Shown: positions 1 through 64,000 of the stretch, in pieces | How the letters are laid out: each line of letters begins with the position of its first letter | How positions within the stretch are numbered: position 1 is the stretch's first letter | From: an uncultured Chloroflexia bacterium | GTDB taxonomy: Bacteria > Chloroflexota > Limnocylindria > Limnocylindrales > CSP1-4 | Length of the DNA: 64,000 nucleotides | NCBI GenBank assembly: GCA_963831745.1 | Contig: CAWHRD010000004.1 | Span: forward strand, 46,005 to 110,004 | Direction: 5' to 3' | The notes under the pieces: model-generated | What the model saw: only the letters and a program-made list of their open reading frames with translations | What the model was told of the DNA's origin: nothing | Database searches by the model: none | Made by a program: the position numbers and the translations under genes

Positions 1-1188
1 GTGGGCCTCGACTCCGGGATCCTGATGCACCCCCAGATCTGGGTCACGTCGGGCCACGTCGCCGAGTTCAACGACCCGATGGTCGAGTGCGCCACCTGCA
101 AGCGGCGCTACCGCGTCGACGAGTTCGCCGGGACCGAGGACCTCGGCCCGAAGGAGCTGCTCGATCCCGGGATCGTGGGCCGCCTCGGGCTGGCCTGCCC
201 GAACGACGGCGGGCCGCTGAGCGCGCCGCGCCGCTTCAACCTGATGCTCAAGACGTTCCTCGGCCCCGTCGAGGACGAGGCGGCCGTCGTCTACCTGCGC
301 CCCGAAACCGCCCAGGGGATCTACGTCAACTACCGCAACGTGCGCGACACGGCCCGCAAGAAGATCCCCTTCGGGATCGCCCAGGTCGGCAAGGCGTTCC
401 GCAACGAGATCAGCCCCGGCAACTTCGTCTTCCGGATGCGCGAGTTCGAGCAGATGGAGATGCAGTACTTCGTCCACCCCGAGACGGCGTCCACCCACTT
501 CGAGGACTGGCTGCCGCGGCGCAGGGCGTGGTACGAGGCGTACGGCGTGGCACCCGAGCGGCTCCGCTTCCGCGAGCACCGCGCCGACGAGCTGGCCCAC
601 TACGCCAAGAAGGCCATCGACGTCGAGTACCGCTTCCCGTTCGGCTGGAAGGAGCTCGAGGGGATCCACAACCGCGGCGACTGGGACCTGGGCCGCCACG
701 CGAAGGAATCCGGGGAGAACCTGGAGTACTTCGACCCGGCGACCGAGGAGCACTACATCCCCTGGATCATCGAGACCTCGGCGGGCGCCGACCGGGCCGC
801 CTTCACCTTCCTCATCGACGCCTACCGGGAGGAGGAGGTCCGCGGCGAGAAGCGGGTCGTCCTGGGGCTCCATCCCGATCTCTCGCCGTACAAGGTCGCG
901 GTCCTGCCGCTGCTCAAGAAGCGCGGCGAGATCGTCGAGATGTGCCACCGCATCAAGGACGACCTCAAGCGCCACGCGATGGCGGTCTACGACGACACCG
1001 CCGCGATCGGCAAGCTCTACCGGCGCCAGGACGAGATCGGCACGCCGTGGTGCGTCACCGTGGACGTGGACTCGCTGGACGACGGCAACGTCACGGTCCG
1101 CGACCGCGACGCGATGACCCAGGAGCGCATCGGCGCCGGCCAGGTGACGCGCTACATCCTCGACAAGCTCGAGGCGGCGCGGCCCTGA
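1..1188 (+). CDS. glyQS: Glycine--tRNA ligase (class II, dimeric type), C-terminal about 395 aa; 5' end truncated by the window edge
   Basis: Open frame from base 1 to the stop at 1188. The translation carries class II aaRS core motifs (FRNEISPGNFVFRMREFEQMEMQYF) and an anticodon-binding C-terminus typical of GlyRS. Confidence 0.85.
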   Translation: MGLDSGILMHPQIWVTSGHVAEFNDPMVECATCKRRYRVDEFAGTEDLGPKELLDPGIVGRLGLACPNDGGPLSAPRRFNLMLKTFLGPVEDEAAVVYLRPETAQGIYVNYRNVRDTARKKIPFGIAQVGKAFRNEISPGNFVFRMREFEQMEMQYFVHPETASTHFEDWLPRRRAWYEAYGVAPERLRFREHRADELAHYAKKAIDVEYRFPFGWKELEGIHNRGDWDLGRHAKESGENLEYFDPATEEHYIPWIIETSAGADRAAFTFLIDAYREEEVRGEKRVVLGLHPDLSPYKVAVLPLLKKRGEIVEMCHRIKDDLKRHAMAVYDDTAAIGKLYRRQDEIGTPWCVTVDVDSLDDGNVTVRDRDAMTQERIGAGQVTRYILDKLEAARP

Positions 1189-1195
1189 CGGTCGA

Positions 1196-1711
1196 ATGGA
1201 TCCGCACGGCGCCGGGCGCCTCGAGACGCGGCGGCTCGTGCTCCGCCCATTCCTGCCCGACGACGTGGGAGTGATGGCCGAGGTCCTCGGCGATCCGGTC
1301 TCGATGCGCTTCTACCCGCATCCCTTCTCGTTCGAGGAGACCGAGGCCTGGGTGGCCCGGAACATGGCCCGATCCGAAGGGGATGGCCTCGGACTGTGGG
1401 CCGTCGTGCTTCGCGACACCGGCGAGGTCGTGGGTGACTGCGGGGCGGTGGTCCAGCAGGTCGACGGGTCGGACGAGCTGGAGCTCGGATGGCACCTCCA
1501 CCCCGCCCACCAGGGTCACGGCTTCGCGACGGAGGCGGCCATCGCCTGGCGCGACTACGCGTTCGCCGTCACCGGTCGCGACCGGCTCATCTCGCTGATC
1601 CTCGAGGAGAACCTGCCCTCCCAGCGCGTCGCCGAGCGGATCGGCATGTCGGTCTGGAAGACGGCCGCGTTCGCCGGTCGCTCGCACCTCGTGTACGCGA
1701 TCCGCCGCTGA
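1196..1711 (+). CDS. GNAT family N-acetyltransferase (RimJ/RimL-like)
   Basis: 171 aa with the acetyl-CoA binding motif region (HLHPAHQGHGFATEAA) and the characteristic 'RLVLRPF...D' N-terminus of RimJ-like GNATs. It starts 8 nt after the glyQS stop. Confidence 0.75.
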   Translation: MDPHGAGRLETRRLVLRPFLPDDVGVMAEVLGDPVSMRFYPHPFSFEETEAWVARNMARSEGDGLGLWAVVLRDTGEVVGDCGAVVQQVDGSDELELGWHLHPAHQGHGFATEAAIAWRDYAFAVTGRDRLISLILEENLPSQRVAERIGMSVWKTAAFAGRSHLVYAIRR

Positions 1712-1811
1712 GCGTCGCCGGCGCCGCGGCTCTCGGGAACCTTCCGGCCTTCCCCGACGACATACCATCGAAGGCGCGACGACATCGCCGCGTCGACACC
1801 GGGGGGAAGCC

Positions 1812-2375
1812 GTGGACCAGCGAGAGCTCGTCGAGCGCGCGCGGGAGGGCGATCATGACGCCTTCGCCGTGCTCGCCCGCCTGTTCGTCGCGCGGCTGGA
1901 CGCGGCAGCCCGACTCATTCTCCGGGACCCCGAGCTCGCGCGAGACGCGGTCCAGGAGGGCTTCATCGGCGCATGGCGGAACCTCCCGACGCTCCGGGAT
2001 CCGGATCGCTTCGAAGCGTGGCTCCGCCGGCTCGTCTTCCGCTCCTGCATCGACGCCGTCCGGCGTCGCGGCCGCCGGCCTATCGAGGTCGAGCTGTCGC
2101 CCATCGACGCGCCGGCGATTGGCGACATCGCCTCGCTCGTAGCCGATCGCGAGATGCTCGACGCCGCCCTCCGGCGGCTCCGACCCGAGTGGCGCGCGGT
2201 CGTCGTCCTGCACTACTACCTCGGAATGCCGTTGCCCGACGTGGCGGCGACCCTCGGCATCCCGATCGGGACCGCCAAGTCCCGGCACCACCGCTCCCTC
2301 GAGGAGATGCGCTTCTCGATCTCCGCCGCTCTCGAACCCCCGCGTTCGCCCGCCACGGGAGGGCAGGTCGCATGA
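1812..2375 (+). CDS. ECF (sigma-70 family) RNA polymerase sigma factor
   Basis: 187 aa with sigma region 2 (DAVQEGFIGAWRNLPTL, FEAWLRRLVFRSCIDAVRRR) and region 4 (LPDVAATLGIPIGTAKSRHHRSLEEMR). GTG start at 1812. Confidence 0.8.
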   Translation: MDQRELVERAREGDHDAFAVLARLFVARLDAAARLILRDPELARDAVQEGFIGAWRNLPTLRDPDRFEAWLRRLVFRSCIDAVRRRGRRPIEVELSPIDAPAIGDIASLVADREMLDAALRRLRPEWRAVVVLHYYLGMPLPDVAATLGIPIGTAKSRHHRSLEEMRFSISAALEPPRSPATGGQVA

Positions 2376-3610
2376 CCGATCTCGAGCGCCTCGAACCGCG
2401 GCTGCCCGAGCTGCTGGCCGACCTGGCGACCCCGCGGGTTCCCGACTACTTCGACGACATGCTCCTGGCGACCGCCCGAACTCGGCAGCGGCCCGCCTGG
2501 AGCTCCCTCGAAAGGTGGCTTCCCATGGACGTCGCGCGTCCCGCACCATTCCGGGCGCCCTCCCTGCGCCCGCTCCTGATCATCGGGATCCTGGGCATCC
2601 TCGTCATCGCGTCCGCGCTGGCCTTCGCAGGCTCCCAGCCCCGACTGCCGGCTCCGTTCGGTCCCGCCCGCAACGGCGCGATCCTGTTCAGCACCACCGA
2701 GGGCGACATCCTGGCGGCCGACCCGGCGACCGGGACGACAACGGCGGTCGTGACCGGCCCCGCCCGCGACGTAGATCCGTGGGTGTCGCCGGACGGCCGC
2801 CGGTTCCTGTTCCACCGGGTGTCGGGCCAGGGAACCGCGCTCCTGGTGGCGAACATCGACGGCACGGGCGTCCGGGAGGTCCTGCCCGCGGGAACGCTCG
2901 GCCGTGGGGTCGAGTGGTCGCCGAGCGGCGACCGGCTCGTCCTGAGCGGGTTCGAGAACACGGATCCCGCGCAGCTCATCGATGTCGCCAGTGGGTCGTC
3001 GACGACCATCGACGCCGGCTTCCCCATCGCGTACGCAGTCTGGCGGCCCGGCCACGAGGACCTCGTGCTCACCGGCGACAAGGACGGCCGGCGCGGGTTC
3101 TGGCTCGTGAACCCCGACGGCACCGGTCTCCGGCAGATCCCGACGAACCCTGGTGCGATCAACGACGCGTCGGTGTCGCCCGATGGCTCCACCCTTGCCT
3201 ACGCGACGTGGGAGGACGGCCCCGGACTCCAGGGGCGCATCCACGTCGATGACATCGATTCCGGTCGTGATCGGCTGCTCACGCCCGACCTCAGCGACGG
3301 GTACACACGGCTCAGCCCGCAGTTCTCGCCCGACGGCAGGACGCTGCTCGAGGAGCGGTACGACGCAAAGGGGCAGTACTCGATGGCGATCCTGTCCGTC
3401 GACGGGGGCGTGCCGGAGATCGTCCTGGGGGCGCCGCACCCGGAGCGAACCAACGGCGCGGCCGCGCACTTCTCGCCCGACGGAACCAAGATCCTCCTGA
3501 CGTACCGCGACGACGGGTCGACGTGGCTGCTGGCGAGGGACGGCACCACCCAGGAGCGGGTGGCGTGGCCGGCGACCGAGATGGAGTCCTGGCAGCGCCT
3601 GGCGCCCTGA
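2372..3610 (+). CDS. Membrane-anchored TolB-like / WD40-like beta-propeller repeat protein; candidate anti-sigma partner of the upstream ECF sigma factor
   Basis: Its ATG at 2372 overlaps the sigma stop (ATGA), implying translational coupling. A single TM helix (LLIIGILGILVIASALAFAG) is followed by repeated 'SPDG' beta-propeller blades (WVSPDGRRFLF, WSPSGDRLVL, SVSPDGSTLAY, QFSPDGRTLL, HFSPDGTKILL). Confidence 0.7.
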   Translation: MTDLERLEPRLPELLADLATPRVPDYFDDMLLATARTRQRPAWSSLERWLPMDVARPAPFRAPSLRPLLIIGILGILVIASALAFAGSQPRLPAPFGPARNGAILFSTTEGDILAADPATGTTTAVVTGPARDVDPWVSPDGRRFLFHRVSGQGTALLVANIDGTGVREVLPAGTLGRGVEWSPSGDRLVLSGFENTDPAQLIDVASGSSTTIDAGFPIAYAVWRPGHEDLVLTGDKDGRRGFWLVNPDGTGLRQIPTNPGAINDASVSPDGSTLAYATWEDGPGLQGRIHVDDIDSGRDRLLTPDLSDGYTRLSPQFSPDGRTLLEERYDAKGQYSMAILSVDGGVPEIVLGAPHPERTNGAAAHFSPDGTKILLTYRDDGSTWLLARDGTTQERVAWPATEMESWQRLAP

Positions 3611-3627
3611 CCCGTCGGTGCCACGTA

Positions 3628-3658
3628 CGCCGGGTCACGCCGCGGGCGTGGCCCGGCG
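3628..3658 (+). terminator. GC-rich hairpin (13-bp stem with one G-U wobble, 5-nt loop) followed by TT; candidate intrinsic terminator of the sigma/propeller operon
   Basis: cgccgggtcacgc-cgcgg-gcgtggcccggcg, 18 nt after the stop at 3610. Confidence 0.4.
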
Positions 3659-3949
3659 TTGCCGTGCCCGGCGCAGCAACGAGCCGTCGGCCTCCCCGAC
3701 GGGTCGTCGCGCGGGCTACTCCGCGGCGGCGGCCGCCGGCTCGCTGCACCCGAGCAGGGCCACGGCCTCGGCCGTCGTGAGGATCCCGGCCAGCCAGCGG
3801 CCAACGACCTCGGTCCGCTGCTGCTCTCTCGTCGTCAACGTCAGGCTCTCCCTCATGAGGTGAGACTGACAAATTCACTGAGCAGTTGTCCCTGCCAGAT
3901 TCACTGAGCAGGGACAGTTCTCGCGCTCTTTTCGTCCGCTCTGGTAGCC

Positions 3950-4339
3950 TTGGCGGTCTTCTCCTACGGCGCGCTGAGTCCGCTGCCTGCGTCCGCAGCG
4001 TGCTCGGGCGCATACCTCACGATCTACGAGAACACTGGCGGCGGTGGGGCCGCCTACACGTTCTGTGCCGACTCCAACGACCCTGACTTCTCGGACAGCA
4101 CTCCCCCTAGCCCGGGAACCGGTCACTGCGGCGTGTTCGGGACCACTTGGAACGACTGCGCGAGCTCGGCCTACTGGCATCCAGCGACCGGCAAGTACGT
4201 ATGCCTGCATTCCAACTCGAGCTACGGCGGAAATGCGCTGCAGTGGGCGCCGTCCTCGTATGCTGGACGTATCGACCTGCCCACGTGGATGAACAACGTC
4301 GCGAGTTCCCTCGACTGGGGTAGCGGCTGCCTCCAGTAG
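3950..4339 (+). CDS. Hypothetical small secreted Cys-rich protein (6 Cys; Tyr/Trp/Asn/Ser/Thr-rich) in a lower-GC islet; start codon uncertain
   Basis: Composition is unlike the Arg/Pro artefact ORFs and local GC is about 60% versus about 72% in the flanks. The in-frame upstream extension (VLALFSSALVALAVFSYGAL) looks like a signal peptide but has no canonical start after the in-frame TGA at 3905; TTG 3950 and CTG 3941 are the only candidates. Confidence 0.5.
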   Translation: MAVFSYGALSPLPASAACSGAYLTIYENTGGGGAAYTFCADSNDPDFSDSTPPSPGTGHCGVFGTTWNDCASSAYWHPATGKYVCLHSNSSYGGNALQWAPSSYAGRIDLPTWMNNVASSLDWGSGCLQ

Positions 4340-4632
4340 CGGATCGTTCAGGGTGCCGCGTGGCGGCCCCAGATCAGTTCGAGGAGTGCCTTGTTTGCCT
4401 GCGCCCCTGGGCCGATGCGCAAGGCTGTAGACGACGCGGGCTGTCGGCCCGCCCCTCCGGGGGCCTGTAGCTTCGGGTCGTCTCCCACCCCCGGCCTGCC
4501 TCCGCCGCATCACTCCCTCAAGCGCAGGCACCAGCGAGGCGGGCACGTTCGATCAGATCTTGAGGCGCCTGCTGTCGGTCTTAGCCGAACCAGCGAGATC
4601 GCAATCGGCGGGGCCGTTCGGGCGGTCCTGAA

Positions 4633-4935
4633 TTGAACCTCAGGCGGCTCATGCTGGTGCTCGTGGCCGCCGCCATGGCCGCAGACCTCGTCACCTTCGT
4701 CCTGCTTTCAAACGAGGCTGGCGGCATCTACAACGAGATCAACCCCGTAGTGGTCGCGGCCCACGGTGCGTTCGGCCTCATTGGCATCGCCATCCTCAAG
4801 GTTGGCCTTGCCATGGTGCTGGTGCTGCTCGTGTCCCGCATCCGCCGCCCCGTGATGCTCATGGTCGCTGCGAGTGTCGCGATCTTCTTTGGACTTCTCG
4901 GCGCCGTCGGGAACATCACGGCGTGGCTGCGCTGA
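4633..4935 (+). CDS. Hypothetical small integral membrane protein (about 3 TM helices)
   Basis: 100 aa, strongly hydrophobic (LMLVLVAAAMAADLVTFVLL; GLIGIAILKVGLAMVLVLLV; MLMVAASVAIFFGLLGAVG). It lies in the lower-GC islet; start is TTG 4633 or ATG 4651. Confidence 0.4.
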   Translation: MNLRRLMLVLVAAAMAADLVTFVLLSNEAGGIYNEINPVVVAAHGAFGLIGIAILKVGLAMVLVLLVSRIRRPVMLMVAASVAIFFGLLGAVGNITAWLR

Positions 4936-5053
4936 CACCCAGGAAGGGCGTAGGCCAGCGAGGTGCGTGAACGCGGCGCGACAAGCCGAAGGAGGCGGCG
5001 TGGCCCCGGATCTCCCCACGGCGCGTCAGCATTGACACAGCACCGACCAGACG

Positions 5054-6598
5054 CTACCTCTTCTCCGCGGCGGCGGCCGCCGGCTCGCCCGAGACGACCT
5101 CGCCCGTCGGCGGGTACTCGCCGCGGAGGAAGGCATCCATCGCGTGGGCGGCGCGCTTGCCGTCGCCCATGGCCAGGATGACCGTCGCCGCGCCGCGGAC
5201 GATGTCGCCGCCGGCGAAGACGCCCGGGATGGAGGTCATCCCGAAGTCGTCGGTGACGACGTAGCCCCAGGGGTTGATCTCGAGGTCCGGCTCCGACGCG
5301 GTCAGGAGCGGGTTGGCCTTCGTGCCGATCGCCACGACCACCATCTCGCAGTCGATGACGAACTCGGAGCCATCGATCGGGACCGGCCGCCGGCGGCCGG
5401 AGGCGTCGGGCTCGCCGAGCTCCATCCGGAGGCAGCGGATCCCGGTCACCCAGCGGTTCTCGTCGGCGAGGACCTCGATCGGGGCCACCTGCAGCTCGAA
5501 CCGGATCCCCTCCTGCTCGGCGTGGTGGACCTCCTCCGCGCGGGCGGGGAGCTCGGCCTTGCCGCGGCGGTAGACGATCGTCGCCTCGTCGGCGCCCAGG
5601 CGCTTGGCCGTGCGCACCGAGTCCATCGCGACGTTGCCGCCGCCCACGACGACGACGCGGTGGCCGCGCAGGACCGGCGTGTCGGACGCGGGGTTCCACG
5701 CGCCCATCAGGTTGACCCGGGTGAGGTACTCGTTGGCCGAGTAGACGCCCTTGAAGTTCTCGCCGGGCACGTTCATGAACACCGGCAGCCCCGCGCCGAC
5801 CGCGAGGTAGACGGCGTCGAAGCGGTCGCGCAGCTCCCGCAGGGTGTAGGTACGGCCGATGATGGCGTTCGTCTCGATCTTGACGCCCGCGGCCACCAGC
5901 CGGTCGACCTCCTGCTGCACGATGTCCTTGGGGAGCCGGAACTCCGGGATCCCGTAGATCAGGACGCCGCCCGGCGAGTGGAAGGCCTCGAAGATCGTGA
6001 CGTCGTAGCCGTTGCCGACGAGCTCCTTGGCGGCGGTCAGGCCGGCCGGCCCGGAGCCGACGATGGCGACCGATCGCCCGACCGACGTCGGGTGGGCCGC
6101 GGCCAGCGCCTCGGGGTGCACCATCGCCCAGTCGGCGACATAGCGCTCGAGGGCGCCGATCGCGACCGGCGAGCCCTTCTTGGCCCGGACGCAGACGCCC
6201 TCGCACTGGATCTCCTGCGGGCAGACCCGCCCGGTGACGCACGGCAGGGCGTTGTCGCCGAGCAGGGACTCCGCGGCGCCGGCCATGTCGCCGACGCGCA
6301 GCAGCTCGATGAAGCGCGGGATGTTGACGCGGACCGGGCAACCGGCGATGCAGACCGGGTTCTTGCACTGGAGGCAGCGCTCGGCCTCGAGGACGGCGAG
6401 CTGCTGGGAGTAGCCGAGGTTGACCTCGCGGAAGTTGGCCGCGCGCTGGAGGGCATCCTGTTCGGGCATGTGGGTCCGCTCGATCGCCATCCGCTCCTTG
6501 GGCGTGAGCGGTCGGTCGAAGGCGGGCTGGAATGCCGAGTCGCCGGGGGACGCTGCCCCGGCTCCCTGGTCGGGAGCGGGGTTCGGCTGGTCGGTCAC
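5054..6598 (-). CDS. NADPH-dependent glutamate-synthase-beta-like oxidoreductase, large subunit of an NfnAB / SudAB-type ferredoxin:NADP oxidoreductase (NfnB/SudA/GltD family)
   Basis: 514 aa. N-terminal 2x[4Fe-4S] cysteine clusters (CLQCKNPVCIAGCP, CPQEIQCEGVC), followed by FAD (VAIVGSGPAGLTAA) and NAD(P) (VVVVGGGNVAMD) Rossmann motifs. ATGA overlap with the upstream small subunit. Confidence 0.85.
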   Translation of the reverse strand: MTDQPNPAPDQGAGAASPGDSAFQPAFDRPLTPKERMAIERTHMPEQDALQRAANFREVNLGYSQQLAVLEAERCLQCKNPVCIAGCPVRVNIPRFIELLRVGDMAGAAESLLGDNALPCVTGRVCPQEIQCEGVCVRAKKGSPVAIGALERYVADWAMVHPEALAAAHPTSVGRSVAIVGSGPAGLTAAKELVGNGYDVTIFEAFHSPGGVLIYGIPEFRLPKDIVQQEVDRLVAAGVKIETNAIIGRTYTLRELRDRFDAVYLAVGAGLPVFMNVPGENFKGVYSANEYLTRVNLMGAWNPASDTPVLRGHRVVVVGGGNVAMDSVRTAKRLGADEATIVYRRGKAELPARAEEVHHAEQEGIRFELQVAPIEVLADENRWVTGIRCLRMELGEPDASGRRRPVPIDGSEFVIDCEMVVVAIGTKANPLLTASEPDLEINPWGYVVTDDFGMTSIPGVFAGGDIVRGAATVILAMGDGKRAAHAMDAFLRGEYPPTGEVVSGEPAAAAAEKR

Positions 6599-7548
6599 GC
6601 GATGGCCTCCCCGGCGGCCGCGGCCGCCTCCTGCAGCTCGGCCTTCTCGGCCTTGTCCGCCAGGCCCGGGATCAGGCAGCTCCCGGTCGGCGCGTGGAGC
6701 GGCGCGTCACCGGCCGCCTCGGCCTCGGCCGCCCGCCGGTGGGCGACCTCGAGGGCGTGCGCCTCGAACTCGCGGTAGGTGCCGAGCCGGTCGGCCAGCT
6801 CCCGGAAGTCGACCTGGTGAGCATCGAACTCGGGGCCGTCGACGCAGGCGTAGACGGTCCTCCCGCCGACCTGGACGCGGCAGCCGCCGCACATCCCGGT
6901 TCCGTCGAGCATGATCGCGTTCAGCGACGCGAACGTCGGCACGCCGTAGGGGCGGGTCAGCTCGGCGATGGCGCGCATCATCGGGACCGGGCCGACGGCG
7001 TAGATGGCGTCGATGCCGCCCGCGTCGAGGAGGTCCTTGAGGGCCTCGGTGACGAAGCCGTGCCGGCCGTAGCTGCCGTCGTCGGTGCAGGTGACGACGT
7101 CGCCGGCGAGGTGCAGCTCGTCCTCGAAGATGACCCACTCCTTCGACCGGCCGCCGATGACGCTGGTGACCTTCACGCCAGCCTCGTGGAGCCCGAGGGC
7201 GATCGGGTAGACGACCGCCGTCCCGACGCCGCCGCCGACGCAGACCGCGTGCCCGGACTCGATGAGCTCGGTCGCCCGCCCGAGCGGCCCGGCAACGTCC
7301 TGGATCGCCTCGCCGATCTCGAGCGCCACGAGGTCCTCGGTGCTCTTGCCGACCGCCTGGATCACGAGCGTGATCGTGCCGCGCGTCGCGTCCGCGTCGG
7401 CGATGGTGAGCGGGATCCGCTCAGCGCCGGGGCCGCGATGAACGATGACGAACTGGCCCGGCTTGCGGATCTCCGCGATGCGCGGCGCCTCGATGACCAG
7501 GCGCGTCACGTTCGGGGAGAGCAGGGCCTTGCCGACGACGGTGTGCAT
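6595..7548 (-). CDS. Small subunit of NfnAB / SudAB-type oxidoreductase (PyrK-like FAD / 2Fe-2S electron-transfer subunit)
   Basis: 317 aa from the ATG at 7548 (MHTVVGKALLSPNVTRLVIEAPRIA). FNR-like beta-barrel plus NAD domain and a C-terminal CGGC...C 2Fe-2S motif (DGTGMCGGCRV...YACVDGPEF); its stop overlaps the large-subunit start. Confidence 0.8.
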   Translation of the reverse strand: MHTVVGKALLSPNVTRLVIEAPRIAEIRKPGQFVIVHRGPGAERIPLTIADADATRGTITLVIQAVGKSTEDLVALEIGEAIQDVAGPLGRATELIESGHAVCVGGGVGTAVVYPIALGLHEAGVKVTSVIGGRSKEWVIFEDELHLAGDVVTCTDDGSYGRHGFVTEALKDLLDAGGIDAIYAVGPVPMMRAIAELTRPYGVPTFASLNAIMLDGTGMCGGCRVQVGGRTVYACVDGPEFDAHQVDFRELADRLGTYREFEAHALEVAHRRAAEAEAAGDAPLHAPTGSCLIPGLADKAEKAELQEAAAAAGEAIA

Positions 7549-7779
7549 GGCAACTCCAGGACGGTGGGCGGTCTCGGGGAATGGTGCCGGTCGCGCGCGC
7601 GCGACCCATGCGCCACCGCGCATATGTTCCGTGGGCCGAATGGCACCTTTCCCGTTCGCAACGGTACGCCCCCGGCGCGATCCGCGCCCTGGGCGTGGTC
7701 AGCCGGCCGGCGCGATCCGCGCGAGGCCGCCAGCGGTAGCGGCGAACGGCGTGCGACGCATGCGATGTCGCAGCGGCGG

Positions 7780-7805
7780 GAGGGGGAGCCCTTCAGCTCC
7801 CCCTC
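7780..7805 (-). terminator. Hairpin (10-bp GC-rich stem, 6-nt loop) downstream of the minus-strand helix-hairpin-helix gene; candidate terminator
   Basis: gagggggagc-ccttca-gctccccctc, about 50 nt beyond the 3' end (7853) of the minus-strand gene. Confidence 0.35.
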
Positions 7806-7852
7806 GCCGGGGTTCCGTCATGGGGGCCCGTCGAGTCGGGCACCCCCGTTGG

Positions 7853-8596
7853 CTACTTGCGTCGGGCGTTGTATGACGCCAGCGCTTCCCAGTCGCCCCT
7901 CGCCGCGTACGACGCCTGCGTCGGCCAGCTGCCCAGGCTCGGTGGAGTCAGCGCCCCGCTGGCGGAGATGATCTCGCGCAGCTTCTCGGTGCTCGTGTGC
8001 TCCAGCTGGGCGTAGGTCGTCACGCCGCCCTCGGCGAGAATCGAGGCGATTCGCGGGCCGATGCCGTTGAGCTGGGTCAGGTCGTCCGGCGCCGAGGCCT
8101 CGACCGGGGCAGCCTTCGGCTTCGCGGCCTTGGCGCTGGCCTTCGACGCCTTCTGGTTGTGCTTCATCAGGCCCTGCCAGTCGCCCTTTGCCGCGAAGGT
8201 GGCCTGCATGGGCCAGGTCCCCACGTTCGCGGGAGGCACCATGTCGGCCTCGTGGAGCGCGTGGCGGAGCTGGGGTTCGTTCGCCTCGGCGAGCGCCTCG
8301 TAGGTCGTGAGCCCCGCCGCCGCAAGCGCCGTGGCCGCCTTGGGGCCGATGCCCGCCAGCTGCGTCAGGTCGTCGGCCGCGGCCGGCGGCTCGGGCGCGG
8401 CAGGAGCGGGCTCCTCGACGGGGACGGGGCAGGGGCCGGCTCCCGGGTGGGCGGCAGGCCCGGGTGCTGCGCGGACCGAAGCGTACAGCGCGAGCGCAAG
8501 CTCCGCGCGTCCGCGGGGCCCATCCGGCAGTGGTGGTCCTATCCCCCCTGCGGCGACGTCGCCGACTGGCTCACGATCGGCATGGGCGTGTCCCAC
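7853..8596 (-). CDS. Hypothetical protein with two tandem helix-hairpin-helix repeats (DDLTQLxGIGPxxAxxLAxxGxTTYxxL); start uncertain (GTG 8596 proposed, overlapping the mscS 3' end)
   Basis: Two clearly homologous ~80-aa repeats in the C-terminal 180 aa of the 7853..9460 frame. No ATG lies upstream of the repeats; GTG at 8596 is preceded by the purine-rich GGGACGGGG. Confidence 0.45.
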   Translation of the reverse strand: MGHAHADREPVGDVAAGGIGPPLPDGPRGRAELALALYASVRAAPGPAAHPGAGPCPVPVEEPAPAAPEPPAAADDLTQLAGIGPKAATALAAAGLTTYEALAEANEPQLRHALHEADMVPPANVGTWPMQATFAAKGDWQGLMKHNQKASKASAKAAKPKAAPVEASAPDDLTQLNGIGPRIASILAEGGVTTYAQLEHTSTEKLREIISASGALTPPSLGSWPTQASYAARGDWEALASYNARRK

Positions 8597-9426
8597 CGCC
8601 CCGTCCCGATCGAATCCGCCACCAGCGCCGCCGCCAGTCTCCGCCGGAGCTCGCTGGTGACGGCCATCTGGGCACCCGTGGGGACCCGCTGCTGCAGCCT
8701 GAGCGCGGCACCATCCATGCCGATCCCGGTCACCCAGATGTCGGTGGGTGCCTCCACGGCGAACCTGTCGGCCCAGGTCGAGTCCTCGCGCATGCCGTCG
8801 GCGACCTGGGCCGCGATCGCGAGAGCTCGATCGAGATCGCCGGCACGCAGGATGTGGAGGTCCACGACGGCGACGGAGAACAGCCGGGTGCGGTTGGACG
8901 ACAGCCGGATCAGACCGTTCGAGACCGCGTGCGACGAGCCCAGCCCGTCGCGCAGTATCGTCCGGCGCAGGCCGATCTCCTCCACGACGCCCTCGATCCC
9001 GGGGTGTCCGCCGACGGCCACGTAGTCGCCCTTGAAGTACGGGCCCTCCACGAGGATCAGGAGCCCCATCACGTAGTCGAGGACGACGTCCCGGGTGGCG
9101 ACCACGATGGCCACGATGACCAGGACGATGGCGGCGAGGATCGTCCACAGCTCGAAGACGGCCAGCGCCATGGCGATGAGCCCGGCCAGCACGCCCACGC
9201 GGAGGAGCTTGAGGAGGAGGTCCTCGATCGTCCCGATTCGCTTGCCGACCTCGTCGGCCGAGCTCGACCCGGACGGGAGATGCGTGGCCTGGGCGTTGAT
9301 GACGGCGGGCACGAAGCGGTGGATCGCCGTGACCCCGATCCGGTACACGAGCAACAGGATGGCGGCGCCGATCAGCAGCAGCGCCCCCCGGCCCAGGAGC
9401 CAACGAAGCGGCTCGTTCAGATCCAT
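8539..9426 (-). CDS. mscS: Mechanosensitive ion channel protein, MscS family
   Basis: TM helices are followed by the MscS beta-domain signature (GDYVAVGGHPGIEGVVEEIGLRRTILRDGLGSSHAVSNGLI). Start taken at the ATG giving MDLNEPLRWLL. Confidence 0.75.
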   Translation of the reverse strand: MDLNEPLRWLLGRGALLLIGAAILLLVYRIGVTAIHRFVPAVINAQATHLPSGSSSADEVGKRIGTIEDLLLKLLRVGVLAGLIAMALAVFELWTILAAIVLVIVAIVVATRDVVLDYVMGLLILVEGPYFKGDYVAVGGHPGIEGVVEEIGLRRTILRDGLGSSHAVSNGLIRLSSNRTRLFSVAVVDLHILRAGDLDRALAIAAQVADGMREDSTWADRFAVEAPTDIWVTGIGMDGAALRLQQRVPTGAQMAVTSELRRRLAAALVADSIGTGRWDTPMPIVSQSATSPQGG

Positions 9427-9554
9427 CTCGCCCCCCAGCAGGCGCCCTCCACCGGTCCATGGTGGCGATGGCGTCATGTCGGACAGCCTACCTTGAGCAC
9501 CGGTGCGACGGGCACCCGACCTCGACGCGGAGTGCCGCCCGGCCAGTCGCACGC

Positions 9555-10598
9555 TCAGTGGCAGGTACCGGTTCCCTGGTCGCGCACGATCCCGTCGACG
9601 TCGACGAACCGGAACGACCAGGAGTCGGCCAGCAGCGTGAGCTCCAGCAGCCCGTAGGCGTCGTTGACCCGGACCAGCGAGTTCGGCCGCGCCTCCCGGA
9701 ATGTCTCGAGCTCAGCGCCGCCGGTGCCGGCGACGATCTCCGTGATGCCGCCAGCGGGGTCGGCCCTGCCGTCGGGGTCCTGTGGCGCGAACCGCTCGTA
9801 GTCGTGATCGTGGCCGTCGAGCACGAGGTCGGCACCCGCCGCGTACAGCGCGTCCCACAACGGGCCGACCGCGCGATCGTCCCCGTGCTGGCCGCTGCTG
9901 AACCGCGGCTGATGAAGCAGCGCCAGCGTGCAGCGCGCGTCGCTCGCGGCGAGGTCATCGCGGAGCCACCGCGCCTGCTCCGAGCCGGTGGCGCAGCGGC
10001 GACCCGCGAGCCCGCAGTTCCCGTCGAGGACGACGACATGCCAGGCCCCGAGGTCTTCCGAGAACCAGGACCGGCCATCCCGTGCCGCCGCGCTCCCCAT
10101 GTACGCCTGCAGCGGCGCGCCGCCGTCCGTGTGCACGTCGTGGTTGCCTGTGACCGCGAACCTGATCCGGTCCTTCACCGCGCCCCACGACCCGCCGAAG
10201 CAGGTAGTGAGCTCCTCGGTCGTCCCGTCCTCGTAGGCCGTGTCGCCGAGCGTCGCCACGACGCCGCTCATGCTCGCCGCCAGCGCGCCCGTGTCATCGT
10301 CGTGCGTCGAGTCGCAGCGACCGATGTCGCCGGCCGCCAGAAGCGTCGTTGCCGTGCTGTCTCCCATGGCCGAGGTCGGCGAGGGTCCACCGGTTGCGGA
10401 CGGCGAACCCGTCGTACCTGGGGTCAAGATTCCCTCGGGCGGCGTCACCACCGGTGGTGCCGGGGACGAGCTCCCAGGCCGAGGTGTCGGCCCGGAGGTC
10501 TCCCGTCCCGAACAGCCTGCGACGAGCGCAGCCACGAGCACGAGCGCCGCGAGCAGCCACGCTTCGCGATGCCGGTCCCGGTGTTCGCGCACGGCCAT
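9555..10598 (-). CDS. Metallophosphoesterase (calcineurin-like) lipoprotein
   Basis: Lipobox signal (LVLVAALVAGCSG) and metallophosphatase motifs (GDIGRC..D, GDTAYEDG, VTGNHD, LLHQPRFSSGQHGDD, LDGHDHDYER). Confidence 0.7.
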   Translation of the reverse strand: MAVREHRDRHREAWLLAALVLVAALVAGCSGRETSGPTPRPGSSSPAPPVVTPPEGILTPGTTGSPSATGGPSPTSAMGDSTATTLLAAGDIGRCDSTHDDDTGALAASMSGVVATLGDTAYEDGTTEELTTCFGGSWGAVKDRIRFAVTGNHDVHTDGGAPLQAYMGSAAARDGRSWFSEDLGAWHVVVLDGNCGLAGRRCATGSEQARWLRDDLAASDARCTLALLHQPRFSSGQHGDDRAVGPLWDALYAAGADLVLDGHDHDYERFAPQDPDGRADPAGGITEIVAGTGGAELETFREARPNSLVRVNDAYGLLELTLLADSWSFRFVDVDGIVRDQGTGTCH

Positions 10599-10870
10599 GC
10601 TCCCTCGCTGCTGCACGGCCCGGCCTGTCGGGCCGCGTGACGGGCGTCGGTTCGACGGCCGGCACGACGCGCAAGCGCCTTGGTCCCTCTCGTGCGGCGC
10701 AAGAGTACCAACCATGGCGGACCGTGCTGGACCGGGCGGTCGCGGGCTGGGCAGGACGCTGCGACGTGCAGCCTCATGGCGTGGCCGACATGCGCGACAA
10801 TGGTGGCTCGTCGGACTGGTCGTCGGCCCGCGTCGAGCCACTGGCGGGATCGAGCGATGGGAGGGCTTTG

Positions 10871-11791
10871 ATGGGCGAAGCTCCCTACCGGCGCGTGCAC
10901 GTCGTCATCAACCCGGCCTCGGGCAAGGATGAGCCGATCCTCAACGTCCTGAACGACGTCTTCCGCCAGCACGGCGTGGACTGGGACATCAGCCTCACCC
11001 ACAAGTACGGCGATGCCGCCGCGCAGGCCGGGGCAGCCATCGCCGATGGCGTCGACCTGGTCGCAGGGTACGGTGGCGACGGCACCCAGCACGAGATCGC
11101 GAACGCGGTCCTGCTGGCGCAAGCCAGGACGGGCCGAACGACGCCGATGGGCATCCTCCCGGGCGGCACGGGCAACGGCTTCGCGCGCGAGATGGGCGTG
11201 CCGGGGACGCTCCGCGAGGCCGTGACCGTGCTGTGCTCGAGCGTGAGCACGCGCTCGATCGACGTGGGCCGGCTGGTGAGCGTCGCGCAGGCACAGGTCG
11301 AGGACCGCTACTTCATCCAGCGGCTCTACATCGGCATCGAGCCCGAACAGCAGACCAGCCGCGAGCTCAAGGACAAGTACGGCGTCTTCGCGTATGCGGT
11401 GTCCATGGCGGGGCGGGCGAGGAGCGGCACCCGCTGCCGCTACCTGGCCGACGTCGACGGTGAGCACTTCGAGTTCGAGGCATCGAAGATCTACATCGTG
11501 AACTCGGGGATGATGGGCACGGGCCTCAAGATCACCCACACCTACGCCGTCGACGACGGGCTGCTGGACTGCTTCGCGATCGATGCACGCAGCCTCGACA
11601 GCGTCACCGCAGCCGCGGCGCGGTTCCTGACCATCCCCGCGTTGAACGAGATGAACTACCTCCGGCAGGCCCACGCCGTGGCCATCGAGGCCGAGCCCGA
11701 CCAGCCGGTGTGGACGGACGGCGAGTACGTCGGGCGGACGCCGGTCAAGGTCGAGGTCCTCCCGTCGGCCCTGACCGTTGTCGTCCCCTGA
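10871..11791 (+). CDS. Diacylglycerol kinase catalytic-domain family lipid kinase (YegS/DagK-like)
   Basis: VHVVINPASG...GGDGT...GILPGGTGNGFAR motifs. ATG at 10871; an alternative ATG at 10790 lies upstream. Confidence 0.75.
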   Translation: MGEAPYRRVHVVINPASGKDEPILNVLNDVFRQHGVDWDISLTHKYGDAAAQAGAAIADGVDLVAGYGGDGTQHEIANAVLLAQARTGRTTPMGILPGGTGNGFAREMGVPGTLREAVTVLCSSVSTRSIDVGRLVSVAQAQVEDRYFIQRLYIGIEPEQQTSRELKDKYGVFAYAVSMAGRARSGTRCRYLADVDGEHFEFEASKIYIVNSGMMGTGLKITHTYAVDDGLLDCFAIDARSLDSVTAAAARFLTIPALNEMNYLRQAHAVAIEAEPDQPVWTDGEYVGRTPVKVEVLPSALTVVVP

Positions 11792-12332
11792 GGCGCCGGA
11801 GCGGCTCGACGCGTTCCACTGGGCGTTCGACAAGCTGTACCCGGCGATCCGGTTCACCTATGAGCACCTGTTCGGGCATGCCTGGTTCTCCCAGGTCACG
11901 CCCAACCTCTGGATCGGCGGAGCGCCGACCTATCGACGCGACTACGATGCGCTGCTCGCCGACGGGATCACGGCGGTCCTCGACGTTCGAGCCGAGCGCA
12001 TCGCGGACCTTGCGTTCTACGACGCTCACGGCATCTCGCACCGGCGATTCCACGTGCCGGACATCGGCGTCCCGAGTGAGCACGTCCTGACCGAGGCGGT
12101 CGACTGGATCGACGCGCAGCTGGCCGACGGCCATACGGTCCTCGCCCACTGTGCGAAAGGCCGCGGCCGCTCGGCAGCCGTGCTCGCGGCCTACCTCATG
12201 CGGGAGGGTGGGATGACCTACGGCGAGGCGAGCGAGCTGCTGCACTCGAAGCGCTCGCTCGTCAAGCTGGAGGCGCGGCACCGCCACGTGCTCGACGCCT
12301 GGATCGCCACGCAGAGGGCTGTCCCCGGGTGA
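11778..12332 (+). CDS. Dual-specificity protein phosphatase
   Basis: CX5R active site (HCAKGRGRSAAV) in a DSP-like fold. The TTG start at 11778 overlaps the upstream stop, so the start is uncertain. Confidence 0.65.
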   Translation: MSSPEAPERLDAFHWAFDKLYPAIRFTYEHLFGHAWFSQVTPNLWIGGAPTYRRDYDALLADGITAVLDVRAERIADLAFYDAHGISHRRFHVPDIGVPSEHVLTEAVDWIDAQLADGHTVLAHCAKGRGRSAAVLAAYLMREGGMTYGEASELLHSKRSLVKLEARHRHVLDAWIATQRAVPG

Positions 12333-12400
12333 CGCGGGCGGCGGGCCGTCGCGCGTTCGTCCGGGAGCGCGTCGCTGCGCTGCCAGGGTCGCCGCCGGGG

Positions 12401-13201
12401 CTACGTCACGGCCGGCTTGCCTTTCGGCCAGTAGAGCTCCTTCTTGACGTGGAACTCCGGGAAGCCGCGGTCCATGAGCACGCGTTCCACGTTGAGGATC
12501 ATCTCCGGGTTGCCGCAGATGTAGACGACCGTCCGGTCGGCGCGCAGGCCGAGATCCCGGCAGACGTCGGCGACGACCGCCTCGACGCGCCCGGTACGTC
12601 CGGTCCAGCCGGCGTTCGCCGGGTCGTTGGGGCGCGAGATCGTCGGGACATAGCGGACCGGGTAGAACGCCTCGCCCTCCAGGATCTCGAGCTCGGTGCG
12701 GTAGCCGAGGTCGGCGACCTTCGAAACCCCGTGGAGCATGACGGTCTTCCGTGGCTGCCTCCGGGCCATCGTCTCGCGGATCATGGAGACGAACGGCGCG
12801 AGGCCTGTGCCCGTGGAGACGTAGAGGTGCGTGCGGCGGTCGTCCGGCTCCAGCATGAACTTGCCCTTCGGGCCGATCATCCGCATCCGCGCCCCTGGCT
12901 GGAGGCGCCAGAGCAGCGTCGTGAAGCGGATCACCGGGACGAGGCGGACGTACATCTCGTAGCCCTCGGTCCCCGCGACCGACGGCGCCGACGCCACGGA
13001 GTACGGGCGCTGCCAGAGCTTCTCGTCCGCGAAGACGCCGATCGTCATGTACTGGCCGGGCTCGAACGGGATGGGCTCGCCGTCGAGCTTCACCCAGAAC
13101 GAGGCGAGGTCGGGAGTGTGGTCGACCCGCCGCACGAGCGTGGCGTTGTACTGCGGTGCGTCCTCGGCGATGACGCGGGTGTCCTCGACGTGGTGGCTCA
13201 T
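12401..13201 (-). CDS. fpr: Ferredoxin--NADP(+) reductase (plant-type FNR family)
   Basis: RPYSVAS FAD-binding motif, GTGLAPF NADP motif and a C-terminal aromatic tail. Start at the ATG giving MSHHVEDTRV. Confidence 0.8.
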   Translation of the reverse strand: MSHHVEDTRVIAEDAPQYNATLVRRVDHTPDLASFWVKLDGEPIPFEPGQYMTIGVFADEKLWQRPYSVASAPSVAGTEGYEMYVRLVPVIRFTTLLWRLQPGARMRMIGPKGKFMLEPDDRRTHLYVSTGTGLAPFVSMIRETMARRQPRKTVMLHGVSKVADLGYRTELEILEGEAFYPVRYVPTISRPNDPANAGWTGRTGRVEAVVADVCRDLGLRADRTVVYICGNPEMILNVERVLMDRGFPEFHVKKELYWPKGKPAVT

Positions 13202-13436
13202 GGGGGAGCGGATCTCCTGGCTGGGTCCCTGCCGCGCGGAATCGCGACGCCGCCGCGAGTGTAGACCCGCGTCGGGCCGCGCGACGGCGTCGCCGGGGGC
13301 GCACCGGCCCCCCGGGAGCGGGCCGACCGGTCCCGGTCCCGCCCGCCCGCGGCCGGTACAATCACCCGGACGCCATCGGACCGATCGCGGGGCGACCCCA
13401 TGCCCCGCTGCCATGCACACAGGGAGAACCCGCCCC

Positions 13437-16211
13437 ATGCCCGACGTCGCACCGTCCACGCGCGCCCACGCGGCCGCCAAGCGCTACATCTACGCCTGGG
13501 GCGACGGTCGCGCCGAAGGCAACGGGTCCATGAAGGACCTCCTCGGCGGCAAGGGCGCCGGCCTCGCCGAGATGACGAACGCCGGGCTCCCGACCCCTCC
13601 CGGGTTCACCATCACCACCGAGGCCTGCAACGACTACTTCGAGGCGGGCAAGCAGCTCCCTCCGGGCCTCTGGGAGGACGTCCTGGAGGCGGTGAAGGCC
13701 GTCGAGGCCAGCACCGGCAAGGGCTTCGGCGACCCCAAGAACCCGCTCCTCGTGTCGGTTCGCTCGGGCGCCAAGTTCTCGATGCCGGGGATGATGGACA
13801 CGGTCCTCAACCTGGGCCTCAACGAGGAGACCCTCGAGGGCCTGGTCGCCCTCACCGGCAACGAGCGCTTCGGCTGGGACGCCTACCGGCGCTTCATCCA
13901 GATGTTCGGCCGGATCGTGATGGGCGTCGACGGCGAGCGCTTCGAGCACCCGCTCCAGGCCCGCAAGGACCTCCACGGCCCCGGCGCCAAGGACACCGAC
14001 CTCACCGTCGACGACCTGAAGGCGCTCGTCGCCATCTCCAAGCAGGTGGTCGAGGAGGACACCGGCCGCGCGTTCCCGACCGATCCCGACGAGCAGCTCG
14101 ACCTGGCCATCAAGGCTGTCTTCGCCTCGTGGTTCGGGAAGCGCGCCAACGACTACCGCAACAGCCAGAAGATCGCCCACGACCTCGGCACCGCGGTGAA
14201 CGTCGTGACGATGGTCTTCGGCAACATGGGCGACGACTCCGGCACCGGCGTCGCGTTCACCCGCGACCCGAACACCGGCGAGAAGCTCCTGTACGGCGAG
14301 TACCTCGTCAACGCCCAGGGCGAGGACGTGGTGGCCGGGATCCGGACCCCGGAGAAGATCAGCCACCTGGCCCAGGAGATGCCCGAGGCCTACGCCGAGT
14401 TCCAGCGGATCGCGAACCAGCTCGAGAAGCACTACAAGGACGTCCAGGACCTCGAGTTCACGATCGAGCGCGGCAAGCTCTACATGCTCCAGACGCGCTC
14501 CGCGAAGCGCACCGCGGCGGCGGCGGTGAAGATCGCCGTCGACATGGTGGCCGAGGGCCTCATCGACGAGCGCGAGGCCGTCGGGCGGATCGAGCCCGCG
14601 CAGGTCGACCAGCTCCTGCGGGATCAGTTCGATCCCGTCGCCCGCAAGGCCGCCAAGCAGATCGCGAAGGGCCTCAACGCGTCCCCCGGGGCCGCCGTCG
14701 GGCGTGCCGTCTTCAACGCCGACGTCGCCGTCGAGTGGGTCGCCCGCGGCGAGACCGTGGTGCTGGTGCGCGTCGAGACGTCGCCCGACGACTTCCACGG
14801 CATGGCCGTCGCGCAGGGCATCCTGACCGCCCGCGGCGGCGCGACGTCGCACGCGGCCGTGGTCGCGCGCCAGATCGGCAAGCCCTGCGTGGCCGGCTGC
14901 GCCGAGCTGGTCGTCGACTACGCCACGAAGACCGCCCGCTCCAGCGACTCCGGGGTCGAGTTCGGCGAGGGCGACCTCATCAGCGTCGACGGCTCGACGG
15001 GCGAGGTCTTCCTCGGCGCGCTGCCGACCGTGTCGGCACGGTTCGAGGACCAGCCCGAGCTCCAGACGATCCTGGGCTGGGCCGACGGGATCCGCCGGCT
15101 CCAGATCTGGACGAACGCCGACAAGCCGGAGGAGGCCGCCCAGGCCCGCGGCTACGGCGCCCAGGGCATCGGCCTGTGCCGGACGGAGCACATGTTCCGC
15201 GAGGGCGAGCGCCTCGACATCGTCCGCGGCGCCATCCTCGTCGCGAACGCTGCGACGCGGGCCAAGGCCCGGATCGCAGCGGGCGAGGAGCTGACGGCCG
15301 AGGATGCCGAGGCCGTCGCGACGTTCGACGCGGCGATGGCCAAGCTGGAGGCGCTCCAGCAGGGCGACTTCGAGGGGATCCTCGCGGCCATGTCGGGCCT
15401 GCCGGTGGTCATCCGGCTCATCGACCCGCCGCTCCACGAGTTCCTCCCCAACCTCGAGGACCAGCTCGTCAAGGTCACCCGCGCCGGGGACGCCGCCACC
15501 GACGAGGACCGCGAGCTCCTCGCGACCATCAAGTCGATGCACGAGCAGAACCCGATGCTCGGCCTTCGCGGCTGCCGCCTCGGGCTGATGATCCCGGACT
15601 TCGTGAAGATCCAGACCCGGGCGATCCTCAACGCCGCCGTGACGGTGAAGCGCGCCGGCAAGGACCCGCGGCCGGAGATCATGATCCCGCTCGTCGGCCA
15701 CGTGAACGAGCTGATCGCCACCCGCAGGCTCCTCGACGCCGAGGCGGAGGCCGTCGTCAAGGCGGCCGGCGAGGCCATCGACTTCAAGTTCGGCACGATG
15801 ATCGAGATCCCGCGGGCCGTGTGGGTCGCCGACCAGATCGCGGAGCATGCGGAGTTCTTCAGCTTCGGCACCAACGACCTGACCCAGATGACCTTCGGCT
15901 ACAGCCGCGACGACGCGGAGGGCGGCTTCCTCCTCAAGTACGTCGAGGACGGCATCCTCCCGGAGAACCCGTTCCAGACCCTCGACGACGTGATCGCCGA
16001 CGAGATGCAGATGGCGGTCGACCGGGGTCGCGCCGCGCGGCCCGGCCTCAAGGTCGGCATCTGTGGCGAGCACGGCGGCGATCCCGCCTCGATCCACAAG
16101 TGCGAGAAGATCGGCCTCAACTACGTCTCCTGCTCGCCCTTCCGCGTCCCCGTGGCGCGGCTGGCGGCAGCCCAGGCGGCGATGTCCGACGGCGCCTTCC
16201 GCGACAAGTAG
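13437..16211 (+). CDS. ppdK: Pyruvate, phosphate dikinase
   Basis: 924 aa with the ATP-grasp N-domain, the phospho-histidine domain (GGATSHAAVVARQIGKPCVAG) and the PEP/pyruvate TIM-barrel domain (FFSFGTNDLTQMTFG; ICGEHGGDP). Confidence 0.92.
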   Translation: MPDVAPSTRAHAAAKRYIYAWGDGRAEGNGSMKDLLGGKGAGLAEMTNAGLPTPPGFTITTEACNDYFEAGKQLPPGLWEDVLEAVKAVEASTGKGFGDPKNPLLVSVRSGAKFSMPGMMDTVLNLGLNEETLEGLVALTGNERFGWDAYRRFIQMFGRIVMGVDGERFEHPLQARKDLHGPGAKDTDLTVDDLKALVAISKQVVEEDTGRAFPTDPDEQLDLAIKAVFASWFGKRANDYRNSQKIAHDLGTAVNVVTMVFGNMGDDSGTGVAFTRDPNTGEKLLYGEYLVNAQGEDVVAGIRTPEKISHLAQEMPEAYAEFQRIANQLEKHYKDVQDLEFTIERGKLYMLQTRSAKRTAAAAVKIAVDMVAEGLIDEREAVGRIEPAQVDQLLRDQFDPVARKAAKQIAKGLNASPGAAVGRAVFNADVAVEWVARGETVVLVRVETSPDDFHGMAVAQGILTARGGATSHAAVVARQIGKPCVAGCAELVVDYATKTARSSDSGVEFGEGDLISVDGSTGEVFLGALPTVSARFEDQPELQTILGWADGIRRLQIWTNADKPEEAAQARGYGAQGIGLCRTEHMFREGERLDIVRGAILVANAATRAKARIAAGEELTAEDAEAVATFDAAMAKLEALQQGDFEGILAAMSGLPVVIRLIDPPLHEFLPNLEDQLVKVTRAGDAATDEDRELLATIKSMHEQNPMLGLRGCRLGLMIPDFVKIQTRAILNAAVTVKRAGKDPRPEIMIPLVGHVNELIATRRLLDAEAEAVVKAAGEAIDFKFGTMIEIPRAVWVADQIAEHAEFFSFGTNDLTQMTFGYSRDDAEGGFLLKYVEDGILPENPFQTLDDVIADEMQMAVDRGRAARPGLKVGICGEHGGDPASIHKCEKIGLNYVSCSPFRVPVARLAAAQAAMSDGAFRDK

Positions 16212-16215
16212 CGCG

Positions 16216-16284
16216 CCGGCGCCCGCCACCGGGCGCCGGACCAGGCACGAGCCTCGAGCGGGGGCCCCGGTGACGGGGCCCCCG
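16216..16284 (+). terminator. Two consecutive perfect GC hairpins (10-bp stem with ccac loop; 11-bp stem with gtga loop) immediately after the ppdK stop
   Basis: ccggcgcccg-ccac-cgggcgccgg and cgggggccccg-gtga-cggggcccccg. Confidence 0.5.
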
Positions 16285-16472
16285 CACCGATCCCCGTGCG
16301 GCGCAGAGCCGCCCGGTGACCGGCCGCCCCACGCCGATCCCGCCTCCGCCGCCGTCCCGCGACCGGGCCCGGCGGATGCCCCCAAGGTCCGGGTCGAGTA
16401 GCCCGAACGGGTCCGGGGCGAGGTCGTGCGCGCCGCCTACGATCCGGTGCGGGGGGACACCACATCCCGGGA

Positions 16473-18710
16473 GTGTCGATGGCGCGCACCGCAACCCAGG
16501 ATCCAGCCGGCGGCCGATCCGCCGGTCGTGACCGGCGCTCGTCGGCTGCGCCCGTCGTCGGCGCGTACGCCGTCGTCGGCGTCACCTGGATCCTGGCCTC
16601 CGACGTCTTCGTGCGGGCCGTGCTGCCGGGCCGTGCCGGCGAGCTCATCGGGTCCGTCAAAGGCGTCGGCTTCGTCGTCGTGACGACGATCGCGCTGTGG
16701 GGGATCCTCGCCGCGCGCGATCACCTGCTCGCGCGGACCGAGCGCGAGCGCATCGCCGCCGTGGAGGCGACGACGGCCATCTTCCGCTCGAGCCCGCTGG
16801 CGATCGTCGCGGCTGATCGCGACGGCCGCATCAGCGCCTGGAGCCCGGCAGCCGAGCGCGTGCTGGGCTGGCGCGAGGACGAGGTGGTCGGCCGACCCGC
16901 GACCATCCTGCGCCCCGACGACCCCGCCTGGGTCTCGCGGGGCTTCGCCGAGGTCATGGCGGGAGAGACGCTGGTCGCCGTCCCGGTGCGCTACCCGCAC
17001 CGCGACGGCCGGCCGCGCGACCTCGAGCTCTTCGTGGCCCCGCTGCGCGACGATGCCGGGGGGGTCCGCGGCGCGGTGGTCGTGGCGGAGGACGTCACGG
17101 CGATCCACGAGGCGCAGGCGGAGCGTGCCCGCCTCGCCACCGCCATCGACCAGGCGGCCGAGGCGATCGTGGTCACCGACCCCGACGGCCGGATCGTCTA
17201 CGCCAACCCCGCCTTCGAGCGGGTGACGGGCTACCCGCGGGCGGAGCTGCTGGGCCAGAACCCGCGCGTCCTCAAGAGCGGCGCCCACGACAGCGCCTTC
17301 TACGCCCGCCTCTGGTCGACCCTGCTCGCCGGCGAGACCTGGCGAGGAACGCTGACGAACCGCCGCAAGGACGGCACCCTTTTCGAGGAGGAGGCGGCGA
17401 TCTCCCCGGTCCGTGACTCGGCAGGCCGGATCACCGCGTACGTCGCCGTCAAGCGCGACCTGACCGCGGAGCGGGCGCTCGAAGCCGGCCTGCGCGCGGA
17501 GCTCGCCGACCGCGCTGCGGTGCGCGCAGCGATCGGCAGGATCACCGTCGGGCGGACGCCCGAGGCGACGGCCGAGTCGATCGTCGAGGCGCTGCTCCAC
17601 GTCGACGGGCTCGAGCATCCGTCGGTCTTCCACCTTGCCAGCCGGCCCGGGCGCGTGTTCCGCCTCGCCGGGCGCGTTCCGGGGGTGCGCATCGTGCCCG
17701 GCGAGGAGATGTCGGACGAGCGGGCCGAGTACCTGCGCCGACGGGCCGCCGACGGGCCCTGGATCCACGTCTTCGCCCACGAGCCGCCGCCGGGCGCGAA
17801 CGCCACGGCGATCGTCAGCGCGGGAGGCATCACGGGCGGGATCTACGCCCCGGTGGTCCACCAAGGGCGGGTCGTGGGCGTCGTGGGCGGCGTGACGACG
17901 CGGCCAGACCCCGCCGCGACGCTGGGCCGGCGGCTCGGCGCGCTCCTCGAGCTCGCCGTGGTCGCCGGGCCCATCCTCGCCCCGCAGCTGGCGGCGCGCG
18001 AGGATCTCGAGGGAGCGCGGGCGAGCATCCGGACGATCGCCCGAGGCCGCCGGTTCCACCCGGTGTTCCAGCCGATCGTGCGGCTCGCCGACCGCGGGGC
18101 GACCGGCTACGAGGCGCTGACGCGGTTCGCCGACGGGGTCGCGCCCGACGTGCGGTTCGCGGAGGCGGCGGCGCTCGGCGCCGGGATCGAGCTCGAGACG
18201 GCCTGCCTCCGCGCTGCGGTCGCGGCGGCGGGCGACCTCCCCGGGGACGCCTGGCTCAGCCTGAACGCCTCGGGGGCGATGATCCGGTCGGGCCGCCTGC
18301 GGACGATCCTGCGGCGGGTCGACCGCGACGTCGTCATCGAGCTGACGGAGCATGTCACCGTCGATGATTACGCCGGCCTGCGCGCCGCCATCGAGGCGCT
18401 CGGGCCCGGCGTGCGGCTGGCGGTCGACGACGGCGGCGCGGGCTTTGCCGGGCTGCGCCACGTCGTGGAGCTGCGCCCGCACATCGTGAAGCTCGACGCG
18501 GCCATCGTGCGGGGGATCGACGGCGATCCGGTGCGGCAGTCGCTGGTGGCCGGCATGCTCCACTACGCCCGCACGACCGGGACCTTCGTCGTCGCGGAAG
18601 GCGTCGAGACCGAGATGGAGGCGCAGACGCTCGCCGGGCTCGGCGTCGAGCTCGCGCAGGGCTACCTCTTCGCACGCCCGGCGCCGCTCGCGGACGGCCG
18701 CGCCGCCTGA
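16473..18710 (+). CDS. Membrane-anchored PAS-PAS-EAL domain protein (cyclic-di-GMP phosphodiesterase family), with an apparently degenerate central sensor domain and no GGDEF motif
   Basis: Two N-terminal TM helices, two PAS domains (RDGRISAWSPAAERVLGW; DGRIVYANPAFERVTGY...RKDGTLFEEE) and a C-terminal EAL domain (ELTE...DDGGAGFAG...KLD). GTG start. Confidence 0.8.
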   Translation: MSMARTATQDPAGGRSAGRDRRSSAAPVVGAYAVVGVTWILASDVFVRAVLPGRAGELIGSVKGVGFVVVTTIALWGILAARDHLLARTERERIAAVEATTAIFRSSPLAIVAADRDGRISAWSPAAERVLGWREDEVVGRPATILRPDDPAWVSRGFAEVMAGETLVAVPVRYPHRDGRPRDLELFVAPLRDDAGGVRGAVVVAEDVTAIHEAQAERARLATAIDQAAEAIVVTDPDGRIVYANPAFERVTGYPRAELLGQNPRVLKSGAHDSAFYARLWSTLLAGETWRGTLTNRRKDGTLFEEEAAISPVRDSAGRITAYVAVKRDLTAERALEAGLRAELADRAAVRAAIGRITVGRTPEATAESIVEALLHVDGLEHPSVFHLASRPGRVFRLAGRVPGVRIVPGEEMSDERAEYLRRRAADGPWIHVFAHEPPPGANATAIVSAGGITGGIYAPVVHQGRVVGVVGGVTTRPDPAATLGRRLGALLELAVVAGPILAPQLAAREDLEGARASIRTIARGRRFHPVFQPIVRLADRGATGYEALTRFADGVAPDVRFAEAAALGAGIELETACLRAAVAAAGDLPGDAWLSLNASGAMIRSGRLRTILRRVDRDVVIELTEHVTVDDYAGLRAAIEALGPGVRLAVDDGGAGFAGLRHVVELRPHIVKLDAAIVRGIDGDPVRQSLVAGMLHYARTTGTFVVAEGVETEMEAQTLAGLGVELAQGYLFARPAPLADGRAA

Positions 18711-18834
18711 CGCGCCGCGCCGCGCGGCGCCGGGAGCCGGCCTCTGTGCCGCCTGGCGTACCGCCCGGCAAGCCCGTGCAGCGGGCGGGGCCACGGCGTC
18801 GGGGCCACGGCGCAACGGCCACGGCGCCGGACAC

Positions 18835-18864
18835 CCCGAGACCCCGGCGGGCCGGGGTCTCGGG
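18835..18864. terminator. Perfect 13-bp GC hairpin with a 4-nt loop between convergent genes; candidate bidirectional terminator
   Basis: cccgagaccccgg-cggg-ccggggtctcggg, about 125 nt after the EAL-protein stop and about 110 nt after the minus-strand small ORF. Confidence 0.45.
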
Positions 18865-18971
18865 CGGAGGAGAGGCGGGCGAAGCGGGGGAGGAGTCCCG
18901 CTCGCCACGAGGCTTCGATCAAGGGCGGTGGCGCCCCGGGCGGCGCGGCCGCCCGGGGCACCGGGACAGGG

Positions 18972-19145
18972 TCAGCGGGCCACCGCCGGCCGCCACGGGA
19001 GAAGGAGGCGCCGCGGACGGTCGCGCCCGGCGTGCTCCGTCCCCCCCGCCGCCTGCCGGTTCCCCCCGGCGAGCCGCCGCTTGGCGGCCTCGACGGTCAG
19101 GTCGGCGTGACGGTGCTCGGCAACGAGCGCATGGGACCAGTTCAT
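18972..19145 (-). CDS. Hypothetical small protein (57 aa), preceded by a near-consensus Shine-Dalgarno; existence uncertain
   Basis: GGAGGAAGGAGG lies 5-6 nt upstream of the ATG (forward cctccttcctcc at 19152-19163). The N-terminal 27 aa (MNWSHALVAEHRHADLTVEAAKRRLAG) are protein-like but the C-terminus is low-complexity. Confidence 0.3.
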   Translation of the reverse strand: MNWSHALVAEHRHADLTVEAAKRRLAGGNRQAAGGTEHAGRDRPRRLLLPWRPAVAR

Positions 19146-19294
19146 CGCGGTCCTCCTTCCTCCCGGGCGGTGCGGCGGCCCGGGACGCTGGAGCAAGGAT
19201 GCGGCCGGCACGGCCTCGTGGGCGCTGGGCGCGTGTCGCCTGCGCGGCCGGCGGAACGTTGGCGAGGCGGGATCGTCGGCCGTCCATGCCCGGG

Positions 19295-19312
19295 ATCGTC
19301 ATCCGTCCATCC
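19295..19312 (-). repeat. Copy A of an exact 18-nt motif GGATGGACGGATGACGAT (minus-strand reading)
   Basis: Identical to 25705..25722. Encodes the mini-uORF ATG-GAC-GGA-TGA whose stop overlaps (ATGA) the next ATG. Confidence 0.6.
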
Positions 19313-19395
19313 CGCCGCCCGGAGCGTGCGGCGTTCGGCTCCTGAGTGCCGCCGGTACCGGGTGGAGGCGTCCGAGCCGCCGCGCCCGGACGCGG

Positions 19396-20043
19396 TCAGT
19401 CGACCAGGTGGTGCTCCACGGCCCACAGGGCGGCCTGGGTCCGGGACGCGAGCCCAAGCTTGCCCAGGATGTTGGAGACGTACGTGCGCGCCGTCCGCTC
19501 GGTGATGAAGAGCTCGGCGGCGATCTCCTTGTTGCTCATGCCCCTGCCGAGGAGCCGGAGGACGTCCTTCTCGCGGTCGGTCAGAGGCTCGGCCGCCTCC
19601 TCGTCGGCGGGACGGCGGCGCAGGCGCTGGGCGAGAAGCCGCGCGACCGCGGGATCCAGGTGGACGTTCCCATCGTGGGCGTCCCGGATCGCCGAGGCCA
19701 CCTCGTCGGCGGCGGCGTCCTTGAGCAGGTACCCCGCCGCGCCGGCCTCGAGGGCGGCCGTGACCTTCTCCTCCTCGATGAAGCTCGTCATGGCGACGAC
19801 CTCCACGTCGGGGAGCTCCTCGCGGATCCTGCCGATCGCGGTGATGCCGTCCATGCGGGGCATCAGGAGGTCCATGAGGACGACGTCGGGGGTGAGGCGG
19901 CGCGCCATCGCCAGGCCCTCGCTCCCGTCGGAGGCCTCGCCGACGACCTCGATGTCGTCGAGGAGGTCGAGGAACACGTGGAGGCCGGCGCGCACGACCT
20001 GGTGATCGTCCACGATCAAGACGCGGATCGGCGTCTCGGACAC
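19396..20043 (-). CDS. Two-component response regulator, NarL/FixJ (LuxR-type HTH) family
   Basis: Receiver domain (VLIVDDHQVVRAGL...VVLMDLLMP...VVAMTS...) plus a LuxR HTH (LTDREKDVLRLLGRGMSNKEIAAELFITERTARTYVSNILGKLG). GTG start at 20043. Confidence 0.85.
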   Translation of the reverse strand: MSETPIRVLIVDDHQVVRAGLHVFLDLLDDIEVVGEASDGSEGLAMARRLTPDVVLMDLLMPRMDGITAIGRIREELPDVEVVAMTSFIEEEKVTAALEAGAAGYLLKDAAADEVASAIRDAHDGNVHLDPAVARLLAQRLRRRPADEEAAEPLTDREKDVLRLLGRGMSNKEIAAELFITERTARTYVSNILGKLGLASRTQAALWAVEHHLVD

Positions 20044-20120
20044 GCTGGGCCCTCCTTCGAGCCCGGCCGGCCCATCGGCGAGCCCGGCCGGCGCATCGGC
20101 GCGGGCGGCGACGCCCCGCC

Positions 20121-20588
20121 TCATGCGGTCGTCCCGAGCATAGCATCGGCATCCGCGCCGGGACCGCGGCGCGGCCGGGCGGGGGCGCGCAGCGCGTCGA
20201 CGATCCGGTCCGCGAGGTCGCCGCCCTCCGGCGAAACGATGCTGATCCCGGGATCGTCGGCGAGGATCGGCGCCAGGCCCGGCGACCATGCCACCACCAC
20301 GACCCGGACCTCGGGCCGGTCGGCCCGCAGCCCGCGGATGAAGGCGATCCCGTCGGGCAGCTCCGGGAGCCGCGGGTCGACGACCACCGCGTCGGGGCGC
20401 CGCTCCTCGCAGGCGTCGAGCGCGGCGCGCGCATGGCCGACGCTGCCCACGACCTCCACCAGCTCCGCCAGGTCGAGGAGGCCCGCCAGGCTTGACCGGA
20501 CGCGCCGGTCCGCGTCCACGATCAGCAGGCGCAGCAGGCCGGGAGGCTCGACGCGGGGCACGGCGCGATCGGGCTCGTGGGGGATCAT
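20121..20588 (-). CDS. Stand-alone receiver (REC) domain protein, atypical (conserved Lys apparently absent)
   Basis: LLIVDADRRVRSSLAGLL...DAVVVDPRLPELPDGIAFIRGL...VRVVVVAWS. It sits between the giant kinase and the NarL regulator on the same strand. Confidence 0.55.
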   Translation of the reverse strand: MIPHEPDRAVPRVEPPGLLRLLIVDADRRVRSSLAGLLDLAELVEVVGSVGHARAALDACEERRPDAVVVDPRLPELPDGIAFIRGLRADRPEVRVVVVAWSPGLAPILADDPGISIVSPEGGDLADRIVDALRAPARPRRGPGADADAMLGTTA

Positions 20589-20708
20589 GCCGGCGAGCGT
20601 CCCACGCCCGCGCCCGGGCCGGGAACGGACGGTCGTCGGGTGCCGGCATCGACGAATGACGATGGCGGGAGCCGCGCGAGCGCCGGGGCGGCGGCCAGGC
20701 GCAGGGGG

Positions 20709-23700
20709 TCAGGCCGCCGGCGGCGTGGGTGGCGCGTGCAGCGTGACGACGATCTCCGTTCCCCGGCCCGGCGCGGAGCGGACGACGAGCCTGCCGCCCA
20801 CCCGCTCGGCCCGCGAGCGCATGCCCGCCAGGCCCAGGTGCCCGTCGGCGACCTCCAGCGGATCGAAGCCGACCCCGTCGTCGGCGATGCGGAGCGCGAC
20901 CTCCGGGCCGTCCCGGCCGAGCTCGATGCGCACCGTGGTGGCGTTGGCGTGCTTCACGATGTTGTGGAGCGCCTCCTGGGCGATTCGATACAGGGCGTCC
21001 TCCGCGGCGAGCGGCAGCCGCTCCACCTCGGCGACGTCGAGGACGATCGGCAGGCCGAGCCGCCCCTCGACGGCGGCCACGTGGGTGCGCAGGGCGTTCG
21101 TCAGGCCCTCGCGCTCGAGGCTGCCCGGCCGGAGCTCGAAGATCAGCGACCGCATCTCCGCGAGGGCGTCGCGCTGGAGCTCGCGGAGGTCCGCCAGCTT
21201 CGCGCGCGTCGCGGCGGGATCGCGGTCGAGCAGCACCTCGGCCGAGCGGGTGATGAGACCCATCGAGAAGAGCGCCTGCGTCACCGAGTCGTGGAGCTCG
21301 CGAGCGAGGTGCGCCCGCTCGGCGGAGGACGCCAGGGCGCCCGCCTGGTCGCGCAGCTCGCGCTCGAGGCGCACCTGCTCCCGGAGGTCCCGGATGGTCC
21401 CCTGGATGCCCGCGAAGCGCCCGTCCCTGAACAGGGGGACGCCCGAGATCTCGGCGGGGATCTGCGTGCCGTCCCGCCGGACGACCGTGGAGCGGACCCG
21501 CGCGACGGCATCGGGCGGGCCATCGGCGAGAGGCCTGAGCCGGGCCCGCACCTCCTCGACGGCCTCGGGCGCGACGACCGTGCTCCAGTGGCGCGCCATG
21601 AGCTCCTCGGGCTCCCAGCCGAGGAGGGACCGCGCGGCGTCGCTCCAGAACACCAGGTTGCCGGCCGGGTCCGTCTGCCAGACACCGTCCGGGGATGTCT
21701 GGACGAGCTCGCGGAAGCGCGCCTCCGAGTCGCGCAGCTCGCGCTCGAGGCGCAGCTGGTCCCGAAGGTCGCGAATTGATCCGTGCGCGCCGGCAAACCG
21801 TCCGTCGCGGGTGACCGGGACCGCGGCGATCTCGGACGGAAGCGGCTCGCCCGTCCGGCGGACCAGGTCGAGGCGGACGCGGACCACCCGGTCGTCGCCG
21901 TCGGCGAGCTGCCGCCAGGCGTCGGAGGCCGCCTCGGTGGCCCGGCCGCCGACGACCGTGGACCAGTGGCGTCCCAGGACGGCCTCGGGCGGGAACCCGG
22001 TGAGCATCGCCGCGGTGTCGCTCCAGAAGGTGAACACGCCGTCGGCGTCGGCCTGCCAGACGCCGTCCGGCGATGTCTGAACGAGGTCGCGGTAGCGCTC
22101 CTCGGACTCCCGGAGCTCGGCCTCCAGGCGGGCGCGCTCGCGGATGTCGCGGGCCGAGCCGCGCGACCCGACGAAGGCGCCGTCGACGACGCGCGGCACC
22201 GCGACGTTCTCGATCGGGACGGGGTACCCGTCGCGGTGGAGCAGCGAGAAGCGGGCGGTGTGGATCCGGTCCGGCTCGCGGCGGCTCGCCTCCCAGAGGT
22301 CGTTCGACGCCGCCTGCGAGGCCTCGTCGGGGAAGACCGTCGCCGAGAAGTGGCGCCCGACGAGCTCGCTGGCGGGGAGGCCCAGCATCTCGCGCGAGAG
22401 GCCCTCGATGTACACCAGGTTGCCCTCCGCGTCGGCCTCCCAGACGAGGTCGGGCGAGGTCGCCATCAGGTCGCGCAGCCGGGCGTCGGACTCGCGCAGC
22501 TCCCGCTCGAGGCGCTCGCGCTCGCTGACGTCACGGATCGCTCCGTGCGCGCCGCCGAACACACCATCGTCGAGGATCCCGACCGCCGAGACCTCCGTCG
22601 CGATGGTCGACCCGTCCCGGCGTCGCAGGACCAGGCGCTGGCGGATCGGCTCACGCTCCTCCGCGAGCCGGGCCCAGTCGGCGCGCGCCTCCTCCAGCGA
22701 GTCCGGGTCGACGATGCGCTCCCAGGACTCCCCGACGAGCTCGTCGGGGCGATACCCCAGGAGCGTCTCGACGGTCGAGCTGAAGAAGCTGAAGCGGCCC
22801 TCCCGGTCGATCCGCCAGATCGTGTCGGGCGACGCCTGCACGAGGTAGCGGTAGCGCTCCTCCGACGAGCTGACGCGGCCGATGAGGACGGCGTTCCGCA
22901 GCGCGGCCGCCGCGAGCCCGGCGAGCGCCTCGAGCGTTGCCGTGGCGTCGAGATCGAAGGCGTCGGCCCTGCGCGACAGCACGGTCAGGGCACCGATCGG
23001 GCCCTCGAGCCCACGGATCGGGGCCGCCAGGACGGACCGGACGCCCAGCCGGCGGATCCCCTCGTCCTGCTCGGGCCGCCGGGCGAAGGACCGGTCCTCG
23101 AGGTAGTCGCCCGTGCCGAAGGCGTGCCCCAGGCGGATCGCCGCGCCGGCCACGCCGGGTGCGTCGTCCCAGTCGTCGACCTCGAACCCGAGGCGGAACT
23201 GGTCGTCGCTGACGATCTCGCCGAGCTGCCGCCGGAGGGCGACGCCCTCGTCGCCGACGATGTCGACGCGCGCCCCGTCGGCGCCGAGGAGGCGGGCGGC
23301 CTCGTCGACCGTCAGCTGGACGATCTCCCCGGGCTCGCGCAGCTCGCCGATGCGCGCCGCGATCTCGCGGAGTGCGCGCTCGCGCGTGGCGCGCCGGGCG
23401 TTCTCCTCGGTGGCCCGGGCCAGTGCCGCCAGGCGCCGGCTGTTGGTCAGCGCAATCGAGGCCTGGACGGCGAACGCATCGAGGAGGTCGGCGTCGGCCT
23501 CTCCGAATGCCGCGGTCCGGACCGCGAGGACCGACAGGGTTCCGAGCGGCCGGCCGAGGCCCGGCAGCGGCGTCGAGAGGACGGAGCGGACCCCGGTCTC
23601 CGCCACGAACCGGCCGGACGCCGGGCCCGGCCGGACGCTCGGGTCCGCGAGGTAGTCGTCGGTCCAGACGGCACGACCCTCGGCGGCCGCGCGCCCGGCG

Positions 23701-25712
23701 ACGCCCTCGCCCATCGCGAGCCCGACCTCCCGGAGGAGCCTGGCGTCCGCGTCGGCCGTGGTCCCGTCGGCGATGGCCCAGCGGAGGCGCATCGTGGTCT
23801 CGTCGAGCAGGTCGATGCGGGCCCCGTCGGCACCGATGAGGCGCCGCGCCTCGGCGACGATGCGGCGCAGGAGCTCGTCGGGGTTGCCCACGGCCGTCAG
23901 GCGCGCGCCGATCTCGCGGAGCGCGGCCTCCCGCTCCGCCTGCCGGCGCAGGTCGTCGCGCGACCGGTCGAGGTCCTCGATCAGGCGCGCGCTGCCCAGG
24001 CTGATCGCGACCTGGGCCGCGATCGCTTCGAGAAGGGGGGCATGCTCCGACCCGAACGCGTTCGCCCGCGTCGAGAGGACGGTGAGCGCGCCGAGCGGGC
24101 CCGCCTCGCCGACGAGCGGCGCGGCGATCCCGGACCGGATCCCGACGCGGCGGACGTACACGTCCGCGCCCGACCCGTGCGGGAAGGTGTCGTCCCCGAG
24201 GTAGTCGCCGGTCCAGACGGTGCGGCCGTGCGTGTACGCCTGCCCCGAGAGGCCCTGGTCGGCGCGCTCGTCCGGCGTGTCGGGCCACTCCTCGAGCGTC
24301 GGCTGGGTCCCGTCGGACGTGTAGAGGCCGCGCAGGAGGCCGATCGCGGGCTGGTAGACATCCACCCTGGCGCTGTCCCCACCGAGCAGGCGGGTCGCCT
24401 CGTCGATCGCGAGCCCGACGACCTCGTCGACCCCGTGCGACGCGGAGATCCGCATCCCGATCTCCCGCAGGGCCCGCTCAACCTCGGCGCGGCGCGCCAG
24501 CTCGGCGCGGGACGCGGACAGCTCGGCGATGCGGAGCGCGTTGGAGATCGCGGCGGCGGTCTGCGTCGCGAGCGCCTCGAGCACCTCGAGATCCGACGCG
24601 CCGTAGGCCTGCGGCCGGTGGCTCGCCACCTGGATCGTGCCGAGGGTCCGGCCCTCGACCGAGAGCGGGGCGGCGGCCGTCGACCGGATCCCGGCGGCGG
24701 CCGCGCTGTGATCGGTCCGCGGGTCGTGGATGAACGTGCGGTCCCCGATGTAGTCGCCCGTCGCGACGGCGCGCCCGTGCAGCAGCGCCCTGCCCCAGAC
24801 GCCCGGGAGCTCGGCGGGATCCATCTCCCCGGCCACCACGGGGTCGCTGAAGTCGGCCGCGGCGTCGACCGGATCGGTGAAGAGGGAGCGCCCGGCGACC
24901 GCCTCGCTCAGGCTGATGGCGGCGAGGTGGGAGTCGAGGAGGCGTCGCGCGGCGCGGAGGATCGTCCCGAGGATCTCCATCGGGTCGTCCATGGCGCTGA
25001 TGCGGGCGGCGATCTCGCGGAGCGTCCGCTCCTCCTCGGCGCGCCGGGCGATCGCGCCGTTGGCAGCTTCGAGCTCGGCGATCAGCCGGGCGTTCTCGAG
25101 GGCGATGGCCGCCTGGGCGGCGAACGCCTCGAGCAGCTCGGCGTCGGCCTCGTCGAAGGCGTGCTCCCGCTGGGCGTACACCTCGAGGGCGCCGTAGAGC
25201 TCGGTCGCGCTCGCGATCGGCGCGGCCAGGAGCGACCGGAACCCCGTCACGTTGAAGAAATGGTCGGACTGGGGGACGCGGGGGAAGGCATTGACCAGGT
25301 CCTCGCCGCAGGCGAGGACCTGGCGTTCCGCCACGGCCCGGCCCGTGAGGCCGACGCCGACCTCGAGCGTCAGGGTGGCGACGTAGTCGGGGTCGAAGAG
25401 CGCGTGGACGCCGTCGTCGACGCCCCAGTGGAGGAGCCCGTCCGCCGGGTCGTAGCGCGAGACGATCGCGCCGTCGGCGCGAACGAGGCGCCCGGCTGCG
25501 AGGACCACCTGCTGGAGCACGGCGCCCGGGTCGCGCAGCCGGGCGAGCTCGCCGGTGATCTCGCGCAGCGTGCGCTCGGCCTCGGCGGTGCGGGCGCGCG
25601 CGTCGGGTGCGGGCGGGAGCGGTGGGCGAGCGCGGTCGGTCTCCACGGCCCGTGAGGATACCCGCGCGGGCCCGCGCGCGACATCGCCGTCCCGCCGCGC
25701 CGGCATCGTCAT
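20709..25712 (-). CDS. Giant cytoplasmic multi-sensor histidine kinase: 5 tandem GAF domains, 4 tandem PAS domains, then a HisKA_3 plus HATPase_c kinase core (about 1667 aa)
   Basis: Each GAF is introduced by a repeated linker (ARRAExERxLREI). The four PAS modules are strongly similar (LVQTSPDGVWQxDxxGxxxFWSD). H-box ELHDSVTQALF (NarL-partner HisKA_3 type); N/G boxes in the C-terminus. Start at the ATG giving MTMPARRDG. Confidence 0.85.
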   Translation of the reverse strand: MTMPARRDGDVARGPARVSSRAVETDRARPPLPPAPDARARTAEAERTLREITGELARLRDPGAVLQQVVLAAGRLVRADGAIVSRYDPADGLLHWGVDDGVHALFDPDYVATLTLEVGVGLTGRAVAERQVLACGEDLVNAFPRVPQSDHFFNVTGFRSLLAAPIASATELYGALEVYAQREHAFDEADAELLEAFAAQAAIALENARLIAELEAANGAIARRAEEERTLREIAARISAMDDPMEILGTILRAARRLLDSHLAAISLSEAVAGRSLFTDPVDAAADFSDPVVAGEMDPAELPGVWGRALLHGRAVATGDYIGDRTFIHDPRTDHSAAAAGIRSTAAAPLSVEGRTLGTIQVASHRPQAYGASDLEVLEALATQTAAAISNALRIAELSASRAELARRAEVERALREIGMRISASHGVDEVVGLAIDEATRLLGGDSARVDVYQPAIGLLRGLYTSDGTQPTLEEWPDTPDERADQGLSGQAYTHGRTVWTGDYLGDDTFPHGSGADVYVRRVGIRSGIAAPLVGEAGPLGALTVLSTRANAFGSEHAPLLEAIAAQVAISLGSARLIEDLDRSRDDLRRQAEREAALREIGARLTAVGNPDELLRRIVAEARRLIGADGARIDLLDETTMRLRWAIADGTTADADARLLREVGLAMGEGVAGRAAAEGRAVWTDDYLADPSVRPGPASGRFVAETGVRSVLSTPLPGLGRPLGTLSVLAVRTAAFGEADADLLDAFAVQASIALTNSRRLAALARATEENARRATRERALREIAARIGELREPGEIVQLTVDEAARLLGADGARVDIVGDEGVALRRQLGEIVSDDQFRLGFEVDDWDDAPGVAGAAIRLGHAFGTGDYLEDRSFARRPEQDEGIRRLGVRSVLAAPIRGLEGPIGALTVLSRRADAFDLDATATLEALAGLAAAALRNAVLIGRVSSSEERYRYLVQASPDTIWRIDREGRFSFFSSTVETLLGYRPDELVGESWERIVDPDSLEEARADWARLAEEREPIRQRLVLRRRDGSTIATEVSAVGILDDGVFGGAHGAIRDVSERERLERELRESDARLRDLMATSPDLVWEADAEGNLVYIEGLSREMLGLPASELVGRHFSATVFPDEASQAASNDLWEASRREPDRIHTARFSLLHRDGYPVPIENVAVPRVVDGAFVGSRGSARDIRERARLEAELRESEERYRDLVQTSPDGVWQADADGVFTFWSDTAAMLTGFPPEAVLGRHWSTVVGGRATEAASDAWRQLADGDDRVVRVRLDLVRRTGEPLPSEIAAVPVTRDGRFAGAHGSIRDLRDQLRLERELRDSEARFRELVQTSPDGVWQTDPAGNLVFWSDAARSLLGWEPEELMARHWSTVVAPEAVEEVRARLRPLADGPPDAVARVRSTVVRRDGTQIPAEISGVPLFRDGRFAGIQGTIRDLREQVRLERELRDQAGALASSAERAHLARELHDSVTQALFSMGLITRSAEVLLDRDPAATRAKLADLRELQRDALAEMRSLIFELRPGSLEREGLTNALRTHVAAVEGRLGLPIVLDVAEVERLPLAAEDALYRIAQEALHNIVKHANATTVRIELGRDGPEVALRIADDGVGFDPLEVADGHLGLAGMRSRAERVGGRLVVRSAPGRGTEIVVTLHAPPTPPAA

Positions 25713-25722
25713 CCGTCCATCC
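25705..25722 (-). repeat. Copy B of the exact 18-nt motif GGATGGACGGATGACGAT, coinciding with the translation start of the giant histidine kinase
   Basis: Identical to 19295..19312. The kinase ATG (25712..25710) is embedded as ggATGAcg. Confidence 0.6.
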
Positions 25723-25808
25723 TGCGACCGGCGCTGGGCGGCGCATTCGAGCCCCGGCCCGGATGGCGGCCCGGCGCGGCTTCGCGGGACCGGCCGTATC
25801 CTGTTCCT

Positions 25809-26654
25809 ATGAGCGCCGGCGTCCTCCTGTCGTCCCGCGCCGCCGCGAGCGACGCATCGTCCGCCGCGCCCCTCGTCGTCGCCGACCTCGAGGGGACGTG
25901 CACGGCCGGCGAGACCTGGCGAGGCGTCGGCGCGTGGCTCTCCGCGAACGGCCGCGGCGGCCGGTATAGGCGCTTCCTGGCGCCCCGCATGGCGGCCCTT
26001 CCCCTGGTGCGGCTCGGGCTCATCTCGCGCCAGGCATTCCGCGACCGCTGGATCGCCGATCTCGCACGGCTCCTCGACGACCTCGATCGCGACGAGCTGG
26101 CGCTGGTCGCCGAGGAGGTCGTCGAGCGGCACCTGTGGCCCCCCAGGCGCGACTCGGTCATCGCCGAGCTCGAGGCCGCTGCCGCGTCGGGTGCGCGTGT
26201 CGCGATCGCAACCGGCACCTACCAGCCCGTGCTCGACGCGTTCATCGCCCGCCTCGCGACGGGGCCCGCGGGACCCGTCGCGGGCCTCGGCACGGCGCTC
26301 GAGATCGTCGACGGCGTCACGACGGGCCGGCTCGTCGGACGGATCGGCACCGGGAGCCGGAAGGCACGCCGCGTCCGTGCATGGGCGGGCGAGGCGGCCC
26401 CCGTAGCGGGCGAGGCGGCCGCCGGCACGGGCGACGCGGCCCCCGCAACGGGCGACGCGGCCCCCGCAACGTGCAAGGCGGTCCTCGGAGGTGGCGGCGC
26501 GGCCCTTGCGGCAGCCTATGGCGACTCATTGGCGGACGTCCCGCTCCTCGAGATGGCCGCCGAGCCGGTCGCCGTCGCGCCCGACCCCGAGCTCCGGGCG
26601 CTCGCCGTCGCGCGCGGGTGGCGCATCCTCGACGACGTGGCCGCGGGGACATAG
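25809..26654 (+). CDS. HAD-superfamily subfamily IB hydrolase (phosphoserine-phosphatase-like)
   Basis: DLEGT motif I, a capping domain, and GDSLADVPLL motif IV. It contains an in-frame 21-nt tandem duplication (GDAAPAT x2). Confidence 0.7.
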   Translation: MSAGVLLSSRAAASDASSAAPLVVADLEGTCTAGETWRGVGAWLSANGRGGRYRRFLAPRMAALPLVRLGLISRQAFRDRWIADLARLLDDLDRDELALVAEEVVERHLWPPRRDSVIAELEAAAASGARVAIATGTYQPVLDAFIARLATGPAGPVAGLGTALEIVDGVTTGRLVGRIGTGSRKARRVRAWAGEAAPVAGEAAAGTGDAAPATGDAAPATCKAVLGGGGAALAAAYGDSLADVPLLEMAAEPVAVAPDPELRALAVARGWRILDDVAAGT

Positions 26655-26656
26655 GC

Positions 26657-27925
26657 GTGGCACGGAGGGGGTGGTTCCGACACGGGCGCGGCGCGGCGCG
26701 CCTGCTGGGTGCGGCCCTCGTGGCCGGCCTGGCCGCGGGGGCCCTGCCGGGGGCGCCGGTGGCGCGCGCGGGTGAGCCCATCGACGGCCGGTCGGTCGAC
26801 CGGCGCCCGGCACAGGTGTCGACAACCCCGGTCGCGACCTCGCGCACGGTGTGGCACGGTCCTCGCACGGAGCGCGTGGTGGCGCTCACCTTCGACGACG
26901 GCTGGAATCCCCGGACGGTCCGCCGGGTCTACCAGGTCCTGCTCCGCGAGCAGGTCCCGGCCACCTTCTTCGTGACCGGCATCTACGTCCAGCGGGCGCC
27001 CGACCTCTGGCGCCGCATCGCGGCCTCGGGCTTCGGGCTGGCCAACCACTCCTACCTGCACCGCGATGCGCGCAGCCTGACCCCCCGCCAGCTTGCCGCC
27101 GACACGGCCCGCAGCCGGGCGGCCGTGGAGGCCGCCACCGGCCGGCCCATGCTGCCGGCGTACCGGCCGCCGGCGGGCAACCACACGGCGGCCACCGACG
27201 CCGTCGTCGCCGGAGCCGGCTTCCCGATGATCGTCCTGTGGGACGTGAGCGGCGGCGACGCCGTGCGCGGAGCGACCACCGCGCGGGTGGTCCGCGACGC
27301 GTCGGCAGGCCGTCCCGGGTCGATCGTCCTGCTCCACGCCGGGCCGAGCGTGACGCCGCGCGCCCTGCCGGCGATCATCGCCCGCTATCGCGCCCGCGGC
27401 TACCGGTTCGTCACGCTCGAGGAGCTCCTCGGCAGCCGCGCGGGCTGGGCGACCGGCCCGGGGACGGTCGCCGCCGGGTCGCGGCTCCTCGACCGAGCCG
27501 AGCCCGGACGTCGGCCCGGGATCGGCGGCACGACGGGCGCGGCGGGCGAAGAGGGAGCCGGTCCCGTCGTGGTCGCGTCGGCGGCCGCTCCGTCGCCCCC
27601 CGCCACCGCGGCGCCGGCGGCTGCCGCCCCGGCGACCACCGATCCTCCGGCCGCCGCCCGCGACGCGGCATGGGCGCGTCGTGATGCGACCCCGACGACC
27701 GTCGCGCTCTTCACGGCGGCGCTCCTGGGGCTGCTCGTGCTGCTCGGCGCCGCGGTGGGTCGCTCCGCCCGGGTGCCCCAGGGCGGGGCGACGGGCGACC
27801 AGGCCCCGGACGGCGTCGCGCCGGGCGACCAGGCCCCGGGCGGCCTCGCAGCGGGCGGCGACGCGCCCGGCCACGACGCGCCCGGCGGCAACGCGCCGAC
27901 GGCAGGGGACGACGCCCGCGCCTGA
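26657..27925 (+). CDS. Polysaccharide deacetylase (NodB homology domain) with signal peptide and C-terminal TM anchor / low-complexity tail
   Basis: TFDDGW motif, HSYLH, LLHAG. GTG start 2 nt after the HAD stop; N-terminal signal LLGAALVAGLAAGALPGAPVARA. Confidence 0.75.
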   Translation: MARRGWFRHGRGAARLLGAALVAGLAAGALPGAPVARAGEPIDGRSVDRRPAQVSTTPVATSRTVWHGPRTERVVALTFDDGWNPRTVRRVYQVLLREQVPATFFVTGIYVQRAPDLWRRIAASGFGLANHSYLHRDARSLTPRQLAADTARSRAAVEAATGRPMLPAYRPPAGNHTAATDAVVAGAGFPMIVLWDVSGGDAVRGATTARVVRDASAGRPGSIVLLHAGPSVTPRALPAIIARYRARGYRFVTLEELLGSRAGWATGPGTVAAGSRLLDRAEPGRRPGIGGTTGAAGEEGAGPVVVASAAAPSPPATAAPAAAAPATTDPPAAARDAAWARRDATPTTVALFTAALLGLLVLLGAAVGRSARVPQGGATGDQAPDGVAPGDQAPGGLAAGGDAPGHDAPGGNAPTAGDDARA

Positions 27926-28055
27926 TCCTCCCGACCCGTCGCGACGGGCGGTCCGGCACTGGCGAACCGCCAGCGCGGCAGCCCACGCTCGCCGACGGAA
28001 CGCATTTCGTGACCCGAGCGCGTCCCCCTCGGACCCTGGAGGGAGGCGGTCGCGC

Positions 28056-29639
28056 ATGTCCGGAGCGGTGGCCGAGGCGCAGGGCGCGCCCGGCACGAAG
28101 GGCCTCAAGACCGGGGCCCTGGGGTTTGTCTCCAACGTCGTGATCGGGGTCGCGTCGACGGCGCCCGCGTACAGCCTCGCGGTCTCCCTGGGGCTCGTCG
28201 CGGCCGCCGTCGGGCTCGCCTCGCCGGCGATCATGTGGGTGGCCTTCATCCCGATGTTCTGCATCGCGCTGGCCTACTACTACATGAACCGCGCCGACCC
28301 CGACTGTGGGACGAGCTTCACCTGGGTCACCCGGGCCATGGGGCCCAGGATCGGCTGGATGACCGGCTGGGCGATCATCGTCGCCGACATCGTCGTGATC
28401 GCGAGCCTGGCCGAGGTCGCCGCGCAGTACACCTTCAGCCTGTTCGGGATCGACCCGTTCGAGAACCCGGTCATCCCGCTGGCGATCGGCGAGACGACGA
28501 TCGATGCCGGCGTCATCGGCCTGGGCGTCCTGTTCGTCGCCGCGATGACCTGGATCTGCTACCGGGGCATCGAGCTGTCGGCGCGGACCCAGACGGTCCT
28601 CCTCTCGATCGAGCTGTTCATGCTCGGCCTCTTCTCCGTCGTCGCCCTCGCCAAGGTCTACGGCGGGAGCGTCGAGACGGCGGTGATGCCGACGCTCGAG
28701 TGGCTCAACCCGTTCTCGATCGTGACCGAGGACGGCGGCTGGGACTCGACCGCCTTCGCGGCCGGCCTGCTGATCACGCTCTTCATCTACTGGGGCTGGG
28801 ACACCACGGCCGCGGTGAACGAGGAGAGCGCGAACCCGACCGAGCAGCCGGGGCGGGCGACCGTCGCCTCGGTCTTCATCCTCGTCGGGACGTACGTCCT
28901 CGTCACGATCGCGGCCCAGTCGCTCCACGGGGCGCAGTACCTCGCCGACCAGGGCGAGGGCGACGTCCTCGCGGCGCTCGCGAACGAGGTCCTCGGCTCG
29001 CCGCTCGACAAGCTGATGATCATCGCCGTCCTGACGTCCGCCGCCGCATCGACCCAGACGACGATCCTGCCGACGGCGCGGACGGCGCTCTCCATGGGCG
29101 CCAAGGGAGCGCTGCCCTCGTTCTGGGCCAGGATGCACCCGCGCTTCCTGACGCCGACGAACGCGACGATCTGGATGGGGATCCTCTCGGTCGTCTGGTA
29201 TATCGGCCTGAAGCTGACGTCGGAGAACGTCTACTACGACGCGCTCACCGCGCTCGGCCTGATGATCGCGTTCTACTACGGGCTCACCGGCTACGCGTCG
29301 GTGATCTACTACCGGAAGGTGCTGTTCAGGAGCGCCAAGAACTTCGTCGGGATGGGCCTGGTCCCGCTCATCGGCGGCCTCATCCTCACCTGGGCGTTCG
29401 TCAAGTCGATCATCGATCTGGCCGATCCGCTGAGCTCCTACACCTGCACCGACCCAGCGGACCCGGCGACCTGTGCCCAGCTGTTCGGGATCGGCGTCCC
29501 CCTGGCGCTCTCGATCATCTTCCTGATGATCGGCCTCGTCCTCATGGTCCTGTGGTGGGCGCGCAACCCGTCGTTCTTCCGCTGGAAGCCGGAGGCCTTC
29601 GACCCCGAGCGTCCGCCGGCGGAATCGTTCTCCGGCTGA
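28056..29639 (+). CDS. APC-superfamily amino acid permease
   Basis: 527 aa with 12 predicted TM segments in an APC-like topology. RBS GGAGGGAGG before the ATG. Confidence 0.85.
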   Translation: MSGAVAEAQGAPGTKGLKTGALGFVSNVVIGVASTAPAYSLAVSLGLVAAAVGLASPAIMWVAFIPMFCIALAYYYMNRADPDCGTSFTWVTRAMGPRIGWMTGWAIIVADIVVIASLAEVAAQYTFSLFGIDPFENPVIPLAIGETTIDAGVIGLGVLFVAAMTWICYRGIELSARTQTVLLSIELFMLGLFSVVALAKVYGGSVETAVMPTLEWLNPFSIVTEDGGWDSTAFAAGLLITLFIYWGWDTTAAVNEESANPTEQPGRATVASVFILVGTYVLVTIAAQSLHGAQYLADQGEGDVLAALANEVLGSPLDKLMIIAVLTSAAASTQTTILPTARTALSMGAKGALPSFWARMHPRFLTPTNATIWMGILSVVWYIGLKLTSENVYYDALTALGLMIAFYYGLTGYASVIYYRKVLFRSAKNFVGMGLVPLIGGLILTWAFVKSIIDLADPLSSYTCTDPADPATCAQLFGIGVPLALSIIFLMIGLVLMVLWWARNPSFFRWKPEAFDPERPPAESFSG

Positions 29640-29648
29640 CGCCGGGCT

Positions 29649-29894
29649 TCACAGGCGACCGAAGAAGGTCGAGGAGCCCGGGGCGCTCTCGGCCACCGTC
29701 ACGTGGCCGAAGGCTGTCAGGGCGGGCGCGCCCGCGAGACGCTCGACGACCGGGCGCACGCGGGCGGCCGCGTCCCAGAGCGTCGGATAGGGTCCGGCGA
29801 GGAGCGAGACGCGGCCGGCGACGTCGGTCGCGACGAGGAAGAGGCCGCGGCTCGGGGTGCGGGGGCGGCGGTCGGGGCGGCGGTCGGGGCGGGC
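29649..29894 (-). CDS. Hypothetical protein (about 81 aa); weak call
   Basis: The ORF 29649..30005 has an internal ATG giving MARPDRRPDRRPRTPSRGLFLVATDVAGRV.... No recognisable family. Confidence 0.25.
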   Translation of the reverse strand, partial: ARPDRRPDRRPRTPSRGLFLVATDVAGRVSLLAGPYPTLWDAAARVRPVVERLAGAPALTAFGHVTVAESAPGSSTFFGRL

Positions 29895-30054
29895 CATCGG
29901 GGTCTCTCCGGGACGGGTGGTCGATGACCCGACGATGCGGCGCCGGGCGCGCCCCGCACCACCGACGGGGGTCCGCGCCACAGATGGACGAACGTCGACG
30001 TCCACGGCGGCCCGGCCGCCGGGCCGCCGCCGGCCCCGGCGGGGTCCCGGCGCG

Positions 30055-31017
30055 TCAGAGCCGCGCGAGGATCTCCCGGCGCTTGGCGTCGTACTCCGGG
30101 GGCGTCACGAGGCCGGCGGCCCGCAGCTCCTCCAGCTCCTCCAGGGCGGCCCGGACGCCTGTTGATCTGGGGCTGCGCTCGTCGGCCGTCGCGCCGGCGT
30201 CCCGGTGGGGCGGGGAAGGCTCGCCCATCCCCGGCCGGACGGGCTCCGCCGCGCCCGTGTCCGCCGGTCCGCCGCCCGCCTCGCCGAGCCCCAGCTCGGA
30301 CGCGTACGCCGCCGGCCCCGTCGCTGTCCAGCGGGCCTCGGCCGCGGCGGCGCCGAGGATCCCGATCCAGCGCGCCAGCGCCTGGTAGTGGTCGGGGCGC
30401 GCGGTCGGGGCGAGGAGCCCGTGCCGGTTGCCGAGGGAGAGCTGCCCGGCGGAACCCGGCGTCGAGAACGTCACGAGGAGGTCGCCGCCGGGCAGCGGCC
30501 GCCGCTCCAGGATTCGCCGGGAGCCGAGCGTCGCACCGGCCCACGCCTCGGCCGCCGGGATCCCCTTCAGGATGGGCGTCGCCGCGAGGACGCTGTCGAG
30601 CGGGACCGTGGCGATCGCCCGGCCCGACGGCCCGCCGCGCACGTCGAGGGACCCGTCGACGAGCAGGACGCTCGCCACGTCCAGCGTGGCCGGGCCGGCG
30701 GGCAGCACCGCTGTCGGGCCGTCCGCCGCCACCGACGCGCGATAGGTCACCGATCCCGCGACGATCCGGAACGCGGCGTCGATGTCGGCCAGCGGATCGA
30801 CCGAGCGCGAGCGCAGCGAGTAGCGCAGGACGACGAAATGGGCTGCCCGCCGCGTGGCCTCGTCGACGAGCAGCGCCCGGGCCCCCAGCGGTCCCGCGGC
30901 GATCGCCTCCTCGAAGCGGCCGCGGCGCTCGGTCCCGCACGCGGGGCAGCGCTCCAGGAAGAGGTGGACGTACCCGGAGCAGGTCGGGCAGAGGAGGTCG
31001 TCGACGACGAGCTGCAT
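30055..31017 (-). CDS. Hypothetical protein with an N-terminal Zn-ribbon (CPTC...CPAC) and a C-terminal SHOCT domain
   Basis: MQLVVDDLLCPTCSGYVHLFLERCPACGTE... and a C-terminus LEELEELRAAGLVTPPEYDAKRREILARL typical of SHOCT. Confidence 0.55.
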   Translation of the reverse strand: MQLVVDDLLCPTCSGYVHLFLERCPACGTERRGRFEEAIAAGPLGARALLVDEATRRAAHFVVLRYSLRSRSVDPLADIDAAFRIVAGSVTYRASVAADGPTAVLPAGPATLDVASVLLVDGSLDVRGGPSGRAIATVPLDSVLAATPILKGIPAAEAWAGATLGSRRILERRPLPGGDLLVTFSTPGSAGQLSLGNRHGLLAPTARPDHYQALARWIGILGAAAAEARWTATGPAAYASELGLGEAGGGPADTGAAEPVRPGMGEPSPPHRDAGATADERSPRSTGVRAALEELEELRAAGLVTPPEYDAKRREILARL

Positions 31018-31150
31018 CCGCAGAGGGTACGCCCCGCCGCGGCGCCCCAGGCCTCGACACCGCGGAGCAGGCCCCGCCGCGGCGCCCCACGCCTCGACGC
31101 CGTGCGGCATCCCCGACGCCGCGCTGCGCGCCCCGGTCGGCGGGGCCGCG

Positions 31151-32391
31151 TCAGCGGCGCGGGACCATGAACGTCGCGAGGAGCCCGCCAACGAGGCACG
31201 CGCCGACCCCGAGGACGACCGCCGCGGGCAGCGAGACCGACGCGATGGCCCCGGCCGCCGCCGCGCCGATCGGGAAGCCCACGAAGTTGACGGCCATCGA
31301 CACCGCGAAGGCCCGGCCCATCCAGGCCGGGTCGGTCCGCCGCTGGCGCACCGTGAAGAGGGCCACGTCGAGGGGGCCCTGCAGGAGCCCGAGCGCCAGC
31401 GAATGCGCGGCCAGGAAGGCGAGCCCCCCGGCGAGGCCGACCTCGATCCCGCCCGCGCCGACCGCCGGCAGGATGAGCGCCACGGCGCCCGCGCTCAGGA
31501 ACATCGGGACGACGATGAGCTTCCACTCGCGCCCACGCGTGTCGACCCGCCCGAAGAAGAAGGCGGAGGCCATGCCCGACAGCCCGGCGAGGGCGAAGAC
31601 GAGGCCGACGGCAGCCGGCCCGGCGCCGAGCACGTCGACGACGGCGAGCGGGATCACGATCGTCGTCATGCCCGCCGCGAGGTTCAGGACCGCGAGCGAG
31701 AACCCGAGGCCGCGGAGCGTCCGGTTGCGCCAGAAGTAGCGCAGGCCCTCCCAGGCGTCACCGAGGAGCCGGCCGGTCGTCGCCGTCTCGACGTGCGGCT
31801 CCGGCACCCGGATCATCACGGCGGCCGCCACGCCGAAGCCGACCGAGATGGCAAGCAGCGTGACCGGGCCGCCGACCGTGGCCACGAGCGCCGCCGCGAG
31901 CGGCGGCCCGATGATCGTGGCCACCACGTAGCCGTTCGAATCGACGGCGTTGACGCGCTCCCAGAGCGGCCGCGGCACGAGGACCGGGAAGAGGCTCCGC
32001 AGGCCGGAGTGGCTGAAGAGGCCGGTGATCGACGAGAGCAGGGCGATCAGCACGAGCAGCCAGGCCGGCAGCAGCCCGGCCAGGGCGAGCCCGCCGATGA
32101 GGGCCAGGGCGACAAGCGCCACCAGGTAGTCGAGGACGACGAGCCGCACGCGCCCGTGGCGATCCAGCAGCGCGCCGGCGATCGGGCTCACGAGGAGCCC
32201 GGGGAAGACGGTCGCGAAGGTGACCAGGCCCGCGAGGCCCGGCGAGTGGTACTCGGCCAGCGTGAACAGCACCAGCGCGATGCTGAGCATGGACTGCGCG
32301 GTCCGCGCCACCTGCATGGAGGCGAGGACGCGACCGAGCGTCGGGACGCGCAGGAGCGCCCGGTAGGAGCGGTCGGTCGTGAGCTCGATCA
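31151..32391 (-). CDS. MFS transporter
   Basis: About 12 hydrophobic helices with MFS-like loop motifs (ALLDRHGRVRL). Start uncertain (GTG 32391 proposed; ATG 32494 alternative). Confidence 0.7.
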
Positions 32392-32468
32392 CGGGGACGG
32401 ATGGTAGCCGCTGGCCGCGGCTCGCTCGCGGTCGACAGCGCGGGCCGGCCGGCGTACGGTTGGATGCG

Positions 32469-33806
32469 ATGGCCGGCCTGCATCCCCGACGCATCGGGTT
32501 CGTCTCGACCCGGTTCGCGGGGACCGACGGGGTCTCGCTCGAGGCAGCGAAGTGGGAGGCCGTCCTGGAGCGGCTCGGGCACACCTGCTTCTGGTTCGCG
32601 GGCGAGGTCGACCGCCCGGCCGAGCGCAGCCACGTCGTGCCGCAGGCGTTCTACCGGCACCCCGACGTCGAGGCGATCAACGCCGAGGTCTACGCGGCGA
32701 GCCGCGAGGTGACCGCTGCCGCCGACGCGGAGCACCCGCTGGTCCGCCGCCGCGAGTTCTTCTCGCCCTACGTGCGGCCGCCCCACGTGACTCGCCGGAT
32801 CGACGACCTCCGCGTCGAGCTCAAGGGCGCCCTGTACGACTTCCTGCGCACCTTCGACCTCGATCTGCTTGTCGTCGAAAACGCCCTCGCCATCCCGCTC
32901 AACCTGCCCCTGGGGCTGGCGCTCGCCGAGGTGATCGCCGAGACCGGAATCCCCGTCCTCGCGCACCACCACGACTTCGCCTGGGAGCGCCAGCGGTTCG
33001 CCGCGAACAGCGTCGCCGACCTGATTGCGGCCGCGTTCCCGCCGCCCCTGCCGTCCGTCCGGCACGTGGTCATCAACTCGGTCCAGGCACAGCAGCTCGC
33101 CTCGCGGACGGGGCTCGTGGCGCGCGTCATCCCCAACGTCATGGACTTCGACACGCCGCCTCCGGCACTCGACGACTGGGCTCGCGGCGCTCGGGCGGAC
33201 CTGGGCGTCGGGCCGCGAGAAGCGCTCATCCTGCAGCCGACGCGGATCGTGCAGCGCAAGGGGATCGAGCACGCCATCGAGCTGACCCGGCGCCTCGGGA
33301 TCCCGGCCACCCTTGTCATCTCCCACGCCAGCGGGGACGAAGGCGACGAGTACGAGCAGCGGGTGCACGAGTACGCGCGCCTCCTCGACGTCCACGTCCG
33401 GTTCGAGGCCGAGCAGGTGAACGCGACGCGTGGGATCACCCCCGACGGCCGGCGGCGCTACGTCCTCGCCGATGTCTACCCGCACGCCGACCTGGTGACC
33501 TACGGCTCGAGCATCGAGGGCTTCGGCAACGCGTTCCTCGAGGCCGTCTACTACCGGCGCCCCCTCGTCGTGAACCGCTACTCGATCTACGAGCTCGACA
33601 TCAAGCCGCGCGGCTTCCGCGTCGTCGAGTTCGACGGATACATCCGCGCAGCCACCGTCGACGACGCGCGCATGCTCATCGAGCGTTCCGACGTCGCGGC
33701 CGCCTGGGCGGAGACGAATTACGAGCTCGCCCGCCGCCATTTCTCGTACGCGGTGCTGGAGCGTCGCCTGGACGCCCTCCTGTACGAGTGCTTCGGCGAG
33801 GACTGA
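32469..33806 (+). CDS. Glycosyltransferase family 4 (GT-B, group 1)
   Basis: C-terminal GT1 domain with the EX7E region (SSIEGFGNAFLEAVYYRRPLVVNRYS). Divergent from the MFS gene. Confidence 0.75.
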   Translation: MAGLHPRRIGFVSTRFAGTDGVSLEAAKWEAVLERLGHTCFWFAGEVDRPAERSHVVPQAFYRHPDVEAINAEVYAASREVTAAADAEHPLVRRREFFSPYVRPPHVTRRIDDLRVELKGALYDFLRTFDLDLLVVENALAIPLNLPLGLALAEVIAETGIPVLAHHHDFAWERQRFAANSVADLIAAAFPPPLPSVRHVVINSVQAQQLASRTGLVARVIPNVMDFDTPPPALDDWARGARADLGVGPREALILQPTRIVQRKGIEHAIELTRRLGIPATLVISHASGDEGDEYEQRVHEYARLLDVHVRFEAEQVNATRGITPDGRRRYVLADVYPHADLVTYGSSIEGFGNAFLEAVYYRRPLVVNRYSIYELDIKPRGFRVVEFDGYIRAATVDDARMLIERSDVAAAWAETNYELARRHFSYAVLERRLDALLYECFGED

Positions 33807-33816
33807 TCGGAGGGCG

Positions 33817-35112
33817 ATGACGCAGGGCCTCTCGGTCGCACTGCTCCACTACACCGCGCCGCCCGTCGTCGGCGGCGTCGAGCAGGTGCTCGGCCAGCAC
33901 GCCCGGCTCCTTGCCGACGCCGGGCACGCGGTCAGGATCGTCGCCGGCCGCGGGGCGTCCCCGGATCCCCGGATCGCGTTCGTCCACGTCCCTCGGGCGG
34001 ACACCCGTGATCCCGACATCGTGCGCCTGCAGGCCGGCCTCGACGCGGGACACGTGCCCGCGGCGTTCGCGGGCGTCGTGGCCGGCCTCGTCGACGAGCT
34101 GGCGCGCGCGGCCGGGGATGTCGACGTCGTCATCGCCCACAACGTCGGCTCGCTGAACCGGAACCTGGCCCTCACGACCGCACTCCACCAGCTGCTCGAA
34201 CGCCCGTCCGCGCCGCGGGTGATCCTCTGGCAGCACGACCTGGCCTGGACCCTGCCGGCCTACCGACGCCGCCTCCATCCGGGTCGCCCCTGGGACCTGC
34301 TGCGCATGCCCTGGCCCGGGGCGACCCAGGTGACCATCTCCGAGGCTCGTCGCGCCGATCTCGCCAAGCTGATGGGGCTCGACCCCGCCGCGATCCACGT
34401 CGTGCCCAACGGCGTCGACTTGGCCGGGCTGCTCGGGCTCGCGCCCGCCACCATGGAGCTGGCGCGGCGGGTCGGGTTGCTGGCGTTCGATCCGCTCGTC
34501 GTCCTGCCGGTCCGGATCACCCCCCGAAAGAACGTGGAGCTTGCCCTCCGCGTGGTTGCCGCGATGCGCGCGGACGGGCGCCCCGCGGCGGGACTTGTGG
34601 TCACCGGTCCGATCGATCCGCACGAGCTTGGGGCATCGCGCTACTTCGACGGGCTCGTCGCCCTGCGGCGCGACCTGGGCCTCGCCGACGCCGCCCTCTT
34701 CCTGACCGAGGCGCTGGATGATCCCGCGGCCGAGGCGCTCGTCCGCGACCTGTACCGGCTCGCCGACCTGCTCCTCCTGCCGAGCCGGGACGAGGGCTTC
34801 GGGATCCCGATCCTCGAGGCGGCAGCGCATCGGCTGCCGATCATCTGCTCGGACCTGCGGGTCCTGCGCGACCTCGCCGGTGACGCGGCGCTCTACATCG
34901 CGCCGGACGCCGACCCGGCCCAGGTCGCCGCGCTGGCCCTCGCGCGTCTCGACGACGACCCCCTGGTCACCCTCGCGCGCCGCGTGCGAACCGAGTTCGC
35001 CTGGGAAGCCGTCTACCGCAGGGAGATCGCCCCGCTGCTCGCCGGCGACCGGACGCCCGTCAGGAGCGCTCGCCGCCGCCCTGGTCGCGGAGGAACTGCT
35101 CGATCTCGGTGA
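33817..35112 (+). CDS. Glycosyltransferase family 4 (GT-B, group 1)
   Basis: SRDEGFGIPILEAAAHRLPIICSD (EX7E-like). It starts 11 nt after the preceding GT4 gene, so probably forms an operon with it. Confidence 0.7.
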   Translation: MTQGLSVALLHYTAPPVVGGVEQVLGQHARLLADAGHAVRIVAGRGASPDPRIAFVHVPRADTRDPDIVRLQAGLDAGHVPAAFAGVVAGLVDELARAAGDVDVVIAHNVGSLNRNLALTTALHQLLERPSAPRVILWQHDLAWTLPAYRRRLHPGRPWDLLRMPWPGATQVTISEARRADLAKLMGLDPAAIHVVPNGVDLAGLLGLAPATMELARRVGLLAFDPLVVLPVRITPRKNVELALRVVAAMRADGRPAAGLVVTGPIDPHELGASRYFDGLVALRRDLGLADAALFLTEALDDPAAEALVRDLYRLADLLLLPSRDEGFGIPILEAAAHRLPIICSDLRVLRDLAGDAALYIAPDADPAQVAALALARLDDDPLVTLARRVRTEFAWEAVYRREIAPLLAGDRTPVRSARRRPGRGGTARSR

Positions 35113-35905
35113 TCAGGTCGTCGCCGGCCGGGCGCCGGGCCTCGTCGACCATCGCCTCCAGCCGCTCGACGTAGGTCCGCGTGTTGGCGTCGCCGGCGGT
35201 CGCGGCATCCAGGCGCGCCAGCATGCGGCGCGCCTCGTCCCGCAGCTCGCCCATGGCGATCTCGACGTCGAGGTGGCGGCCCACGAGGCCCAGCAGCTCG
35301 ACCGAGGCGGGCGGGTAGGCCCCGGTCACGTAGTGCGGGACCTGGGCGTAGTAGCCGACCGCCGGGACGCCGGCGCGGCTGACGGCAATGTCGAGCACGG
35401 AGATCGCCGCCGCCGGCACCCGGAGCACTCCCTCGGGGCCCGGGGCGACGTCGCCGCGCAGCAGCCCGGCCTGCGACTCGGTGCCCAGGACGGTCACCGG
35501 GCGCGTGTGGGGCACCGCGGCCGGGATGGCCCCCAGGCTGATCCACGTCGCCACGTCGAGGCCGCGGGCGAGGTCGATCACCGCCGATTCCAGCTCCCTC
35601 CAGCGGTAGTCCGGCTCGGGACCCGCGAGCACGAGCAGGTCGCGCTCGCCGAAGCGGGCGCGGCGCAACGTCAGCTCGGGCCACGTCAGGCGGTCCGGGC
35701 GGCCGTCGGCGATCTCGAGTGTGGGCCGGCGCGAGCGGTAGTCGTAGAGACGGTCCGTGTCGAAGGTCGCGATGGTCTCCGCGTCCTCCGCCAGGCGCGC
35801 GGCTGCGGCCGTCGCGGCGGAGCCGGCGTCGACCCAGCCGTCGAACGACGCGACCAGGAGGGGCGCGACGAGGTCGCCGGGATCGCGGAGGTCGACGAGG
35901 CTCAC
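35060..35905 (-). CDS. PAC2 (proteasome-assembly-chaperone-like) family protein
   Basis: 281 aa of typical actinobacterial PAC2 length and composition (LVASFDGWVDAGSAA...). It converges on the GT4 gene with a 53-nt 3' overlap. Confidence 0.7.
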   Translation of the reverse strand: MSLVDLRDPGDLVAPLLVASFDGWVDAGSAATAAAARLAEDAETIATFDTDRLYDYRSRRPTLEIADGRPDRLTWPELTLRRARFGERDLLVLAGPEPDYRWRELESAVIDLARGLDVATWISLGAIPAAVPHTRPVTVLGTESQAGLLRGDVAPGPEGVLRVPAAAISVLDIAVSRAGVPAVGYYAQVPHYVTGAYPPASVELLGLVGRHLDVEIAMGELRDEARRMLARLDAATAGDANTRTYVERLEAMVDEARRPAGDDLITEIEQFLRDQGGGERS

Positions 35906-35957
35906 GGCGCAAGGATACGGGTGGCCACCACCCGGCGTTCCCGATCGCCAGGCCTGC

Positions 35958-36824
35958 TCAGGGGGCGACGACCGCGAACACTTGGCGAGGGCCGTCGAGT
36001 CCCTTCAGGTGACGCTCGCCCCGGTCCTCGAAGGACAGGCCCGAGCCCGTCGCCAGCTGGCGCGTGACGCCCGACGCGAGGATCTCGCCGGCGGCCGCGG
36101 CCGCGACGAGCCGGGCGGCCTCGTGGACGGCGATGCCCCGCACCTTCGACCCGACGACGTCGACCTCGCCCGTGTGGATGCCGGCCCGCACCTCGAGCCC
36201 GAGCGAGCGAGCCGCGTCCAGGACGTCGATTGCAGCCCGGCAGGCGCGAGCGGCGCCGTCGAACGTGGCGAGAAACCCGTCGCCGGTCGTCTCCACCTCG
36301 CGACCCCGCTGGTTCGCGATGGCCCGGCGGACCGACTCGTTGTGGCGCGCCAGGAGGTCGCTCCAGGCATGCTCGCCGAGGCGCCGCGCGGTCGGCGTGG
36401 AGTCCGCGATGTCGGTGAACAGGATGGTCAGGAGGACCCGCTCGCCGACGCCGATCGGTGTCGCCCAGGTCCGGAGGCCCTCCCAGTCGAGGGCGATCGA
36501 CGGCTCGTTGCCGATCGTCCAGGCATCGTGGCCCGGCGGGATGTCGAAGACGTCGTTCGGCTGGAACTCCATCGTCGTGCCGTCATCGAGGAGGAGTCCC
36601 CAGCGGCCGGAGAGCTGGAACCCGACGTGGCGGGACATGCACCAGTCCGTGCCGACGAGTGGCTTCACGTGCGTCGACCAGCGCCAGCCCGGCTCGCACA
36701 CCTCGTACCCCACCGTCAGGTCGCCGACCCGTACGGACGTCATGTGCCCGTGGTCGAACTCGACGGTCTCGTCGGGTTGGAGCAGAATTCTTGCGGCGGA
36801 CCCCCGGCATCCCACCCCCCTCAT
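35958..36824 (-). CDS. Adenylate/guanylate cyclase (class III CHD) with an N-terminal accessory domain
   Basis: LTILFTDIADSTPTARRLGE...TGDGFLATF...GIHTGEV cyclase motifs. The start at ATG 36824 is uncertain. Confidence 0.65.
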   Translation of the reverse strand: MRGVGCRGSAARILLQPDETVEFDHGHMTSVRVGDLTVGYEVCEPGWRWSTHVKPLVGTDWCMSRHVGFQLSGRWGLLLDDGTTMEFQPNDVFDIPPGHDAWTIGNEPSIALDWEGLRTWATPIGVGERVLLTILFTDIADSTPTARRLGEHAWSDLLARHNESVRRAIANQRGREVETTGDGFLATFDGAARACRAAIDVLDAARSLGLEVRAGIHTGEVDVVGSKVRGIAVHEAARLVAAAAAGEILASGVTRQLATGSGLSFEDRGERHLKGLDGPRQVFAVVAP

Positions 36825-36988
36825 CGCCAGAAACGCACTCCGGCGGATCAGCCGCTGGTGCCGAGCACGCTGCCGCTCGACTCCAGCTGCCGCCGTTTCC
36901 GAACTATAGAGATCGCGGAGGGGCAGCGTCCTCGACGATGCGCGCTCGCGGCGTCGCCGGTGCCGGCCACCGCCAGCGACTCCCGGGC

Positions 36989-37723
36989 TCACCCGGATCG
37001 GCCGCCCAGCCCCCGTGCCGCGGGCTCGTCGGCGATGACCCGCAGCGCCGGGTGGCGGCGCAGGAACGAGGCCGGGCAGTCGGGCCCCTCGGGCGCCTCG
37101 AGGGCGCGGGCGAGGATCGCGGCCTTGCCCTCGCCGGTCACCAGCAGCCAGATCTCGCCGGCGGTGAGCAGGCGGGCGATGCCGAGCGTGATGCCGGCGG
37201 TCGGCGGCGGGTCGGCGTCGTAGCGCTCGACGGCTGCCCGGCGGGTCGCGGCGGCCGTCCGGACCACCCGCGTCGCGGCGTCGGCGAAGGAGCCGGGCTC
37301 GTTGAGGCCGACATGGCCGTTCGTCCCCAGGCCCAGGAGCGCGAGATCGATCCCGCCAGCCGCGACGGCCTCGTGGCGGGCCGCCGCGGTGTCGGGGTCC
37401 GGGTCGTCGGCGTCGATCCGGTGGAGTGCCGCCGGCGGCTCCGGCAGGCGGTCGAGGAGCTCGCGGCGGAGGCGCACGTCGCAGCGCGCCGGGTGCCCGG
37501 GGGGGAGGCCGAGGAACTCATCGAGGGCGATCACCTCGACCGTCGCGAACGAGACCGCGCCCACCGTGGCCAGCGCTGCAAGGCGCGCGTAGACGGGCGT
37601 CGGCGTGTCGCCCGTCGGCAGGCAGACGCGGAGCCCGGGCGCGGCGCGGATCCGCGCGGCGAGGTCGCCGGCGACCCGGTCGGCCCAGGCCGTCGGCGGC
37701 AGGACGTCGAGGCGCAGGCTCAT
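36989..37723 (-). CDS. Glucosamine-6-phosphate deaminase / 6-phosphogluconolactonase (NagB/Pgl) family protein
   Basis: [16 protein letters not shown] signature. The 4-nt overlap with the upstream oxidoreductase suggests an operon. Confidence 0.65.
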
Positions 37724-38922
37724 CCCCCCGTGACGACTCGATCGGTGAAGTCACCCGTGGCGGGATCCTTGAGGATGAGCTTGTGGCGGCCGTCGGGCAG
37801 GATCTCGCGCTTGATGACGACCTGCCCCTCGTACTCCTCGGGCGTGGAGGTGATCCGCGGCGTGGTCCCTCCGCGCCATTCGAAGAGCTCGACCGGCTCC
37901 CAGCGGCCGCTCGTCGCCGAGCGATAGGCGGCGTCCATGATGGCGTTGACGACGTACCCGTCGTAGAACGTCTCCCGGGGCGCCCGGTCCTCCTCGAGCG
38001 CGTCGAACATGTCGGAGAACATGTCGACGTAGCCCAGCTCCGAGACCTCGTCCCCGACGGGGAAGAGCCAGCCGGCGCTCGTCTCGGCCTTCTCGGCCAC
38101 GTACCCGCCGCCGCCGCCCGCGGTGAACATCTCGAAGCCCGTGCGGAGGAAGTGGTTCATCCAGATGGTCCCGTGCGTGCCCGCCACCTCGTCGCGCAGG
38201 TCCATCCCGCCGCGGAACGTCCAGCTGACCTCGAACTGGCCGATGGCTCCCGACTCGAAGCGGATCAGGGCGATGGCGTTGTCCTCGTCGGCGATCGGGT
38301 GGACCAGGGTGTCGGTGTGGCACATCACCTCGACCGGCCGGTTGCCCTTCCCGACGAGGCTGCGGGCGATCTCGATGCAGTGGCAGCCGAGGTCGATGAT
38401 CGCGCCGCCGCCGGTGAGGCGCCCGTCCCAGAACCAGGCGGAGTGGGGGCCCGGGTGGGTCTCGCGCGAGCGCACCCAGGTGACGTCGCCGATCGCCCCG
38501 GACTGCACCGCCCTGACGGCCTTGAGCGTCTTGGGCGTGTAGCACAGGTCCTCGAGGTAGCCGGCGAAGACGCCGGCCTTCTCGACCGCCTCGAGCATCC
38601 GCCGCGCCTCGGCGGCGGTTCGCCCCAGGGGCTTCGTGCACAGGACCGCCTTGCCCGCCCGCGCGACGGCGCTCACCACCTCCTCGTGGAGGTGATTCGG
38701 GAGGGCCACCACGACGACGTCCGTGTCCGGATGAGCGATCGCGGCGGCGAGGTCGGAGGTTGACTCGGGGATGGACCAGCGCTCGCGGAACGCCGCGCCG
38801 CGCTCGGCGGAGCGGGAGTAGGCGACGCGAACCCGGTCGCGGCCGCGCTGGCCGTGGAGGGTCATCGTGTAGAAGTCGCCGATGAGCCCGGTGCCCAGCA
38901 TCGTGATCGAGTGCGCCTTCAT
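37720..38922 (-). CDS. Gfo/Idh/MocA family NAD(P)-dependent oxidoreductase
   Basis: N-terminal Rossmann fold ([11 protein letters not shown]) and an EDLCYTPK-type C-terminal alpha/beta domain. Confidence 0.8.
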
Positions 38923-39015
38923 CGTCGTCCGGCTCCTGTGCAGGCGGGGCAGCGCCGGGGGGTGCGTGGCGGGACCCGCGCGGTCGCGTCGTCACGGCGA
39001 TTGTATGGACCGCGA

Positions 39016-39144
39016 CCCGGCGCCGGACGGACGCGCGACCCGGCGCCGGACGGACGCGCGGCGCGGCGCTGGACGGACGCGCGCCCCGGCGCTGGACGGA
39101 CGCGCGCCCCGGCGCTGGACGGACGCGCGGCGCGGCGGGCGCGG
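39016..39144. repeat. Tandem array of five 23-bp repeats plus a partial sixth (consensus CCCGGCGCYGGACGGACGCGCGM) in a divergent promoter region
   Basis: Units at 39016, 39039, 39062, 39085 and 39108. There are no spacers, so this is not a CRISPR array. Confidence 0.7.
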
Positions 39145-39217
39145 AAACCGGTGATCGGCCGCGGGACGGTACACTCCACGCATTCCGCGCCGCCCGGCGC
39201 GCCAGCGAGAGGGACGG

Positions 39218-39475
39218 ATGACCAAGCGATCCAAGCACGAGCGCGCCCAGCGCGCCATCGAGACCGACCGGGTGCGCCAGATCGAGGCGTCCTGGGCGGC
39301 CAGCACACCCTCTTCGGTGGCCCGCGAGTTCGAGACGGCCGTCCGGGCCGCCCGCGAGCGGGGCCCGCTCCCGCCCCCGCCCGACATGGCCCCGGGCACC
39401 GCCCCGAACCCGCCCCGCCCCGGCCACGAGCCGAAGCCGCCCAAGGGCGCGGAGCGCCCGCGGAGGGGCCGCTAG
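39218..39475 (+). CDS. Hypothetical small basic protein (85 aa) with a Pro-rich C-terminus
   Basis: RBS-like GAGAGGGACGG before the ATG. The N-terminal half is charged and helical (MTKRSKHERAQRAIETDRVRQIEASWAA). Confidence 0.35.
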   Translation: MTKRSKHERAQRAIETDRVRQIEASWAASTPSSVAREFETAVRAARERGPLPPPPDMAPGTAPNPPRPGHEPKPPKGAERPRRGR

Positions 39476-39786
39476 TGGCCCGCAAGCGAAAGGTCGTCTA
39501 CCCGCAGAAGCGGACCCCTCCCAAGGCGCCGGTCTTCGCCCCGGGCGAGGCCCCGGTCGTCCGCACGAGCGTGGTCGCGATCGACCTGACGGCCCGGCAG
39601 GGCCGCGACGGCCTGGCCGTGGGACAGCGGGTGCGGATCCTGGGCACCGGGCTGTATGCCGGCGAGATCGCCGTCATCGAGAAGCTCGGTGGATCGGTGG
39701 TCCCGGCGGCGACGGTGCGAACCGAGGCCGGCCGGAGCCGCCAGGTCCGCACGATCGACCTCGAGCCGGTCACCGGCGAAGCCTGA
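39476..39786 (+). CDS. Hypothetical small protein (103 aa)
   Basis: The GTG start abuts the previous stop. The C-terminus is KOW-like (GQRVRILGTGLYAGEIAVIEKLGG). Confidence 0.35.
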
Positions 39787-40028
39787 CCCGGCGACTCCTC
39801 CGCGAGCTCACCGGTCGCCGGTGAGGGTCACGTCCGTCGGTCGCGGTCGCGATCGCGGATGCCGTGGCGGGTCGTCGGCGCCATCCTCGCGTCTCGGGTA
39901 GACTCCGCCTCTCGTGTTCGACGGGCGCGCCGGTCAGCGCCCCGGTCTCCCACGCCGCCGATCCCGAACCACCTCTGCGCCCTGACCGGGCCCCGCCTCG
40001 AGCGGGAGGGCCCCGCCAGGAGCACCCC

Positions 40029-41585
40029 GTGTCCTTCGCTCACCTCGGGCTGACGCCCGAGCTCGTCCGCGCCGTCGCGGACCAGGGCTACATTGAGCCC
40101 ACCCCCGTCCAGGCTGCCGCCATCCCGCTCGTCCTCGCCGGCCGCGACCTGCTGGCGGGCGCCCAGACCGGCACCGGGAAGACCGCCGCCTTCGTCCTCC
40201 CCATGCTCCAGCTGCTCAACGCGACCGCCGCGCGCCCCGACGACCGCCGCGCGGCGCCCCGGCGCCAGGTCCGCGCCCTCGTCATCGTCCCGACGCGCGA
40301 GCTCGCCCTCCAGGTGGAGGAGAGCGTCCGGACCTACGGGGCCCGGCGGCCCATCCGCTCCGTCGCGATCTACGGCGGCGTCGGGTTCGGTCCCCAGGCG
40401 AGCGCATTGCGCGCCGGCGCCCAGGTCGTCGTGGCCACCCCCGGGCGGCTCCTCGACCACGTCGGCCAGCACACGATCGACCTCTCGGCGGTCGAGATCC
40501 TCGTCCTCGACGAGGCCGACCGGATGCTGGACATGGGGTTCATCCGCGACATTCGCCGCGTGCTCGAGCTCCTGCCGCGTCGCCGCCAGAGCCTGCTCTT
40601 CTCAGCGACGTTCTCGGACGAGATCCGCGAGCTCGCCAACGGGTTCCTCGACCGTCCGGCCGAGGTCGACGTCGCCCCCCGGAACACGGCTGCGGCGCTC
40701 GTGCGGCAGCTCGTCCATCCGGTCGACCGGGAGCGCAAGCGCGAGCTCCTGAGCACGCTCGTGCGCACCGGGCGCCTCGAGCAGGCCCTGGTCTTCACCC
40801 GGACCAAGCACGGAGCCAACCGACTGGCCGAGCAGCTCTCGCGCGACGGCATCGCGACGGCGGCCATCCACGGCAACAAGGGCCAGGCCCAGCGGGTTAG
40901 GGCCCTCGCCGACTTCAAGGCCGGACGGGTGGCGGTCCTCGTCGCGACGGACATCGCGGCCCGGGGCCTCGACATCGACGCCCTGCCGCACGTGGTCAAC
41001 TACGAGCTCCCGATGGTGCCGGAGGACTACGTCCACCGGATCGGGCGCACCGGCCGGGCCGGCGTGGAGGGGATCGCGATCTCGCTCGTCTGCGTCGACG
41101 AGACGCCGCTCCTGCGGGCGATCGAGCGGCTCCTGCATCGGACGATCCCGATCGAGGCCGTCGCCGGCTTCGAGCCCGACCGGACGATCCCTGCCGAGCC
41201 GATCCACCTCCGCTCCGCCGAGCACCGGGGCCTGCCGACGCGAACGCGGGCGGCCGGCCACGGCGCGTCGATCGGTCGGCCGTCGCACGGTGTCGGCATC
41301 GGCCGGTCGGTGAGCCCGCGGCATGCTGCCGGTCCCGGCTGGGCTGCCGGAGCCGGGCGCCCTGCCGCCGCCCGCGCGGACCACGCCGGGCGGCCGGGTC
41401 CCGGCCGGGCGCACCCCGGCGGGCGCGGCGTCGAGCGGCACCCCGGGGCCGGCGGGCACCACGAGGCCGGCGCAGGTCGCGAGCCCGGCGCGCGCCACGA
41501 GCCGCGCGGCCCCTTCAACGCGATGCCCGGCGAGCGGTTCGCCCGGCGTGCCGATGGCACCTCCGAGGCGCGGTCGCGCCGCTGA
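40029..41585 (+). CDS. rhlE: DEAD-box ATP-dependent RNA helicase (RhlE-like) with an Arg/Gly-rich C-terminal tail
   Basis: Q-motif (F..LGL...AV...GY..PTPVQ), motif [22 protein letters not shown] and [13 protein letters not shown] start. Confidence 0.85.
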
Positions 41586-41688
41586 GGTGCGTCATCCGCG
41601 GCCGCCCGTGCCCCGCCGCTGACGCGGCGACCCGGGGCGCACGGCCCGCCGGCCGGACCCGGCGTCGGTCGCCGAGCCCCCGGCCCGG

Positions 41689-41892
41689 CTACCGCTTCTT
41701 CGCCGCCGGCTGGTCGATCGTGCGGGCGCTCCCGGCCGACGGCCGGATGGTGCTCTCGTGGCCGTCGTCCCAGCGGACCCGGTAGCGGGTGCCGTACGAC
41801 GCCTCGATGATCTCGAGGATGACGCCCTCGCGATCGGCCTGCCCGACCCTTTCCGATTCGACGACGATCCGGTCTCCGACCCGCGCGGTCAT
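41689..41892 (-). CDS. DUF1918 domain-containing small protein
   Basis: 67 aa, matching the DUF1918 pattern (MxAxVGDRIVVESERVGQADREGVILEI...YRVRWDDGHES). Confidence 0.6.
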   Translation of the reverse strand: MTARVGDRIVVESERVGQADREGVILEIIEASYGTRYRVRWDDGHESTIRPSAGSARTIDQPAAKKR

Positions 41893-41992
41893 CCCATCAC
41901 CTCCATGGCGGCCGAGCTGCTGCGTCCATGATCTCCCTCACGAGCCGTGGGCGGTAGTACCCGAGGTCATGAATCGCGGGCGACCCGCGGAC

Positions 41993-42290
41993 CCGCCCGG
42001 TCCGGTTCGAGCGTGGTGCCCCGCCCGGTCCGGTTCGAGCGTGGTGCCCCGCGTGGCGTGGCGCGCCGCCCGCTGCGCGGGCCCGGGAGGGCGACTCTCT
42101 GGGGCAGCGGGTGGCGGGCGAGCCGCCACGTGCAGGGCCCGGCCAGCGTACCGGCCAACGCGGCCGGGGTTTCGGGCGAGCCATCCACGTGCACGTCCCG
42201 GGACGGCGTACCGGGTAGCGCGGCCGGGGTGGCGGGCGAGCCATCCACGTGCACGTCCCGGGCCGGCGTACCGGCCAGCGCGGTGCGACG
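41993..42290. repeat. Repeat-rich intergenic region: 28-nt x2 tandem (41993-42048) and about 60-nt x3 tandem (42111-42290; core GGCGGGCGAGCCRYCCACGTGCASGKCCCGG)
   Basis: Direct reading of the sequence. The units share the CACGTGCACG palindromic core. Confidence 0.6.
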
Positions 42291-42597
42291 AACCTCCTCC
42301 GTGCTCCAAGCTGCAGCGAATGTGCGTGTTCGGCGCGATTGGGAGCGCGATGGACCACTGCGCTACCGCGCCACGCGGTACGTGTCGCACCACGGAGCCT
42401 CTCCGAAGGAGGAAGGGGACGTACACCAGGTGGCTGGACACGATCCACGCTCGGCATCGGCCACGCCCGTGCCGCGCGACGATCGGCGGGAGTTTCCGGG
42501 CGCTTCGGCCCTCCGTCCCACCCCGGCGCCGCCGCTACGGTCGCCTCGACAGGGGTCCGCCCGGTCCCCACGGATCCCGCTCCAGAGGACGCGCCCC

Positions 42598-43089
42598 ATG
42601 AAGGTCCTGATCAGCGTCGCCTCCCGCCACGGTGCCAGCTTCGAGATCGCGGAGGAGATCAGCGCGACCCTCGCCGCGTCCGGCTTCCAGACTGCGGTCC
42701 TGCCGCCGGACGCCGTTACGAGCCTCGAGGGCTACGGCGGCGTGATCCTGGGCAGCAGCGTCTACGTGGGCCACTGGATGGACGCCGCGGTCAACTTCGT
42801 CGAGCGCTTCTCCAAGGAGATCAGGACCGTTCCGGTCTGGCTCTTCTCCAGCGGGCCGATCGGGCACGAGCCCAAGCCCGAGGACGAGCCGGCGGACCTC
42901 GCGGACCTGGTCGCCGCGACGGGCGCCCGCGAGCACCGCGTCTTCGCCGGGCAGGTGGATCGCGCCAAGCTCGGCCTCGGCGAGAAGGTGATCCTCACCG
43001 CGGTCCGGGCCCCCGAGGGCGACTTCCGGCCGTGGGACGAGATCCGCGCCTGGGCCGCGGAGATCGCCGCCGCGCTCAAGCAGGGCTGA
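42598..43089 (+). CDS. Flavodoxin-like fold protein (flavodoxin/WrbA/HemG-like)
   Basis: MKVLISVASRHGASFEIAEEI...GGVILGSSVYVGHW: the flavodoxin-like FMN-binding N-terminus. Confidence 0.7.
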   Translation: MKVLISVASRHGASFEIAEEISATLAASGFQTAVLPPDAVTSLEGYGGVILGSSVYVGHWMDAAVNFVERFSKEIRTVPVWLFSSGPIGHEPKPEDEPADLADLVAATGAREHRVFAGQVDRAKLGLGEKVILTAVRAPEGDFRPWDEIRAWAAEIAAALKQG

Positions 43090-43204
43090 CCCGCCACCGG
43101 TCGCGCGTCATGGCGTCCGGTGGCGCCGCAGGCGCCCAGGCCCTGAGCCTGTACGGCGTCCCCTACGACGGGCTGGGACCGGCGCCTCCCGGTAGGATGC
43201 CCGG

Positions 43205-43777
43205 GTGAGCGACCATTCCGACGCCGGTGTGATCGGGCCCTGGCGACGCCGCGGCCGCCGCGCTGCCTACGCCAACCCGTGGATCACCGTCTGGCACGAC
43301 GAGGTTACCCGCCCGGACGGCAGCCCCGGCATCTACGGCGTGGTCCACTTCGCCAACCTCGCGGTCGGGGTCGTGGCGCTCGACGCCGAGGACCGGGTCC
43401 TGCTGGTCGGGCAGCACCGGTACGCGCTCGACGCGTACTCGTGGGAGATCCCGGAGGGCGGCGTCCCGGCGGGGGAGGACCCGCTCGAGGGCGCCCGGCG
43501 GGAGCTCCGCGAAGAGACCGGGGCCGTCGCCGCCCGGTGGCGGGAGATCGGGCGCTTCCACCTCTCGAACTCGGTGACCGACGAGGCCGGGATCCTCTAC
43601 CTGGCGACCGACCTGGCCCAGCAGGCGGCGGCGCCCGAGGCGACGGAGGAGCTCGAGGTCCGCCGGGTGCCCTTCGCCGAGGCCCTGGCGATGACCCTGG
43701 ACGGCCGGATCACCGACGCGATGACGATCATGGGGATCCAGCGCGTCGCCCTCGAGCGCGGTCGCGCGGAGGGCTGA
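43205..43777 (+). CDS. NUDIX hydrolase (ADP-ribose-pyrophosphatase-like)
   Basis: Nudix box GGVPAGEDPLEGARRELREETG. GTG start. Confidence 0.8.
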   Translation: MSDHSDAGVIGPWRRRGRRAAYANPWITVWHDEVTRPDGSPGIYGVVHFANLAVGVVALDAEDRVLLVGQHRYALDAYSWEIPEGGVPAGEDPLEGARRELREETGAVAARWREIGRFHLSNSVTDEAGILYLATDLAQQAAAPEATEELEVRRVPFAEALAMTLDGRITDAMTIMGIQRVALERGRAEG

Positions 43778-43906
43778 CCACCGCCGCTCGCTCGCGGCGC
43801 GCGGCGATCGGCTACCGGGTGTTCGGGAGCGTGGACGGCGGGGGAGGGGAGCGACTCCCCTCCGCCGCGACGACCGGCACGCTGGGCGCAGGCGCCTGAC
43901 GGACGA

Positions 43907-44683
43907 TCAGGCCGGCTCGACGAGGGCGGACCTCAGCGCGGCGCGTGCCCGGGCGTCGATCCCCAGGCCGTCGGCGACGTACGCTTCGATCGAGCCGTGG
44001 CGCCGGCGGACCTCGTCGAGCGCGGCCTCGAGGTAGGCGGGACGGACCCCGAGCAGGGGTCGGAGAAGCTCCGGGTCCCCGCCGCGGGCAGCGAAGGCGT
44101 CGATGATCGGCTCGACCACCGGGACCAGGCCCGGGCCGCTCAGCAGGTAGTCCTCCATCACGGCGTCCTCGGGCACGCCGAGGAACAGCAGGAGCGCCGC
44201 GGCGGCCCACCCGGTCCGGTCCTTGCCCGTCGTGCAGTGGACGAGCGCGGGGGTGCTCGTGCCGCCGGCCAGCGCATCGAACAGGCGGCGATAGCCCGCT
44301 CGGGCGCTGTCGAGATGCACGAACTCGCGGTAGACGTCGACGAAGAGCGTTGCCGCCCGGCCGCCACCGAGCGCCCGGCTCGCCGCCGCGGGGTCCTCGA
44401 ACAGCGTCGCGAAGTCGGCCGGGGACTTGCCGTCCGAATCGCCGGCGATGTCGGCCACGACGTACGCGCTGCCCGGTGGGAGCCGGTCCGGCTGGCTCGT
44501 CCGCTCGGCGGCGGTCCGCAGGTCGAACACGGTGCGGATGCCGAGGCGACCTAGGTCGGCGACGGCGGGCGGATCCAGCCGGCTGAGGTCGACGGACCGG
44601 TACACCAGGCCCGTGCGGACCCGGCCGCCGTCGCGGGTCCGGTGGCCGCCGACGTCGCGCAGGTTCGGCAGGCCCGCGATCAT
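43907..44683 (-). CDS. Protein-tyrosine phosphatase (Tyr/Ser phosphatase family)
   Basis: CX5R P-loop HCTTGKDRTG. Start at the ATG giving MIAGLPNLRDVGG. Confidence 0.7.
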   Translation of the reverse strand: MIAGLPNLRDVGGHRTRDGGRVRTGLVYRSVDLSRLDPPAVADLGRLGIRTVFDLRTAAERTSQPDRLPPGSAYVVADIAGDSDGKSPADFATLFEDPAAASRALGGGRAATLFVDVYREFVHLDSARAGYRRLFDALAGGTSTPALVHCTTGKDRTGWAAAALLLFLGVPEDAVMEDYLLSGPGLVPVVEPIIDAFAARGGDPELLRPLLGVRPAYLEAALDEVRRRHGSIEAYVADGLGIDARARAALRSALVEPA

Positions 44684-44754
44684 CGGCTCGGCTGCCGGCG
44701 TCGTGTCACCGTCCCTCCCGGGCCCGGGGATGCCGCCGGGCGGACCCGCCGGGC

Positions 44755-45843
44755 TCACCGTTGGCCCTCGGCCACCTCGGCGACCTTCGCGGCGATCCGT
44801 TCGAGCAGCGAGCTCCACGACGCCACGAACGACGCCGCCCCCTTCTGCTGAAGATCCCGGCCGACGGCCTCGACGTCGACTCCCGCCGCGGCGAACCGCG
44901 CGAGCAGCGCGTCGCCGGCCGCCGGCTCGGCCGGAAGCAGGCCGTGAAGCGACCCGTGGTCGGCGAAGGCGAGCAGCGTCTCCTCGGGCATCGTGTTGAC
45001 GGTGTGCGGCGCCGCCAGGCCGGCGACGTACAGGACGTCCGACGCCGTGGGGTCCTTCGTCCCGGTGCTCGCGAACAGGAGCCGCTGCGGGCGGGCGCCC
45101 GCGTTGAGGAGGCGCTGCCAGCGGTCGGTGGCGATGAAGGCCCGGTAGTCCGCGTAGGCGCGCATGCCGATCGCGATGCCGAGCTGCATCGAGAGGTCGT
45201 CGGGGATCTTCCCGGCGACCGCCCCGTCCCAGCGGCTGATGAAGACCGAGGCGACCGATGCGACGTGGGCCGGCAGGCCGGCCTCGACCCGCCGCTCGAT
45301 CCCGCGGGTGTACGCCTCCGCCTGGGCCAGGTAGTGCGCGGGGGAGAAGAGGAGCGTGACGTTCACGGGGACGCCGGCGAAGATCGTGTCCTCGATCGCC
45401 TGGAGGCCAGCTGCCGTTCCGGGGATCTTGATGAACAGGTTGGGGCGGCCGGCAAGGGCGTGCAGCCGCGCAGCCTCACGCTTCGTCGCGACGGGGTCGT
45501 AGGCGAGCAGCGGCGAGACCTCGAGCGAGACGAACCCGTCCACGCCGTCGGTCCGCTCGTGGATCGGCCGGAAGAGATCGGCTGCCCTGCTGAGGTCGTC
45601 GAGCGCCAGCTCGAAGAAGATCTCCTCGCCCGTCGCTCCCCGCGCGGCGGCTGCGCGCACGGCGTCGTCGTAGGCGGTGGCTCCGCCGATCGCCTTGTCG
45701 TAGATCGTCGGGTTCGACGTCAGCCCGGTGACGGCCAGGTCGTCGATGTAGCGCCGGAGCCGGCCGCTCGTCAGCAGGTCGCGCGTGATGTTGTCGAGCC
45801 AGAGGCTCTGGCCGGCGTGGTGGAGCTGCGTCGTCGGGTTCAT
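44755..45843 (-). CDS. tal: Transaldolase
   Basis: MNPTTQLHHAGQSLWLDNITR...TSNPTIYDKA...FIKIPGT: the transaldolase family signature. Confidence 0.85.
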   Translation of the reverse strand: MNPTTQLHHAGQSLWLDNITRDLLTSGRLRRYIDDLAVTGLTSNPTIYDKAIGGATAYDDAVRAAAARGATGEEIFFELALDDLSRAADLFRPIHERTDGVDGFVSLEVSPLLAYDPVATKREAARLHALAGRPNLFIKIPGTAAGLQAIEDTIFAGVPVNVTLLFSPAHYLAQAEAYTRGIERRVEAGLPAHVASVASVFISRWDGAVAGKIPDDLSMQLGIAIGMRAYADYRAFIATDRWQRLLNAGARPQRLLFASTGTKDPTASDVLYVAGLAAPHTVNTMPEETLLAFADHGSLHGLLPAEPAAGDALLARFAAAGVDVEAVGRDLQQKGAASFVASWSSLLERIAAKVAEVAEGQR

Positions 45844-45891
45844 CGTGCCTCCGGTGGTGGCCCGGCCCATGGGCGGCGCCCGCCCGGCGAG

Positions 45892-47268
45892 TCAGTGGCC
45901 GAGCGCCTCGTTGCGGATGGACGCCACGTCCTCGAGGCGGCGCCGGATCGCCCCCAGGAACCGTGCGCCCTGCTCGCCGTCGACCAGCCGGTGGTCGGCC
46001 GAGAGGGTCAGCTTCATGATGGACCGCACGGCAAGCCCGTCGCCGATGACGACCGGCGTCGGCAGGGCGCTGGCCACGGCGAGGATGGCCGCCTCGCCGG
46101 GGTTGATGATCGCGCTGAACTCCTCGACGCCGAGCATGCCGAGGTTGCTCACCGTGAAGGTGCCGCCGGTCATCTCGTCGACCGCGAGCGTTCCCTCGCG
46201 GGCCTTCGCGGCGAAGGCCGCGGCCCGGTCGTGGATCTCGGCCACCGGGAGCCGGTCCGCGTCGCGGATGACCGGCACGACCAGGCCACCCGGGACCGCA
46301 ACGGCGAGGCCGAGGTGCACGCGGCGTCGGGGCCAGACCACGACGCCGTCCGTCCGCGCGTTGACGTCCGGGAACTCGGCCAGGGTCTGAGCCGTGGCGG
46401 CCAGGACGAAGTCCGTGACGGTGAGGTTCGTGCCCGCCGCCTTCAGCTCGGCCCGGAGCGCGAGGAGCGCCGTCACGTCGACGGCGACGGTCACGGTGAA
46501 ATGCGGGATCGACGTCCAGCTGGACGTGAGGCGCTCGGCGATGACCCGCCGCATCCGGCTGAGCGGCCGCGGCTCCTCTTCGCCGTCGACCGGGGACCTG
46601 TCGCCCGAGGCGACGGGCCCGGCTGCTGCTCCGGCGCCGCCGCGCGCCGCCGCGGCCATGGGCTGCCCGGGCACGGGCGCGCCGCCGCGCGCCGCCGCGG
46701 CCATGGGCTGCCCGGGCACGGGCGCGCCGCCGCGCGCCGCCGCGGCCGCGGCACGGACGTCGCGCTCGATGATGCGCCCGTCGGGCCCAGTCCCGGCAAC
46801 CGTTCGCGGGTCGACGCCCTCCTCGGCCGCGAGGCGGCTCGCGCGTGGGCTGATCGCGAGACGCCGGTGCGCGCCGCCGGCGGACCGGACGGACGCGGGG
46901 GCGGCCCCGGCCGAACCGGGGGCGGGCGACGCTGCGGGAGGCCCGGCCGTCGGCGCTGGCGCCGACCCGGATTCCGGCCCGGCCATCGCGGGCGCAGCCG
47001 GAGCGGGCACGTCCGCGGGGACCTCATCGCCCTGGGCGCCCACGTAGCCGCAGATCGCGTTGACGGGCACCGTCTCGCCCTCCGCCACGACGCGGCGCAG
47101 GAGGACACCGTCGTCGAACGCCTCGACCTCCATGGCCGACTTGTCCGTCTCGATCTCGAATAGGACGTCCCCCCGGGCCACCGGGTCGCCCTCGCGCTTG
47201 AACCAGGTCGTGAGCGTGCACTCCTCGGTCATCTGGCCGGGCTTGGGCATGCGGATCGCGTGCAGCAT
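45892..47268 (-). CDS. Dihydrolipoamide acyltransferase (E2 component of a 2-oxoacid dehydrogenase complex)
   Basis: Lipoyl domain (IETDKSAMEVEAFDDG), an Ala/Pro-rich linker with an internal 14-aa duplication, the E3-binding domain and the catalytic domain (DHRLVDGEQGARFL). Confidence 0.85.
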   Translation of the reverse strand: MLHAIRMPKPGQMTEECTLTTWFKREGDPVARGDVLFEIETDKSAMEVEAFDDGVLLRRVVAEGETVPVNAICGYVGAQGDEVPADVPAPAAPAMAGPESGSAPAPTAGPPAASPAPGSAGAAPASVRSAGGAHRRLAISPRASRLAAEEGVDPRTVAGTGPDGRIIERDVRAAAAAARGGAPVPGQPMAAAARGGAPVPGQPMAAAARGGAGAAAGPVASGDRSPVDGEEEPRPLSRMRRVIAERLTSSWTSIPHFTVTVAVDVTALLALRAELKAAGTNLTVTDFVLAATAQTLAEFPDVNARTDGVVVWPRRRVHLGLAVAVPGGLVVPVIRDADRLPVAEIHDRAAAFAAKAREGTLAVDEMTGGTFTVSNLGMLGVEEFSAIINPGEAAILAVASALPTPVVIGDGLAVRSIMKLTLSADHRLVDGEQGARFLGAIRRRLEDVASIRNEALGH

Positions 47269-47296
47269 CGTCGTGCTCCTCGGTCGACTCGGCGGG

Positions 47297-49600
47297 TCAG
47301 ACGAGGGCCAGAACGGCGCGGACGACGTCCCCCGCATTCGGCAGGAAGGCCCGCTCCAGGCCCTCGGCCTGAGGGGAGATCCCGTTCGCGGCGCCGATCC
47401 GGCCCACCGGCCCGTCGAGGTCGTCGAAGGCCTCGAGCTGGACCCCGGCGACGATCTCGTTGACGTAGCTGCCGACGAGCACCGCCTGGCTGGCGACGAC
47501 GCAGCGCCCGGTCCTGCGGACCGACGCCAGGACCGTCTCCATGTCGAGCGGGACGAGGCTCCGGAGGTCGATCACCTCGGCCGAGAGCCCGTGGTCGGCG
47601 GCCAGGGTCTCGGCGGCCGCCAGGAGGTCGGGCACCGCGGGCCCCCAGCCGACGAGCGTCACGTCGGTGCCCTCGCGCGCGACGCGCGCCCGGCCGATCG
47701 GGACGAGGTACTCCTCCTCCGGCACGGGGCCCTTCACGGGGTAGAGGCCCTGGCTCTCCACGAACAGGACCGGGTTGTTGGAGCGGATGGCCGACTTCAG
47801 CAGCCCCTTGGCGTCGGCCGCGGTCGCCGGGTAGACCACCTGCAGGCCCGGGATGTGGGTGAAGACGCTCTCGAGGGACTGCGAGTGCTGCCCCCCGTAG
47901 CCCTTGCCGGCGCCGACCGAAGCCCGGATGACGAGCGGAACCTCCACCTGGGCGCCGCTCATGTAGTGCCACTTGGCGGCCTGGTTGGCGATCTGGTCGG
48001 AGGACATCAGGGCAAAGTCCATGTACATCAGCTCGACCACCGGCCGCAGCCCGACGATGGCCGCGCCCACCGCCGTCCCGCAGATCGCGGCCTCGCTGAT
48101 GGGCGTGTTGAAGACCCGCTCCCGCCCGAAGGCCTCGAGGAGCCCCTTCGTCAGCTTGAAGGCGCCGCCGTAGTCGGCGACGTCCTCGCCGTAGACGACG
48201 ACCCGGGCGTCGCGGCGCATCTCCTCGACGAGCGCCTCGCGGAGGGCGTCCTTGTAGCTGATCGCCCCCGCCGCGTCGCGTTTCGCCACCGGGGGCTCGG
48301 CGTACGTCACGACGCTGCGCGCCGCGTCGGGGACCACGTCGGCCGTGGTGTCCGTGTAGAGGTAGGACAGGACGTCCGCCGGATCGGGGTCGGTCGCCTG
48401 CGACGCGCGCACGGCGGCCCGGGCGTTGCGTTCCCGCGCGCCGGCCTCCACGGCGGCCACGGCGGTCGCGTCGGCGGCGCCGGCCTCGACGAGCTGCTGC
48501 TTGAGGCGCTCGATCGGGTCGACCGCGCGCCAGGCGGCCTCCTCCTCGCGGGTCCGGTATTCGTTGCGCGGGTCCGACAGCGAGTGCCCGTAGTAGCGGT
48601 AGGTCGACGCCTCGAGCAGGACCGGGCCGTCGCCGGCGCGGCAGAGGGCGGCCGCCCGCCGGACCGCATCGCGGACGGCGAGGACGTCCATGCCGTTGAC
48701 GACCTCGGCGTGCATGTTGTCGTCGGCGAACCCGGCCGCCCGGCGGGCCAGGTGGCGCACGCCCATGACCTCGTCGTCGGTCCGGTGAGTCATGCCGTAG
48801 TGGTTGTTCTGGATGAGGTAGATGATCGGCAGCCCGTGGGCCCGGGCGCCGGCGAGGTGGTTGGTCCACTGGTCCTGGGCCGCCCAGTTCAGCGACTCGA
48901 GGACGACGCCGTTGGCGTACGCCCCGTCGCCGGCGAAGCAGCAGACGACGCGGTCGCCCCGCTCGTAGCGGATTGCCATGGCCGCACCCGTCGCGATCGG
49001 CACGCTGCCGCCGACGATCGCGTTGGCCCCCAGGTTGCCCGTCGAGAAGTCGCCGATGTGCATCCCGCCGCCCCGCCCGCGGCTGTAGCCCTCGTCCTTG
49101 CCGAAGAGCTCGGCGATGACGCGGTAGAGGTGCTCCCCCAGGGCCGCGTCGCGGAGCTCCTCCCGGGTCTCTGCGCCGGAGCCCGGGACGCGGGTCCGGA
49201 GCTGCTCGGCGGTCATGTGCCGGATCGCCGCGAACCCCTTGGCGACCGCGTCGCCGTGGCCGCGGTGGGAGCTGGTGACGTTGTCGTCGGGCCGCAACGC
49301 CGACGAGGCCCCGACCGCCGTCCCCTCCTGGCCGATGGACACGTGCGTGGGGCCGCGGTAGTCGTAGCCCGGGAGCGGGTCGTAGCCACCCGAGCGGAGC
49401 CGGACGATCATCTCCTCGAGCTCGCGGATCGCGAGCATGTCGTCGAGGAGGTCCAGCGCCCCGGCGGCGTCGATCCCGCCCGCCGCGACCTCGGTCGCCA
49501 GGTCGCCCGCGTAGGCGAACCCGGTGATCGTCCCGCAGGACTCCTCGAAGGGGGAGAAGTCGGGCCGGGTGTCGCTGCGGTAGGTGGGCTCGGCGGCCAT
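47297..49600 (-). CDS. 2-oxoacid dehydrogenase E1 component with fused alpha and beta subunits (ThDP-dependent)
   Basis: 767 aa. The alpha part carries the ThDP motif (GDGAYANG...NN) and the beta part carries transketolase-like Pyr and C-terminal domains. It lies upstream of E2 on the same strand. Confidence 0.85.
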   Translation of the reverse strand: MAAEPTYRSDTRPDFSPFEESCGTITGFAYAGDLATEVAAGGIDAAGALDLLDDMLAIRELEEMIVRLRSGGYDPLPGYDYRGPTHVSIGQEGTAVGASSALRPDDNVTSSHRGHGDAVAKGFAAIRHMTAEQLRTRVPGSGAETREELRDAALGEHLYRVIAELFGKDEGYSRGRGGGMHIGDFSTGNLGANAIVGGSVPIATGAAMAIRYERGDRVVCCFAGDGAYANGVVLESLNWAAQDQWTNHLAGARAHGLPIIYLIQNNHYGMTHRTDDEVMGVRHLARRAAGFADDNMHAEVVNGMDVLAVRDAVRRAAALCRAGDGPVLLEASTYRYYGHSLSDPRNEYRTREEEAAWRAVDPIERLKQQLVEAGAADATAVAAVEAGARERNARAAVRASQATDPDPADVLSYLYTDTTADVVPDAARSVVTYAEPPVAKRDAAGAISYKDALREALVEEMRRDARVVVYGEDVADYGGAFKLTKGLLEAFGRERVFNTPISEAAICGTAVGAAIVGLRPVVELMYMDFALMSSDQIANQAAKWHYMSGAQVEVPLVIRASVGAGKGYGGQHSQSLESVFTHIPGLQVVYPATAADAKGLLKSAIRSNNPVLFVESQGLYPVKGPVPEEEYLVPIGRARVAREGTDVTLVGWGPAVPDLLAAAETLAADHGLSAEVIDLRSLVPLDMETVLASVRRTGRCVVASQAVLVGSYVNEIVAGVQLEAFDDLDGPVGRIGAANGISPQAEGLERAFLPNAGDVVRAVLALV

Positions 49601-49655
49601 GGCGCTCCTCCGGGGGATCAGGGGTGTCGCCGGGATCGGCGACCGGGGCGGGGGA

Positions 49656-50468
49656 TCATGCGGGGATGACGCGGACTCCGCGCCGCTTGAACGTCCTGAG
49701 GGTGCGCTCGTCGAGCGTGGCGTCGGTGACGAGGATGTCGATGTCCTCGAGGCGTCCGGCCCCGATGAACGAGCGGGTTCCCAGCTTCGTCCCGTCGGCC
49801 AGCAGGATCACCTCGCGGGCCCGCGAGAGCACGAGCTGCTTCGTGTAGGCCTCCGACGGGTCGGTCGTGCTGAGGCCGTCCTCGACCGACAGCGCGAACG
49901 TGCCCATGAATGCGCGATCGACGTGCAGCTCGTCGAGGAGGTGCCGGGTCAGGGGTCCGACGACGGCCCGGCTCGTGGCTCGGAGCTCGCCGCCCAGCAT
50001 GATCAGGCGCGGCCCGCGACCGACCAGCTCCGTCGCGACCGGCAGGCTGTTCGTCACGACCGTCAGCCGGTTCCAGCCGTGCAGCAGGCGCGCCAGGGCG
50101 AGGACCGTGCTGCCGCTGTCGAGGTAGACCGTGTCGCCGGGGGAGAGCAGCTCAACCGCCCGGGCCGCGATCCGCGCCTTTTCCCCGGCGGCCGCGCCCG
50201 CCTTGACATCGAAGTGGGGCTCGTCGAGCCGCTGGTCGGCCGCGACGGCCCCGCCGTGAACCCGCCGCAGCCGGCCGGCCGCCGCGAGGGCGTTCAGATC
50301 GCGTCGGACCGTTGCCTGGGAGACCCCGAGCGCCGCGCTCAGCTCCTCGAGGCGGACGGCCCGGCGCGCGTCGACCAGGGCCTCGAGCCGCTGCCGCCGG
50401 GCCGCGGCGAGGTCGAGGCCGGTCGCCGAGCTGGGCGAATCATGCACGATCTTCCATGACATGCTCAT
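49656..50468 (-). CDS. DeoR/GlpR family transcriptional regulator
   Basis: N-terminal HTH (LSAALGVSQATVRRDLNALA) and a DeoR C-terminal sugar-phosphate-binding domain. Confidence 0.8.
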   Translation of the reverse strand: MSMSWKIVHDSPSSATGLDLAAARRQRLEALVDARRAVRLEELSAALGVSQATVRRDLNALAAAGRLRRVHGGAVAADQRLDEPHFDVKAGAAAGEKARIAARAVELLSPGDTVYLDSGSTVLALARLLHGWNRLTVVTNSLPVATELVGRGPRLIMLGGELRATSRAVVGPLTRHLLDELHVDRAFMGTFALSVEDGLSTTDPSEAYTKQLVLSRAREVILLADGTKLGTRSFIGAGRLEDIDILVTDATLDERTLRTFKRRGVRVIPA

Positions 50469-50559
50469 ACTCTAGCAGGATTGTGCGGGACCATGCAAGA
50501 ATAGGTGGCGAGCGGAGCGTTGCGCTTCTGGACGGAACGCCCCGAAGCCGATGAAGGAC

Positions 50560-50616
50560 CCCCCGGGCGGACCTCGAACCCCCGGGCGGACCTCGAACCC
50601 CCGGGCGGAGGTCGAA
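50560..50616. repeat. Three tandem 19-nt repeats (CCCCCGGGCGGACCTCGAA) about 90 nt upstream of the deoR-family gene
   Basis: Units at 50560, 50579 and 50598; the third has 2 mismatches. Confidence 0.55.
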
Positions 50617-51376
50617 CTCGATCAAATGCTCGCCCTCCGAGCCGTATGTAGGATGGGTCGGCAGCGGGACGGGCCGGTGGCTGGTGTCGGAGCGTGGGCG
50701 CCGGCGACCGACTCGATCAGATCCTCCGTTGGCCGGACTTTTGATCGAATGGCGACCCGCGGACATCGCATACGGTTCGGCACGCGAACATCCGATCCAG
50801 TGACGCGCCGCCGTGGACCCAGCGCCAGCCGTGGATCCAGCGCCAGCCGTGGATCTGCCGCCGCGGCCGCCGTCGCGCTCGCCCCGGGAGAGCGCCGCCC
50901 GCGGTGGATCTGCCGCTGTGCTGGACGGACCAGGGCCTCGACGTCCAGGTCGCGGCGTTCCAGCGCCGCCCGATCGCGTTCCCGGTCCGCTACGTCGTCC
51001 TCAACGGCCCGTTCGTCGGCGTCCGGAGCGCGAAGCACCGAGACGACAGCGTCCCGGGCGGTCGCCGCCGGGCCGGCGCGTCGCCGTCGCCTCGTCAGAC
51101 GCCGTGGACGGCCGGCGCGAGCTCCTCGATGAGCGCCGCGCGATGGCCGCGTCGACGGCCCCCCGGGGCGGAGCCTCGCCTCGCTCTCGAGCGACGGCTC
51201 GACCCCGACACGGTCGTCGCTCGTCGTCGGCGACAGGGCCGACGGGATCGCCGCCGCCGTCGCCGTCGCCGGGCGAGGGCCCGGGGCGACCGTCGCCCGG
51301 CCATCGGCCATCGACGAGCGTTGCGAGCGGGTGGCGGCGGCGGGGCGGCAACGTGACGCAAGCGCAACCTCGCCTG

Positions 51377-51424
51377 TTGACAGGGCGATTCGCGACCCAT
51401 ACTCTTCGTTAATCGATTATCGAG
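51377..51424 (+). promoter_or_regulatory. Candidate sigma-70-type promoter (-35 TTGACA, 17-nt spacer, -10 TACTCT) followed by the palindromic operator TTAATCGATTATCGAG
   Basis: -35 at 51377-51382, -10 at 51400-51405 and the perfect palindrome TAATCGATTA at 51410-51419. The same module recurs at 62393-62442. Confidence 0.5.
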
Positions 51425-51574
51425 GACCAAGCCGTCGGCACGGCCCGACGACAGTGGAGGAGTGTCCGACTCGATGCCCGGCTGCATCACGATGATCGAC
51501 CCGGGGCGTGCACAGCGGTTCGGCGCCGTCGTCCATCGCGATCGCGTCCCGCCCCGACCCAGGGGCGCCGGCTG

Positions 51575-52447
51575 ATGGACTTCGTCACCCAGTCCGTCGT
51601 CATCGGCCTCACCGAGTATGCCCCCCTCGTCCTCGCCGCGATCGGGTTCGCCCTGCTGTACCGCCTGAGCGGCCTCATCAACGTGGCCTATTCGGAGACC
51701 ATCACGCTCGGCGCCTACTTCGGGATGTGGATCAACACGACGTTCGGCCTCGACTTCTACATCGCGCTGCCCTTCGCCGGCCTGATGGGAGGGGTGGTGA
51801 GCGTCGCCACCTACCTGCTCCTCTTCCGGCCGGCCAAGCTGCGCGGCGTCGGGACGCTGGAGATGATCATCATCTCGTTCGGGCTGTCGATCTTCCTGCG
51901 TTACGGGCTGCAGTTCTTCTTCGGCTACCCCGTGCGCTTCTTCGACGTCCCGCCGCCCGATACGATCTACGTGCTCGGCGTCGGCGTGGGAACGTTCCGC
52001 GTGCTCGCCCTCGCCAGCGTGCTCGTCCTCGCGTTTCTCCTCTACTGGTTCATCCAGCGATCCAGCCTCGGCCTGCAGATCCGGGCCCTGGCCAGCGACG
52101 AGGACCTCGCCCAGGTCAGCGGGATCCGGCCGCTCGCCGTCACCGTGCTGATCTGGTTCATCGCAGGTGTCGCCGGCGGCCTGGCCGGCGCATACCTGGG
52201 AGTCGGGTCGGCCGTCGCGCCGCTGCTCGGCTGGCGGCAGTTCCTGTTCATCCTGCTCGTGGTCCTCGTCGGGACGAGCTGGGGGCTCGGCGGCGTCATC
52301 GTCGCCGGGGTGGTGGCCGGCGTGGGGCTGGCCGCCATGACCCTGGAGTTCAGCTCGGTCCTGTATGGCCAGCTCGTCCTGATCGCCGCCTTCGTCATCG
52401 TCCTGAAGTGGCGCGGCCGGCGGCTCGCCGAGACTGCGAAGGTGTAG
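51575..52447 (+). CDS. Branched-chain-amino-acid-type ABC transporter permease (LivH family)
   Basis: 290 aa, polytopic, with a LivH-like conserved loop. Confidence 0.85.
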   Translation: MDFVTQSVVIGLTEYAPLVLAAIGFALLYRLSGLINVAYSETITLGAYFGMWINTTFGLDFYIALPFAGLMGGVVSVATYLLLFRPAKLRGVGTLEMIIISFGLSIFLRYGLQFFFGYPVRFFDVPPPDTIYVLGVGVGTFRVLALASVLVLAFLLYWFIQRSSLGLQIRALASDEDLAQVSGIRPLAVTVLIWFIAGVAGGLAGAYLGVGSAVAPLLGWRQFLFILLVVLVGTSWGLGGVIVAGVVAGVGLAAMTLEFSSVLYGQLVLIAAFVIVLKWRGRRLAETAKV

Positions 52448-52451
52448 GGCG

Positions 52452-53390
52452 ATGCTTCCTTCGTTTCTGATCTCGGGGCTGTTCGGGCTCGTGATCGTGA
52501 TGGGCCTGGCCCTGCTGCTTCACCTCCAGCTGGGGCTCGCCCGGATCGCCAACTTCGGCGTGGTCGGGTTCTTCGGGCTCGGGATGTACGTCTTCGGCGT
52601 GCTCTACGTCAAGGTCGACTGGCCGTTCGGGGAGCCGTGGCAATTCCTCGCCTGCGCCGCCGCAGCGACGATCGTCGCCGGCCTCGCCGGCCTCGTGGTC
52701 GGGTGGATCATCTCCGACCTCGACACCGATGGAGTGCTCGTCGGCACCCTCGGCTTCGCCACCGCCGTCGGCATCCTCGCGACCACCGAGGCGGACCTCA
52801 CCGGCGGCGCCGAGGGGATGGGCGGCCTCGTCTTCCCCTACGACGTTGGCACCGTCAAGGACAACGAGTCCCTGTGGCTGCTGATCACGACCATCGTCAT
52901 CGTCGCGATCCTCGCCTTTGTTTGGCAGGTGCATCGCTCTCCGTACGGCCGCCTCCTCATCGCGGTGGGCGGCAACGAGCCGCTGGCCCGCAGCCTGGGC
53001 AAGCCGACCTTCCGGGCCAAGCTGTGGCTGTTCGCCCTCACCTCGGCGGTGATGGGGCTCCTGGGGGCGCTCGACGGGGTCATGGTGCACTTCCTCGACC
53101 CGGCAAACATCGGGATCGACGTGACCCTCGCCGCCATGGTCGGGCTCATCCTGGGAGGGACCGCCCGAGCCTTCGGTGCGGTGGTCGGCGTCATCCTCGT
53201 CGTCGGCTTCTTCGACATCGTGGTCCAGTTCTACCTGCCCCTCCCCAAGGACTGGTACAGCCAGGCCGTGCCCGTCCTGCGGGAGGCGGCGTTCGGCCTG
53301 ACGCTGATCGTCGTCCTGCTGTTCCGGCCGCTCGGCGTCCTCGGCGACATGCGGCGCGACAAGCTGATGAGGCAACTCCATGGTCGCTGA
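52452..53390 (+). CDS. Branched-chain-amino-acid-type ABC transporter permease (LivM family)
   Basis: 312 aa, polytopic; it follows livH with a 4-nt gap. Confidence 0.8.
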   Translation: MLPSFLISGLFGLVIVMGLALLLHLQLGLARIANFGVVGFFGLGMYVFGVLYVKVDWPFGEPWQFLACAAAATIVAGLAGLVVGWIISDLDTDGVLVGTLGFATAVGILATTEADLTGGAEGMGGLVFPYDVGTVKDNESLWLLITTIVIVAILAFVWQVHRSPYGRLLIAVGGNEPLARSLGKPTFRAKLWLFALTSAVMGLLGALDGVMVHFLDPANIGIDVTLAAMVGLILGGTARAFGAVVGVILVVGFFDIVVQFYLPLPKDWYSQAVPVLREAAFGLTLIVVLLFRPLGVLGDMRRDKLMRQLHGR

Positions 53391-54189
53391 GGCGGTGGCG
53401 TCGCCCGTCGTCGGCGCCGTAGCGGCAACGCGTCCCCGGATCCGGATCCAGGGTGCCGCCAAGAGCTTCTCGGGCCGGATCGTGGTGGACGTCGACGAGC
53501 TCGTCCTCGGCGACGGGCCGATCCAGGGCCTCATCGGGCCGAACGGCGCCGGCAAGACGACGTTGATGCGCATGATCATGCACTCGACGTCGCTCGACCG
53601 CGGCACCATCTCCCTCCTGCCGCCGGGGGGCGGCGAGGTGGTGCTCTCGAGCCTGCACGCGCACGAGATGGCGCGGCACGGCGTGGTGAAGAGCAACCAG
53701 GTCATCATGGACTTCGACAAGCTGACGATCTGGGATTCGCTCCTGCTCGCTGCGGCCGAGACCAGGTACGAGCAGCCGCACCGGATCTTCAGCGAACGGA
53801 CGGTCTTCCGGCGGCACGAGGACGAGATCCGCCATCACCTGGACTTCTTCGGGTTCGGCGACCCGACGGCCTTCGCCCTGTCGGCCGGCGAGAAGAAGCT
53901 CCTCGACATCGTCCGCTGCCTGCTCCTGCGTCCCACCTTCCTCCTGCTCGACGAGCCGACGGCCGGCCTTCCGGTGGAGCTGACCGAGAAGGTCATGGCC
54001 GTGATCAGGGAGCTTGCCTCCGCCGGCACCTCGGTGGTGATCGTGGAGCACGACCTCAACGTCATCTGGAACTACTGCGACGAGGTCCTGTTCATGGCCG
54101 AGGGGAAGGTCGTCCTGCGAGGCGACCCGCAGTCGATCCGCGAGAACAGGACCGTGGTCGAGAAGTACCTGGGGGAGGGCCATGTCTGA
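53380..54189 (+). CDS. ABC transporter ATP-binding protein (LivG family)
   Basis: Walker A GPNGAGKTT, signature LSAGEKKLLDI and Walker B LLLDEPTAGL. Confidence 0.85.
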   Translation: MVAEAVASPVVGAVAATRPRIRIQGAAKSFSGRIVVDVDELVLGDGPIQGLIGPNGAGKTTLMRMIMHSTSLDRGTISLLPPGGGEVVLSSLHAHEMARHGVVKSNQVIMDFDKLTIWDSLLLAAAETRYEQPHRIFSERTVFRRHEDEIRHHLDFFGFGDPTAFALSAGEKKLLDIVRCLLLRPTFLLLDEPTAGLPVELTEKVMAVIRELASAGTSVVIVEHDLNVIWNYCDEVLFMAEGKVVLRGDPQSIRENRTVVEKYLGEGHV

Positions 54190-54898
54190 CGCGGCCCGAC
54201 CGGTCGCCCTCGAGGTGGAAGGCCTGCGCAGCGGCTACCACGGGGTCACCGTCCTCAAGGGGCTCGACTTCGCCGTGGGCAACGAGGTCTTCACCGTGCT
54301 CGGCGCCAACGGGGCGGGCAAGACCACGCTCCTGGCGACGCTGGCCCGGCTCATCCCTCTCATGGCGGGAACGATCCGGTTCCAGGGCGAGGACGTCTCG
54401 ATGTTGCCGCCGTACGAGACGGCGGCCCGGGGGGTCGGCTACGTGCCCCAGGAGAAGGGCACCTTCCCGGATCTCACCGTCCTCGAGAACCTCGACGTCG
54501 GCGGGATGATCGGCAAGCGCTCACGTGAGGAGCGGATGGGAGAGGTGTTCGAGCTGTTCCCGGACCTCCGCGCCCTCCGGGCCCAGCGGGCAGGGACCCT
54601 CAGCGGCGGCGAGTCGCGGATGCTCGCCTGCGGGCGGGCGCTCATGCAGGACCCCCGGATGCTGCTCCTCGACGAGCCCACGGCCGGCCTCTCGCCGCTC
54701 TACGTCGACATGTTCTTCGACAAGATCAGGGAGATCCACGAGACCAAAGGCGTCGCCATCGTCCTGGCCGAGCAGAACGCCACCAAGGCGCTCCAGATCG
54801 CCGACCGGGTGATGGTGCTGAGCCTCGGACAGGCGTTCGCCGTGAAGGACGCGGCCGAGCTGACGACCCAGCAGCTCAAGGAGGGATACCGGATCTGA
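54182..54898 (+). CDS. ABC transporter ATP-binding protein (LivF family)
   Basis: Walker A GANGAGKTT, signature LSGGESRML and Walker B LLLDEPTAGL. Confidence 0.85.
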   Translation: MSDAARPVALEVEGLRSGYHGVTVLKGLDFAVGNEVFTVLGANGAGKTTLLATLARLIPLMAGTIRFQGEDVSMLPPYETAARGVGYVPQEKGTFPDLTVLENLDVGGMIGKRSREERMGEVFELFPDLRALRAQRAGTLSGGESRMLACGRALMQDPRMLLLDEPTAGLSPLYVDMFFDKIREIHETKGVAIVLAEQNATKALQIADRVMVLSLGQAFAVKDAAELTTQQLKEGYRI

Positions 54899-54941
54899 CG
54901 ACCCACGTTTCCGGGCTACGACAGCGCAGGAGGAGAACGCA

Positions 54942-56375
54942 ATGAGGGTCAGTCGCGTCCAGTCGAGCCGCGTCACGGTGGTGATCGCGGTGCTCGCCCT
55001 GGTGGCCGGCGCGTGCGGGGGCGGAGCGACCGCGTCGCCCGCAACGACGGCGGCGCCAAGTCAGGCCGCATCTGGGGCGCCTGCGTCCCAGGCGCCTGCC
55101 AGCGAATCGCCGGCGGCAGGCACGCCGGTGAACGTCTGCGAGCTCGCCTACGTCACGGGCGAGTTCGCGCCGTACGGGCCGGCGCTCAGCGCGGACGTGG
55201 TCTTCCCGGTCAAGAAGGTCATCAACCTCGATCCGCCGTTGGGCCGCCCGTGGGTGAACGTCAAGGAGGACCTCGGGACGGTCGGCGAGGCCCAGGCTGC
55301 CAAGGCCTGCCTCGAGAATGACGGTGCCGAGATCGTGGTGAGCATCGCCCACGGGTACCGGAACTATCGCGACTACATGATGCAGTACTGGGAGGAGAAC
55401 GACTCGCCGCTCGGCCCGTCGATCCACGGCGGCCTCATCCCGGGCAACCTCGGAGGCAAGGCCGCAGAGCCGATCTTCCGGGCGCAGGGCCTCGACGAGG
55501 GCCTGGGCGTCTACGCCGCCGAGTACGCGGACACGATCGGCGCCAAGAAGGTCGTGATCTTCGCCACCCAGGTGGCGGGCTTCCAGCTCGCAGCCAACGC
55601 GGCCGAGAAGGCCGCCAAGCTCTTCAACATGGAAGTCCTTGCCCGCATCAACGAGCCGGCCGAACAGACCTCCTATGCGGCCGACGCCCAGAAGATCGCG
55701 GGCCTCAAACCGGATGCGGTCATCGTGCAGGCGGGCTCGGTGGAGTCGGCCATCCTGATCAAGCAGGCGGCCGAGGCCGGCCTCGTGACCGCCTGGATCG
55801 GCGAGACCGGCTGGAGCCAGGCGGAGTTCATGAACCGCCTCGACGCCAAGACGATCGGCTCGCAGAAGGGCGTGGGCTACGCGGCCTTCTCGGCCAACAC
55901 GACGACCCCCGCGTGGACGTTCTTCCAGCCCTTGCGGGACGCCTGGGTCGCCGAGTCCGGGGTCGCCGCCAAGGACTACTACGGGGCGGACAACCCGTAT
56001 GCCTTCTCGGCATACGACGTCCTGGTCATGACTGCCCTCGCCGTGGAGTACGGAAAGTCGTACAAGGCGAGTGCGTGGGCACCGGCCATGCACACGATCG
56101 GCGACCCGCCGGGCGACAAGTGCTACACCTACGCCGACTGCCTGGCGCTGATCCGGGCCGGCAAGGACATCGACTACGAAGGCGTCACCGGCCCCGGCAC
56201 CTACACCGACGGTGGCGTCAACGCCGTCACCCCCACGTACACCGGGTTCGGCACGGACAAGAAGGCCGTGGCGCCCGTGCTTCTCGATCCCCAGAAGGCC
56301 CTCGAGATGCTCGACCAGGTCAAGACCGTCGCCGAGTGCGACAAGCCGGATCCGCCCAATACCTGCACGTGGTAG
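54942..56375 (+). CDS. ABC transporter substrate-binding lipoprotein (Leu/Ile/Val-binding-protein-like, type I PBP); unusually long (477 aa) and encoded last in the operon
   Basis: Lipobox LALVAGACGG, a Pro/Ala/Ser linker, then a type-I periplasmic binding fold. Confidence 0.8.
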   Translation: MRVSRVQSSRVTVVIAVLALVAGACGGGATASPATTAAPSQAASGAPASQAPASESPAAGTPVNVCELAYVTGEFAPYGPALSADVVFPVKKVINLDPPLGRPWVNVKEDLGTVGEAQAAKACLENDGAEIVVSIAHGYRNYRDYMMQYWEENDSPLGPSIHGGLIPGNLGGKAAEPIFRAQGLDEGLGVYAAEYADTIGAKKVVIFATQVAGFQLAANAAEKAAKLFNMEVLARINEPAEQTSYAADAQKIAGLKPDAVIVQAGSVESAILIKQAAEAGLVTAWIGETGWSQAEFMNRLDAKTIGSQKGVGYAAFSANTTTPAWTFFQPLRDAWVAESGVAAKDYYGADNPYAFSAYDVLVMTALAVEYGKSYKASAWAPAMHTIGDPPGDKCYTYADCLALIRAGKDIDYEGVTGPGTYTDGGVNAVTPTYTGFGTDKKAVAPVLLDPQKALEMLDQVKTVAECDKPDPPNTCTW

Positions 56376-56406
56376 CCGTCGAGAACCCCACGCTCTGACG
56401 GAGATC

Positions 56407-56445
56407 GAAGGGGGCTCTCCCGCCAACCGGCGGAGGGCCCCCTTC
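56407..56445 (+). terminator. Long imperfect GC hairpin about 30 nt after the binding-protein stop; candidate terminator of the ABC operon
   Basis: gaagggggctctcccgcc-aacc-ggcggagggcccccttc. Confidence 0.45.
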
Positions 56446-56553
56446 CTGCGCAGGGCGGCAGCCCGTCGCGCAACGTGCGGGGCGGCGGACGCCGCCCTCG
56501 ATCGAGGGCAACCTCCGAGCACCGAGGCCCGCGGCGGGCCCGAAGGAGGCGCC

Positions 56554-57231
56554 GTGACAGCGCAGCCCGAGCTCATCTCGCGCAGCGTCCTGGCGGACCA
56601 GGTGAAGGACCGCCTGCTGCAGGACATCCTCGCCGGGCGCTATCCCCCCGAGGCCCGGATCGTCGAGACGAGCCTGGCGCGCGAGCTGGGCGTCAGCCAG
56701 GCCCCGGTCCGCGAGGCGCTGCGCGGCCTCGAGGCCCTGGGGCTCGTCGAGATCCTCCCGTTCCGCGGCGCCCGGATCCGGCGCCCGTCGATCGGGGAGC
56801 TGCTCGAGGCGTACACCGTCCGCTTCGAGCTCGAGGCGCTGGGCGCCCGCCTCGGCGTGCCCCGCATGACGGACGCGGACCTCGCCGACCTCGAGGCGCT
56901 CGGCGACGAGATGCAGCGCGCCGCCGCGGCCGGCGACCGCCACCAGGTCGCCGTCGCCGACGCGATGTTCCACGCCCGGCTCCTCCACCTCGCCGGCAAC
57001 GCGACCCTCGAGCGCGTCTGGCGCTCGCTCGAGCCGTTCAGCCGGACCTACATCACCCTCGTCGCGCCCGGCGCCGACGCCCACTGGACGGCCGACCTCC
57101 ATCCCCGGATCCTCGCCGCCCTCCGCACCCGCGACGCCGAGCAGGTCGTCGCCGCCCTCCGCGAGCACTTCGACGAGGTGGCGGCGCACCTGGCGGACAC
57201 GTGGCATGGCGCACGACATGGGCCCGGCTGA
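56554..57231 (+). CDS. GntR family transcriptional regulator (FadR/FCD subfamily), copy 1
   Basis: wHTH (SLARELGVSQAPVREALRGLEALGLV) plus an FCD C-terminal domain. The GTG start is preceded by GAAGGAGG. Confidence 0.8.
   Translation: MTAQPELISRSVLADQVKDRLLQDILAGRYPPEARIVETSLARELGVSQAPVREALRGLEALGLVEILPFRGARIRRPSIGELLEAYTVRFELEALGARLGVPRMTDADLADLEALGDEMQRAAAAGDRHQVAVADAMFHARLLHLAGNATLERVWRSLEPFSRTYITLVAPGADAHWTADLHPRILAALRTRDAEQVVAALREHFDEVAAHLADTWHGARHGPG
56565..57205 (+). repeat. 641-bp exact direct repeat, copy 1 (covers most of GntR copy 1)
   Basis: Identical at DNA level to 57872..58512. Confidence 0.8.
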
Positions 57232-57790
57232 CCCACCCGCGGCCGTGCCTCGGGACCGGCGTGGGGCGGTCTCGCCGGAGTCCGCGGCGGTCCGGTTGGC
57301 CCGCGACTGCTACCTCGACGACCGGCACGTGTACGGCTGCGCGGAGACGGTGCTCGTCGCCCTCAAGGCCGCGTACGGCCTCGACGACCCGCTGGACTCC
57401 TCGGCGGCAATCGCCCTCAACGGCGGTCTCGCCTGGAGCGGGGGGCCGTGCGGCGCGCTCACTGGGGCGGCGATCGCGGTCGGCATGCTCGCCGAGCGGC
57501 GGCTCGGCGAGCATGCACGGGCGAAGCTCGTCGCGCGCGAGGTGATCGCGGCGCTTCTCGATGCGTTCGTCGTGGAGCACGGCGCCGTCGACTGCCGGGA
57601 CCTGGTCGGCGTCGACCTGCGGGCGCCGGGCGGGCACCAGGCGTTCATCGAGAGCGGTGCCTGGCGGGACGGCTGCCTGCGGCAGATCGAGTTCGTGGTG
57701 GGGCGGCTGGCAGCCCTGGCGGATCTCGCCGAGTGGGACAGGACGGTTCGCACGATCGAGGCGCCGCCCGGCGGCCGACTCGGCGCGTAG
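57206..57790 (+). CDS. C_GCAxxG_C_C family putative redox-active protein
   Basis: YGCAETVLVAL...GGPCGALTGAAIAVG, with downstream Cys residues (VDCRDL, DGCLRQI). Confidence 0.65.
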   Translation: MAHDMGPADPPAAVPRDRRGAVSPESAAVRLARDCYLDDRHVYGCAETVLVALKAAYGLDDPLDSSAAIALNGGLAWSGGPCGALTGAAIAVGMLAERRLGEHARAKLVAREVIAALLDAFVVEHGAVDCRDLVGVDLRAPGGHQAFIESGAWRDGCLRQIEFVVGRLAALADLAEWDRTVRTIEAPPGGRLGA

Positions 57791-57863
57791 ACTGCGGGAG
57801 TGGCGCGACCGGGCGGGGGCGGATCGCCCGGTGACCCGGGCGCCGCCGCGTCGAGGAGGATCG

Positions 57864-58571
57864 ATGACCGGGCCCGAGCTCATCTCGCGCAGCGTCCTGG
57901 CGGACCAGGTGAAGGACCGCCTGCTGCAGGACATCCTCGCCGGGCGCTATCCCCCCGAGGCCCGGATCGTCGAGACGAGCCTGGCGCGCGAGCTGGGCGT
58001 CAGCCAGGCCCCGGTCCGCGAGGCGCTGCGCGGCCTCGAGGCCCTGGGGCTCGTCGAGATCCTCCCGTTCCGCGGCGCCCGGATCCGGCGCCCGTCGATC
58101 GGGGAGCTGCTCGAGGCGTACACCGTCCGCTTCGAGCTCGAGGCGCTGGGCGCCCGCCTCGGCGTGCCCCGCATGACGGACGCGGACCTCGCCGACCTCG
58201 AGGCGCTCGGCGACGAGATGCAGCGCGCCGCCGCGGCCGGCGACCGCCACCAGGTCGCCGTCGCCGACGCGATGTTCCACGCCCGGCTCCTCCACCTCGC
58301 CGGCAACGCGACCCTCGAGCGCGTCTGGCGCTCGCTCGAGCCGTTCAGCCGGACCTACATCACCCTCGTCGCGCCCGGCGCCGACGCCCACTGGACGGCC
58401 GACCTCCATCCCCGGATCCTCGCCGCCCTCCGCACCCGCGACGCCGAGCAGGTCGTCGCCGCCCTCCGCGAGCACTTCGACGAGGTGGCGGCGCACCTGG
58501 CGGACACGTGGGCGGCAAGCCTGCCCGGCGCCACGCTCGCGATCCCGGTCGGCGAGCCGGCCCCGGGCTGA
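57864..58571 (+). CDS. GntR family transcriptional regulator (FadR/FCD subfamily), copy 2 (differs from copy 1 only at the extreme N- and C-termini)
   Basis: RBS GAGGAGGA before the ATG. The 641 internal nt are identical to copy 1. Confidence 0.8.
   Translation: MTGPELISRSVLADQVKDRLLQDILAGRYPPEARIVETSLARELGVSQAPVREALRGLEALGLVEILPFRGARIRRPSIGELLEAYTVRFELEALGARLGVPRMTDADLADLEALGDEMQRAAAAGDRHQVAVADAMFHARLLHLAGNATLERVWRSLEPFSRTYITLVAPGADAHWTADLHPRILAALRTRDAEQVVAALREHFDEVAAHLADTWAASLPGATLAIPVGEPAPG
57872..58512 (+). repeat. 641-bp exact direct repeat, copy 2
   Basis: Identical at DNA level to 56565..57205. Confidence 0.8.
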
Positions 58572-58689
58572 GGACGGCGCGCATCAACCCCGCGCGATCA
58601 GGCCCGTCCCGCGCGCCAGGGTTCCCGGCCGGGTCCGCGCCCGATCCGCACGCTCGGTACGGCTCGCCCTCCCTCGCGGACCGGGCGGC

Positions 58690-59637
58690 TCAGGCGTCGG
58701 CGCGGAGAATCGCCCGCACCTGCTCGGCGACGCGCGACGCCGACAGGCCGTAGATGTCGAGGAGGGCGTCGTTCGGACCCGACTCCGGATAGAGGTCCTG
58801 CAGGCCGATCCGGCTGACCCGGGTGGGTCGGTGCTCCCCCAGCGTCTCCGCCACCGCGCCGCCGAGCCCGCCGAGGACCGTGTGCTCCTCCACGGTGATG
58901 ACCCGGCCCGTCCGCTCGGCGGCCGCGACGATGGCCTCGACGTCGAGGGGCTTCAGCGTCGCGACGTGGAGGACGTGGGCGTCGATGCCGTCGGCGGCGA
59001 GGAGGTCGGCCGCGTCGACCGTCCGCGGCGTCTGGGCGCCGGTGCTGATGAGCGTGACGTCTCGGCCCTCCCGGACGACCTCGGCTCTCCCGAACCGGAA
59101 GATGTGGTCGTCGGCAAAGAGCCGCTGGGTGGGGTCGCGGACGAGGCGCACGTAGCACGGTCCCTCGTACGCGGCCGCCCAGCGCAGGGCCTGGGCGGCC
59201 TCGACATCGTCGGCTGGGGCGACGCTGACCATGCCCGGCATCGCCCGCATGATCGTCAGGTCGTCGACGATGATGTGGCTCATCCCCGTCTGCCCCGTGA
59301 AGAGCCCGGAGTAGCTCGGCGTGATCTTCACGTTGGCGCCCGTCTGGGCGATGAGCACCCGGATCTGGTCGAGAGGCCGGACCACGGCGAACGAGACGAA
59401 CGTGCTGATGAACGGCACCAGGCCCATCGTCGCCATGCCGGCGGCGACGCCGAGCATGTTCTGCTCGGCGATCCCCATCTGGAAGTACTTGTCCGGGTGG
59501 GCCTTCTCGAAGATGTCGGCCCGGGTGGAGCTGCCGACGTCGCCGTCGAGCATGACGACGCGCGGGTCGTCGTCGGCGATCGCGGCAACCGTCTCGCCGA
59601 AGATCTCCCGCATGGCGCGTCCGATCGGCAGGGTCAT
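58690..59637 (-). CDS. Transketolase, C-terminal subunit (split transketolase; Pyr plus C-terminal domains)
   Basis: 315 aa (MTLPIGRAMREIFGE...GIAEQNM...). ATGA overlap with the upstream N-terminal subunit. Confidence 0.85.
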   Translation of the reverse strand: MTLPIGRAMREIFGETVAAIADDDPRVVMLDGDVGSSTRADIFEKAHPDKYFQMGIAEQNMLGVAAGMATMGLVPFISTFVSFAVVRPLDQIRVLIAQTGANVKITPSYSGLFTGQTGMSHIIVDDLTIMRAMPGMVSVAPADDVEAAQALRWAAAYEGPCYVRLVRDPTQRLFADDHIFRFGRAEVVREGRDVTLISTGAQTPRTVDAADLLAADGIDAHVLHVATLKPLDVEAIVAAAERTGRVITVEEHTVLGGLGGAVAETLGEHRPTRVSRIGLQDLYPESGPNDALLDIYGLSASRVAEQVRAILRADA

Positions 59638-60899
59638 CGCGAAGCTCCTTCGCCGACCGGGTCCGGCTCGCCGAGCTCGGCCATCGCCTGGGCGAGCTCC
59701 TCGGGCTTGATGACTCGCGTGTGCCAGTAGTAGTGGCCCTCCATGAACGAGACGCCCTTCCCCTTGACCGTGTGGGCGATGACCGCGGTCGGGCGGCCGT
59801 CGTCGCCGTCGGCCGCCGTGCCGAGGACGCGGAGGATGTCGGGCATGTCGTGGCCGTCCATCTCGAGGACCCGCCATCCGAAGGCTTCCCACTTCGCGAC
59901 GAGCTCGCCCGGCACCTGGGGCGGGATGCGGCCGTCGGGCCCGTCGCCCGGCCAGCCGTACTGCTGCAGCCGGTTGTGGTCGACGATCGCGACGAGGTTC
60001 GAGAGCCGGTGGCGCGAGGCGGCCATGGCGGCCTCCCAGACCTCCCCCTCCTGGCACTCTCCGTCGCCGAGCATGACCCAGGCCCGCACGTCTCGGCCCG
60101 TGAGGCGGGCACCGAGCGCCATCCCCATCGCCGCCGAGATCCCCATGCCGAGCGACCCGCTCGACATGTCGAGCCCCGGCAGGCGGGTCATGTCGGGATG
60201 GCCCTGGAGGCGCGAGTTGGCGGCGTCGAACGTCGCGAGCTCCTCGACGGGGAAGTACCCGCGGAGCGCCATCGCGGCGTAGAGGCCGATCGACGAGTGG
60301 CCCTTCGACAGGACGAAGCGATCGCGATCCGGCCAGGCGGGCTCGTCGGGCCGGATGCGCAGCATCCGGAAGTAGAGCGCGGCGAGCATGTCCGCGGCCG
60401 AGAGGGGGCCGCCGATATGGCCGGCCTTCGCGATGTAGACGCTCCGGATGACCTCGACCCGGATCCGGCGCGCGACCTCCTGGAGGCGGGCGATCTCGCC
60501 GGCGTCCACGCCGGCGGCGAGCGACCCGCTCATGACCGGCCCTTCCGCTCGTACGACCCGGGCACCACCGGCGGGGAGAAGAAGCAGACGAGCTCGAGGG
60601 GCTCGGGCCCGTCCGATTTCGGTCGCGTGGAACGTGCCGACCGGGACCCAGACCGTCACGCCGGGCTCGACCTCCGCGGTTGCCTCGGGCGTCACGATCC
60701 GGCCGCGCCCCGCCGCGCAGTAGATCGTCTCCTCCTGCGTGTCGTGGACGTGGCCCGCCGGCTTCGAGCCGGGAGGGAAGATCGAGACCCCCATCGAGAC
60801 ACGCTCCGTCGGCGCGTTGTGCGGCCCAACGTACGTGTACCAGGCGCGCCCGGGCAGCGGGAAGAGCTCGGCCTCGTCGCGAGCCACTCGCTTGATCAT
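59634..60899 (-). CDS. Cupin-domain protein fused in frame to the transketolase N-terminal (ThDP-binding) subunit; alternatively an internal restart at ATG 60533 gives a stand-alone TktN
   Basis: N-terminal about 100 aa cupin (GHVHDTQEETIYCAAGRG...VPVGTFHATEIG) with no stop before MSGSLAAG...GHIGGPLSAADM...GDGECQEG (transketolase N-terminal motifs). Confidence 0.75.
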   Translation of the reverse strand: MIKRVARDEAELFPLPGRAWYTYVGPHNAPTERVSMGVSIFPPGSKPAGHVHDTQEETIYCAAGRGRIVTPEATAEVEPGVTVWVPVGTFHATEIGRARAPRARLLLLPAGGARVVRAEGPVMSGSLAAGVDAGEIARLQEVARRIRVEVIRSVYIAKAGHIGGPLSAADMLAALYFRMLRIRPDEPAWPDRDRFVLSKGHSSIGLYAAMALRGYFPVEELATFDAANSRLQGHPDMTRLPGLDMSSGSLGMGISAAMGMALGARLTGRDVRAWVMLGDGECQEGEVWEAAMAASRHRLSNLVAIVDHNRLQQYGWPGDGPDGRIPPQVPGELVAKWEAFGWRVLEMDGHDMPDILRVLGTAADGDDGRPTAVIAHTVKGKGVSFMEGHYYWHTRVIKPEELAQAMAELGEPDPVGEGASR

Positions 60900-60949
60900 G
60901 CGACACCTCTTGGGTCCGTGCGGATTTGGGGTGGGCGGTGGGCGTGGGG

Positions 60950-62044
60950 TCAGGCCGGCCGGGCGTCGGGATCGGGCAGGACGAGGTCGCGGATCGCCGC
61001 CTGCAGGTCGTGATATGACTTGACGAAGGTGCGCAGCGTGCGTGCGCTCGCGCCGAAGGCCTCGAACTCGTCGGGGGTCATTCCGTCCGGTTCGTAGGCC
61101 CGGCGGAAGTCGGGGACGCGCTCGTAGAGGTCGGCGATCAGCGCCGGGTCGACCGGCACGTCCATGCGCGGCTCGGGGGCGATCCCGCTCTTGTTGAAGC
61201 GGACCTGCCAGGGGTGGGGGAGGGTCATGCTCACGTCGCCGCCCACCAGCTCGGTCCAGTGCAGGCGGTGGCGGTACGCCGCGGCCAGCATCCGCGAGCG
61301 GTAGCCTCGCTCGCGGAAGATGCCGTACGCGCGCTTGAAGGCGGCGATCCCCGCCCAGTTCGGCGCGTCGGGGTGCACTGCGAGGTCGTCCCGCTCGACG
61401 AGGACCTTCATCCAGTCGTCGAGGCGGCCGATCATGATCGTGACGATCGGCGACATCGACGCAGTGTCGCCGCCGGCTGCCGCCCGCCGGGCCAGGCCGC
61501 GCTCCACGGCCTCGGCGGCGGCGACCGCCTGGGCGACCGTGAAGCTCACCGTGGCGTTGATGTTGACGCCGCGGAAGGTCGCCTCCTCGATGGCCGCGAT
61601 GCCGGCCGCCGTCGCCGGGAACTTCACCTGGATGTTGGGGGCGAGCCCCGCGAAGCGGACCGCCTGGTCGACCATCCGGACCGGGTCCCGATGGTTCGCC
61701 GGGTTCGTCTGGACGGAGAGACGGCCTGCGCTTCCGTTGCGAGCTTCGAACACCGGCTGCAGGATCCCGGCACCCCGGGAGGCCATCTCCTCGATGATCG
61801 CCCAGGTCAGCTCCACCTCGGACCAGGCGGGGTTGGCCGCGGCCATCTCGTGGACGCGGGGCGCCCAGTGGGCCCGTTCCTTCTTCATCACGTCGAGCAC
61901 GATGCTCGGGTTCGACGTCGCGCCGGTCGCTCCGCGCTCGACCGCGTATGCCAGCTCGTCGACGGCGCAGGAATTGTTCCAGTACTGGGTGGGCGTCTCC
62001 TGGGTCATTCGCAGGAGCGGGCTGTCGAGCGCGGTCATGACCAT
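60950..62044 (-). CDS. Transaldolase family protein (second copy in the window, long form)
   Basis: TQYWNNSC...TSNPSIVLD...QVKFPAT: transaldolase motifs. Start at the ATG giving MVMTALDSP. Confidence 0.75.
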   Translation of the reverse strand: MVMTALDSPLLRMTQETPTQYWNNSCAVDELAYAVERGATGATSNPSIVLDVMKKERAHWAPRVHEMAAANPAWSEVELTWAIIEEMASRGAGILQPVFEARNGSAGRLSVQTNPANHRDPVRMVDQAVRFAGLAPNIQVKFPATAAGIAAIEEATFRGVNINATVSFTVAQAVAAAEAVERGLARRAAAGGDTASMSPIVTIMIGRLDDWMKVLVERDDLAVHPDAPNWAGIAAFKRAYGIFRERGYRSRMLAAAYRHRLHWTELVGGDVSMTLPHPWQVRFNKSGIAPEPRMDVPVDPALIADLYERVPDFRRAYEPDGMTPDEFEAFGASARTLRTFVKSYHDLQAAIRDLVLPDPDARPA

Positions 62045-62392
62045 GGGGTCACCTCTGCGTGGAAGCGTGCCGGTCGGGCGCCAGGATGGGGCCGATGCAG
62101 GACGCCGCCCAGCTTCCGCCGATCTTCCCGGCGACGACGACCAGGCGTCGGACCGTCGTGGGCCTTGCCCTGCCGCGTGTTCGCCCCCATCCGCCTCCCT
62201 GTTGTGGATCGCGCGTCTCGCGTGCAGGCACATAATCGATCATCGATGCTTCTCGCGCAAGAGGGAAACTGGCGGGGTTGGCGTGGCGTCTCATCCGGGA
62301 AGACCCGGAGCGGGCTCACCCCGTGCCGGTGACCGCCGGCCGCCGCCCGTGCGCGTGCCGGCCGGCAACGAGCGGACGAAGCACGGCGAGGA

Positions 62393-62442
62393 CTTGACGC
62401 GGCCCGGCCTCGGTTCGTATCTTATCGGTAATCGATTATCGA
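62393..62442 (+). promoter_or_regulatory. Candidate promoter (-35 TTGACG, 18-nt spacer, -10 TATCTT) followed by the operator GTAATCGATTATCGAG; second copy of the module at 51377-51424
   Basis: -35 at 62393-62398, -10 at 62417-62422 and the palindrome TAATCGATTA at 62428-62437. It lies 80 nt upstream of the UPF0261 gene. Confidence 0.5.
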
Positions 62443-62521
62443 GTGTCGCGTTGCCATCCCTCGTCCCCGGATGGAGACGGATCTGGGCCGGCGCCGGGTC
62501 GAATTGCAGGAGGCTGTGCGC

Positions 62522-63772
62522 ATGGCGAGCGTCGTGCTCCTCGGGACCCTCGACACGAAGGGCGCGGAGTACGAGTTCCTGCGGGATCGCGTCCGCGACT
62601 TCGGCTGCGAGGTGGTCCTCGTCGATGCCGGCGTGCTGAGCGAGACGTCGCCCGGCGACATCACCGCGGACGAGGTGGCCGAAGCGGCAGGGGAGAGCCG
62701 GGCCGCGCTCGCCGCGGCGCATGACCGGGGCCCCGCCGTGCTGGCGATGACCCGCGGCGCCACGGAGGTCGTGCGGCGCCTCCACGCGGCGGGGCGGGTC
62801 GACGGCATCCTCGGCGTCGGCGGCTCGGGCGGCTCGTCGATCGTCGCCGCGGCGATGCAGGCGCTGCCGATCGGCGTCCCGAAGCTGCTCGTGTCGACGA
62901 TGGGCTCGGGTGACACCCGCCCGTATGTCGGCACCTCCGACATCGCGATGCTCTACTCGGTCGTCGACTTCGCGGGGATCAACGGCCTCTCGGAGAAGAT
63001 CCTCACCAACGCCGCCGCGGGGATCGCCGGCATGGCGAAGGCCTCGGCGGCCTTCACGTCGCGCATCCCGCCGAAGCCGCTGATCGGGGCCACGATGTTC
63101 GGGGTCACCACGCCCTGCGTGACGATCGCCCGCGAGTGGCTCGAGGCCCACGGCTACGAGGTCCTCGTCTTCCACGCCACGGGCTCCGGCGGGCGCTCGA
63201 TGGAGGCCCTCATGAAGGCCGGCTTCATCAGCGGGTCGCTCGACGTCACGACGACCGAGCTCGTCGACGAGCTGGTGGGCGGCGTGCTCTCGGCGGGGCC
63301 CGACCGGCTCGAGATGGCGGGCGCGCTCGGGCTCCCCCAGGTCGTGTCGCTCGGGGCCCTCGACATGTGCAACTTCGGGCCGCTCGAGACGGTCCCCGCC
63401 CGCTTCCGGGAGCGCAACCTCTACGTGCACAACAGCAGCGTCACGCTGATGCGGACGACCGAGGAGGAGTGCGCCGAGCTGGGTCGGATCATCGCCGGCA
63501 AGCTGAACCGGGCGACCGGCCCCCTGACGGTCTTCGTCCCGCTCGGCGGCGTGTCGATGATCGCCACGCCGGGCGGGCCGTTCCACGACCCCGCGGCCGA
63601 CGCGGCGCTGGTCCACGAGCTCCGGGCCGGGCTGCGGCCCGACGTCGAGGTCGTCGAGATGGCCACCGACATCAACGACCCCGCCTTCGCCATGGCGATG
63701 GCCGAGCGCCTCGACGCGCACTACCGCGCCTGGGCAGCCGCGAAGGCGTCGGACGCAAAAGGGCACGCATGA
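62522..63772 (+). CDS. UPF0261 / Tm-1-like ATP-binding domain protein
   Basis: [24 protein letters not shown]... is the characteristic UPF0261 N-terminus. SD GCAGGAGG 8 nt upstream of the ATG. Confidence 0.75.
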
Positions 63773-64000
63773 ACGGGAGCGAGGCGCTGGCGCGGCTCCG
63801 CCGCACGCTCGACGAGGGCGGCGTCATCATGGGCGCCGGGGCCGGGACCGGCCTCTCGGCCAAGTGCGCGGAGGCCGGTGGGGCGGACCTCATCATCATC
63901 TACAACTCGGGCCGCTACCGGATGGCCGGCCGAGGCTCGCTGGCCGGCTGCATGCCCTACGGCGACGCGAACGCGATCGTCATGGAGATGGCTGGGGAGG
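63769..64000 (+). CDS. Phosphoenolpyruvate-hydrolase-like (PEP-utilising TIM-barrel) family protein, 3' truncated by the window edge
   Basis: ATGA coupling to the UPF0261 stop. The N-terminus ([38 protein letters not shown]) is the conserved partner of UPF0261. Confidence 0.65.

Follow-up and report, generated by a model that had tools for sequence, protein, structure and literature searches.

The window, a 64-kb stretch of DNA, contains a low-GC islet between the convergent genes of a PD40 protein and a gltD-like glutamate synthase small subunit. The islet holds an ORF at 3950–4339 (TTG start, 129 aa, six Cys) and the gene of a small membrane protein. The segment from the PD40 stop codon to the gltD gene resolves into the features below, where numbers such as L087 denote loci used for comparison.

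3611–3715, unstranded: intergenic region from the stop of the PD40 protein (3610) to the ancestral gltD stop, with a 15-nt-arm hairpin (inverted repeat) at 3627–3659
3716–3744, minus strand: displaced ancestral gltD 3′ end, made up of the stop TAG (3716–3718) and the distal copy of a 26-nt repeat (3719–3744)
3740–3744, unstranded: 5-nt microhomology GCGAG (minus strand), where the alignment to L086 and to full IS copies stops and the direct repeat starts
3745–3856, minus strand: first 39 codons (HTH region) of an IS1202-family (ISNCY) transposase gene, with ATG at 3856; the last codons enter the microhomology
3857–3916, minus strand: IS 5′ untranslated region and left terminal inverted repeat, with terminus TGT at 3916–3914; contains both copies of ATTCACTGAGCAG, the hairpin at 3888–3915, and the TGA
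3917–3933, plus strand: expected copy of the 17-bp target-site duplication, GTTCTCGCGCTCTTTTC, from the 17-bp duplications of L087 and L093
3917–4339, plus strand: 5′-truncated gene of a secreted βγ-crystallin/Inhibitor_I36-like protein, from homologues, their alignment (A1), Pfam, AF2, Foldseek, and PDB profile matches
3942–3950, plus strand: TGGTAGCCT, an extended −10-like motif and putative IS target determinant, 26 nt outward from the IS end
4340–4632, unstranded: 293-bp spacer; no gene, RNA family, or homologue detected
4633–4935, plus strand: gene of a DUF5658-like small membrane protein (100 aa, TTG start), from Pfam, hydropathy, and same-locus homologues
4936–5062, unstranded: patch end, a 118-bp spacer plus 9 nt (5054–5062), with no homology in relatives
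5063–5088, minus strand: proximal copy of the 26-nt repeat, within the gltD 3′ end, from repeat identity
5054–6598, minus strand: gltD-like glutamate synthase small-subunit gene, from Fer4_20 and Pyr_redox_2 (Pfam); its last codons are the insertion target

Composition and Boundaries of the Islet

GC content is 64.9% across 3830–4960 vs a window mean of 73.1% (sd 2.9%, 1.1-kb windows), the lowest value of any 1.1-kb stretch within the 64 kb. The drop that an earlier note on this DNA had reported is real, although its figure of "roughly 60%" was too low and should read ∼65%. At the third codon position, GC is 0.79 in the Cys-rich ORF and 0.85 in the membrane-protein gene vs a median of ∼0.91, while the islet genes have a GC1 of 0.53 and a GC2 of 0.39–0.61. 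Amino-acid composition causes much of the drop. The earlier note took composition as a sign of probable horizontal acquisition; the segment is an insertion relative to related genomes (see below), but the low GC is a sign of foreign origin only in part.

The islet is bracketed by a perfect direct repeat of 26 nt, at 3719–3744 and 5063–5088 (26/26 identical; none expected by chance). Neither this repeat nor the minus-strand 46-aa HTH ORF at 3716–3856 figures in the earlier note. Rfam, promoter, and terminator scans of 3500–5300 returned nothing relevant, and the three islet proteins had no match in NCBIfam.

The membrane protein downstream of the Cys-rich ORF, also seen earlier, is confirmed as a 100-aa product of 4633–4935 with three hydrophobic stretches, the middle one of which could hold two helices by hydropathy. 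Its length and its three or four hydrophobic helices are in line with DUF5658 (PF18902). The Pfam matches are weak but consistent: 18.5 bits for the window protein and 19.8–24.8 bits for four homologues, all below the cutoff of 25.2. Homologues are 51–81% identical, and the gene stands at the same locus in relatives L081, L082, and L084, so that this part of the islet is not foreign to the clade.

A Sparse Family of Six-Cys βγ-Crystallin-like Proteins

A word-indexed protein search with the Cys-rich ORF returned only the self-match, and an exhaustive HMMER search (1.8 billion clusters) was needed to retrieve relatives. The latter yielded 29, mostly 135–159 aa long, the best with 45% identity (E = 4e-24); the databases searched hold no intact orthologue above 50% identity. 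With these homologues the six-Cys ORF, earlier judged probably real, is confirmed as a true gene, and its product falls into a secreted protein family rich in Cys. The homology search that had been proposed for the 129-aa product did reveal a family, but not the disulfide-rich bacteriocin or toxin domain envisaged as one possible hit; Pfam, Foldseek, and PDB profile matches point instead to a domain of the βγ-crystallin/Inhibitor_I36 type. Pfam Inhibitor_I36 (PF03995) matches 16/25 family members at E ≤ 0.01 (best 3.6e-7), and the window protein itself scores 20.7 bits against a cutoff of 21.1. The AF2 model has a mean pLDDT of 84.4, and spherulin 3a, nitrollin, clostrillin, and protein S head its Foldseek matches (TM 0.71–0.78). 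Among PDB entries, 1hdf, 3enu, 3so1, 1nps, and 3hz2 match with probability 1.0, at target-normalized TM scores of 0.71–0.77 for four of the five and 0.61 for 3enu. The same βγ-crystallin proteins are retrieved by the family sequence profile (E = 4e-7). The model shows a single domain with the double Greek-key βγ-crystallin fold.

The translation contains NDCASS and NNVASS, two motifs of the form N/D-N/D-x-x-S-S, and WNDC.SS is nearly invariant in A1. N/D-N/D-x-x-S/T-S is the Ca2+-binding signature of microbial βγ-crystallins. With these proteins and with Inhibitor_I36 domains the window protein shares the Greek-key model, both N/D-N/D-x-x-S-S motifs, and a YE-N/D...G motif; its homologues also share their small secreted format. 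It differs from them in its six-Cys pattern (C32, C53, C74, C84, C99, and C141), in a long Pro/Ser-rich loop between the motifs of the first two strands, and in the loss of the start and n-region from the window copy, and no solved structure is more than 20% identical to it. SMPI, the Streptomyces type member of Inhibitor_I36, functions as a metalloprotease inhibitor; the family sequence profile did not recover it from the PDB sequences. The family is real but sparse, and consists of secreted proteins of ∼140 aa with six Cys, two N/D-N/D-x-x-S-S motifs, and one domain of the βγ-crystallin/Inhibitor_I36 type. This previously unnamed branch of six-Cys secreted proteins, with 29 representatives, is a by-product of the analysis. 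The 1-kb contig of the closest homologue (L085) showed no conserved neighborhood.

The Start of the Gene Is Replaced by an IS End

Upstream of TTG 3950 the first stop in frame is a TGA at 3905–3907, and the interval between them contains no ATG, GTG, or TTG; CTG 3941 is the only candidate. The earlier observation that the TGA leaves just CTG or TTG as possible starts is thereby confirmed, as is the signal-peptide core VLALFSSALVALAVFSY upstream of the ORF, which lines up with signal peptides in 24 homologues. All 24 homologues in A1 start with M/L-x-R/K followed by a hydrophobic core of 15–20 aa, and the window ORF can be aligned from the core onward, lacking only ∼3–5 residues. The signal peptide is thus incomplete: the core and an ASA-A site are present, while Met and the charged n-region are replaced by IS DNA. 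TTG 3950, the annotated start, is itself a codon of the core, and a product that begins there has a hydropathy peak of 1.5 vs 2.0–2.6 for the native core. The gene is otherwise intact to TAG 4337–4339, and the 141 codons downstream of the break contain no frameshift relative to the homologues. We infer the missing 5′ end from distant homologues because no closer intact orthologue is available.

The DNA in front of the core explains the missing start. As reported earlier, ATTCACTGAGCAG occurs twice, 26 nt apart, at 3873–3885 and 3899–3911, and these are its only occurrences in the window. The hairpin described as enclosing the stop also exists, with a stem of 8 bp and not 9 (GTCCCTGC at 3888–3895, GCAGGGAC at 3908–3915) and a 12-nt loop that holds the TGA. 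Folding of 3850–3960 is modestly better than that of shuffled sequences (z = −1.97; 7/200 shuffles fold equally well). Homology to nine other IS copies begins exactly at TGTCCCTGCTCAGTGAAT, and the flanks beyond this point differ. The left end TGTCCCTGCTCAGTGAAT...CTGCTCAGTGA...TGTCAG is found in the window and in all nine. The hairpin, conserved in all IS copies, is thus the terminal inverted repeat of the IS with two copies of a transposase-binding-type repeat, and no regulatory leader. The TGA and a GTG that precede the ORF in frame belong to the IS, and their position is coincidental. Two ways of repairing the frame can be rejected: a 1-nt homopolymer frameshift (TTTT at 3929–3932) linking TTG 3886 to the ORF, since everything upstream of 3917 is IS DNA, and a 26-nt deletion between the two 13-mers, which on sequence inspection does not restore the frame. 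The ORF has no start codon because of the insertion of an IS1202-family (ISNCY) element at about codon 5. The missing start is the sign of a recent lesion that the earlier note took it to be, with the IS end at 3916 cutting the gene, rather than a point mutation in the start codon or non-canonical initiation. None of the functions considered for this region (bacteriocin or toxin, recoding, leader hairpin) is supported.

Identity of the IS Fragment

The reverse complement of 3740–3916 aligns with L086 and with full 1.4-kb copies at the metagenome loci L087–L094. The 435-aa transposases of L087–L094 have N-termini 83–94% identical to a 48-aa reference (P0036); between P0036 and the transposase fragment in the window, identity is 85%. 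The L087 transposase scores 360.5 bits on NF033594 (ISNCY; cutoff 250). The full copies have TGT termini and right ends that read TGTTGACGCTCAGTGAC... (IS right-end sequence in reverse complement, TGTTGACGCTC). In L087 and L093 the full copy lies between duplications of 17 bp; in three further full copies there is no such duplication. The ISTde1 subgroup of the IS1202 family is described as having TGT termini, an internal copy of the end repeat, and duplications of 15–17 bp (bioRxiv 10.1101/2022.12.17.520857; PMC10132070), and it is reported in Chloroflexi (published IS1202-family description). In their size of ∼1.4 kb, their 435-aa HTH+DDE transposase, their 5′-TGT termini, their imperfect terminal inverted repeats, the internal repetition of the end motif, and their 17-bp duplications, the full relatives resemble the IS1202 family (formerly ISNCY) and its ISTde1 subgroup (ISCARN53/62/63, ISTde1), and the window fragment comes from an ISTde1-subgroup-like member of this family. 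Unlike a complete element of the subgroup, the fragment has neither a right end nor a second target duplication: an IS right end and a second copy of the 17-mer GTTCTCGCGCTCTTTTC are both absent from the 64 kb. The window thus keeps ∼172–177 nt of the IS (left end plus 39 codons), and not a complete mobile element. Searching plasmids with the transposase (tblastn) gave only relatives of <40% identity, of no use for flank analysis, and an apparent HTH similarity at 57–58 kb is due to a GntR regulator, present in duplicate, that has no relation to the IS.

A Probable Relocated Patch at the gltD Stop Codon

The gltD-like gene reaches 95% amino acid identity to Limnocylindrales-type MAGs. In the closest relatives gltD ends in ...GCGGAG TAG, as does the distal copy at 3716, while the present gene gains two codons (Lys-Arg) and a stop from the inserted 5054–5062. 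In most of the closest relatives (e.g., L009, L003, and L010) gltD lies ∼60–90 bp from the gene of a class-II aminoacyl-tRNA synthetase (aaRS), others carry different inserts, and in L039 and L012 the PD40 and gltD genes are convergent as in the window. Neither the I36-like gene nor the IS was found at the gltD locus (0/80 loci), so the synteny comparison proposed earlier does identify the segment as an insertion. The islet consists of relocated DNA, 1318 bp in all (3745–5062), placed exactly at the gltD stop codon between 26-nt direct repeats. This patch comprises the start of the IS, the truncated gene of the βγ-crystallin/I36 type, and the DUF5658-like membrane-protein gene. The locus is a variable hotspot between the aaRS gene and gltD in Limnocylindrales-like Chloroflexota. 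When the flanks were compared with relatives by sliding identity, neither gltD nor the aaRS gene showed a recombination breakpoint.

We propose that an IS-truncated gene of a secreted βγ-crystallin/I36-type protein lies in a relocated patch at the gltD stop, a reading to which we assign a probability of about 0.82. The IS boundaries, the N-termini of the homologues, the sequences at the junctions, the old gltD stop at 3716, and the absence of the patch from relatives can all be read directly; the order of events would be as follows. An IS1202-family IS would first have inserted at about codon 5 of the secreted-protein gene. The ORF lacks a start since Met, n-region, ribosome-binding site, and promoter lay across the IS, on a side that was later lost. 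Illegitimate, microhomology-mediated recombination would then have joined the interior of the IS to the end of gltD. This setting recalls homology-facilitated illegitimate recombination (HFIR; PMC3240628) in that a microhomology of 5 nt links DNA of foreign or relocated origin to the end of a conserved gene, a possible homologous anchor, in a strain-variable hotspot between two conserved genes. It departs from illegitimate recombination as usually seen in producing a 26-nt duplication, not a deletion. Candidate origins of the duplication are an in situ insertion with a staggered break or template switching, or HFIR between sister strains; because the gltD tail, hypervariable elsewhere, is the same in both copies, an in situ event fits at least as well. 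Most likely, the gene is a recent pseudogene and not an expressed secreted protein. Annotation should mark 3950–4339 as a 5′-truncated pseudogene and 3716–3856 as an IS fragment instead of a 46-aa protein. The finding itself is minor: an apparent puzzle turns into routine truncation of a gene by an IS, with illegitimate recombination, at a hotspot that varies among strains.

Alternative Readings

The intact ORF implies either that the truncation is recent or that some expression persists, from TTG 3950 or by transcription out of the IS. A gene that still functions would start at TTG 3950 (or CTG 3941), perhaps with IS-driven transcription, and its product would work with or without export. We consider this unlikely. 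TTG is a legal bacterial start, public annotation lists a 129-aa product starting there (P0001), and the ORF is intact to the conserved C-terminal Cys, but the TTG 3950 product keeps only ∼8 core residues and has no charged n-region, whereas 24/24 homologues have both parts. A disulfide-rich βγ-crystallin domain is also unlikely to fold in the cytoplasm, and the scan of 3500–5300 detected no promoter-like site. Recoding of the UGA (selenocysteine or read-through) would extend the frame from GTG 3860 through TGA 3905 with the hairpin as the signal, and we give it next to no weight. GTG 3860 is in frame, an overlapping GAGGTG resembles a Shine-Dalgarno sequence, and the TGA sits in the hairpin loop; this frame is nonetheless accidental, as 3857–3916 is IS DNA that precedes unrelated genes at nine other loci. 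Bacterial SECIS elements lie downstream of the UGA, while the hairpin here encloses it, the homologues lack residues matching 3860–3907, and Rfam gave no match.

The junctions admit two further readings, both improbable. If the 26-nt repeats were the target duplication or att core of an element carrying the whole 1.3-kb islet (of an IS1202-subgroup type or an integrase island), their perfect identity and their place at the 3′ end of a conserved gene would be accounted for, and some IS1202-family members do make duplications of 27–28 bp (published IS1202-family description). The present IS makes duplications of 17 bp, however, and the repeat meets the transposase gene midway, at the microhomology, rather than an IS end; with this wrong geometry and the 17-bp duplications, a target duplication of the 27–28-bp type is rejected. 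The patch also has no right IS end, no terminal inverted repeats at 3745/5062, and no integrase or recombinase, either among its six-frame segments or in Pfam/NCBIfam scans. Slightly less probable still is a chimeric assembly, in which two co-occurring strains with distinct hotspot cassettes were merged. The assembly is of the metagenome type, the locus is hypervariable, and both cassette types occur in related genomes, yet the junction of gltD end and IS shares only 5 nt, far below an assembler overlap, typical final k-mers exceed the 26-nt repeat in length, and the contig is 192 kb long. L086 moreover contains a copy of this IS end that was truncated independently, so that solo IS ends are real.

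A Motif at a Fixed Distance from the IS End

The extended −10-like motif TGsTAkCCT lies 26–27 nt from the IS left end in 10/10 independent left flanks (background 1.1e-4 per position) and reads away from the IS in all ten. At five other loci it is followed within ∼5–13 nt by a tRNA-like 5′ sequence or an ATG, and at one locus it stands ∼37 nt upstream of a predicted tRNA-Glu. Reports on the ISTde1 subgroup differ from the copies studied here in this fixed-distance target motif.

With roughly even odds, the IS is a promoter-targeting member of the IS1202 family, whose insertion point would lie ∼6 bp upstream of a −35 region, always with the same orientation. Targeting could proceed via the DNA motif or via promoter-bound RNA polymerase, by analogy to the targeting of XerC/D sites by the ISAba32 subgroup. 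If confirmed, an ISTde1-subgroup IS of Chloroflexota with an apparently strict, oriented motif would represent a new targeting mode for the IS1202 family. Should promoter targeting be true, the I36-like gene would have been struck because its signal-peptide codons happen to spell TGGTAGCCT.

The Cys-rich ORF as a member of a secreted-protein family

Features of the locus (positions in the window)
1-1188: class-II aminoacyl-tRNA synthetase gene
1148-3610: GNAT, ECF sigma factor and PD40 β-propeller genes
3627-3659: near-perfect hairpin
3716-3856, minus strand: 46-aa helix-turn-helix ORF
3719-3744 and 5063-5088: perfect 26-nt direct repeat
3857-3916: left end of an insertion sequence (IS)
3950-4339: Cys-rich, crystallin-like ORF
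4633-4935: gene for a 100-aa hydrophobic, DUF5658-like membrane protein
5054-6598, minus strand: gltD-type glutamate synthase small subunit gene

The Cys-rich ORF encodes 129 aa from a TTG start and contains six Cys residues. Its frame is open 5'-ward as far as the TGA at 3905-3907, which leaves CTG 3941 and TTG 3950 as the only candidate starts; all of this had been described in an earlier note and is seen in the sequence. A word-indexed protein search with the ORF returned nothing but its own protein. An exhaustive HMMER search recovered 29 homologues, most of them 135-159 aa long, the best with 45% identity (E = 4e-24) and the others with about 30-36%. At the N-terminus of all 24 aligned homologues, M/L-x-R/K leads into a hydrophobic core, after which come an A-x-A site and then the first conserved Cys; the window sequence aligns with them from the signal-peptide core VLALFSSALVALAVF on, about 3-5 N-terminal residues short. 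The product from TTG 3950 has a weak hydrophobic stretch (maximum Kyte-Doolittle 1.5 vs 2.0-2.6 in the native core).

Pfam Inhibitor_I36 matches 16 of 25 family members; the window protein itself falls just short of the cut-off (20.7 vs 21.1 bits). Its AlphaFold model (pLDDT 84) matches the single βγ-crystallin domains of spherulin 3a, nitrollin, clostrillin, protein S, and one archaeal crystallin with probability 1.0; the target-normalised TM of these single-domain matches is 0.71-0.78, nitrollin excepted (about 0.6). When searched against the PDB, the family sequence profile recovers the same βγ-crystallin proteins (E = 4e-7) and does not recover SMPI. The signature of microbial βγ-crystallins is N/D-N/D-x-x-S/T-S, and both NDCASS and NNVASS in the window protein fit it. 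The ORF, previously judged probably real, is on the strength of its homologues, their shared N-terminal layout, and the known fold a genuine member of a sparse βγ-crystallin/I36-like secreted-protein family; the bacteriocin or toxin domain suggested for it is not involved. On the present analysis, the public gene call P0001 (129 aa, from TTG 3950) is a 5'-truncated pseudogene.

A truncated insertion sequence in place of the start

The repeat ATTCACTGAGCAG occurs exactly twice in the window, at 3873 and 3899, and the hairpin carries the TGA within its loop, as had been noted; its stem (3888-3895/3908-3915) is 8 bp, not the 9 first given, and its stability is in modest excess over shuffles (z = -1.97). 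The minus-strand helix-turn-helix ORF next to it had been overlooked. This ORF has one close relative, the 48-aa reference protein P0036 on contig L086 (85% identical). Further relatives were found at 11 metagenome loci, 8 of which match P0036 over all 48 aligned residues with 83-94% identity. The full-length relatives are a 435-aa protein in both loci whose ORFs were read (L087 and L090); with the NCBIfam model NF033594 ('ISNCY family transposase', cut-off 250) it reaches 360.5 bits. These IS copies are about 1.4 kb; all start TGTCCCTGCTCAGTGAATCTGnCAGGGnnAACTGCTCAGTGAnTTTGTCAGTCTCAC... and close with a related inverted sequence, ...CTGACAGAGTCACTGAGCGTCAACA, and clean target duplications of 17 bp are present in L087 and L093. 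Elements of the ISTde1 subgroup of the IS1202 family, which occurs in Chloroflexi among others, have been described as ending in TGT, carrying a second binding-site repeat internally, and making target duplications of 15-17 bp, with ISTde1/ISCARN-type members measuring about 1.33-1.40 kb (bioRxiv 10.1101/2022.12.17.520857; PMC10132070). The full IS copies related to the window fragment are alike in ends, repeat, duplication length, and size, and by these marks the IS matches the ISTde1 subgroup.

The reverse complement of the window aligns with the IS copies from the terminus at 3916 to 3740, and the flanks differ outside. The former 'direct-repeat hairpin', 3857-3916, is thus the left end of the IS, both repeats included; the TGA at 3905 and an in-frame GTG at 3860 are IS sequence, and native ORF sequence starts at 3917. 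This boundary places the IS insertion near codon 5 of the interrupted crystallin-like gene. Both the missing start and the hairpin are thus explained by a truncated IS1202-family element ending at 3916, rather than by the non-canonical initiation or start-codon mutation proposed earlier. The other half of the interrupted gene and IS is absent from the 64-kb window; it would have held the promoter, ribosome-binding site, ATG and n-region of the gene, together with the remainder of the IS and the other copy of its 17-bp duplication (GTTCTCGCGCTCTTTTC).

The public gene call P0035 (46 aa, 3716-3856 minus) is, on this analysis, an IS fragment fused to the gltD tail. An isolated left end of this IS, independently truncated, is found a second time at 450-657 of L086, where about 205 nt remain and 48 codons are followed by a stop; the gene downstream is HNH-endonuclease-like as read by eye. 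Relics of the IS 5' end therefore recur.

A patch at the gltD stop codon

The 26-nt direct repeat, also overlooked earlier, is expected 0 times by chance. In the closest relatives, gltD closes with ...GCGGAG-TAG, exactly as the distal repeat copy does when 3716-3744 is read in reverse complement, so the ancestral stop and downstream DNA now lie at 3716 and leftwards. The window gltD ends GCGGAG-AAG-AGG-TAG, with two added codons reaching into the islet. Judged from these ends, the islet spans 1318 bp (3745-5062) and forms a patch located at the stop codon of gltD, bordered by a 26-nt duplication. The two copies are identical (26/26), although the gltD C-terminal tail is hypervariable across lineages, which points to an in-situ event or to exchange between sister strains. 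This tail (window 5054-5100; L001-L082 among the related loci) is Ala/Pro/Glu-rich, of low complexity, and variable in both length and sequence, and it differs even among genomes about 90% identical elsewhere.

Homology to the IS ends at transposase codon 39, where GCAGC-GAG runs on into CCGGCGGCC..., the gltD 3' end; five bases, GCGAG (3740-3744), are common to both partners. The junction appears to be illegitimate and of the microhomology type, not a transposition product. The 26-nt repeat is excluded as a target duplication of the IS by its length (the IS gives 17-bp duplications), by its geometry (it abuts the IS interior instead of the end), and by the right IS end being missing from the window. 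Neither a recombinase gene nor terminal inverted repeats supporting an island were found for the islet. That the junctions are an assembly chimera is unlikely, since the critical one has just 5 nt in common.

The closest relatives of the window gltD are MAGs labelled Chloroflexia/Candidatus Limnocylindrales (up to 95% aa identity). Most have a convergent class-II aminoacyl-tRNA synthetase gene within about 60-90 bp of gltD; others have 0.3-1.7 kb of unrelated DNA between the two. This comparison marks the interval as a strain-variable hotspot, filled in the window by the GNAT, ECF sigma factor, and PD40 genes and then the islet. Its length is about 55 bp in many relatives but reaches 3.9 kb in the window (1189-5062 vs L001-L084). 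The synteny comparison proposed earlier, made across 80 related loci, found the Cys-rich and helix-turn-helix ORFs in none, and the islet emerges as an insertion at the gltD stop. The small membrane protein said to follow the Cys-rich ORF is indeed encoded, as the 100-aa hydrophobic product; its gene adjoins the synthetase gene at the same locus in three assemblies (L081 and L082, 75% nt identity; L084, 82%). A similar PD40 gene is convergent to gltD in L012 and L039.

The order of events is most likely as follows. A crystallin-like gene followed by a DUF5658-like gene would have resided at another place or in the hotspot as found in a sister strain, and the IS would have inserted into the 5' end of the former. 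A microhomology-mediated event that duplicated 26 nt would then have linked a fragment, from the IS interior to just past the membrane-protein gene, to gltD within its last codon. This step could have proceeded by end-joining at a staggered break, by template switching in replication, or by homology-facilitated illegitimate recombination (PMC3240628) anchored in gltD or the synthetase gene. Segment identities to relatives revealed no breakpoint from which its direction could be read. Overall, a patchwork has been inserted where gltD stops, within a variable hotspot, and the islet is an instance of ordinary genome decay.

Within 3500-5300, Rfam at curated threshold and searches for promoter-like sites gave nothing, and no relevant terminator-like site was found; the spacers 4340-4632 (293 bp) and 4936-5053 (118 bp) returned no homologues. 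The hairpin at 3627-3659 has 15-nt arms that are 93% complementary and a loop of 3 nt; it is flanked by the PD40 stop on one side and the displaced ancestral stop of gltD on the other and is probably a bidirectional terminator of originally convergent genes; a microRNA match there was a spurious Rfam hit below threshold. The hotspot cassette of L081 carries DUF5658 and HTH_31 genes. Directly 3' of gltD in L081 (7290-7440) and L082 (7289-7473), a 49-nt unit with a palindromic core, ATACGATCGCCGGGGGCGATATCCCGGCGCGGGCTCGGCCGAGAGCTCG, is repeated in tandem, with 3-4 copies and a copy number unequal between the two.

Base composition of the islet

No other 1.1-kb stretch in the 64 kb has a GC as low as that of 3830-4960, so the reported dip stands; its value is 64.9%, not roughly 60% (whole window 73.1%; 1.1-kb windows mean 0.731, sd 0.029).

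GC3 of genes at the locus (median of long ORFs in the window about 0.91)
Crystallin-like ORF: 0.79
DUF5658-like gene: 0.85
PD40 gene: 0.905
gltD: 0.975

GC1 and GC2 are low too, owing to a protein composition that is either hydrophobic or rich in Tyr, Asn, Ser and Thr. In relatives, the GC of the DUF5658-like genes is 0.65-0.70, similar to the window copy, and the nearest homologue of the crystallin-like ORF is on a contig of 64% GC. Of the proposed horizontal acquisition with a composition beyond GC bias, what survives is a mild hint: the dip is partly compositional and only mildly suggests a foreign origin for the crystallin-like gene.

A motif at IS target sites

In 10 of 10 independent IS left flanks (window, L086-L089, L091-L094, and L096), a motif [T/G/C]GnTAnCnT begins 26-27 nt beyond the IS end, reading away from the IS. 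Its consensus, TGsTAkCCT, resembles an extended -10 element (background 1.1e-4 per position). The window copy, TGGTAGCCT at 3942-3950, lies among the signal-peptide codons, which would explain why the crystallin-like gene was struck. The motif is directly 5' of a tRNA gene in L092 and L093 (tRNA 5' ends cut by the contig edge), a tRNA-Glu is predicted about 37 nt beyond it in L087, and an ATG follows after 7-11 nt in L086, L088, and L091. This pattern, with tRNA genes or a leaderless-type ATG downstream in several loci, suggests oriented promoter targeting by the IS. The published IS1202-family survey reports site targeting for the ISAba32 subgroup only; oriented promoter targeting is not reported there for the ISTde1 subgroup, whereas the present copies share a motif at fixed distance. 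Ten flanks make this a lead, not a demonstration, and it is the sole potentially new point of the analysis.

Elsewhere in the window, 56565-58500 holds a tandem duplication with a 1307-bp period and at least 300 nt at 100% identity. It contains two copies of a GntR-type regulator ORF, at 56212-57231 and 57561-58571, which by eye agree fully across about 225 aa, the greater part of their length; a 194-aa ORF (57206-57790) separates them.

Follow-up and report, generated by a model that had tools for sequence, protein, structure and literature searches.

The 18-nt word GGATGGACGGATGACGAT, repeated around the genes of a two-component system, is probably (we would say at about 0.7) a conserved DNA operator or upstream activating site for the regulon of that system, and its binder is most likely the LiaR/VraR-like response regulator encoded in the same operon. 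We favour a shared regulator site because the box is conserved, lies at fixed distances from the -10 elements of three units, is operon-confined and co-occurs with a recognition helix specific to the lineage.

Copies of the box and the promoters that they precede

The window is the whole 64-kb stretch of DNA that was analysed. Two exact copies of GGATGGACGGATGACGAT are found in it, before the kinase gene (box B) and beyond the regulator gene (box A1), and their identity stretches to 23 nt with one mismatch (GGATGGACGGATGACGATsCCGG). Exact matching confirmed the two minus-strand positions given in an earlier note on this DNA, and reading the sequence confirmed that both copies contain ATG GAC GGA TGA with an overlapping, embedded ATGA. 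The exact pair was thus correctly described, but two degenerate copies with three mismatches each had been missed, one in tandem with A1 (box A2) and one inverted before the receiver gene (box C). Box A1 does lie about 150 nt before a 57-aa ORF with an SD, as had been noted, and is placed 84 nt, rather than 85 nt, past the stop of the NarL-type regulator gene.

The same note regarded a chance duplicate of any 18-mer as unlikely in 64 kb. This is not so, as about ten other exact dispersed 18-mer pairs occur in the window, where the GC content is 70-79%. Among the exact pairs, that of GGATGGACGGATGACGAT is the most A+T-rich (8/18) and has both copies intergenic. For GGATGGACGGATGACGAT itself an iid model gives an expectation of 6e-7 and, allowing up to three mismatches, four matches were found in the window against 0.08 expected. 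A position weight matrix (PWM) built from kinase promoters gave five matches with a score of at least 14 in the 64 kb. A box-like word is also found across the start of an unrelated 85-aa ORF (39209). When its symmetry was checked, the window box was not palindromic; it repeats GACG at a 7-nt spacing and appears to work at one and the same position whichever way it points, and CGTCATC-N5-GATGACG is found in some clades (L024).

Table 1. Features of the two-component locus (positions counted from the first letter of the window)
Feature	Position	Strand	Remarks
Divergent HAD-hydrolase -10, TATCCT	25797..25802	+	6 nt before ATG; Pfam
Box B, exact GGATGGACGGATGACGAT	25705..25722	-	-76 to -59 relative to kinase GTG; read as probable distal regulator box (UAS)
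Weaker proximal element GGGACGGCGATGTC	25680..25693	-	From promoter comparison; CGATGTC part at 25680-25686, -40 to -34
Kinase -10 box, TATCCT	25655..25660	-	8 nt before GTG; conserved in 16 orthologues
Sensor histidine kinase, 1645 aa from GTG 25646	20709..25646	-	Pfam; start from frame, conservation and -10 adjacency
Box C GCATCGACGAATGACGAT, inverted copy	20646..20663	+	3 mismatches; -75 to -58 relative to receiver ATG
-10-like hexamer GACGCT	20596..20601	-	7 nt before receiver ATG (20588)
Stand-alone receiver-domain protein, 155 aa	20121..20588	-	Pfam PF00072
NarL/FixJ-family response regulator, 215 aa	19396..20043	-	GTG start; SD GAAGGAGG; Pfam
Box A1, exact 18-mer	19295..19312	-	-167 to -150 relative to small-ORF ATG
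Box A2 GCATGGACGGCCGACGAT, tandem	19272..19289	-	23 nt downstream of A1; 3 mismatches; TRF period 23, 2.1 copies
Candidate -10 of small-ORF promoter, CATCCT	19196..19201	-	Predicted
Predicted 5'-leader hairpin	19153..19193	-	CUCC pairs with SD GGAG; MFE -26.5 kcal/mol, z = -2.1
Small ORF, 57 aa, SD GGAGGAAGGAGG	18972..19145	-	Limnocylindria-specific family; presumed regulated target

The kinase, in which 5 GAF, 4 PAS, HisKA_3 and HATPase_c domains were recognized (Pfam), is preceded by a TATCCT that sits 44 nt downstream of box B. This hexamer occurs three times in the 64-kb window, and each time a long GC3-rich ORF begins 6-8 nt after it, namely the kinase gene, a HAD-hydrolase gene and a third gene; nine genes of the window have a -10 and start in the leaderless-type layout. 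That of the HAD-hydrolase gene (25809-26654) is found on the opposite side of the intergenic region from the kinase. The placement of the three TATCCT matches the signature published for leaderless genes, a TANNNT some 12 bp ahead of the start (PMC3160421). At the kinase the spacing from TATCCT to GTG is 8 nt, no SD is present, and the gene looks leaderless. Its start is probably GTG 25646, the conserved one, which is 66 nt downstream of the ATG inside copy B that had previously been taken as the kinase start (MTMPARR...). Since the 18-mer comes before both the conserved TATCCT and the conserved GTG, box B would be located upstream of the predicted transcription start.

In addition to the box, the kinase promoter has a weaker proximal element, of which CGATGTC begins exactly 20 nt after the GGATGACG of box B. 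The comparison covered 16 histidine-kinase promoters (window, L004-L006, L009, L001, L014-L019, L021, L024, L025 and L035), and the 7-mer at +20 is CGATsCC or CGATGTC in 13 of them, the variants being CGCTTCC (L004), CCATGCC (L015) and CAATCCC (L035).

Box C is the most conserved block in the alignment of the kinase/receiver intergenic regions. In six loci of the window's clade, 43-44 nt separate the end of the inverted box from a [G/C]ANNNT hexamer. In place of GACGCT, relatives have GAGGCT, CACCCT and CACGCT, and other clades have hexamers such as GACACT and TAGGCT. The first base of the -10-like hexamers before the receiver gene is G or C and not T, which counts against the operator model.

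L085 and L086-L090 keep the core of box A1, ATGGACGGATGACGA, in the corresponding position, and L091 (ATCGACGGATGACGA) and L001 (ATGGACGGACGACGA) each have it with a single substitution. Box A2 is present only in the window and L085; a CGATCCC found there (19269-19275), 21 nt after the GGATGACG of A1, mirrors the proximal element of box B. Relatives keep CATCCT, CATCGT or CATTCT about 45-55 nt before the small-ORF start. A further point against the operator model is that in the window A2 and A1 are 70 and 93 nt away from the candidate -10 of this promoter, and not 44-46 nt. The predicted leader hairpin is kept in close relatives, where there is no covariation, and finds weak support in distant ones. 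The only Rfam match near the boxes is a spurious one to mir-128 (19118-19196), over the small-ORF leader. The small-ORF family forms 26 clusters, for which all the source names given are "hypothetical protein", and its members have 50-69 aa; in eight loci the homologues come after the regulator gene.

Conservation in Limnocylindria and the candidate binder

The core GGATGACG was found in about 35 orthologous loci of uncultured Limnocylindria (soil Chloroflexota), the form in the window's clade being TGGACGGATGACGAT, and there too the box stands at the three places known from the window, before the kinase, the receiver and the small ORF. Upstream of the kinase, 16 species have GGATGACG 46-48 nt before TATCCT, and the start codon follows after 6-9 nt (GTG in 15 species and ATG in L017; the ORFs encode 1038-2431 aa). 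At the receiver promoter, eight loci of other clades present a direct box, 48-49 nt, a -10-like hexamer, 6-8 nt and ATG. Counted from the listed matches, the spacer between kinase and receiver contains a box in roughly 26 of the approximately 35 loci; its orientation there is inverted in the clade of the window and direct in most clades.

Scanning with the PWM gave 79 matches in 649 kb against about 5 in shuffled sequences. At 18 bits or more there were 53 matches in the 35 Limnocylindria loci, 16 of these being the promoters on which the PWM had been trained, and a single one in 47 loci of non-Limnocylindria homologues. Every locus has its boxes clustered at the two-component operon, with 2-3 per operon. 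Some copies are found elsewhere in relatives, for instance about 150 nt upstream of a DUF2089 gene (L014, L016, L018) and at further sites in L019 and L023, so that the regulon could be wider, and likewise the identity of the binder.

Members of the small-ORF family have the box upstream in the window, in L001, L006, L008, L022, L023, L033 and L085-L091, and in six metagenome contigs. In these six contigs, which are independent, the identical 18-mer is followed by 46 nt, GATGCT, a leader with an SD and a member of the family. Box A and the small ORF are either both present or both absent, L004 and L005 being without both.

As for the binder, the NarL-type regulator is closest to LiaR/VraR (PDB 5HEV, E 1.6e-57; also 7VE6 and 4GVP). 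Its recognition helix, ERTARTYVSNILGKL, is nearly invariant in the regulators of Limnocylindria, whereas the non-Limnocylindria homologues, whose loci have no box, mostly show K-T-V-K at the residues concerned, which in an alignment with LiaR correspond to its base-contacting Lys174, Lys177 and Thr178.

Alternative explanations

Two readings of the 18-mer had been put forward in the earlier note. One was a site shared by the operon and a target gene, bound for example by the operon's NarL-type regulator, giving autoregulation and target control; this is favoured by the comparative evidence. The other was a duplicated initiation cassette, an MDG-stop mini-uORF coupled by ATGA to the kinase and to a frame after the regulator gene, and this we regard as highly improbable. 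The literal words are certainly there in both window copies; moreover the overlapping ATG is in frame with the kinase in the window and in L001, with no stop between, and the public gene calls for L001-L003 start the kinase at it. However, the supposed start codon varies among orthologues (ATG, GTG, CTC, CGG, CTG), and the second ATG does not share the kinase frame in L004, in L005, whose regulator is 97% identical, or in L009. No SD was seen ahead of the uORF, and the 18-mer copies of the metagenome contigs precede a -10-like hexamer and a leader instead of a coding start. The frame MTIPGMDG... that was said to open at copy A is not coding-like, with a GC3 of 0.72 against 0.96 for the kinase. 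Box C, conserved in the opposite orientation and functionally positioned, cannot encode the uORF. Presence of the uORF in the mRNA is also disfavoured by the conserved TATCCT and GTG downstream of the 18-mer, although an additional upstream promoter is possible. We read the ATG-GAC-GGA-TGA/ATGA pattern as a by-product of the box sequence.

A pairing of the inverted box C with A1 or B in a read-through transcript, a cis-regulatory RNA or a target of an sRNA might be imagined, since C is the reverse complement of A1/B with three mismatches, and the receiver and regulator genes lie between C and A1. Such a role in RNA is likewise highly improbable, given that most clades have a direct box C and thus no complementarity, that L004 and L005 keep the inverted C but no copy A, and that box B would lie upstream of the predicted start of the kinase transcript. 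Within 18500-26500 no Rfam family matched at its gathering score (best E 0.28), and no match overlaps a box copy. That the repeat is due to chance or is neutral, or that it derives from a dispersed repeat or a mobile element, is effectively refuted by the comparative data. Exact dispersed 18-mer pairs are no rarity where GC is so high, and the exact word occurs by chance in unrelated low-GC metagenome contigs as well; against this stand its conserved position, at a fixed spacing to promoters, in about 35 loci at species level, the low iid expectation for the word, and a context without terminal repeats or transposase.

The alternative to be taken most seriously, although we hold it to be unlikely, is that the box is a real promoter-upstream element recognized by something else, such as another transcription factor, a global regulator or an RNAP/sigma-associated UP-like element of leaderless promoters. 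Binding by the cognate regulator is, after all, a prediction, the box lacks the dyad symmetry usual at sites of the NarL family, and copies exist near other genes (DUF2089 in L014, L016 and L018, and the sites in L019 and L023) and at the unrelated 85-aa ORF of the window. Nevertheless, it is at the two-component operon that the boxes cluster, 2-3 in every locus, and none of the window's other eight leaderless promoters adjoins any of the five PWM matches. Related regulators with a different recognition helix are found in loci without the box and, moreover, autoregulation by the adjacent regulator is the rule in LiaR/VraR-type systems (PMC4482077).

Known systems and a proposed mechanism

With the operator reading in mind, the locus can be compared with two-component systems of a similar make-up. 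Dimers of the NarL family usually bind inverted repeats, and it counts against the operator reading that the present box is no clear dyad. In Mycobacterium, the GAF-domain HisKA_3 kinases DosS and DosT work with the NarL-family regulator DosR (DevR), which binds boxes, each a 20-bp palindrome, upstream of its own operon and of the genes of its regulon. DevR is among the PDB matches of our regulator (3C3W, E 1.8e-39), but its similarity is below that of LiaR/VraR, the present box is not palindromic and the kinase has 5 GAF and 4 PAS domains.

The regulator is closest in sequence to the LiaR/VraR structures, which links the system to LiaFSR (Enterococcus, Bacillus) and VraSR (Staphylococcus). 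LiaR, which is active as a tetramer, footprints an extended region of 29-43 bp comprising the consensus and an adjoining secondary site, both in front of the operon that encodes it and in front of a target operon, at some 70-120 nt from the start codon (PMC4482077). Similarly, at the regulator's own operon the strong distal box and the weaker proximal element found here together cover about 43 bp (-76 to -34), and a double box stands before a small target gene. The two systems differ in that arginines (R183, R186) replace the base-contacting lysines of LiaR. The kinase, too, is different, being a giant GAF/PAS protein and not of the LiaS type (Pfam/NCBIfam searches); the promoters are leaderless, a stand-alone receiver gene is present in addition, and no LiaF partner was identified for this system. 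In a hand check of the 21-nt box region, no register of either strand fitted the Firmicute consensus T(X)4C(X)4G(X)4A (PMC4482077); this is another point against the operator reading, and because of it we do not file the two boxes as the same.

The TATCCT placed 6-8 nt before GTG or ATG resembles the leaderless genes of Actinobacteria, Deinococcus-Thermus and some Chloroflexi, except that here an upstream box at a fixed distance appears to replace the -35 element. The likeness to ATGA-coupled uORFs is confined to the literal pattern in the window, since orthologues conserve neither start codon nor frame relation, and the box would probably lie outside the mRNA.

We suggest that the box, with its core GGATGACG, probably belongs to the regulon of the GAF/PAS kinase, the receiver and the NarL-type regulator, and that one box would head each of three units: B the kinase, C (flipped) the receiver and regulator, and A1/A2 the small ORF led by its SD. 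The phosphorylated LiaR/VraR-like regulator would occupy the distal box and the proximal element as a dimer or tetramer, and would in this way bring RNA polymerase to promoters in which a -10 but no -35 can be recognised. The outcome would be positive autoregulation together with induction of the small ORF; activation rather than repression is inferred here, as are the transcription start sites and the identity of the binder.

A bolder version, which we consider very unlikely, is that the box is an orientation-independent but position-locked activating module, which in the course of Limnocylindria evolution was flipped in place at the receiver promoter between the short inverted repeats CATCG...CGATG, and that in this strain B, C and A1/A2 are bridged by regulator tetramers, so that the kinase gene (5 kb) and the receiver-regulator segment (1.3 kb) are looped out. 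In a more exotic variant, the ATG-GAC-GGA-TGA word might also be translated from a longer, condition-specific transcript. If the looping were true, it would set the stoichiometry of the kinase, the phosphate-sink receiver, the regulator and the small protein.

Copies of the 18-mer and their gene context

The 18-mer GGATGGACGGATGACGAT occurs exactly twice in the window, both times on the minus strand (boxes B and A1 in the table); the pair of positions described in the earlier note was reproduced, and the sequence was read at both. With up to three mismatches allowed, four matches were obtained against 0.08 expected, the two extra copies being A2 and C, which the earlier note had missed. None of the copies falls within a gene, and under an iid model GGATGGACGGATGACGAT has an expectation of 6e-7. 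The assumption that any duplicated 18-mer is improbable fails in this window of 70-79% GC, where about ten more 18-mers occur as dispersed exact pairs (e.g. 5190/15215, 8801/24007, 14718/59533, 17328/25905, 28863/45238 and 56565/57872), and because of these pairs the exact duplication alone is weak evidence in this genome. The other pairs are mostly G+C-rich (4-7 A/T of 18), the GGATGGACGGATGACGAT pair being the most A+T-rich of all (8/18). In these genomes, intergenic spacers and gene ends often carry tandem repeats of 21-23 nt, with two examples in the window and a further site in L001, the orthologous locus of a related genome, at about 10700-10830.

The minus-strand gene unit was defined by GC3 frame analysis and Pfam. 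Homologues of its regulator place the window in the uncultured Chloroflexota, class Limnocylindria, and exact-protein look-ups found no identical regulator on record. Orthologous loci were collected by exact-protein look-up (L001-L004) and by one species-representative genome scan (L005-L084); some 35 of these come from Limnocylindria and keep the same kinase-receiver-regulator order. In the orthologues the box recurs at three positions, namely before the kinase, in the kinase/receiver spacer and after the regulator.

Coordinates of the genes, boxes and other features in the window
Feature	Position	Strand	Description
HAD hydrolase gene	25809-26654	+	divergent from kinase
Box B	25705-25722	-	exact 18-mer, before kinase
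Proximal element	25680-25693	-	weaker motif in kinase promoter
Giant kinase	start GTG 25646 (likely)	-	5 GAF, 4 PAS, HisKA_3, HATPase_c
Box C	20646-20663	+	inverted, between kinase stop and receiver-gene start
Stand-alone receiver protein	20121-20588	-	Pfam
NarL/FixJ-family regulator	19396-20043	-	Pfam
Box A1	19295-19312	-	exact 18-mer, after regulator
Box A2	19272-19289	-	tandem, 23 nt downstream of A1; TRF period 23, 2.1 copies
Candidate small-ORF -10	19196-19201	-	CATCCT, putative
Predicted small-ORF leader hairpin	19153-19193	-	pairs CUCC with SD GGAG
Small ORF	18972-19145	-	57 aa, strong SD
PAS-EAL gene	16473-18710	+	converging on small ORF
Tandem repeat, receiver-regulator spacer	20058-20101		21 nt x 2.1
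Tandem repeat near 3' end of HAD gene	26386-26505		21 or 63 nt x 4.6
Tandem array	39007-39137		23 nt, 5.7 copies, 92% matches
85-aa ORF	39218-39475		downstream of tandem array
Further leaderless-type ORFs	9490(-), 25797(+), 31029(-), 32406(-), 32455(+), 35917(-), 43193(+), 50474(-)		TANNNT 6-8 nt before start codon

Box geometry at the kinase and receiver promoters

The kinase promoter has the same layout in 16 species: GGATGACG, 46-48 nt, TATCCT, 6-9 nt and the start codon, which is GTG in 15 of them and ATG in L017. In 13 of the 16 promoters GGATGACG is followed, at exactly 20 nt, by a weaker second element (CGATsCC/CGATGTC), and near variants of it are present in L004, L015 and L035. In the window TATCCT sits, in three cases out of three, 6-8 nt ahead of the start codon of an ORF that is long and GC3-rich, namely the kinase, the HAD gene or the gene at 35917. 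A TANNNT motif about 12 bp upstream of the start is a signature of leaderless genes (PMC3160421). When read from the GTG the kinase N-termini are aligned (VE[T/I]D...AERTLREITGEL), and when read from the ATG of the box the frame is lost in L004, in L005 (whose regulator is 97% identical) and in L009. Together with the TATCCT layout this makes GTG 25646, on a leaderless mRNA, the most likely kinase start. The 18-mer would thus lie at -76 to -59, upstream of the presumed transcription start, and copy B had probably been wrongly described as standing at the kinase start, as the conserved GTG after TATCCT lies downstream of it. Public gene calls start the kinase at the ATG of the box in L001-L003 (4692) and further downstream in L004 (5278), and these are probably start-codon misannotations.

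Besides the kinase, eight more long GC3-rich ORFs of the window carry TANNNT 6-8 nt before the start codon, and leaderless expression therefore seems to be common in the source genome. Scans around the boxes found neither sigma-70 -35/-10 pairs nor intrinsic terminators at any of them, which is consistent with -10-only, activator-dependent promoters. The box itself was rejected as a -35 element since the -10 is 44-48 nt away.

At the receiver promoter, eight loci of other clades have a direct box followed by 48-49 nt, a -10-like hexamer (GACACT, TAGGCT, CACCAT or GATCAT), 6-8 nt and the receiver ATG. In the six loci of the clade of the window (the window, L001, L004, L005, L006 and L027) the box is flipped relative to other Limnocylindria (compared over L009-L035, at about 9380-9445), and 43-44 nt separate the end of the 18-nt block from a hexamer (GACGCT, GAGGCT, CACCCT or CACGCT) placed 6-7 nt before the receiver start; the equivalent measure at the kinase promoter is 44-46 nt. 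The position is kept while the orientation is flipped, which is what is expected of a protein-binding site and not of an RNA or coding feature. As CATCG and CGATG flank the inverted segment in the window, an in-place micro-inversion is suggested. For an antisense promoter driven from inverted box C, no -10-like hexamer was found at the expected 44-49 nt; the sole candidate, TCAGGC over the kinase stop, is without the A at position 2 and the T at position 6.

In L009, L011, L012, L019, L020, L021 and L033, loci of other clades, a conserved palindrome absent from the window, GTGTCGGC-N4-GCCGACAC, overlaps the -10-like GACACT about 30-45 nt before the receiver start (in L009 at about 9480-9505). 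It could serve a second factor as operator, or form an RNA hairpin.

The small ORF and its leader

A family of 50-57 aa proteins is encoded after the regulator in the window, L001, L006, L008, L013, L022, L023 and L033, and every one of these eight small ORFs has the SD GAAAGGAGG. In all of them except L013 a box is found 136-165 nt upstream of the start. The family comprises only 26 clusters, any source name given being 'hypothetical protein', in Limnocylindrales or Chloroflexota records; a look-up of the identical small ORF gave no DNA, and neither this ORF nor the 85-aa ORF belongs to a family in Pfam or NCBIfam. Box A and the small ORF form one unit, for both are missing from L004 and L005. 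In the closer relatives L085-L091 the distance of box A1 is unchanged; its L091 copy carries one substitution, and so does that of L001. Among these loci and the window the tandem copy A2 is present in the window and L085 only.

When metagenomes were scanned for the exact 18-mer, 82 stretches were retrieved, many of them chance matches in unrelated lower-GC contigs. Six high-GC contigs carry the identical 18-mer, 46 nt, GATGCT, a leader some 43 nt long that contains the SD GAAAGGAG, and a member of the small-ORF family (56-69 aa). Two other contigs have an A1/A2-like tandem, and one has the receiver and regulator genes.

The promoter geometry of the small ORF differs in the window, as A2 and A1 lie 70 and 93 nt from the candidate CATCCT. 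No -10 was found in the window 44-46 nt after A1 or A2, and CATCCT has no convincing third box at the canonical spacing. The predicted leader hairpin (MFE -26.5 kcal/mol, z = -2.1) may be a translational control element. Its sequence is almost invariant in close relatives and a CCCG...CGGG stem recurs in the leaders of distant relatives with one compensatory change; covariation was not demonstrable in this hairpin. An Rfam scan of 18500-26500, with E up to 10, gave chance-level matches only.

Candidate binder, rival readings and meaning

The position weight matrix (PWM) of the box, trained on the 16 kinase promoters, found 79 matches over 649 kb, nearly all intergenic and clustered at the two-component operon; shuffles gave about 5. 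At 18 bits or more there were 53 hits in 35 Limnocylindria loci (16 being the training sites) and a single one in the 47 loci whose regulators are more distant homologues. Among solved structures the regulator is closest to LiaR/VraR (5HEV, E 1.6e-57). LiaR contacts bases through Lys174, Lys177 and Thr178 (PMC4482077), whose alignment counterparts are R183, R186 and T187. The helix ERTARTYVSNILGKL is essentially invariant among the Limnocylindria orthologues, and the distant homologues, whose loci lack the box, mostly have K-T-V-K at the aligned positions. LiaR acts as a tetramer, and its footprint of 29-43 bp covers a consensus and an adjoining secondary site, upstream of its own operon and of a target operon (PMC4482077). 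Similarly, the distal box and the proximal element span about 43 bp here (-76 to -34), and by this likeness LiaR is the closest functional analogue. The box of the window fits neither a palindrome nor the Firmicute pattern T(X)4C(X)4G(X)4A, and as this consensus is unmatched it was not classed as a LiaR box.

On these comparisons the NarL-type regulator of the operon is likely to be the binder of the box, and we are inclined to propose that, once phosphorylated, it would occupy the distal box and bind the weaker proximal element cooperatively with it, and would recruit RNA polymerase to the -10-only promoters of the kinase, the receiver-regulator pair and the small ORF. The system would thereby regulate its own genes positively and induce the small protein, the one conserved target outside signalling. 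A shared regulator site, which the earlier note had offered as its alternative, is supported by the conservation, geometry and specificity of the box and its co-occurrence with a lineage-specific recognition helix of the regulator. That some other DNA-binding factor uses the same box is unlikely, though to be taken seriously.

The favoured reading of the earlier note, a mini-uORF coupled by ATGA to the next start, has very little probability left. Both the TGA 'stop' and the overlapping ATGA simply belong to the invariant GATGACG core, and the cassette was rejected as the 'start codon' is ATG, GTG, CTC, CGG or CTG in orthologues, no SD precedes the mini-uORF, the frame that begins at copy A does not look coding (GC3 0.72) and one functionally placed copy is inverted. 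A role at the RNA level, for instance pairing of copies C and A1, which stand in opposite orientation in the window, is hardly more than a formal option, as box C is direct in most clades. A chance or mobile repeat, for which the other duplicated 18-mers could speak, is next to negligible beside the recurrence of the box at three fixed positions.

Two further settings of the box were noted. The 23-nt tandem array has the period of A1/A2, and its units contain (T)GGACGGACGCGCG, the first half of the box; the start context of the 85-aa ORF, GAGGGACGGATGACCAAG (39209 on), scores 18.4 bits with the PWM, and could be another target or a coincidence. In addition, copies at L014 17565, L016 17051, L018 17676 and L007 16100 are found some 140-170 nt ahead of a leaderless gene for DUF2089, a zinc ribbon and HTH protein (Pfam-confirmed for the L014 copy). 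The canonical spacing of 44-48 nt is not kept here, and the DUF2089 gene is accompanied by repeated ACAAAGTGA/TTGACAAAGTGAAA motifs of its own.

The box system is an operator and regulon that is novel in its uncultured lineage and familiar in kind, being an ordinary case of response-regulator autoregulation plus control of a target. It relocates the likely start codon of the giant kinase to a leaderless GTG, and is a cautionary case in which a striking uORF/ATGA pattern can arise as a by-product of an operator sequence. For the Limnocylindria, known here from metagenome assemblies alone, many of them soil-derived, it seems to give the first concrete cis-regulatory code of a two-component system, made up of the box with its geometry and of a minimal regulon comprising the kinase, the receiver and regulator, and a lineage-specific protein of 50-69 aa.

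Follow-up and report, generated by a model that had tools for sequence, protein, structure and literature searches.

We favour the view, at a probability of about 0.55, that three neighbouring genes on the minus strand of the 64-kb stretch of DNA analysed here (the window) constitute a single, conserved and branched two-component module in Limnocylindria-type Chloroflexota, in which a stand-alone pseudo-receiver serves as a modulator of the kinase. The genes encode, in this order, a sensor histidine kinase, a receiver-only protein and a NarL-type response regulator, and are separated by gaps of 120 and 77 nt, respectively. The kinase would work as a long parallel dimer, in which signals from some of the GAF and PAS modules run down helical linkers and move the kinase/phosphatase balance toward the NarL-type regulator, which would then alter transcription. 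The pseudo-receiver, which would be no normal phospho-switch, may dock on the DHp helices of the kinase, as DesR does on DesK, and either compete with the regulator or shift the output of the kinase, as a stoichiometric modulator. We infer from gene adjacency and fold alone that it binds the kinase.

Conservation of the gene unit and the response regulator

Forty related loci with a strong match to the kinase core were compared. In 36 of these 40 loci, the kinase gene is followed, after 27-250 bp, by the start of a receiver-only gene. The gene of a NarL-type regulator, whose product is 64-97% identical to that of the window, either comes directly behind the receiver-only gene or lies on the same strand upstream of the kinase, and each related genome retrieved showed one copy of the three-gene unit. 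Synteny of the other flanking genes (PPDK, a PAS-EAL protein, a HAD hydrolase, a polysaccharide deacetylase and an amino-acid permease) is limited to the closest relative, L001. It follows that the conserved unit consists of the three genes.

The regulator (215 aa; 19396..20043, minus strand) consists of a REC domain and a GerE HTH domain (Response_reg, 99.7 bits, and GerE, 70.6 bits, in Pfam), and its GTG start is preceded by the Shine-Dalgarno sequence GAAGGAGG at 20051-20058. The catalytic quintet DD/D/T/K is complete, as seen in VDDH, MDLLMP, AMTS and LLKD. LiaR/VraR is its closest relative of solved structure (E 1.6e-57), followed by NarL and DevR; since the NCBIfam equivalog cut-offs of NarL, MctR and MadR are missed, this NarL/LiaR-type protein can be placed at the family level only. 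None of the three proteins of the unit reaches any NCBIfam equivalog cut-off. The regulator is 97% identical to its orthologue in L001, with a dN/dS of 0.036. The cognate regulator of a sister clade carries a fused class III nucleotide cyclase domain.

A scan of positions 18500-26200 gave neither a sigma-70-like promoter nor an intrinsic terminator, and the window as a whole gave no match to any Rfam family. The width of the two gaps and the strong Shine-Dalgarno sequence that belongs to the regulator itself count against our preferred reading, and co-transcription of the three genes is only putative.

The kinase and its sensor array

The kinase gene (20709..25712, minus strand) runs without interruption from an ATG at 25712 to a TGA at 20709-20711 and encodes 1667 aa; a public protein (P0001) is identical to it over this whole length. 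The G+C content of 70-79% had at first suggested an actinobacterial origin, which was rejected as the close relatives are all Chloroflexota MAGs. The Pfam search bears out the GAF, PAS and HisKA_3 assignments that had been made in a preliminary description from the sequence, with five GAF domains, four PAS domains, a HisKA_3 domain and a HATPase_c domain. It was also right in pairing a HisKA_3 kinase with a NarL-type regulator, as the Pfam domains of both genes indicate, and in considering the kinase a soluble protein without transmembrane segments, given that the Kyte-Doolittle 19-residue mean peaks at 1.49.

The HisKA_3 dimerisation and phosphotransfer domain occupies residues 1465-1532 (21117..21320, minus strand; PF07730, 60.3 bits as compared to a cut-off of 24). 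In the translation, the putative phospho-accepting His1474 lies inside LARELHDSVTQ, and beside it is the DxxxQ motif (D1475-S-V-T-Q1479), which in HisKA_3 kinases such as NarX and DesK is the phosphatase determinant. The HATPase_c catalytic domain (residues 1571-1660; 20733..21002, minus strand; PF02518, 54.2 bits) contains the G1 box (D1611xG1613xG1615) and the G2 box (G1624..G1630); the N box is at N1584. The kinase, as judged from its translation, is a soluble HisKA_3 enzyme in which the His box, the DxxxQ motif and the N, G1 and G2 boxes are all intact. The best solved relative of the core is DesK (E 4e-17), VraS being also similar, and the ATP-binding domain matches PDB entries of DesK, VraS and DosT/DevS.

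The five GAF modules cover residues 40-948 (22869..25595, minus strand), where GAF_2 (271 bits) and GAF (226 bits) each match five stretches above the curated Pfam cut-off. Each module is preceded by a helical linker of the type A[ER].ER.LREI, with LREI at residues 49, 231, 415, 598 and 781, that is, with a period of 182-184 aa. The same linker had been reported before all five modules; four match the pattern then given, whereas GAF4 has the variant LRRQAEREAALREI. The five modules are 33-46% identical to one another. The NKFDE signature of cNMP-binding GAF domains is absent: residues 1-1452 contain no Lys, and in the GAF alignment the Phe-x3 position of GAF1 and GAF4 is followed by Asp-Ala, not Asp-Glu. 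The GAF profile gave weak matches to CyaB2, PDE10A and PDE2A (E 1e-10 to 1e-5) and to GAF-A of DevS (E 2e-6). A Cys for bilin attachment was looked for; the only Cys of the kinase is C135 in GAF1, and GAF2 to GAF5 are Cys-free. With this single Cys and no Lys in the sensor region, Cys-linked bilins are excluded in at least four of the five GAF modules.

The four PAS modules follow at residues 949-1452 (21357..22868, minus strand; four stretches each for Pfam PAS and PAS_4). PF00989 scored 176 bits and TIGR00229 285 bits, both above the cut-off and over four stretches. The modules are joined by linkers of the type IRD..E..RLE.ELR.SE with a period of 125-128 aa. PAS3 and PAS4 share 59.5% identity at the protein and 67% at the DNA level, as compared to 38-45% for the remaining pairs. 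Accordingly, only these two carry the string LVQTSPDGVWQ...FWSD...HWSTVV, on which four nearly alike PAS domains had been proposed; it is absent from the other two. The LOV flavin-adduct Cys (GxNCRFLQ) is absent, residues 949-1452 being Cys-free, and the PAS profile gave weak, generic matches to FixL and LOV among solved structures. No ligand signature was recognised for any GAF or PAS module by profile comparison with solved structures and by motif inspection.

The plan (GAF)4-9-(PAS)2-6-HisKA_3 is common to at least 606 homologues, and those with a name are almost all Chloroflexota 'Limnocylindria' MAGs. Among the best 120 of the 606, kinases contain 7-14 modules, with a mode of 10-11, and the largest array has nine GAF and five PAS modules in 2522 aa. 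The nine modules of the window kinase, which had been called exceptional, are thus below the mode, and the kinase is unremarkable within its large family. Its sensor part is an array in which GAF modules come first and PAS modules second, with variable copy number and conserved linkers. Each module has a positional orthologue, 64-92% identical, in at least one close relative, whereas the best paralogue within the window kinase is just 37-57% identical. Therefore, the duplications are older than the species splits, and not recent as the preliminary description had it. The positional orthologue of PAS1 is found only in P0003 (88%), from which the GAF3 orthologue is missing, and GAF2, PAS1 and PAS2 are merely 43-57% identical in most relatives.

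These data bear on the possibility that each GAF and PAS module has a ligand of its own and that the kinase adds up nine intracellular cues. By its score, each of the nine is a bona fide GAF or PAS domain, and the conservation of most of them among close relatives indicates that they are not decaying. However, the module count varies across orthologous systems, and individual modules are missing or replaced even in close relatives, which is better explained by a few core sensors (GAF1, GAF4, PAS3 and PAS4) combined with exchangeable or transmission modules. Moreover, no cofactor motif was found, the composition of the sensor region excludes LOV-type Cys adducts, and the similarity to solved GAF and PAS domains is weak and of a generic kind. 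We therefore regard nine separate inputs as quite improbable.

The receiver-only protein

The receiver-only gene (20121..20588, minus strand) encodes 155 aa, assigned as a stand-alone pseudo-receiver on the basis of a partial Response_reg match, family alignments and an AF2 model. The Pfam match scored 43.3 bits with respect to a cut-off of 30.2 and covers only positions 2-76 of the 111 of the profile. The AF2 model shows a complete (beta-alpha)5 receiver fold (pLDDT 81; beta4 at residues 95-99), whose nearest folds are the receivers of LiaR, DesR, M. tuberculosis NarL and RcsB. The protein shares the alpha1 motif VR..L...LDL with the NarL-type regulator. We also considered whether the gene arose as a fragment of the regulator through a frameshift and rejected this, as 36 loci have it as an ORF of its own, conserved among them, and its product is only about 35% identical to the receiver of the regulator.

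Compared to CheY, the phospho-acceptor D57 is kept as D71 in DPRLP, which is invariant across the family, whereas the acidic pair D12-D13 is changed into D25-A26-D27, with Ala taking the place of the second Asp in at least 90% of family members. T87 and the following T+1 residue correspond to A100-W101; nearly all family members have Ala or Gly in place of T87, and at least 90% have Trp at T+1. The position of K109 is occupied by P120 in the family alignments and the whole protein is Lys-free, which confirms the preliminary statement that this receiver has lost its conserved Lys. This loss is confined to the subclade of the window, of about 37 protein clusters, while other relatives mostly keep the Lys (YVSK). 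V24, D25, D27, R31, D71, P75 and G80 are invariant in the family. From its sequence, the protein is a NarL-derived receiver that retains the Asp; of the five catalytic residues, D13, T87 and K109 are gone, and it falls within the definition of a pseudo-receiver given in PMC12632262. The same source associates bulky T+1 residues with absence of phosphorylation and still describes the activation and inactivation of bacterial pseudo-receivers as unknown (PMC12632262). Within the three-gene unit, nothing but this degenerate receiver is out of the ordinary.

It had been proposed that the protein acts as a phosphate sink, that is, the kinase would phosphorylate D71 and so drain phosphoryl groups from the NarL-type regulator, sharpening or shortening the response; CheY-type sinks act in this way in some chemotaxis pathways. 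The complete NarL-type receiver fold, of the type that pairs with HisKA_3 kinases, is consistent with such a role, as are the adjacency of the gene to that of the kinase and the invariance of the acceptor Asp in its DPRLP context and of D25 and D27, together with the Lys of most of the wider family. The invariant Asp, the retained D25 and D27 and the Lys of the wider family also count against modulation, and the ancestral protein may have been phosphorylated, with the window version still being a slow phosphate acceptor. On the other hand, the window protein lacks D13, T87 and K109 all together (Ala, Ala and Pro, respectively) and has Trp at T+1, where Ala or Gly usually leaves the site accessible. 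The whole subclade lost the Lys while the gene remained under purifying selection (dN/dS 0.23 with respect to L001), which argues for a function independent of phosphoryl chemistry. For these reasons a phosphate sink appears unlikely, and modulation of the kinase by binding is the more likely of the two. A precedent for the latter is Osp, a receiver-like protein that directly inhibits the kinase CckA (PMC9430884).

The C-terminal tail, which ends in DADAMLGTTA and is predicted to be disordered in the window protein, might point to a different role. After a variable linker, the subclade of the window has the motif DADA[MR]LGxTA and the sister clade a Cys pair. Such distinct conserved motifs would fit a pseudo-receiver that is a second output of the kinase and binds another target through the tail, whether phosphorylated or not, and single-domain receivers with non-kinase partners are documented in the literature. 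However, no candidate partner gene conserved beside the module was found, flank synteny being limited to the closest relative, and the tail motif differs by subclade while the adjacency to the kinase is constant. This makes an adaptor role distinctly improbable.

Finally, the missing catalytic residues and the truncated Pfam match could suggest that the gene is a functionless, degenerating duplicate of the receiver domain of the regulator. This is extremely improbable, considering that it is found at the corresponding place in 36 of 40 loci spread over a whole class, that family-specific residues are invariant or, like W101, present in at least 90% of members, and that a low dN/dS goes together with a confidently predicted full fold.

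Relation to known systems and significance

The DesK-DesR system of Bacillus subtilis, LiaS-LiaR/VraS-VraR and NarX-NarL likewise combine a HisKA_3 kinase, with the His-Asp-x-x-x-Gln motif, and a NarL-family regulator, and the receivers of LiaR and DesR are among the nearest folds to the pseudo-receiver of the window. However, DesK, LiaS/VraS and NarX are membrane kinases with small sensor parts, whereas the window kinase is soluble with nine cytoplasmic modules, and these systems are not known to have an obligatory stand-alone pseudo-receiver. In DevS/DosT-DevR of Mycobacterium tuberculosis, as in the window, a soluble HisKA_3 kinase whose N-terminal part carries GAF domains in tandem is paired with a regulator of the NarL type. 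DevS and DosT contain two GAF domains, one of which binds haem, and are not known to have a PAS array or a pseudo-receiver; the likeness is at the generic level of the GAF domain. Long arrays feeding one kinase core are also found in cyanobacterial and archaeal multi-GAF/multi-PAS kinases (cyanobacteriochrome arrays, MsmS-type), and cyanobacteriochrome GAF domains require a conserved Cys for bilin attachment. The window kinase differs from cyanobacteriochrome arrays in having one Cys in a sensor region of 1452 residues and a HisKA_3 core with a NarL-type partner.

In Osp-CckA of Rhodobacter sphaeroides, a small protein resembling a receiver directly targets the transmitter domain of a histidine kinase (PMC9430884), an interaction that we infer for the window system; other kinase-regulating pseudo-receivers or single-domain receivers include the DivK type. 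There is no specific sequence relationship with Osp-CckA, the partner is a HisKA_3 kinase instead of the hybrid kinase CckA, and the Asp is retained in the window protein.

No paper combining 'Limnocylindria' and 'histidine kinase' was found, and the literature found on tandem-GAF/HisKA_3 proteins consists of general reviews and unrelated systems. Limnocylindria-type Chloroflexota are known chiefly from metagenome-assembled genomes. The kinase does not alter what is known of two-component signalling, and the three-gene unit is the standard version of a system widespread in one uncultured Chloroflexota group. The parts may, rather doubtfully, amount jointly to an undescribed architecture, core to an abundant uncultured class of soil and freshwater: the pseudo-receiver would be a dedicated, essentially non-phosphorylatable gate seated on the HisKA_3 kinase, the GAF/PAS array an evolvable rod whose modules are gained, lost or swapped at the helical linkers, and the multi-GAF kinase of the sister clade part of a feedback loop with cyclic-nucleotide synthesis. 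The presence of a single copy of the unit per related genome, together with the conservation of the regulator, suggests that it probably has a central physiological role. The unit supplies a pseudo-receiver with an obvious candidate partner kinase, and the orthologous kinases, with 7 to 14 modules, are a natural series for studying how signals travel through GAF/PAS arrays and how these arrays evolve.

The kinase and its three-gene unit

The G+C content of the window is 69-79%, so that spurious long ORFs are plentiful on both strands; real protein signal was found in three minus-strand frames, at 19396-25712. The first is a sensor histidine kinase gene, an open frame of 1667 aa running from an ATG at 25712 to a TGA at 20709, with AGGA a few bases 5' of the start codon. 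A protein database search returned a public protein (P0001) of the same length and sequence. The gene of the 155-aa receiver-only protein (20121-20588, minus strand) begins 120 nt past the stop codon of the kinase and is followed, 77 nt beyond, by that of a 215-aa NarL-type regulator (GTG start at 20043, end at 19396, minus strand), whose GTG is preceded by GAAGGAGG. The coordinates given in the preliminary description (19396-25712) were recovered by ORF and Pfam analysis, as was its NarL-type regulator two genes downstream of the kinase, assigned to the NarL family by the membership test.

The domain calls made from the sequence alone were likewise confirmed by Pfam HMMs, which detected GAF in five stretches (GAF_2, 271 bits), PAS in four (176 bits), a HisKA_3 domain at residues 1465-1532 (60 bits) and a HATPase_c domain at residues 1571-1660 (54 bits). 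Membership tests placed the protein among HisKA_3 kinases, GAF proteins and PAS proteins. The catalytic signatures are complete (His1474, D1475xxxQ1479, N1584, D1611xGxG and the G2 box), and among solved structures the core is closest to DesK, VraS and DosT/DevS. No TM segment was predicted in the kinase, as had been claimed, the highest 19-residue hydropathy mean being 1.49. Its 1667 residues include 2 Lys as compared to 199 Arg.

Of 40 related loci matched strongly in the kinase core, 36 have a receiver-only gene that starts 27-250 bp after the kinase gene. In related loci the NarL-type regulator, 64-97% identical to that of the window, is encoded directly after the receiver-only gene or, on the same strand, upstream of the kinase; the former arrangement is that of the window, L001-L004, L040, L080 and L081. 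The other neighbours in the window (PPDK, a PAS-EAL protein, a HAD hydrolase, a polysaccharide deacetylase and a permease) are shared only with L001, the closest relative. Compared with L001, the regulator has a dN/dS of 0.036, the receiver-only gene one of 0.23 and the kinase one of 0.30. Since a genome scan gave one locus per MAG, the system seems to be single-copy and core to the lineage.

History and content of the sensor modules

The linker before each GAF domain is A[ER].ER.LREI, its LREI falling at residues 49, 231, 415, 598 and 781. The PAS units, with a period of 125-128 residues, stand behind RLE.ELR.SE..[YF]R.L linkers. GAF paralogues within the kinase are 33-46% identical. The near-identical string attributed to all four PAS domains is a property of two of them, because PAS3 and PAS4 are 59.5% identical in protein (67% in DNA) as compared to 38-45% for the other PAS pairs. 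The idea that these repeats are recent internal duplications finds no support: in at least one of the close relatives P0002-P0013, each module is matched by a positional orthologue at 64-92% identity, whereas within the kinase its best paralogue reaches only 37-57%. The duplications, that of PAS3/PAS4 included, therefore predate the splits between these species.

Module content differs between close relatives of the kinase. P0003, 68% identical overall, has no GAF3 orthologue; in most relatives GAF2 identity is only 46-50%; and, among the close relatives compared, a clear PAS1 orthologue occurs in P0003 only. Such swap and loss of modules between close orthologues suggests, from sequence comparison, recombination at the conserved linkers. 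P0003 also appears to carry PAS1 and PAS2 in a different order, and in P0002 GAF2 is 49% identical as compared to 68-88% for its flanking GAFs.

Within the sensor region (residues 1-1452), Lys is absent and C135 is the only Cys. With that composition the NKFDE cNMP signature is excluded, as are Cys-linked bilins in GAF2-5 and, for the PAS units, Cys adducts of the LOV type. Against solved domains, the GAF and PAS profiles gave only weak, generic matches. Conservation among relatives is unequal, being highest for GAF1, GAF4, PAS3 and PAS4, and this suggests that the array is less a set of nine independent inputs than a few core sensors with exchangeable modules.

Kinase homologues numbered at least 606 in a search of 5.8 billion proteins (E <= 1e-30). 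Almost all source-named homologues and genomic loci belong to MAGs of Chloroflexota, under the labels Limnocylindria/Limnocylindrales or 'uncultured Chloroflexia'. Pfam content is identical throughout the best 120 of the 606 matches. When modules were counted in these 120 with HMMs made from the repeats of the window kinase, a near-universal plan emerged, (GAF)4-9, then (PAS)2-6, then the kinase core, with 7-14 modules (mode 10-11) and, in the longest protein, 9 GAF and 5 PAS domains in 2522 aa. The nine modules that had been called exceptional are thus fewer than the family mode, and the term is true only against textbook kinases.

Gene neighbourhood in the window and in the sister clade

Beyond the downstream end of the operon, a gene for a 745-aa PAS-PAS-...-EAL protein (16473-18710, plus strand), likely a c-di-GMP phosphodiesterase, converges on it and is syntenic in L001 (86% identity). 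Its residues ~340-520, between PAS and EAL, had no Pfam match and may be a degenerate GGDEF domain. The 685 bp between this gene and the regulator (18711-19395) contain only Arg/Pro-rich, spurious-looking ORFs, and neither an Rfam match nor a terminator consensus was found there. Farther out, beyond the EAL gene, lie pyruvate phosphate dikinase (13047-16211, plus strand; syntenic in L001) and a dual-specificity protein phosphatase (DSPc/Tc-R-P; 11775-12332, plus strand).

In most family loci, a divergent gene just upstream of the kinase encodes a conserved membrane protein of ~143 aa without a Pfam match (L022:5290-5718, minus strand; the equivalent site in about 35 loci; L080:6952-7386; L081:6337-6765); L080 and L081 have a cupredoxin gene on its far side. 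The window lacks this membrane protein gene and has a HAD hydrolase gene (25809-26654, plus strand) in its place.

In the sister clade (L006-L047), a class III adenylate/guanylate cyclase homology domain lies ahead of the NarL-type regulator (e.g., L022:3733-5226, plus strand). This domain was not called by Pfam at E<0.001 and matches Ma1120 and Rv1900c-type cyclases in the PDB (E 1e-13). The cyclase domain and the regulator share one frame without a stop codon in 18 of 20 loci, which implies a putative cyclase-REC-HTH fusion beside the multi-GAF kinase and points tentatively to a connection with cyclic nucleotides. In the window, just one cyclase was seen near the multi-GAF kinase: a 344-aa protein (35958-36992, minus strand) whose C-terminal domain is a class III cyclase (PF00211, 49 bits), encoded ~10 kb from the kinase start beside a PAC2-family gene (35060-35905, minus strand).

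The pseudo-receiver

A receiver without any one of five conserved residues is defined as a pseudo-receiver (PMC12632262). Residues of the receiver-only protein were mapped by alignment with CheY and with its own family. D25 (CheY D12), D27 (the position after CheY D13) and D71 (CheY D57, within DPRLP) are invariant in the family. CheY D13 is replaced by A26 (Ala in at least 90% of the family), T87 by A100 (Ala or Gly in nearly all members), and A88, the T+1 position, by W101 (Trp in at least 90%). I117 stands for Y106, mostly Tyr in the wider family. The absence of the KP lysine, noticed from the sequence alone, is real: P120 occupies the position of CheY K109. This Lys is present as YVSK in most of the wider receiver-only family and deleted in the subclade of the window (about 37 protein clusters at >=58% identity), so its loss is the most recent of the three. 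The protein has no Lys at all, and the scarcity of Lys at 19396-25712 fits a G+C content of 75-79%; the loss may in part be due to mutational bias.

In an AlphaFold2 model built from 34 homologues (mean pLDDT 81), the (beta-alpha)5 receiver fold is complete, alpha4 is short and the tail is disordered. Among solved folds the protein comes closest to the receivers of LiaR, DesR, M. tuberculosis NarL and RcsB, which makes it a NarL-family receiver that lacks the HTH. In the tail (20121-20183, minus strand), a variable Pro/Gly/Arg-rich linker is followed by a conserved DADA[MR]LGxTA, which closes the proteins of this subclade; those of the sister clade end in a Cys pair instead (..DAC..C). Both endings are candidate docking, degradation or redox/metal motifs.

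The preliminary description proposed a phosphate sink or connector. The invariant phospho-acceptor Asp keeps a sink or relay, in which the protein would be phosphorylated, an option. T+1 is normally small, giving access to the phosphorylation site (PMC12632262). Three missing residues, Trp at T+1 and purifying selection that continued after the loss of Lys make a binding role more likely than a sink. The pseudo-receiver would then dock on the DHp helices of the kinase, with two possible effects, competition with the regulator or a shift in the balance of kinase and phosphatase activity. A precedent is Osp-CckA, in which a receiver-like protein directly inhibits a kinase (PMC9430884).

In mode of action the system resembles HisKA_3/NarL two-component systems such as DesK-DesR, LiaS-LiaR and DevS-DevR. 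It differs in its soluble kinase, in its long GAF/PAS array of variable copy number and in the pseudo-receiver as an obligatory third component (36/40 loci). It matched no equivalog-level family, and a literature search found no publication on it. For its lineage the kinase is ordinary; the testable novelty is the pseudo-receiver.

Follow-up and report, generated by a model that had tools for sequence, protein, structure and literature searches.

Five near-identical 23-bp units stand head to tail between two divergently transcribed gene sets of an uncultured Chloroflexota bacterium. Do they form a regulatory element that acts on one or both of these gene sets, or are they a piece of spacer DNA that happened to be duplicated in place? 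We address this question within the window, that is, the whole 64-kb stretch of DNA analysed here, and by comparison with the orthologous spacers of related Chloroflexota contigs.

The repeat and its genetic neighborhood

The window has a GC content of about 70-78%, with a value of 0.74 across positions 38001-40000. To the left of the repeat, a Gfo/Idh/MocA-family oxidoreductase (37720-38922, minus strand) is the first gene of a minus-strand operon. A glucosamine-6-phosphate isomerase/NagB-like gene (36989-37723, minus strand) overlaps its stop codon and is followed by an adenylate/guanylate-cyclase-domain gene (35958-36992, minus strand), beyond which lies a PAC2 gene (35060-35905). These assignments are based on Pfam and NCBIfam. 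The cyclase-domain gene sits between the NagB-like gene and PAC2. In the related contigs L121, L153 and L154 the NagB-like gene is directly followed by PAC2, and we therefore regard the cyclase-domain gene as lineage-specific operon content.

On the plus strand, to the right of the repeat, the window encodes two small proteins for which no Pfam or NCBIfam family was matched. The first is an 85-aa protein with a basic N-terminus and a proline-rich tail (39218-39475) that is kept beside the spacer in relatives; its only family signal is a sub-threshold RskA_N match (E = 0.019). The second has 103 aa (39475-39786), and its GTG start overlaps the TAG stop of the preceding gene (TAGTG). The two form a conserved pair that adjoins a DEAD-box helicase in close relatives. 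In the window, this helicase (40029-41585, plus strand) lies downstream of the two small genes, is syntenic with its counterparts in relatives, and is intact, aligning with them over 401 aa without a gap. DUF1918 is a further neighboring family (Pfam, NCBIfam). The Pfam and NCBIfam families of the flanking genes include no replication initiator (rep) or regulator gene, and there is no Rfam match within 38700-40100. A preliminary description, made from the letters alone, had placed the repeats in the divergent promoter region between the Gfo/Idh/MocA-NagB-like operon on the minus strand and two small genes on the plus strand. The annotation agrees with this location.

Tandem Repeats Finder (TRF) delimits the array at 39007-39137 (no strand assigned), with a period of 23 bp, 5.7 copies, 92% matches, no indels and a score of 192. 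The same tract also has a higher-order period of 69 bp (1.9 copies), whose score of 225 is above that of the 23-bp period. In the register CCCGGCGCYGGACGGACGCGCGN, five full units occupy 39016-39130, with starts at 39016, 39039, 39062, 39085 and 39108. They are followed by a partial sixth unit, CGCGGCGGGCGCGG (39131-39144), which is the native right flank and matches the start of a U3-type unit over its first 7 nt. The pattern CCCGGCGCYGGACGGACGCGCG, searched with up to 3 mismatches, has 5 sites in 64 kb, all of them in the array and each with 0-1 mismatch. In 100 dinucleotide-preserving shuffles, 0.22 sites are expected and the maximum is 2. The TRF score and the excess of matches bear out the five tandem repeats of the preliminary description, and the partial sixth copy that it listed is likewise present.

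The units are very similar. U1 reads CCCGGCGCCGGACGGACGCGCGA, and U2 has the same sequence but for a final G; U3 reads CGCGGCGCTGGACGGACGCGCGC; U4 reads CCCGGCGCTGGACGGACGCGCGC, and U5 is identical to it but for a final G. Only 3 of the 23 positions vary, namely position 2 (C/G), position 9 (C/T) and position 23 (A/G/C). Copy 1 as defined by TRF (39007-39028, GGACCGCGACCCGGCGCCGGAC) has 22 nt and is one base under the consensus length. The junction GACGCGCGGCGCGGCG is present twice, at U2/U3 and between U5 and the right flank, in agreement with the 69-bp higher-order period.

The array has the form of a minisatellite, with head-to-tail units in the range of about 10-100 bp that exceed chance. 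The start-to-start spacing equals the 23-bp length of the unit, so the units are contiguous. There are no unique spacers between them, and the earlier statement that this is not a CRISPR array holds. The phasing had also been described as roughly two helical turns, and here the description needs correction: at 10.5 bp per turn, 23 bp corresponds to 2.19 turns, so that each unit is turned by about 70 degrees relative to the one before it and the units do not share one face of the helix.

Special structures and promoter-bearing units were also considered. A slipped-strand, cruciform or other special structure was rejected on the strength of the single-stranded DNA fold, which is no better than that of shuffled sequences (z = -0.34). 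The alternating purine-pyrimidine run, ACGCGCG(C), extends over just 7-8 bp per unit, which is short for Z-DNA. Inspection of the units for an ECF-sigma-type promoter revealed no GGAAC-like -35 element with a correctly spaced CGTC, and this option was likewise rejected.

Predicted promoters and orthologous spacers

The comparison drew on eight further distinct orthologous spacers, all of them on related Chloroflexota (Limnocylindria-like) contigs. They were reached through contigs that encode close Gfo homologs (L120-L125 and L151-L154) and through a search of metagenome contigs with the 85-aa protein (L126-L150). The closest Gfo homologs are 85-94% identical, which places the relatives at a divergence of at least 6% from the window in this protein, and the named ones come from Chloroflexota/Candidatus Limnocylindrales metagenome-assembled genomes. 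By these homologs, the window probably belongs to a Chloroflexota lineage of soil with high GC. Exact-protein look-ups for the Gfo, 85-aa and 103-aa proteins matched no record. The divergent arrangement of the Gfo and 85-aa genes also occurs in L121-123, L126, L128, L130, L133, L152 and L153.

Phylogenetic footprinting across these spacers identifies a putative -10 box on either side of the array. The candidate for the Gfo/Idh/MocA operon is the hexamer TACAAT (39000-39005, minus strand; ATTGTA on the plus strand). It belongs to a left conserved island, (G/A)ATTGTA(T)GGACCG, which the Gfo strand reads as TACAAT. ATTGTA is kept in L120, L121, L126, L130/L152, L133 and L153 despite a GC content of about 74%, and variants of it occur in L128 (ATTGTG) and L124/L125 (ATTCTA). 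The candidate for the 85-aa and 103-aa genes is the hexamer TACACT (39170-39175, plus strand), located 42 nt upstream of the ATG and invariant across all close relatives. Here the right conserved island GGTACACT precedes a near-invariant leader with a GC hairpin, a GAGG ribosome-binding site and ATGACCAAGCGA. Allowing for the left-box variants, both -10 boxes and the 5' leader are kept in 8 of 8 other spacers. On inspection, distant homologs of the 85-aa gene in other contexts have a TANNNT some 35-50 nt ahead of their start codon. Scanning 38700-39500 for a sigma-70 consensus gave no match, and neither promoter shows a convincing -35 hexamer.

The predicted 5' leader of the 85-aa gene contains a GC-rich hairpin, CGCGCC-GCCC-GGCGCG (39186-39201, plus strand), between TACACT and the ribosome-binding site GAGAGGG (39207-39213, plus strand), which is followed by the ATG at 39218. 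The hairpin is near-invariant (CCGCGCC-loop-GGCGCGG) in L120, L121, L124, L126, L128, L130, L133 and L153. It shows just one compensatory pair and has no Rfam match.

If the hexamers are placed at -12 to -7, transcription is predicted to start near 38993 (minus strand) and near 39182 (plus strand). The array would then span about -14 to -144 of the Gfo promoter, overlapping its predicted -35 region, and its other end would fall at about -45 to -38 relative to the small-gene promoter.

The distance between the two -10 hexamers is highly variable. It is 164 bp in the window, 124 bp in L121, 113 bp in L133, 106 bp in L153, 74 bp in L126 and 29 bp in L130/L152, and it reaches 1177 bp in L120, where a trypsin-like gene is inserted, and 2036 bp in L124/L125, where a cadherin-like gene is inserted. 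With values from 29 bp to more than 2 kb, the inter-box distance does not look constrained. A MAFFT alignment of the window with the orthologous spacers contains no conserved block between the hexamers. None of the eight other spacers has a substantial array, and TRF reports only short hits with low scores (30-51) in them. The repeat is therefore absent at the orthologous site of related species, as expected of a minisatellite of recent local origin.

Genes have also entered this spacer. The extra gene between Gfo and the 85-aa gene is trypsin-like in L120 (1431-2276) and encodes a cadherin-domain protein in L124/L125 (956-2605) and L154 (12-1556). To judge from these contigs, the Gfo/small-gene spacer is a hot spot both of insertion and of changes in length.

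Origin of the array and competing explanations

Copy 1 opens with GGACCGCG at 39007, a single base past ATTGTAT, and its first 8-9 nt are shared with relatives: the same place reads GGACCGCG in L126 and L153 and GGACCGTG in L120 and L121. Removal of four units from the window spacer leaves 164 - 4 x 23 = 72 bp, nearly the length found in L126 (74 bp), the nearest alignable relative. The window collapsed to one unit indeed aligns with L126 over ~30 nt past the -10 box. As far as sequence comparison can tell, copy 1 is the ancestral promoter-adjacent sequence and the array is a young duplication, found only in this genome among those compared. We suggest that a native 23-bp piece just upstream of the Gfo-operon -10 box was amplified in place, most likely by replication slippage/slipped-strand mispairing or by unequal recombination between short direct repeats. 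Copy 1 is bounded by the direct repeat GGAC...GGAC, from which the first duplication could plausibly have started. At least two rounds or kinds of duplication would have been involved, one that copied single 23-bp units and another that copied a 69-bp block of three.

We conclude, with a probability of about 0.65, that the array is a lineage-specific minisatellite made by slippage, near-neutral within an unconstrained spacer and serving at most as passive spacer DNA. Bacterial minisatellites are known as VNTR loci, for example the MIRU-VNTR and ETR loci of Mycobacterium tuberculosis. Like these, the array consists of head-to-tail units of 10-100 bp in an intergenic region of a high-GC genome, is missing at the orthologous loci of relatives, and has unit variants and a higher-order periodicity that show repeated duplication. 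The defining property of a VNTR is copy-number polymorphism, and the array is known from one genome sequence. Unlike MIRU, its unit has no dispersed family, with no other copies in the window or, among the matches listed, in the public collections scanned. When genome contigs were searched for the single unit CGGCGCYGGACGGACGCGCG with up to 2 mismatches, at least 119 loci in many phyla were found, the pattern being too short for GC-rich genomes. Among the matches listed, 118 loci have one copy and one (L004) has two copies that are 86 bp apart and not in tandem; no listed locus has a tandem array or is an ortholog of the window locus. A two-unit pattern had 0 matches in 241 million metagenome records.

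Some observations weigh against neutrality. It is deduced from a lack of conservation, and a function that arose very recently would escape a comparison with relatives that are at least 6% diverged in the Gfo protein. The array lies exactly between two predicted promoters and covers -14 to about -144 of one of them, so an effect on expression is possible. Its units are well preserved, which could mean recent origin, homogenisation or constraint. On the minisatellite reading a sequence-specific function is improbable, and the only likely effect is a passive one, as each further copy would lengthen the distance between the two predicted start sites. This distance is about 190 bp now (189 bp from the predicted sites) and would be about 95-100 bp with one copy (97 bp). 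At about 190 bp, two RNA polymerases would no longer compete for overlapping upstream DNA. Given that copy 1 is probably ancestral and that the added copies lie distal to it, the region from about -60 to +1 of both promoters would be the same at two or more copies.

An active role through copy number is a different proposal. The array could be a contingency-type VNTR that expands and contracts at high frequency and retunes one or both promoters, perhaps through promoter spacing, supercoiling coupling or upstream-element effects. Its place between two predicted promoters fits such an element, as does the 69-bp higher-order structure, which implies repeated duplication events, and there is a precedent in a high-GC genome. 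Promoter tandem repeats of M. tuberculosis (dop, lpdA-glpD2, cysG-efpA) have units of 54-58 bp that carry the promoter, so that copy number changes promoter dosage; this number differs among strains and within cultures, and the repeats have been linked with expression phenotypes (PMC12817950). The array resembles them in its position immediately upstream of a gene in high-GC DNA and in the native promoter-proximal sequence of its first copy. The 23-bp unit, in contrast to theirs, contains no promoter elements: it lacks a -10-like hexamer, has no TANNNT on either strand and not a single TA dinucleotide, and cannot add promoters. The -10 box is located just outside the array, which thus contributes spacer DNA only. 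From two copies upward, only the inter-promoter distance would change, and relatives tolerate 29 to more than 2000 bp. Another type of variable repeat is found at the overlapping hifA/hifB promoters of Haemophilus influenzae, where a phase-variable dinucleotide repeat separates the -10 from the -35 element and so determines promoter spacing by its length. Both repeat tracts are common to two divergent promoters. In contrast to the 1-7 bp units of phase-variable repeats between -35 and -10, the unit here has 23 bp, and the added copies lie upstream of copy 1, so that expansion is distal and core spacing is unchanged. Taken together, we consider an expression-tuning VNTR unlikely. The preliminary description had spoken of an iteron-like or VNTR element, and the VNTR-like part of this stands, given the absence of the array in relatives and its 69-bp higher-order structure. 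We give a smaller chance to the idea that the array, as the product of unusually active tandem duplication, is a length-tunable insulator whose copy number varies within the population and sets the distance, and with it the steric/supercoiling coupling, between the two promoters. This too would be something other than a binding-site array.

A binding-site array, iteron-like or a cooperative operator, could control either the Gfo/NagB-like operon or the small-gene operon, or the two together. Five direct repeats that are nearly identical and whose period is near that of 22-bp plasmid iterons would suit this role, and so would the position of the array, which reaches into the -35 region of one promoter and stops about 38-45 bp before the other predicted start. 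Plasmid iterons include the seven 22-bp repeats of the R6K gamma origin and the 22-bp iterons of pPS10, and they share with the array several direct repeats, a period of about 22-23 bp and the lack of spacers. Unlike them, the array has no adjacent rep gene and, at about 74% GC, no AT-rich stretch in the spacer that could serve as an unwinding element, and it occupies a chromosomal locus that is syntenic in relatives without the repeats. The neighbors encode an oxidoreductase, an isomerase, a cyclase-domain protein, two small proteins and a DEAD-box helicase, with neither a regulator nor a rep gene. An operator motif should recur at the orthologous promoter or at other promoters, but the eight other spacers, one of which measures 29 bp, have no conserved motif between the -10 boxes, and the 13-nt core GGACGGACGCGCG occurs, with up to 1 mismatch, 2 times elsewhere in the 64-kb window versus 3.45 expected. 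Furthermore, dyad symmetry in the unit does not go beyond GC arms of 5 bp, and the 23-bp period sets neighboring units out of phase. The Gfo -10 box lies between the arms of an inverted repeat (CGCGGTC, 38979-38985; GACCGCG, 39008-39014), which was considered as a source of operator half-sites and rejected, since neither its position nor its sequence is conserved in six relatives; we take it to be a chance occurrence in GC-rich DNA. The iteron or cooperative-regulator part of the preliminary description is therefore not upheld, and a binding-site array seems quite improbable. A mis-joined or wrongly expanded short repeat would be an assembly artefact. Tandem repeats are a classic source of assembly error, and the organism is uncultured, with metagenome contigs as its closest relatives. 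Against this, the units are non-identical, with three variable positions in an ordered pattern, the whole array of 131 bp is below typical read length, the flanking genes are intact and collinear with those of relatives, and the other arrays of the window include imperfect ones. An artefact is thus very improbable. Least credible of all is a coding sequence or structured RNA. Mechanical open reading frames do cross the array on both strands, and three units amount to 69 bp or 23 codons. The 23-bp period, however, shifts the frame at every unit, the array is upstream of both predicted start sites, and relatives, with spacers down to 29 bp, have no homologous open reading frame there. Neither Rfam nor the fold z-score of -0.34 indicates an RNA.

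Other minisatellites in the window and implications

The window carries several other arrays. The next divergent spacer (41893-42598), between a DUF1918 gene on the minus strand and a flavodoxin-like gene on the plus strand, has 706 bp as opposed to 255 bp in L153. It holds a perfect 28-bp array of 2.2 copies (41992-42052) and a 60-bp array of 3.0 copies (42109-42283). By its length and repeats, it is apparently a second promoter region expanded by tandem duplication. A region of ~1.1 kb (50469-51574) that has locally AT-richer patches and no gene on a crude GC3 map contains a 19-bp array of 3.1 copies (50560-50617) and an 18-bp array of 2.9 copies (50805-50855). A 21-bp array of 4.6 copies, or 1.9 copies of 63 bp, is located at 26386-26505, within 26133-27680, where the crude gene map calls no gene; stretches without a called gene on this map may hold uncalled genes. 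Finally, a perfect (100%) 45-bp repeat of 2.5 copies (46634-46747) lies in frame, at 15 codons per unit, in a probable gene (45892-47337, minus strand), which points to a very recent duplication within a protein.

Counting arrays with a TRF score of at least 80 and a period of at least 10, the 64-kb window has 9 arrays and 111 kb of related contigs (L120-L153) have 3. This corresponds to about 1 minisatellite per 7 kb versus 1 per 37 kb (p about 0.008, conditional binomial), a difference to be read with the caveat that short-read metagenome contigs may under-represent repeats. The several arrays of the window fit a genome-wide mutational tendency better than a locus-specific device.

If the minisatellite reading is true, the locus is a warning: five orderly copies between divergent promoters look regulatory, yet comparison with orthologous loci places them in the one freely evolving part of the region. 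The conserved signals are the two -10 boxes and the leader that flank the array. The array could be of use for typing strains of this uncultured, probably soil-dwelling lineage, and it would add a Chloroflexota example to the promoter-proximal minisatellites known from mycobacteria.
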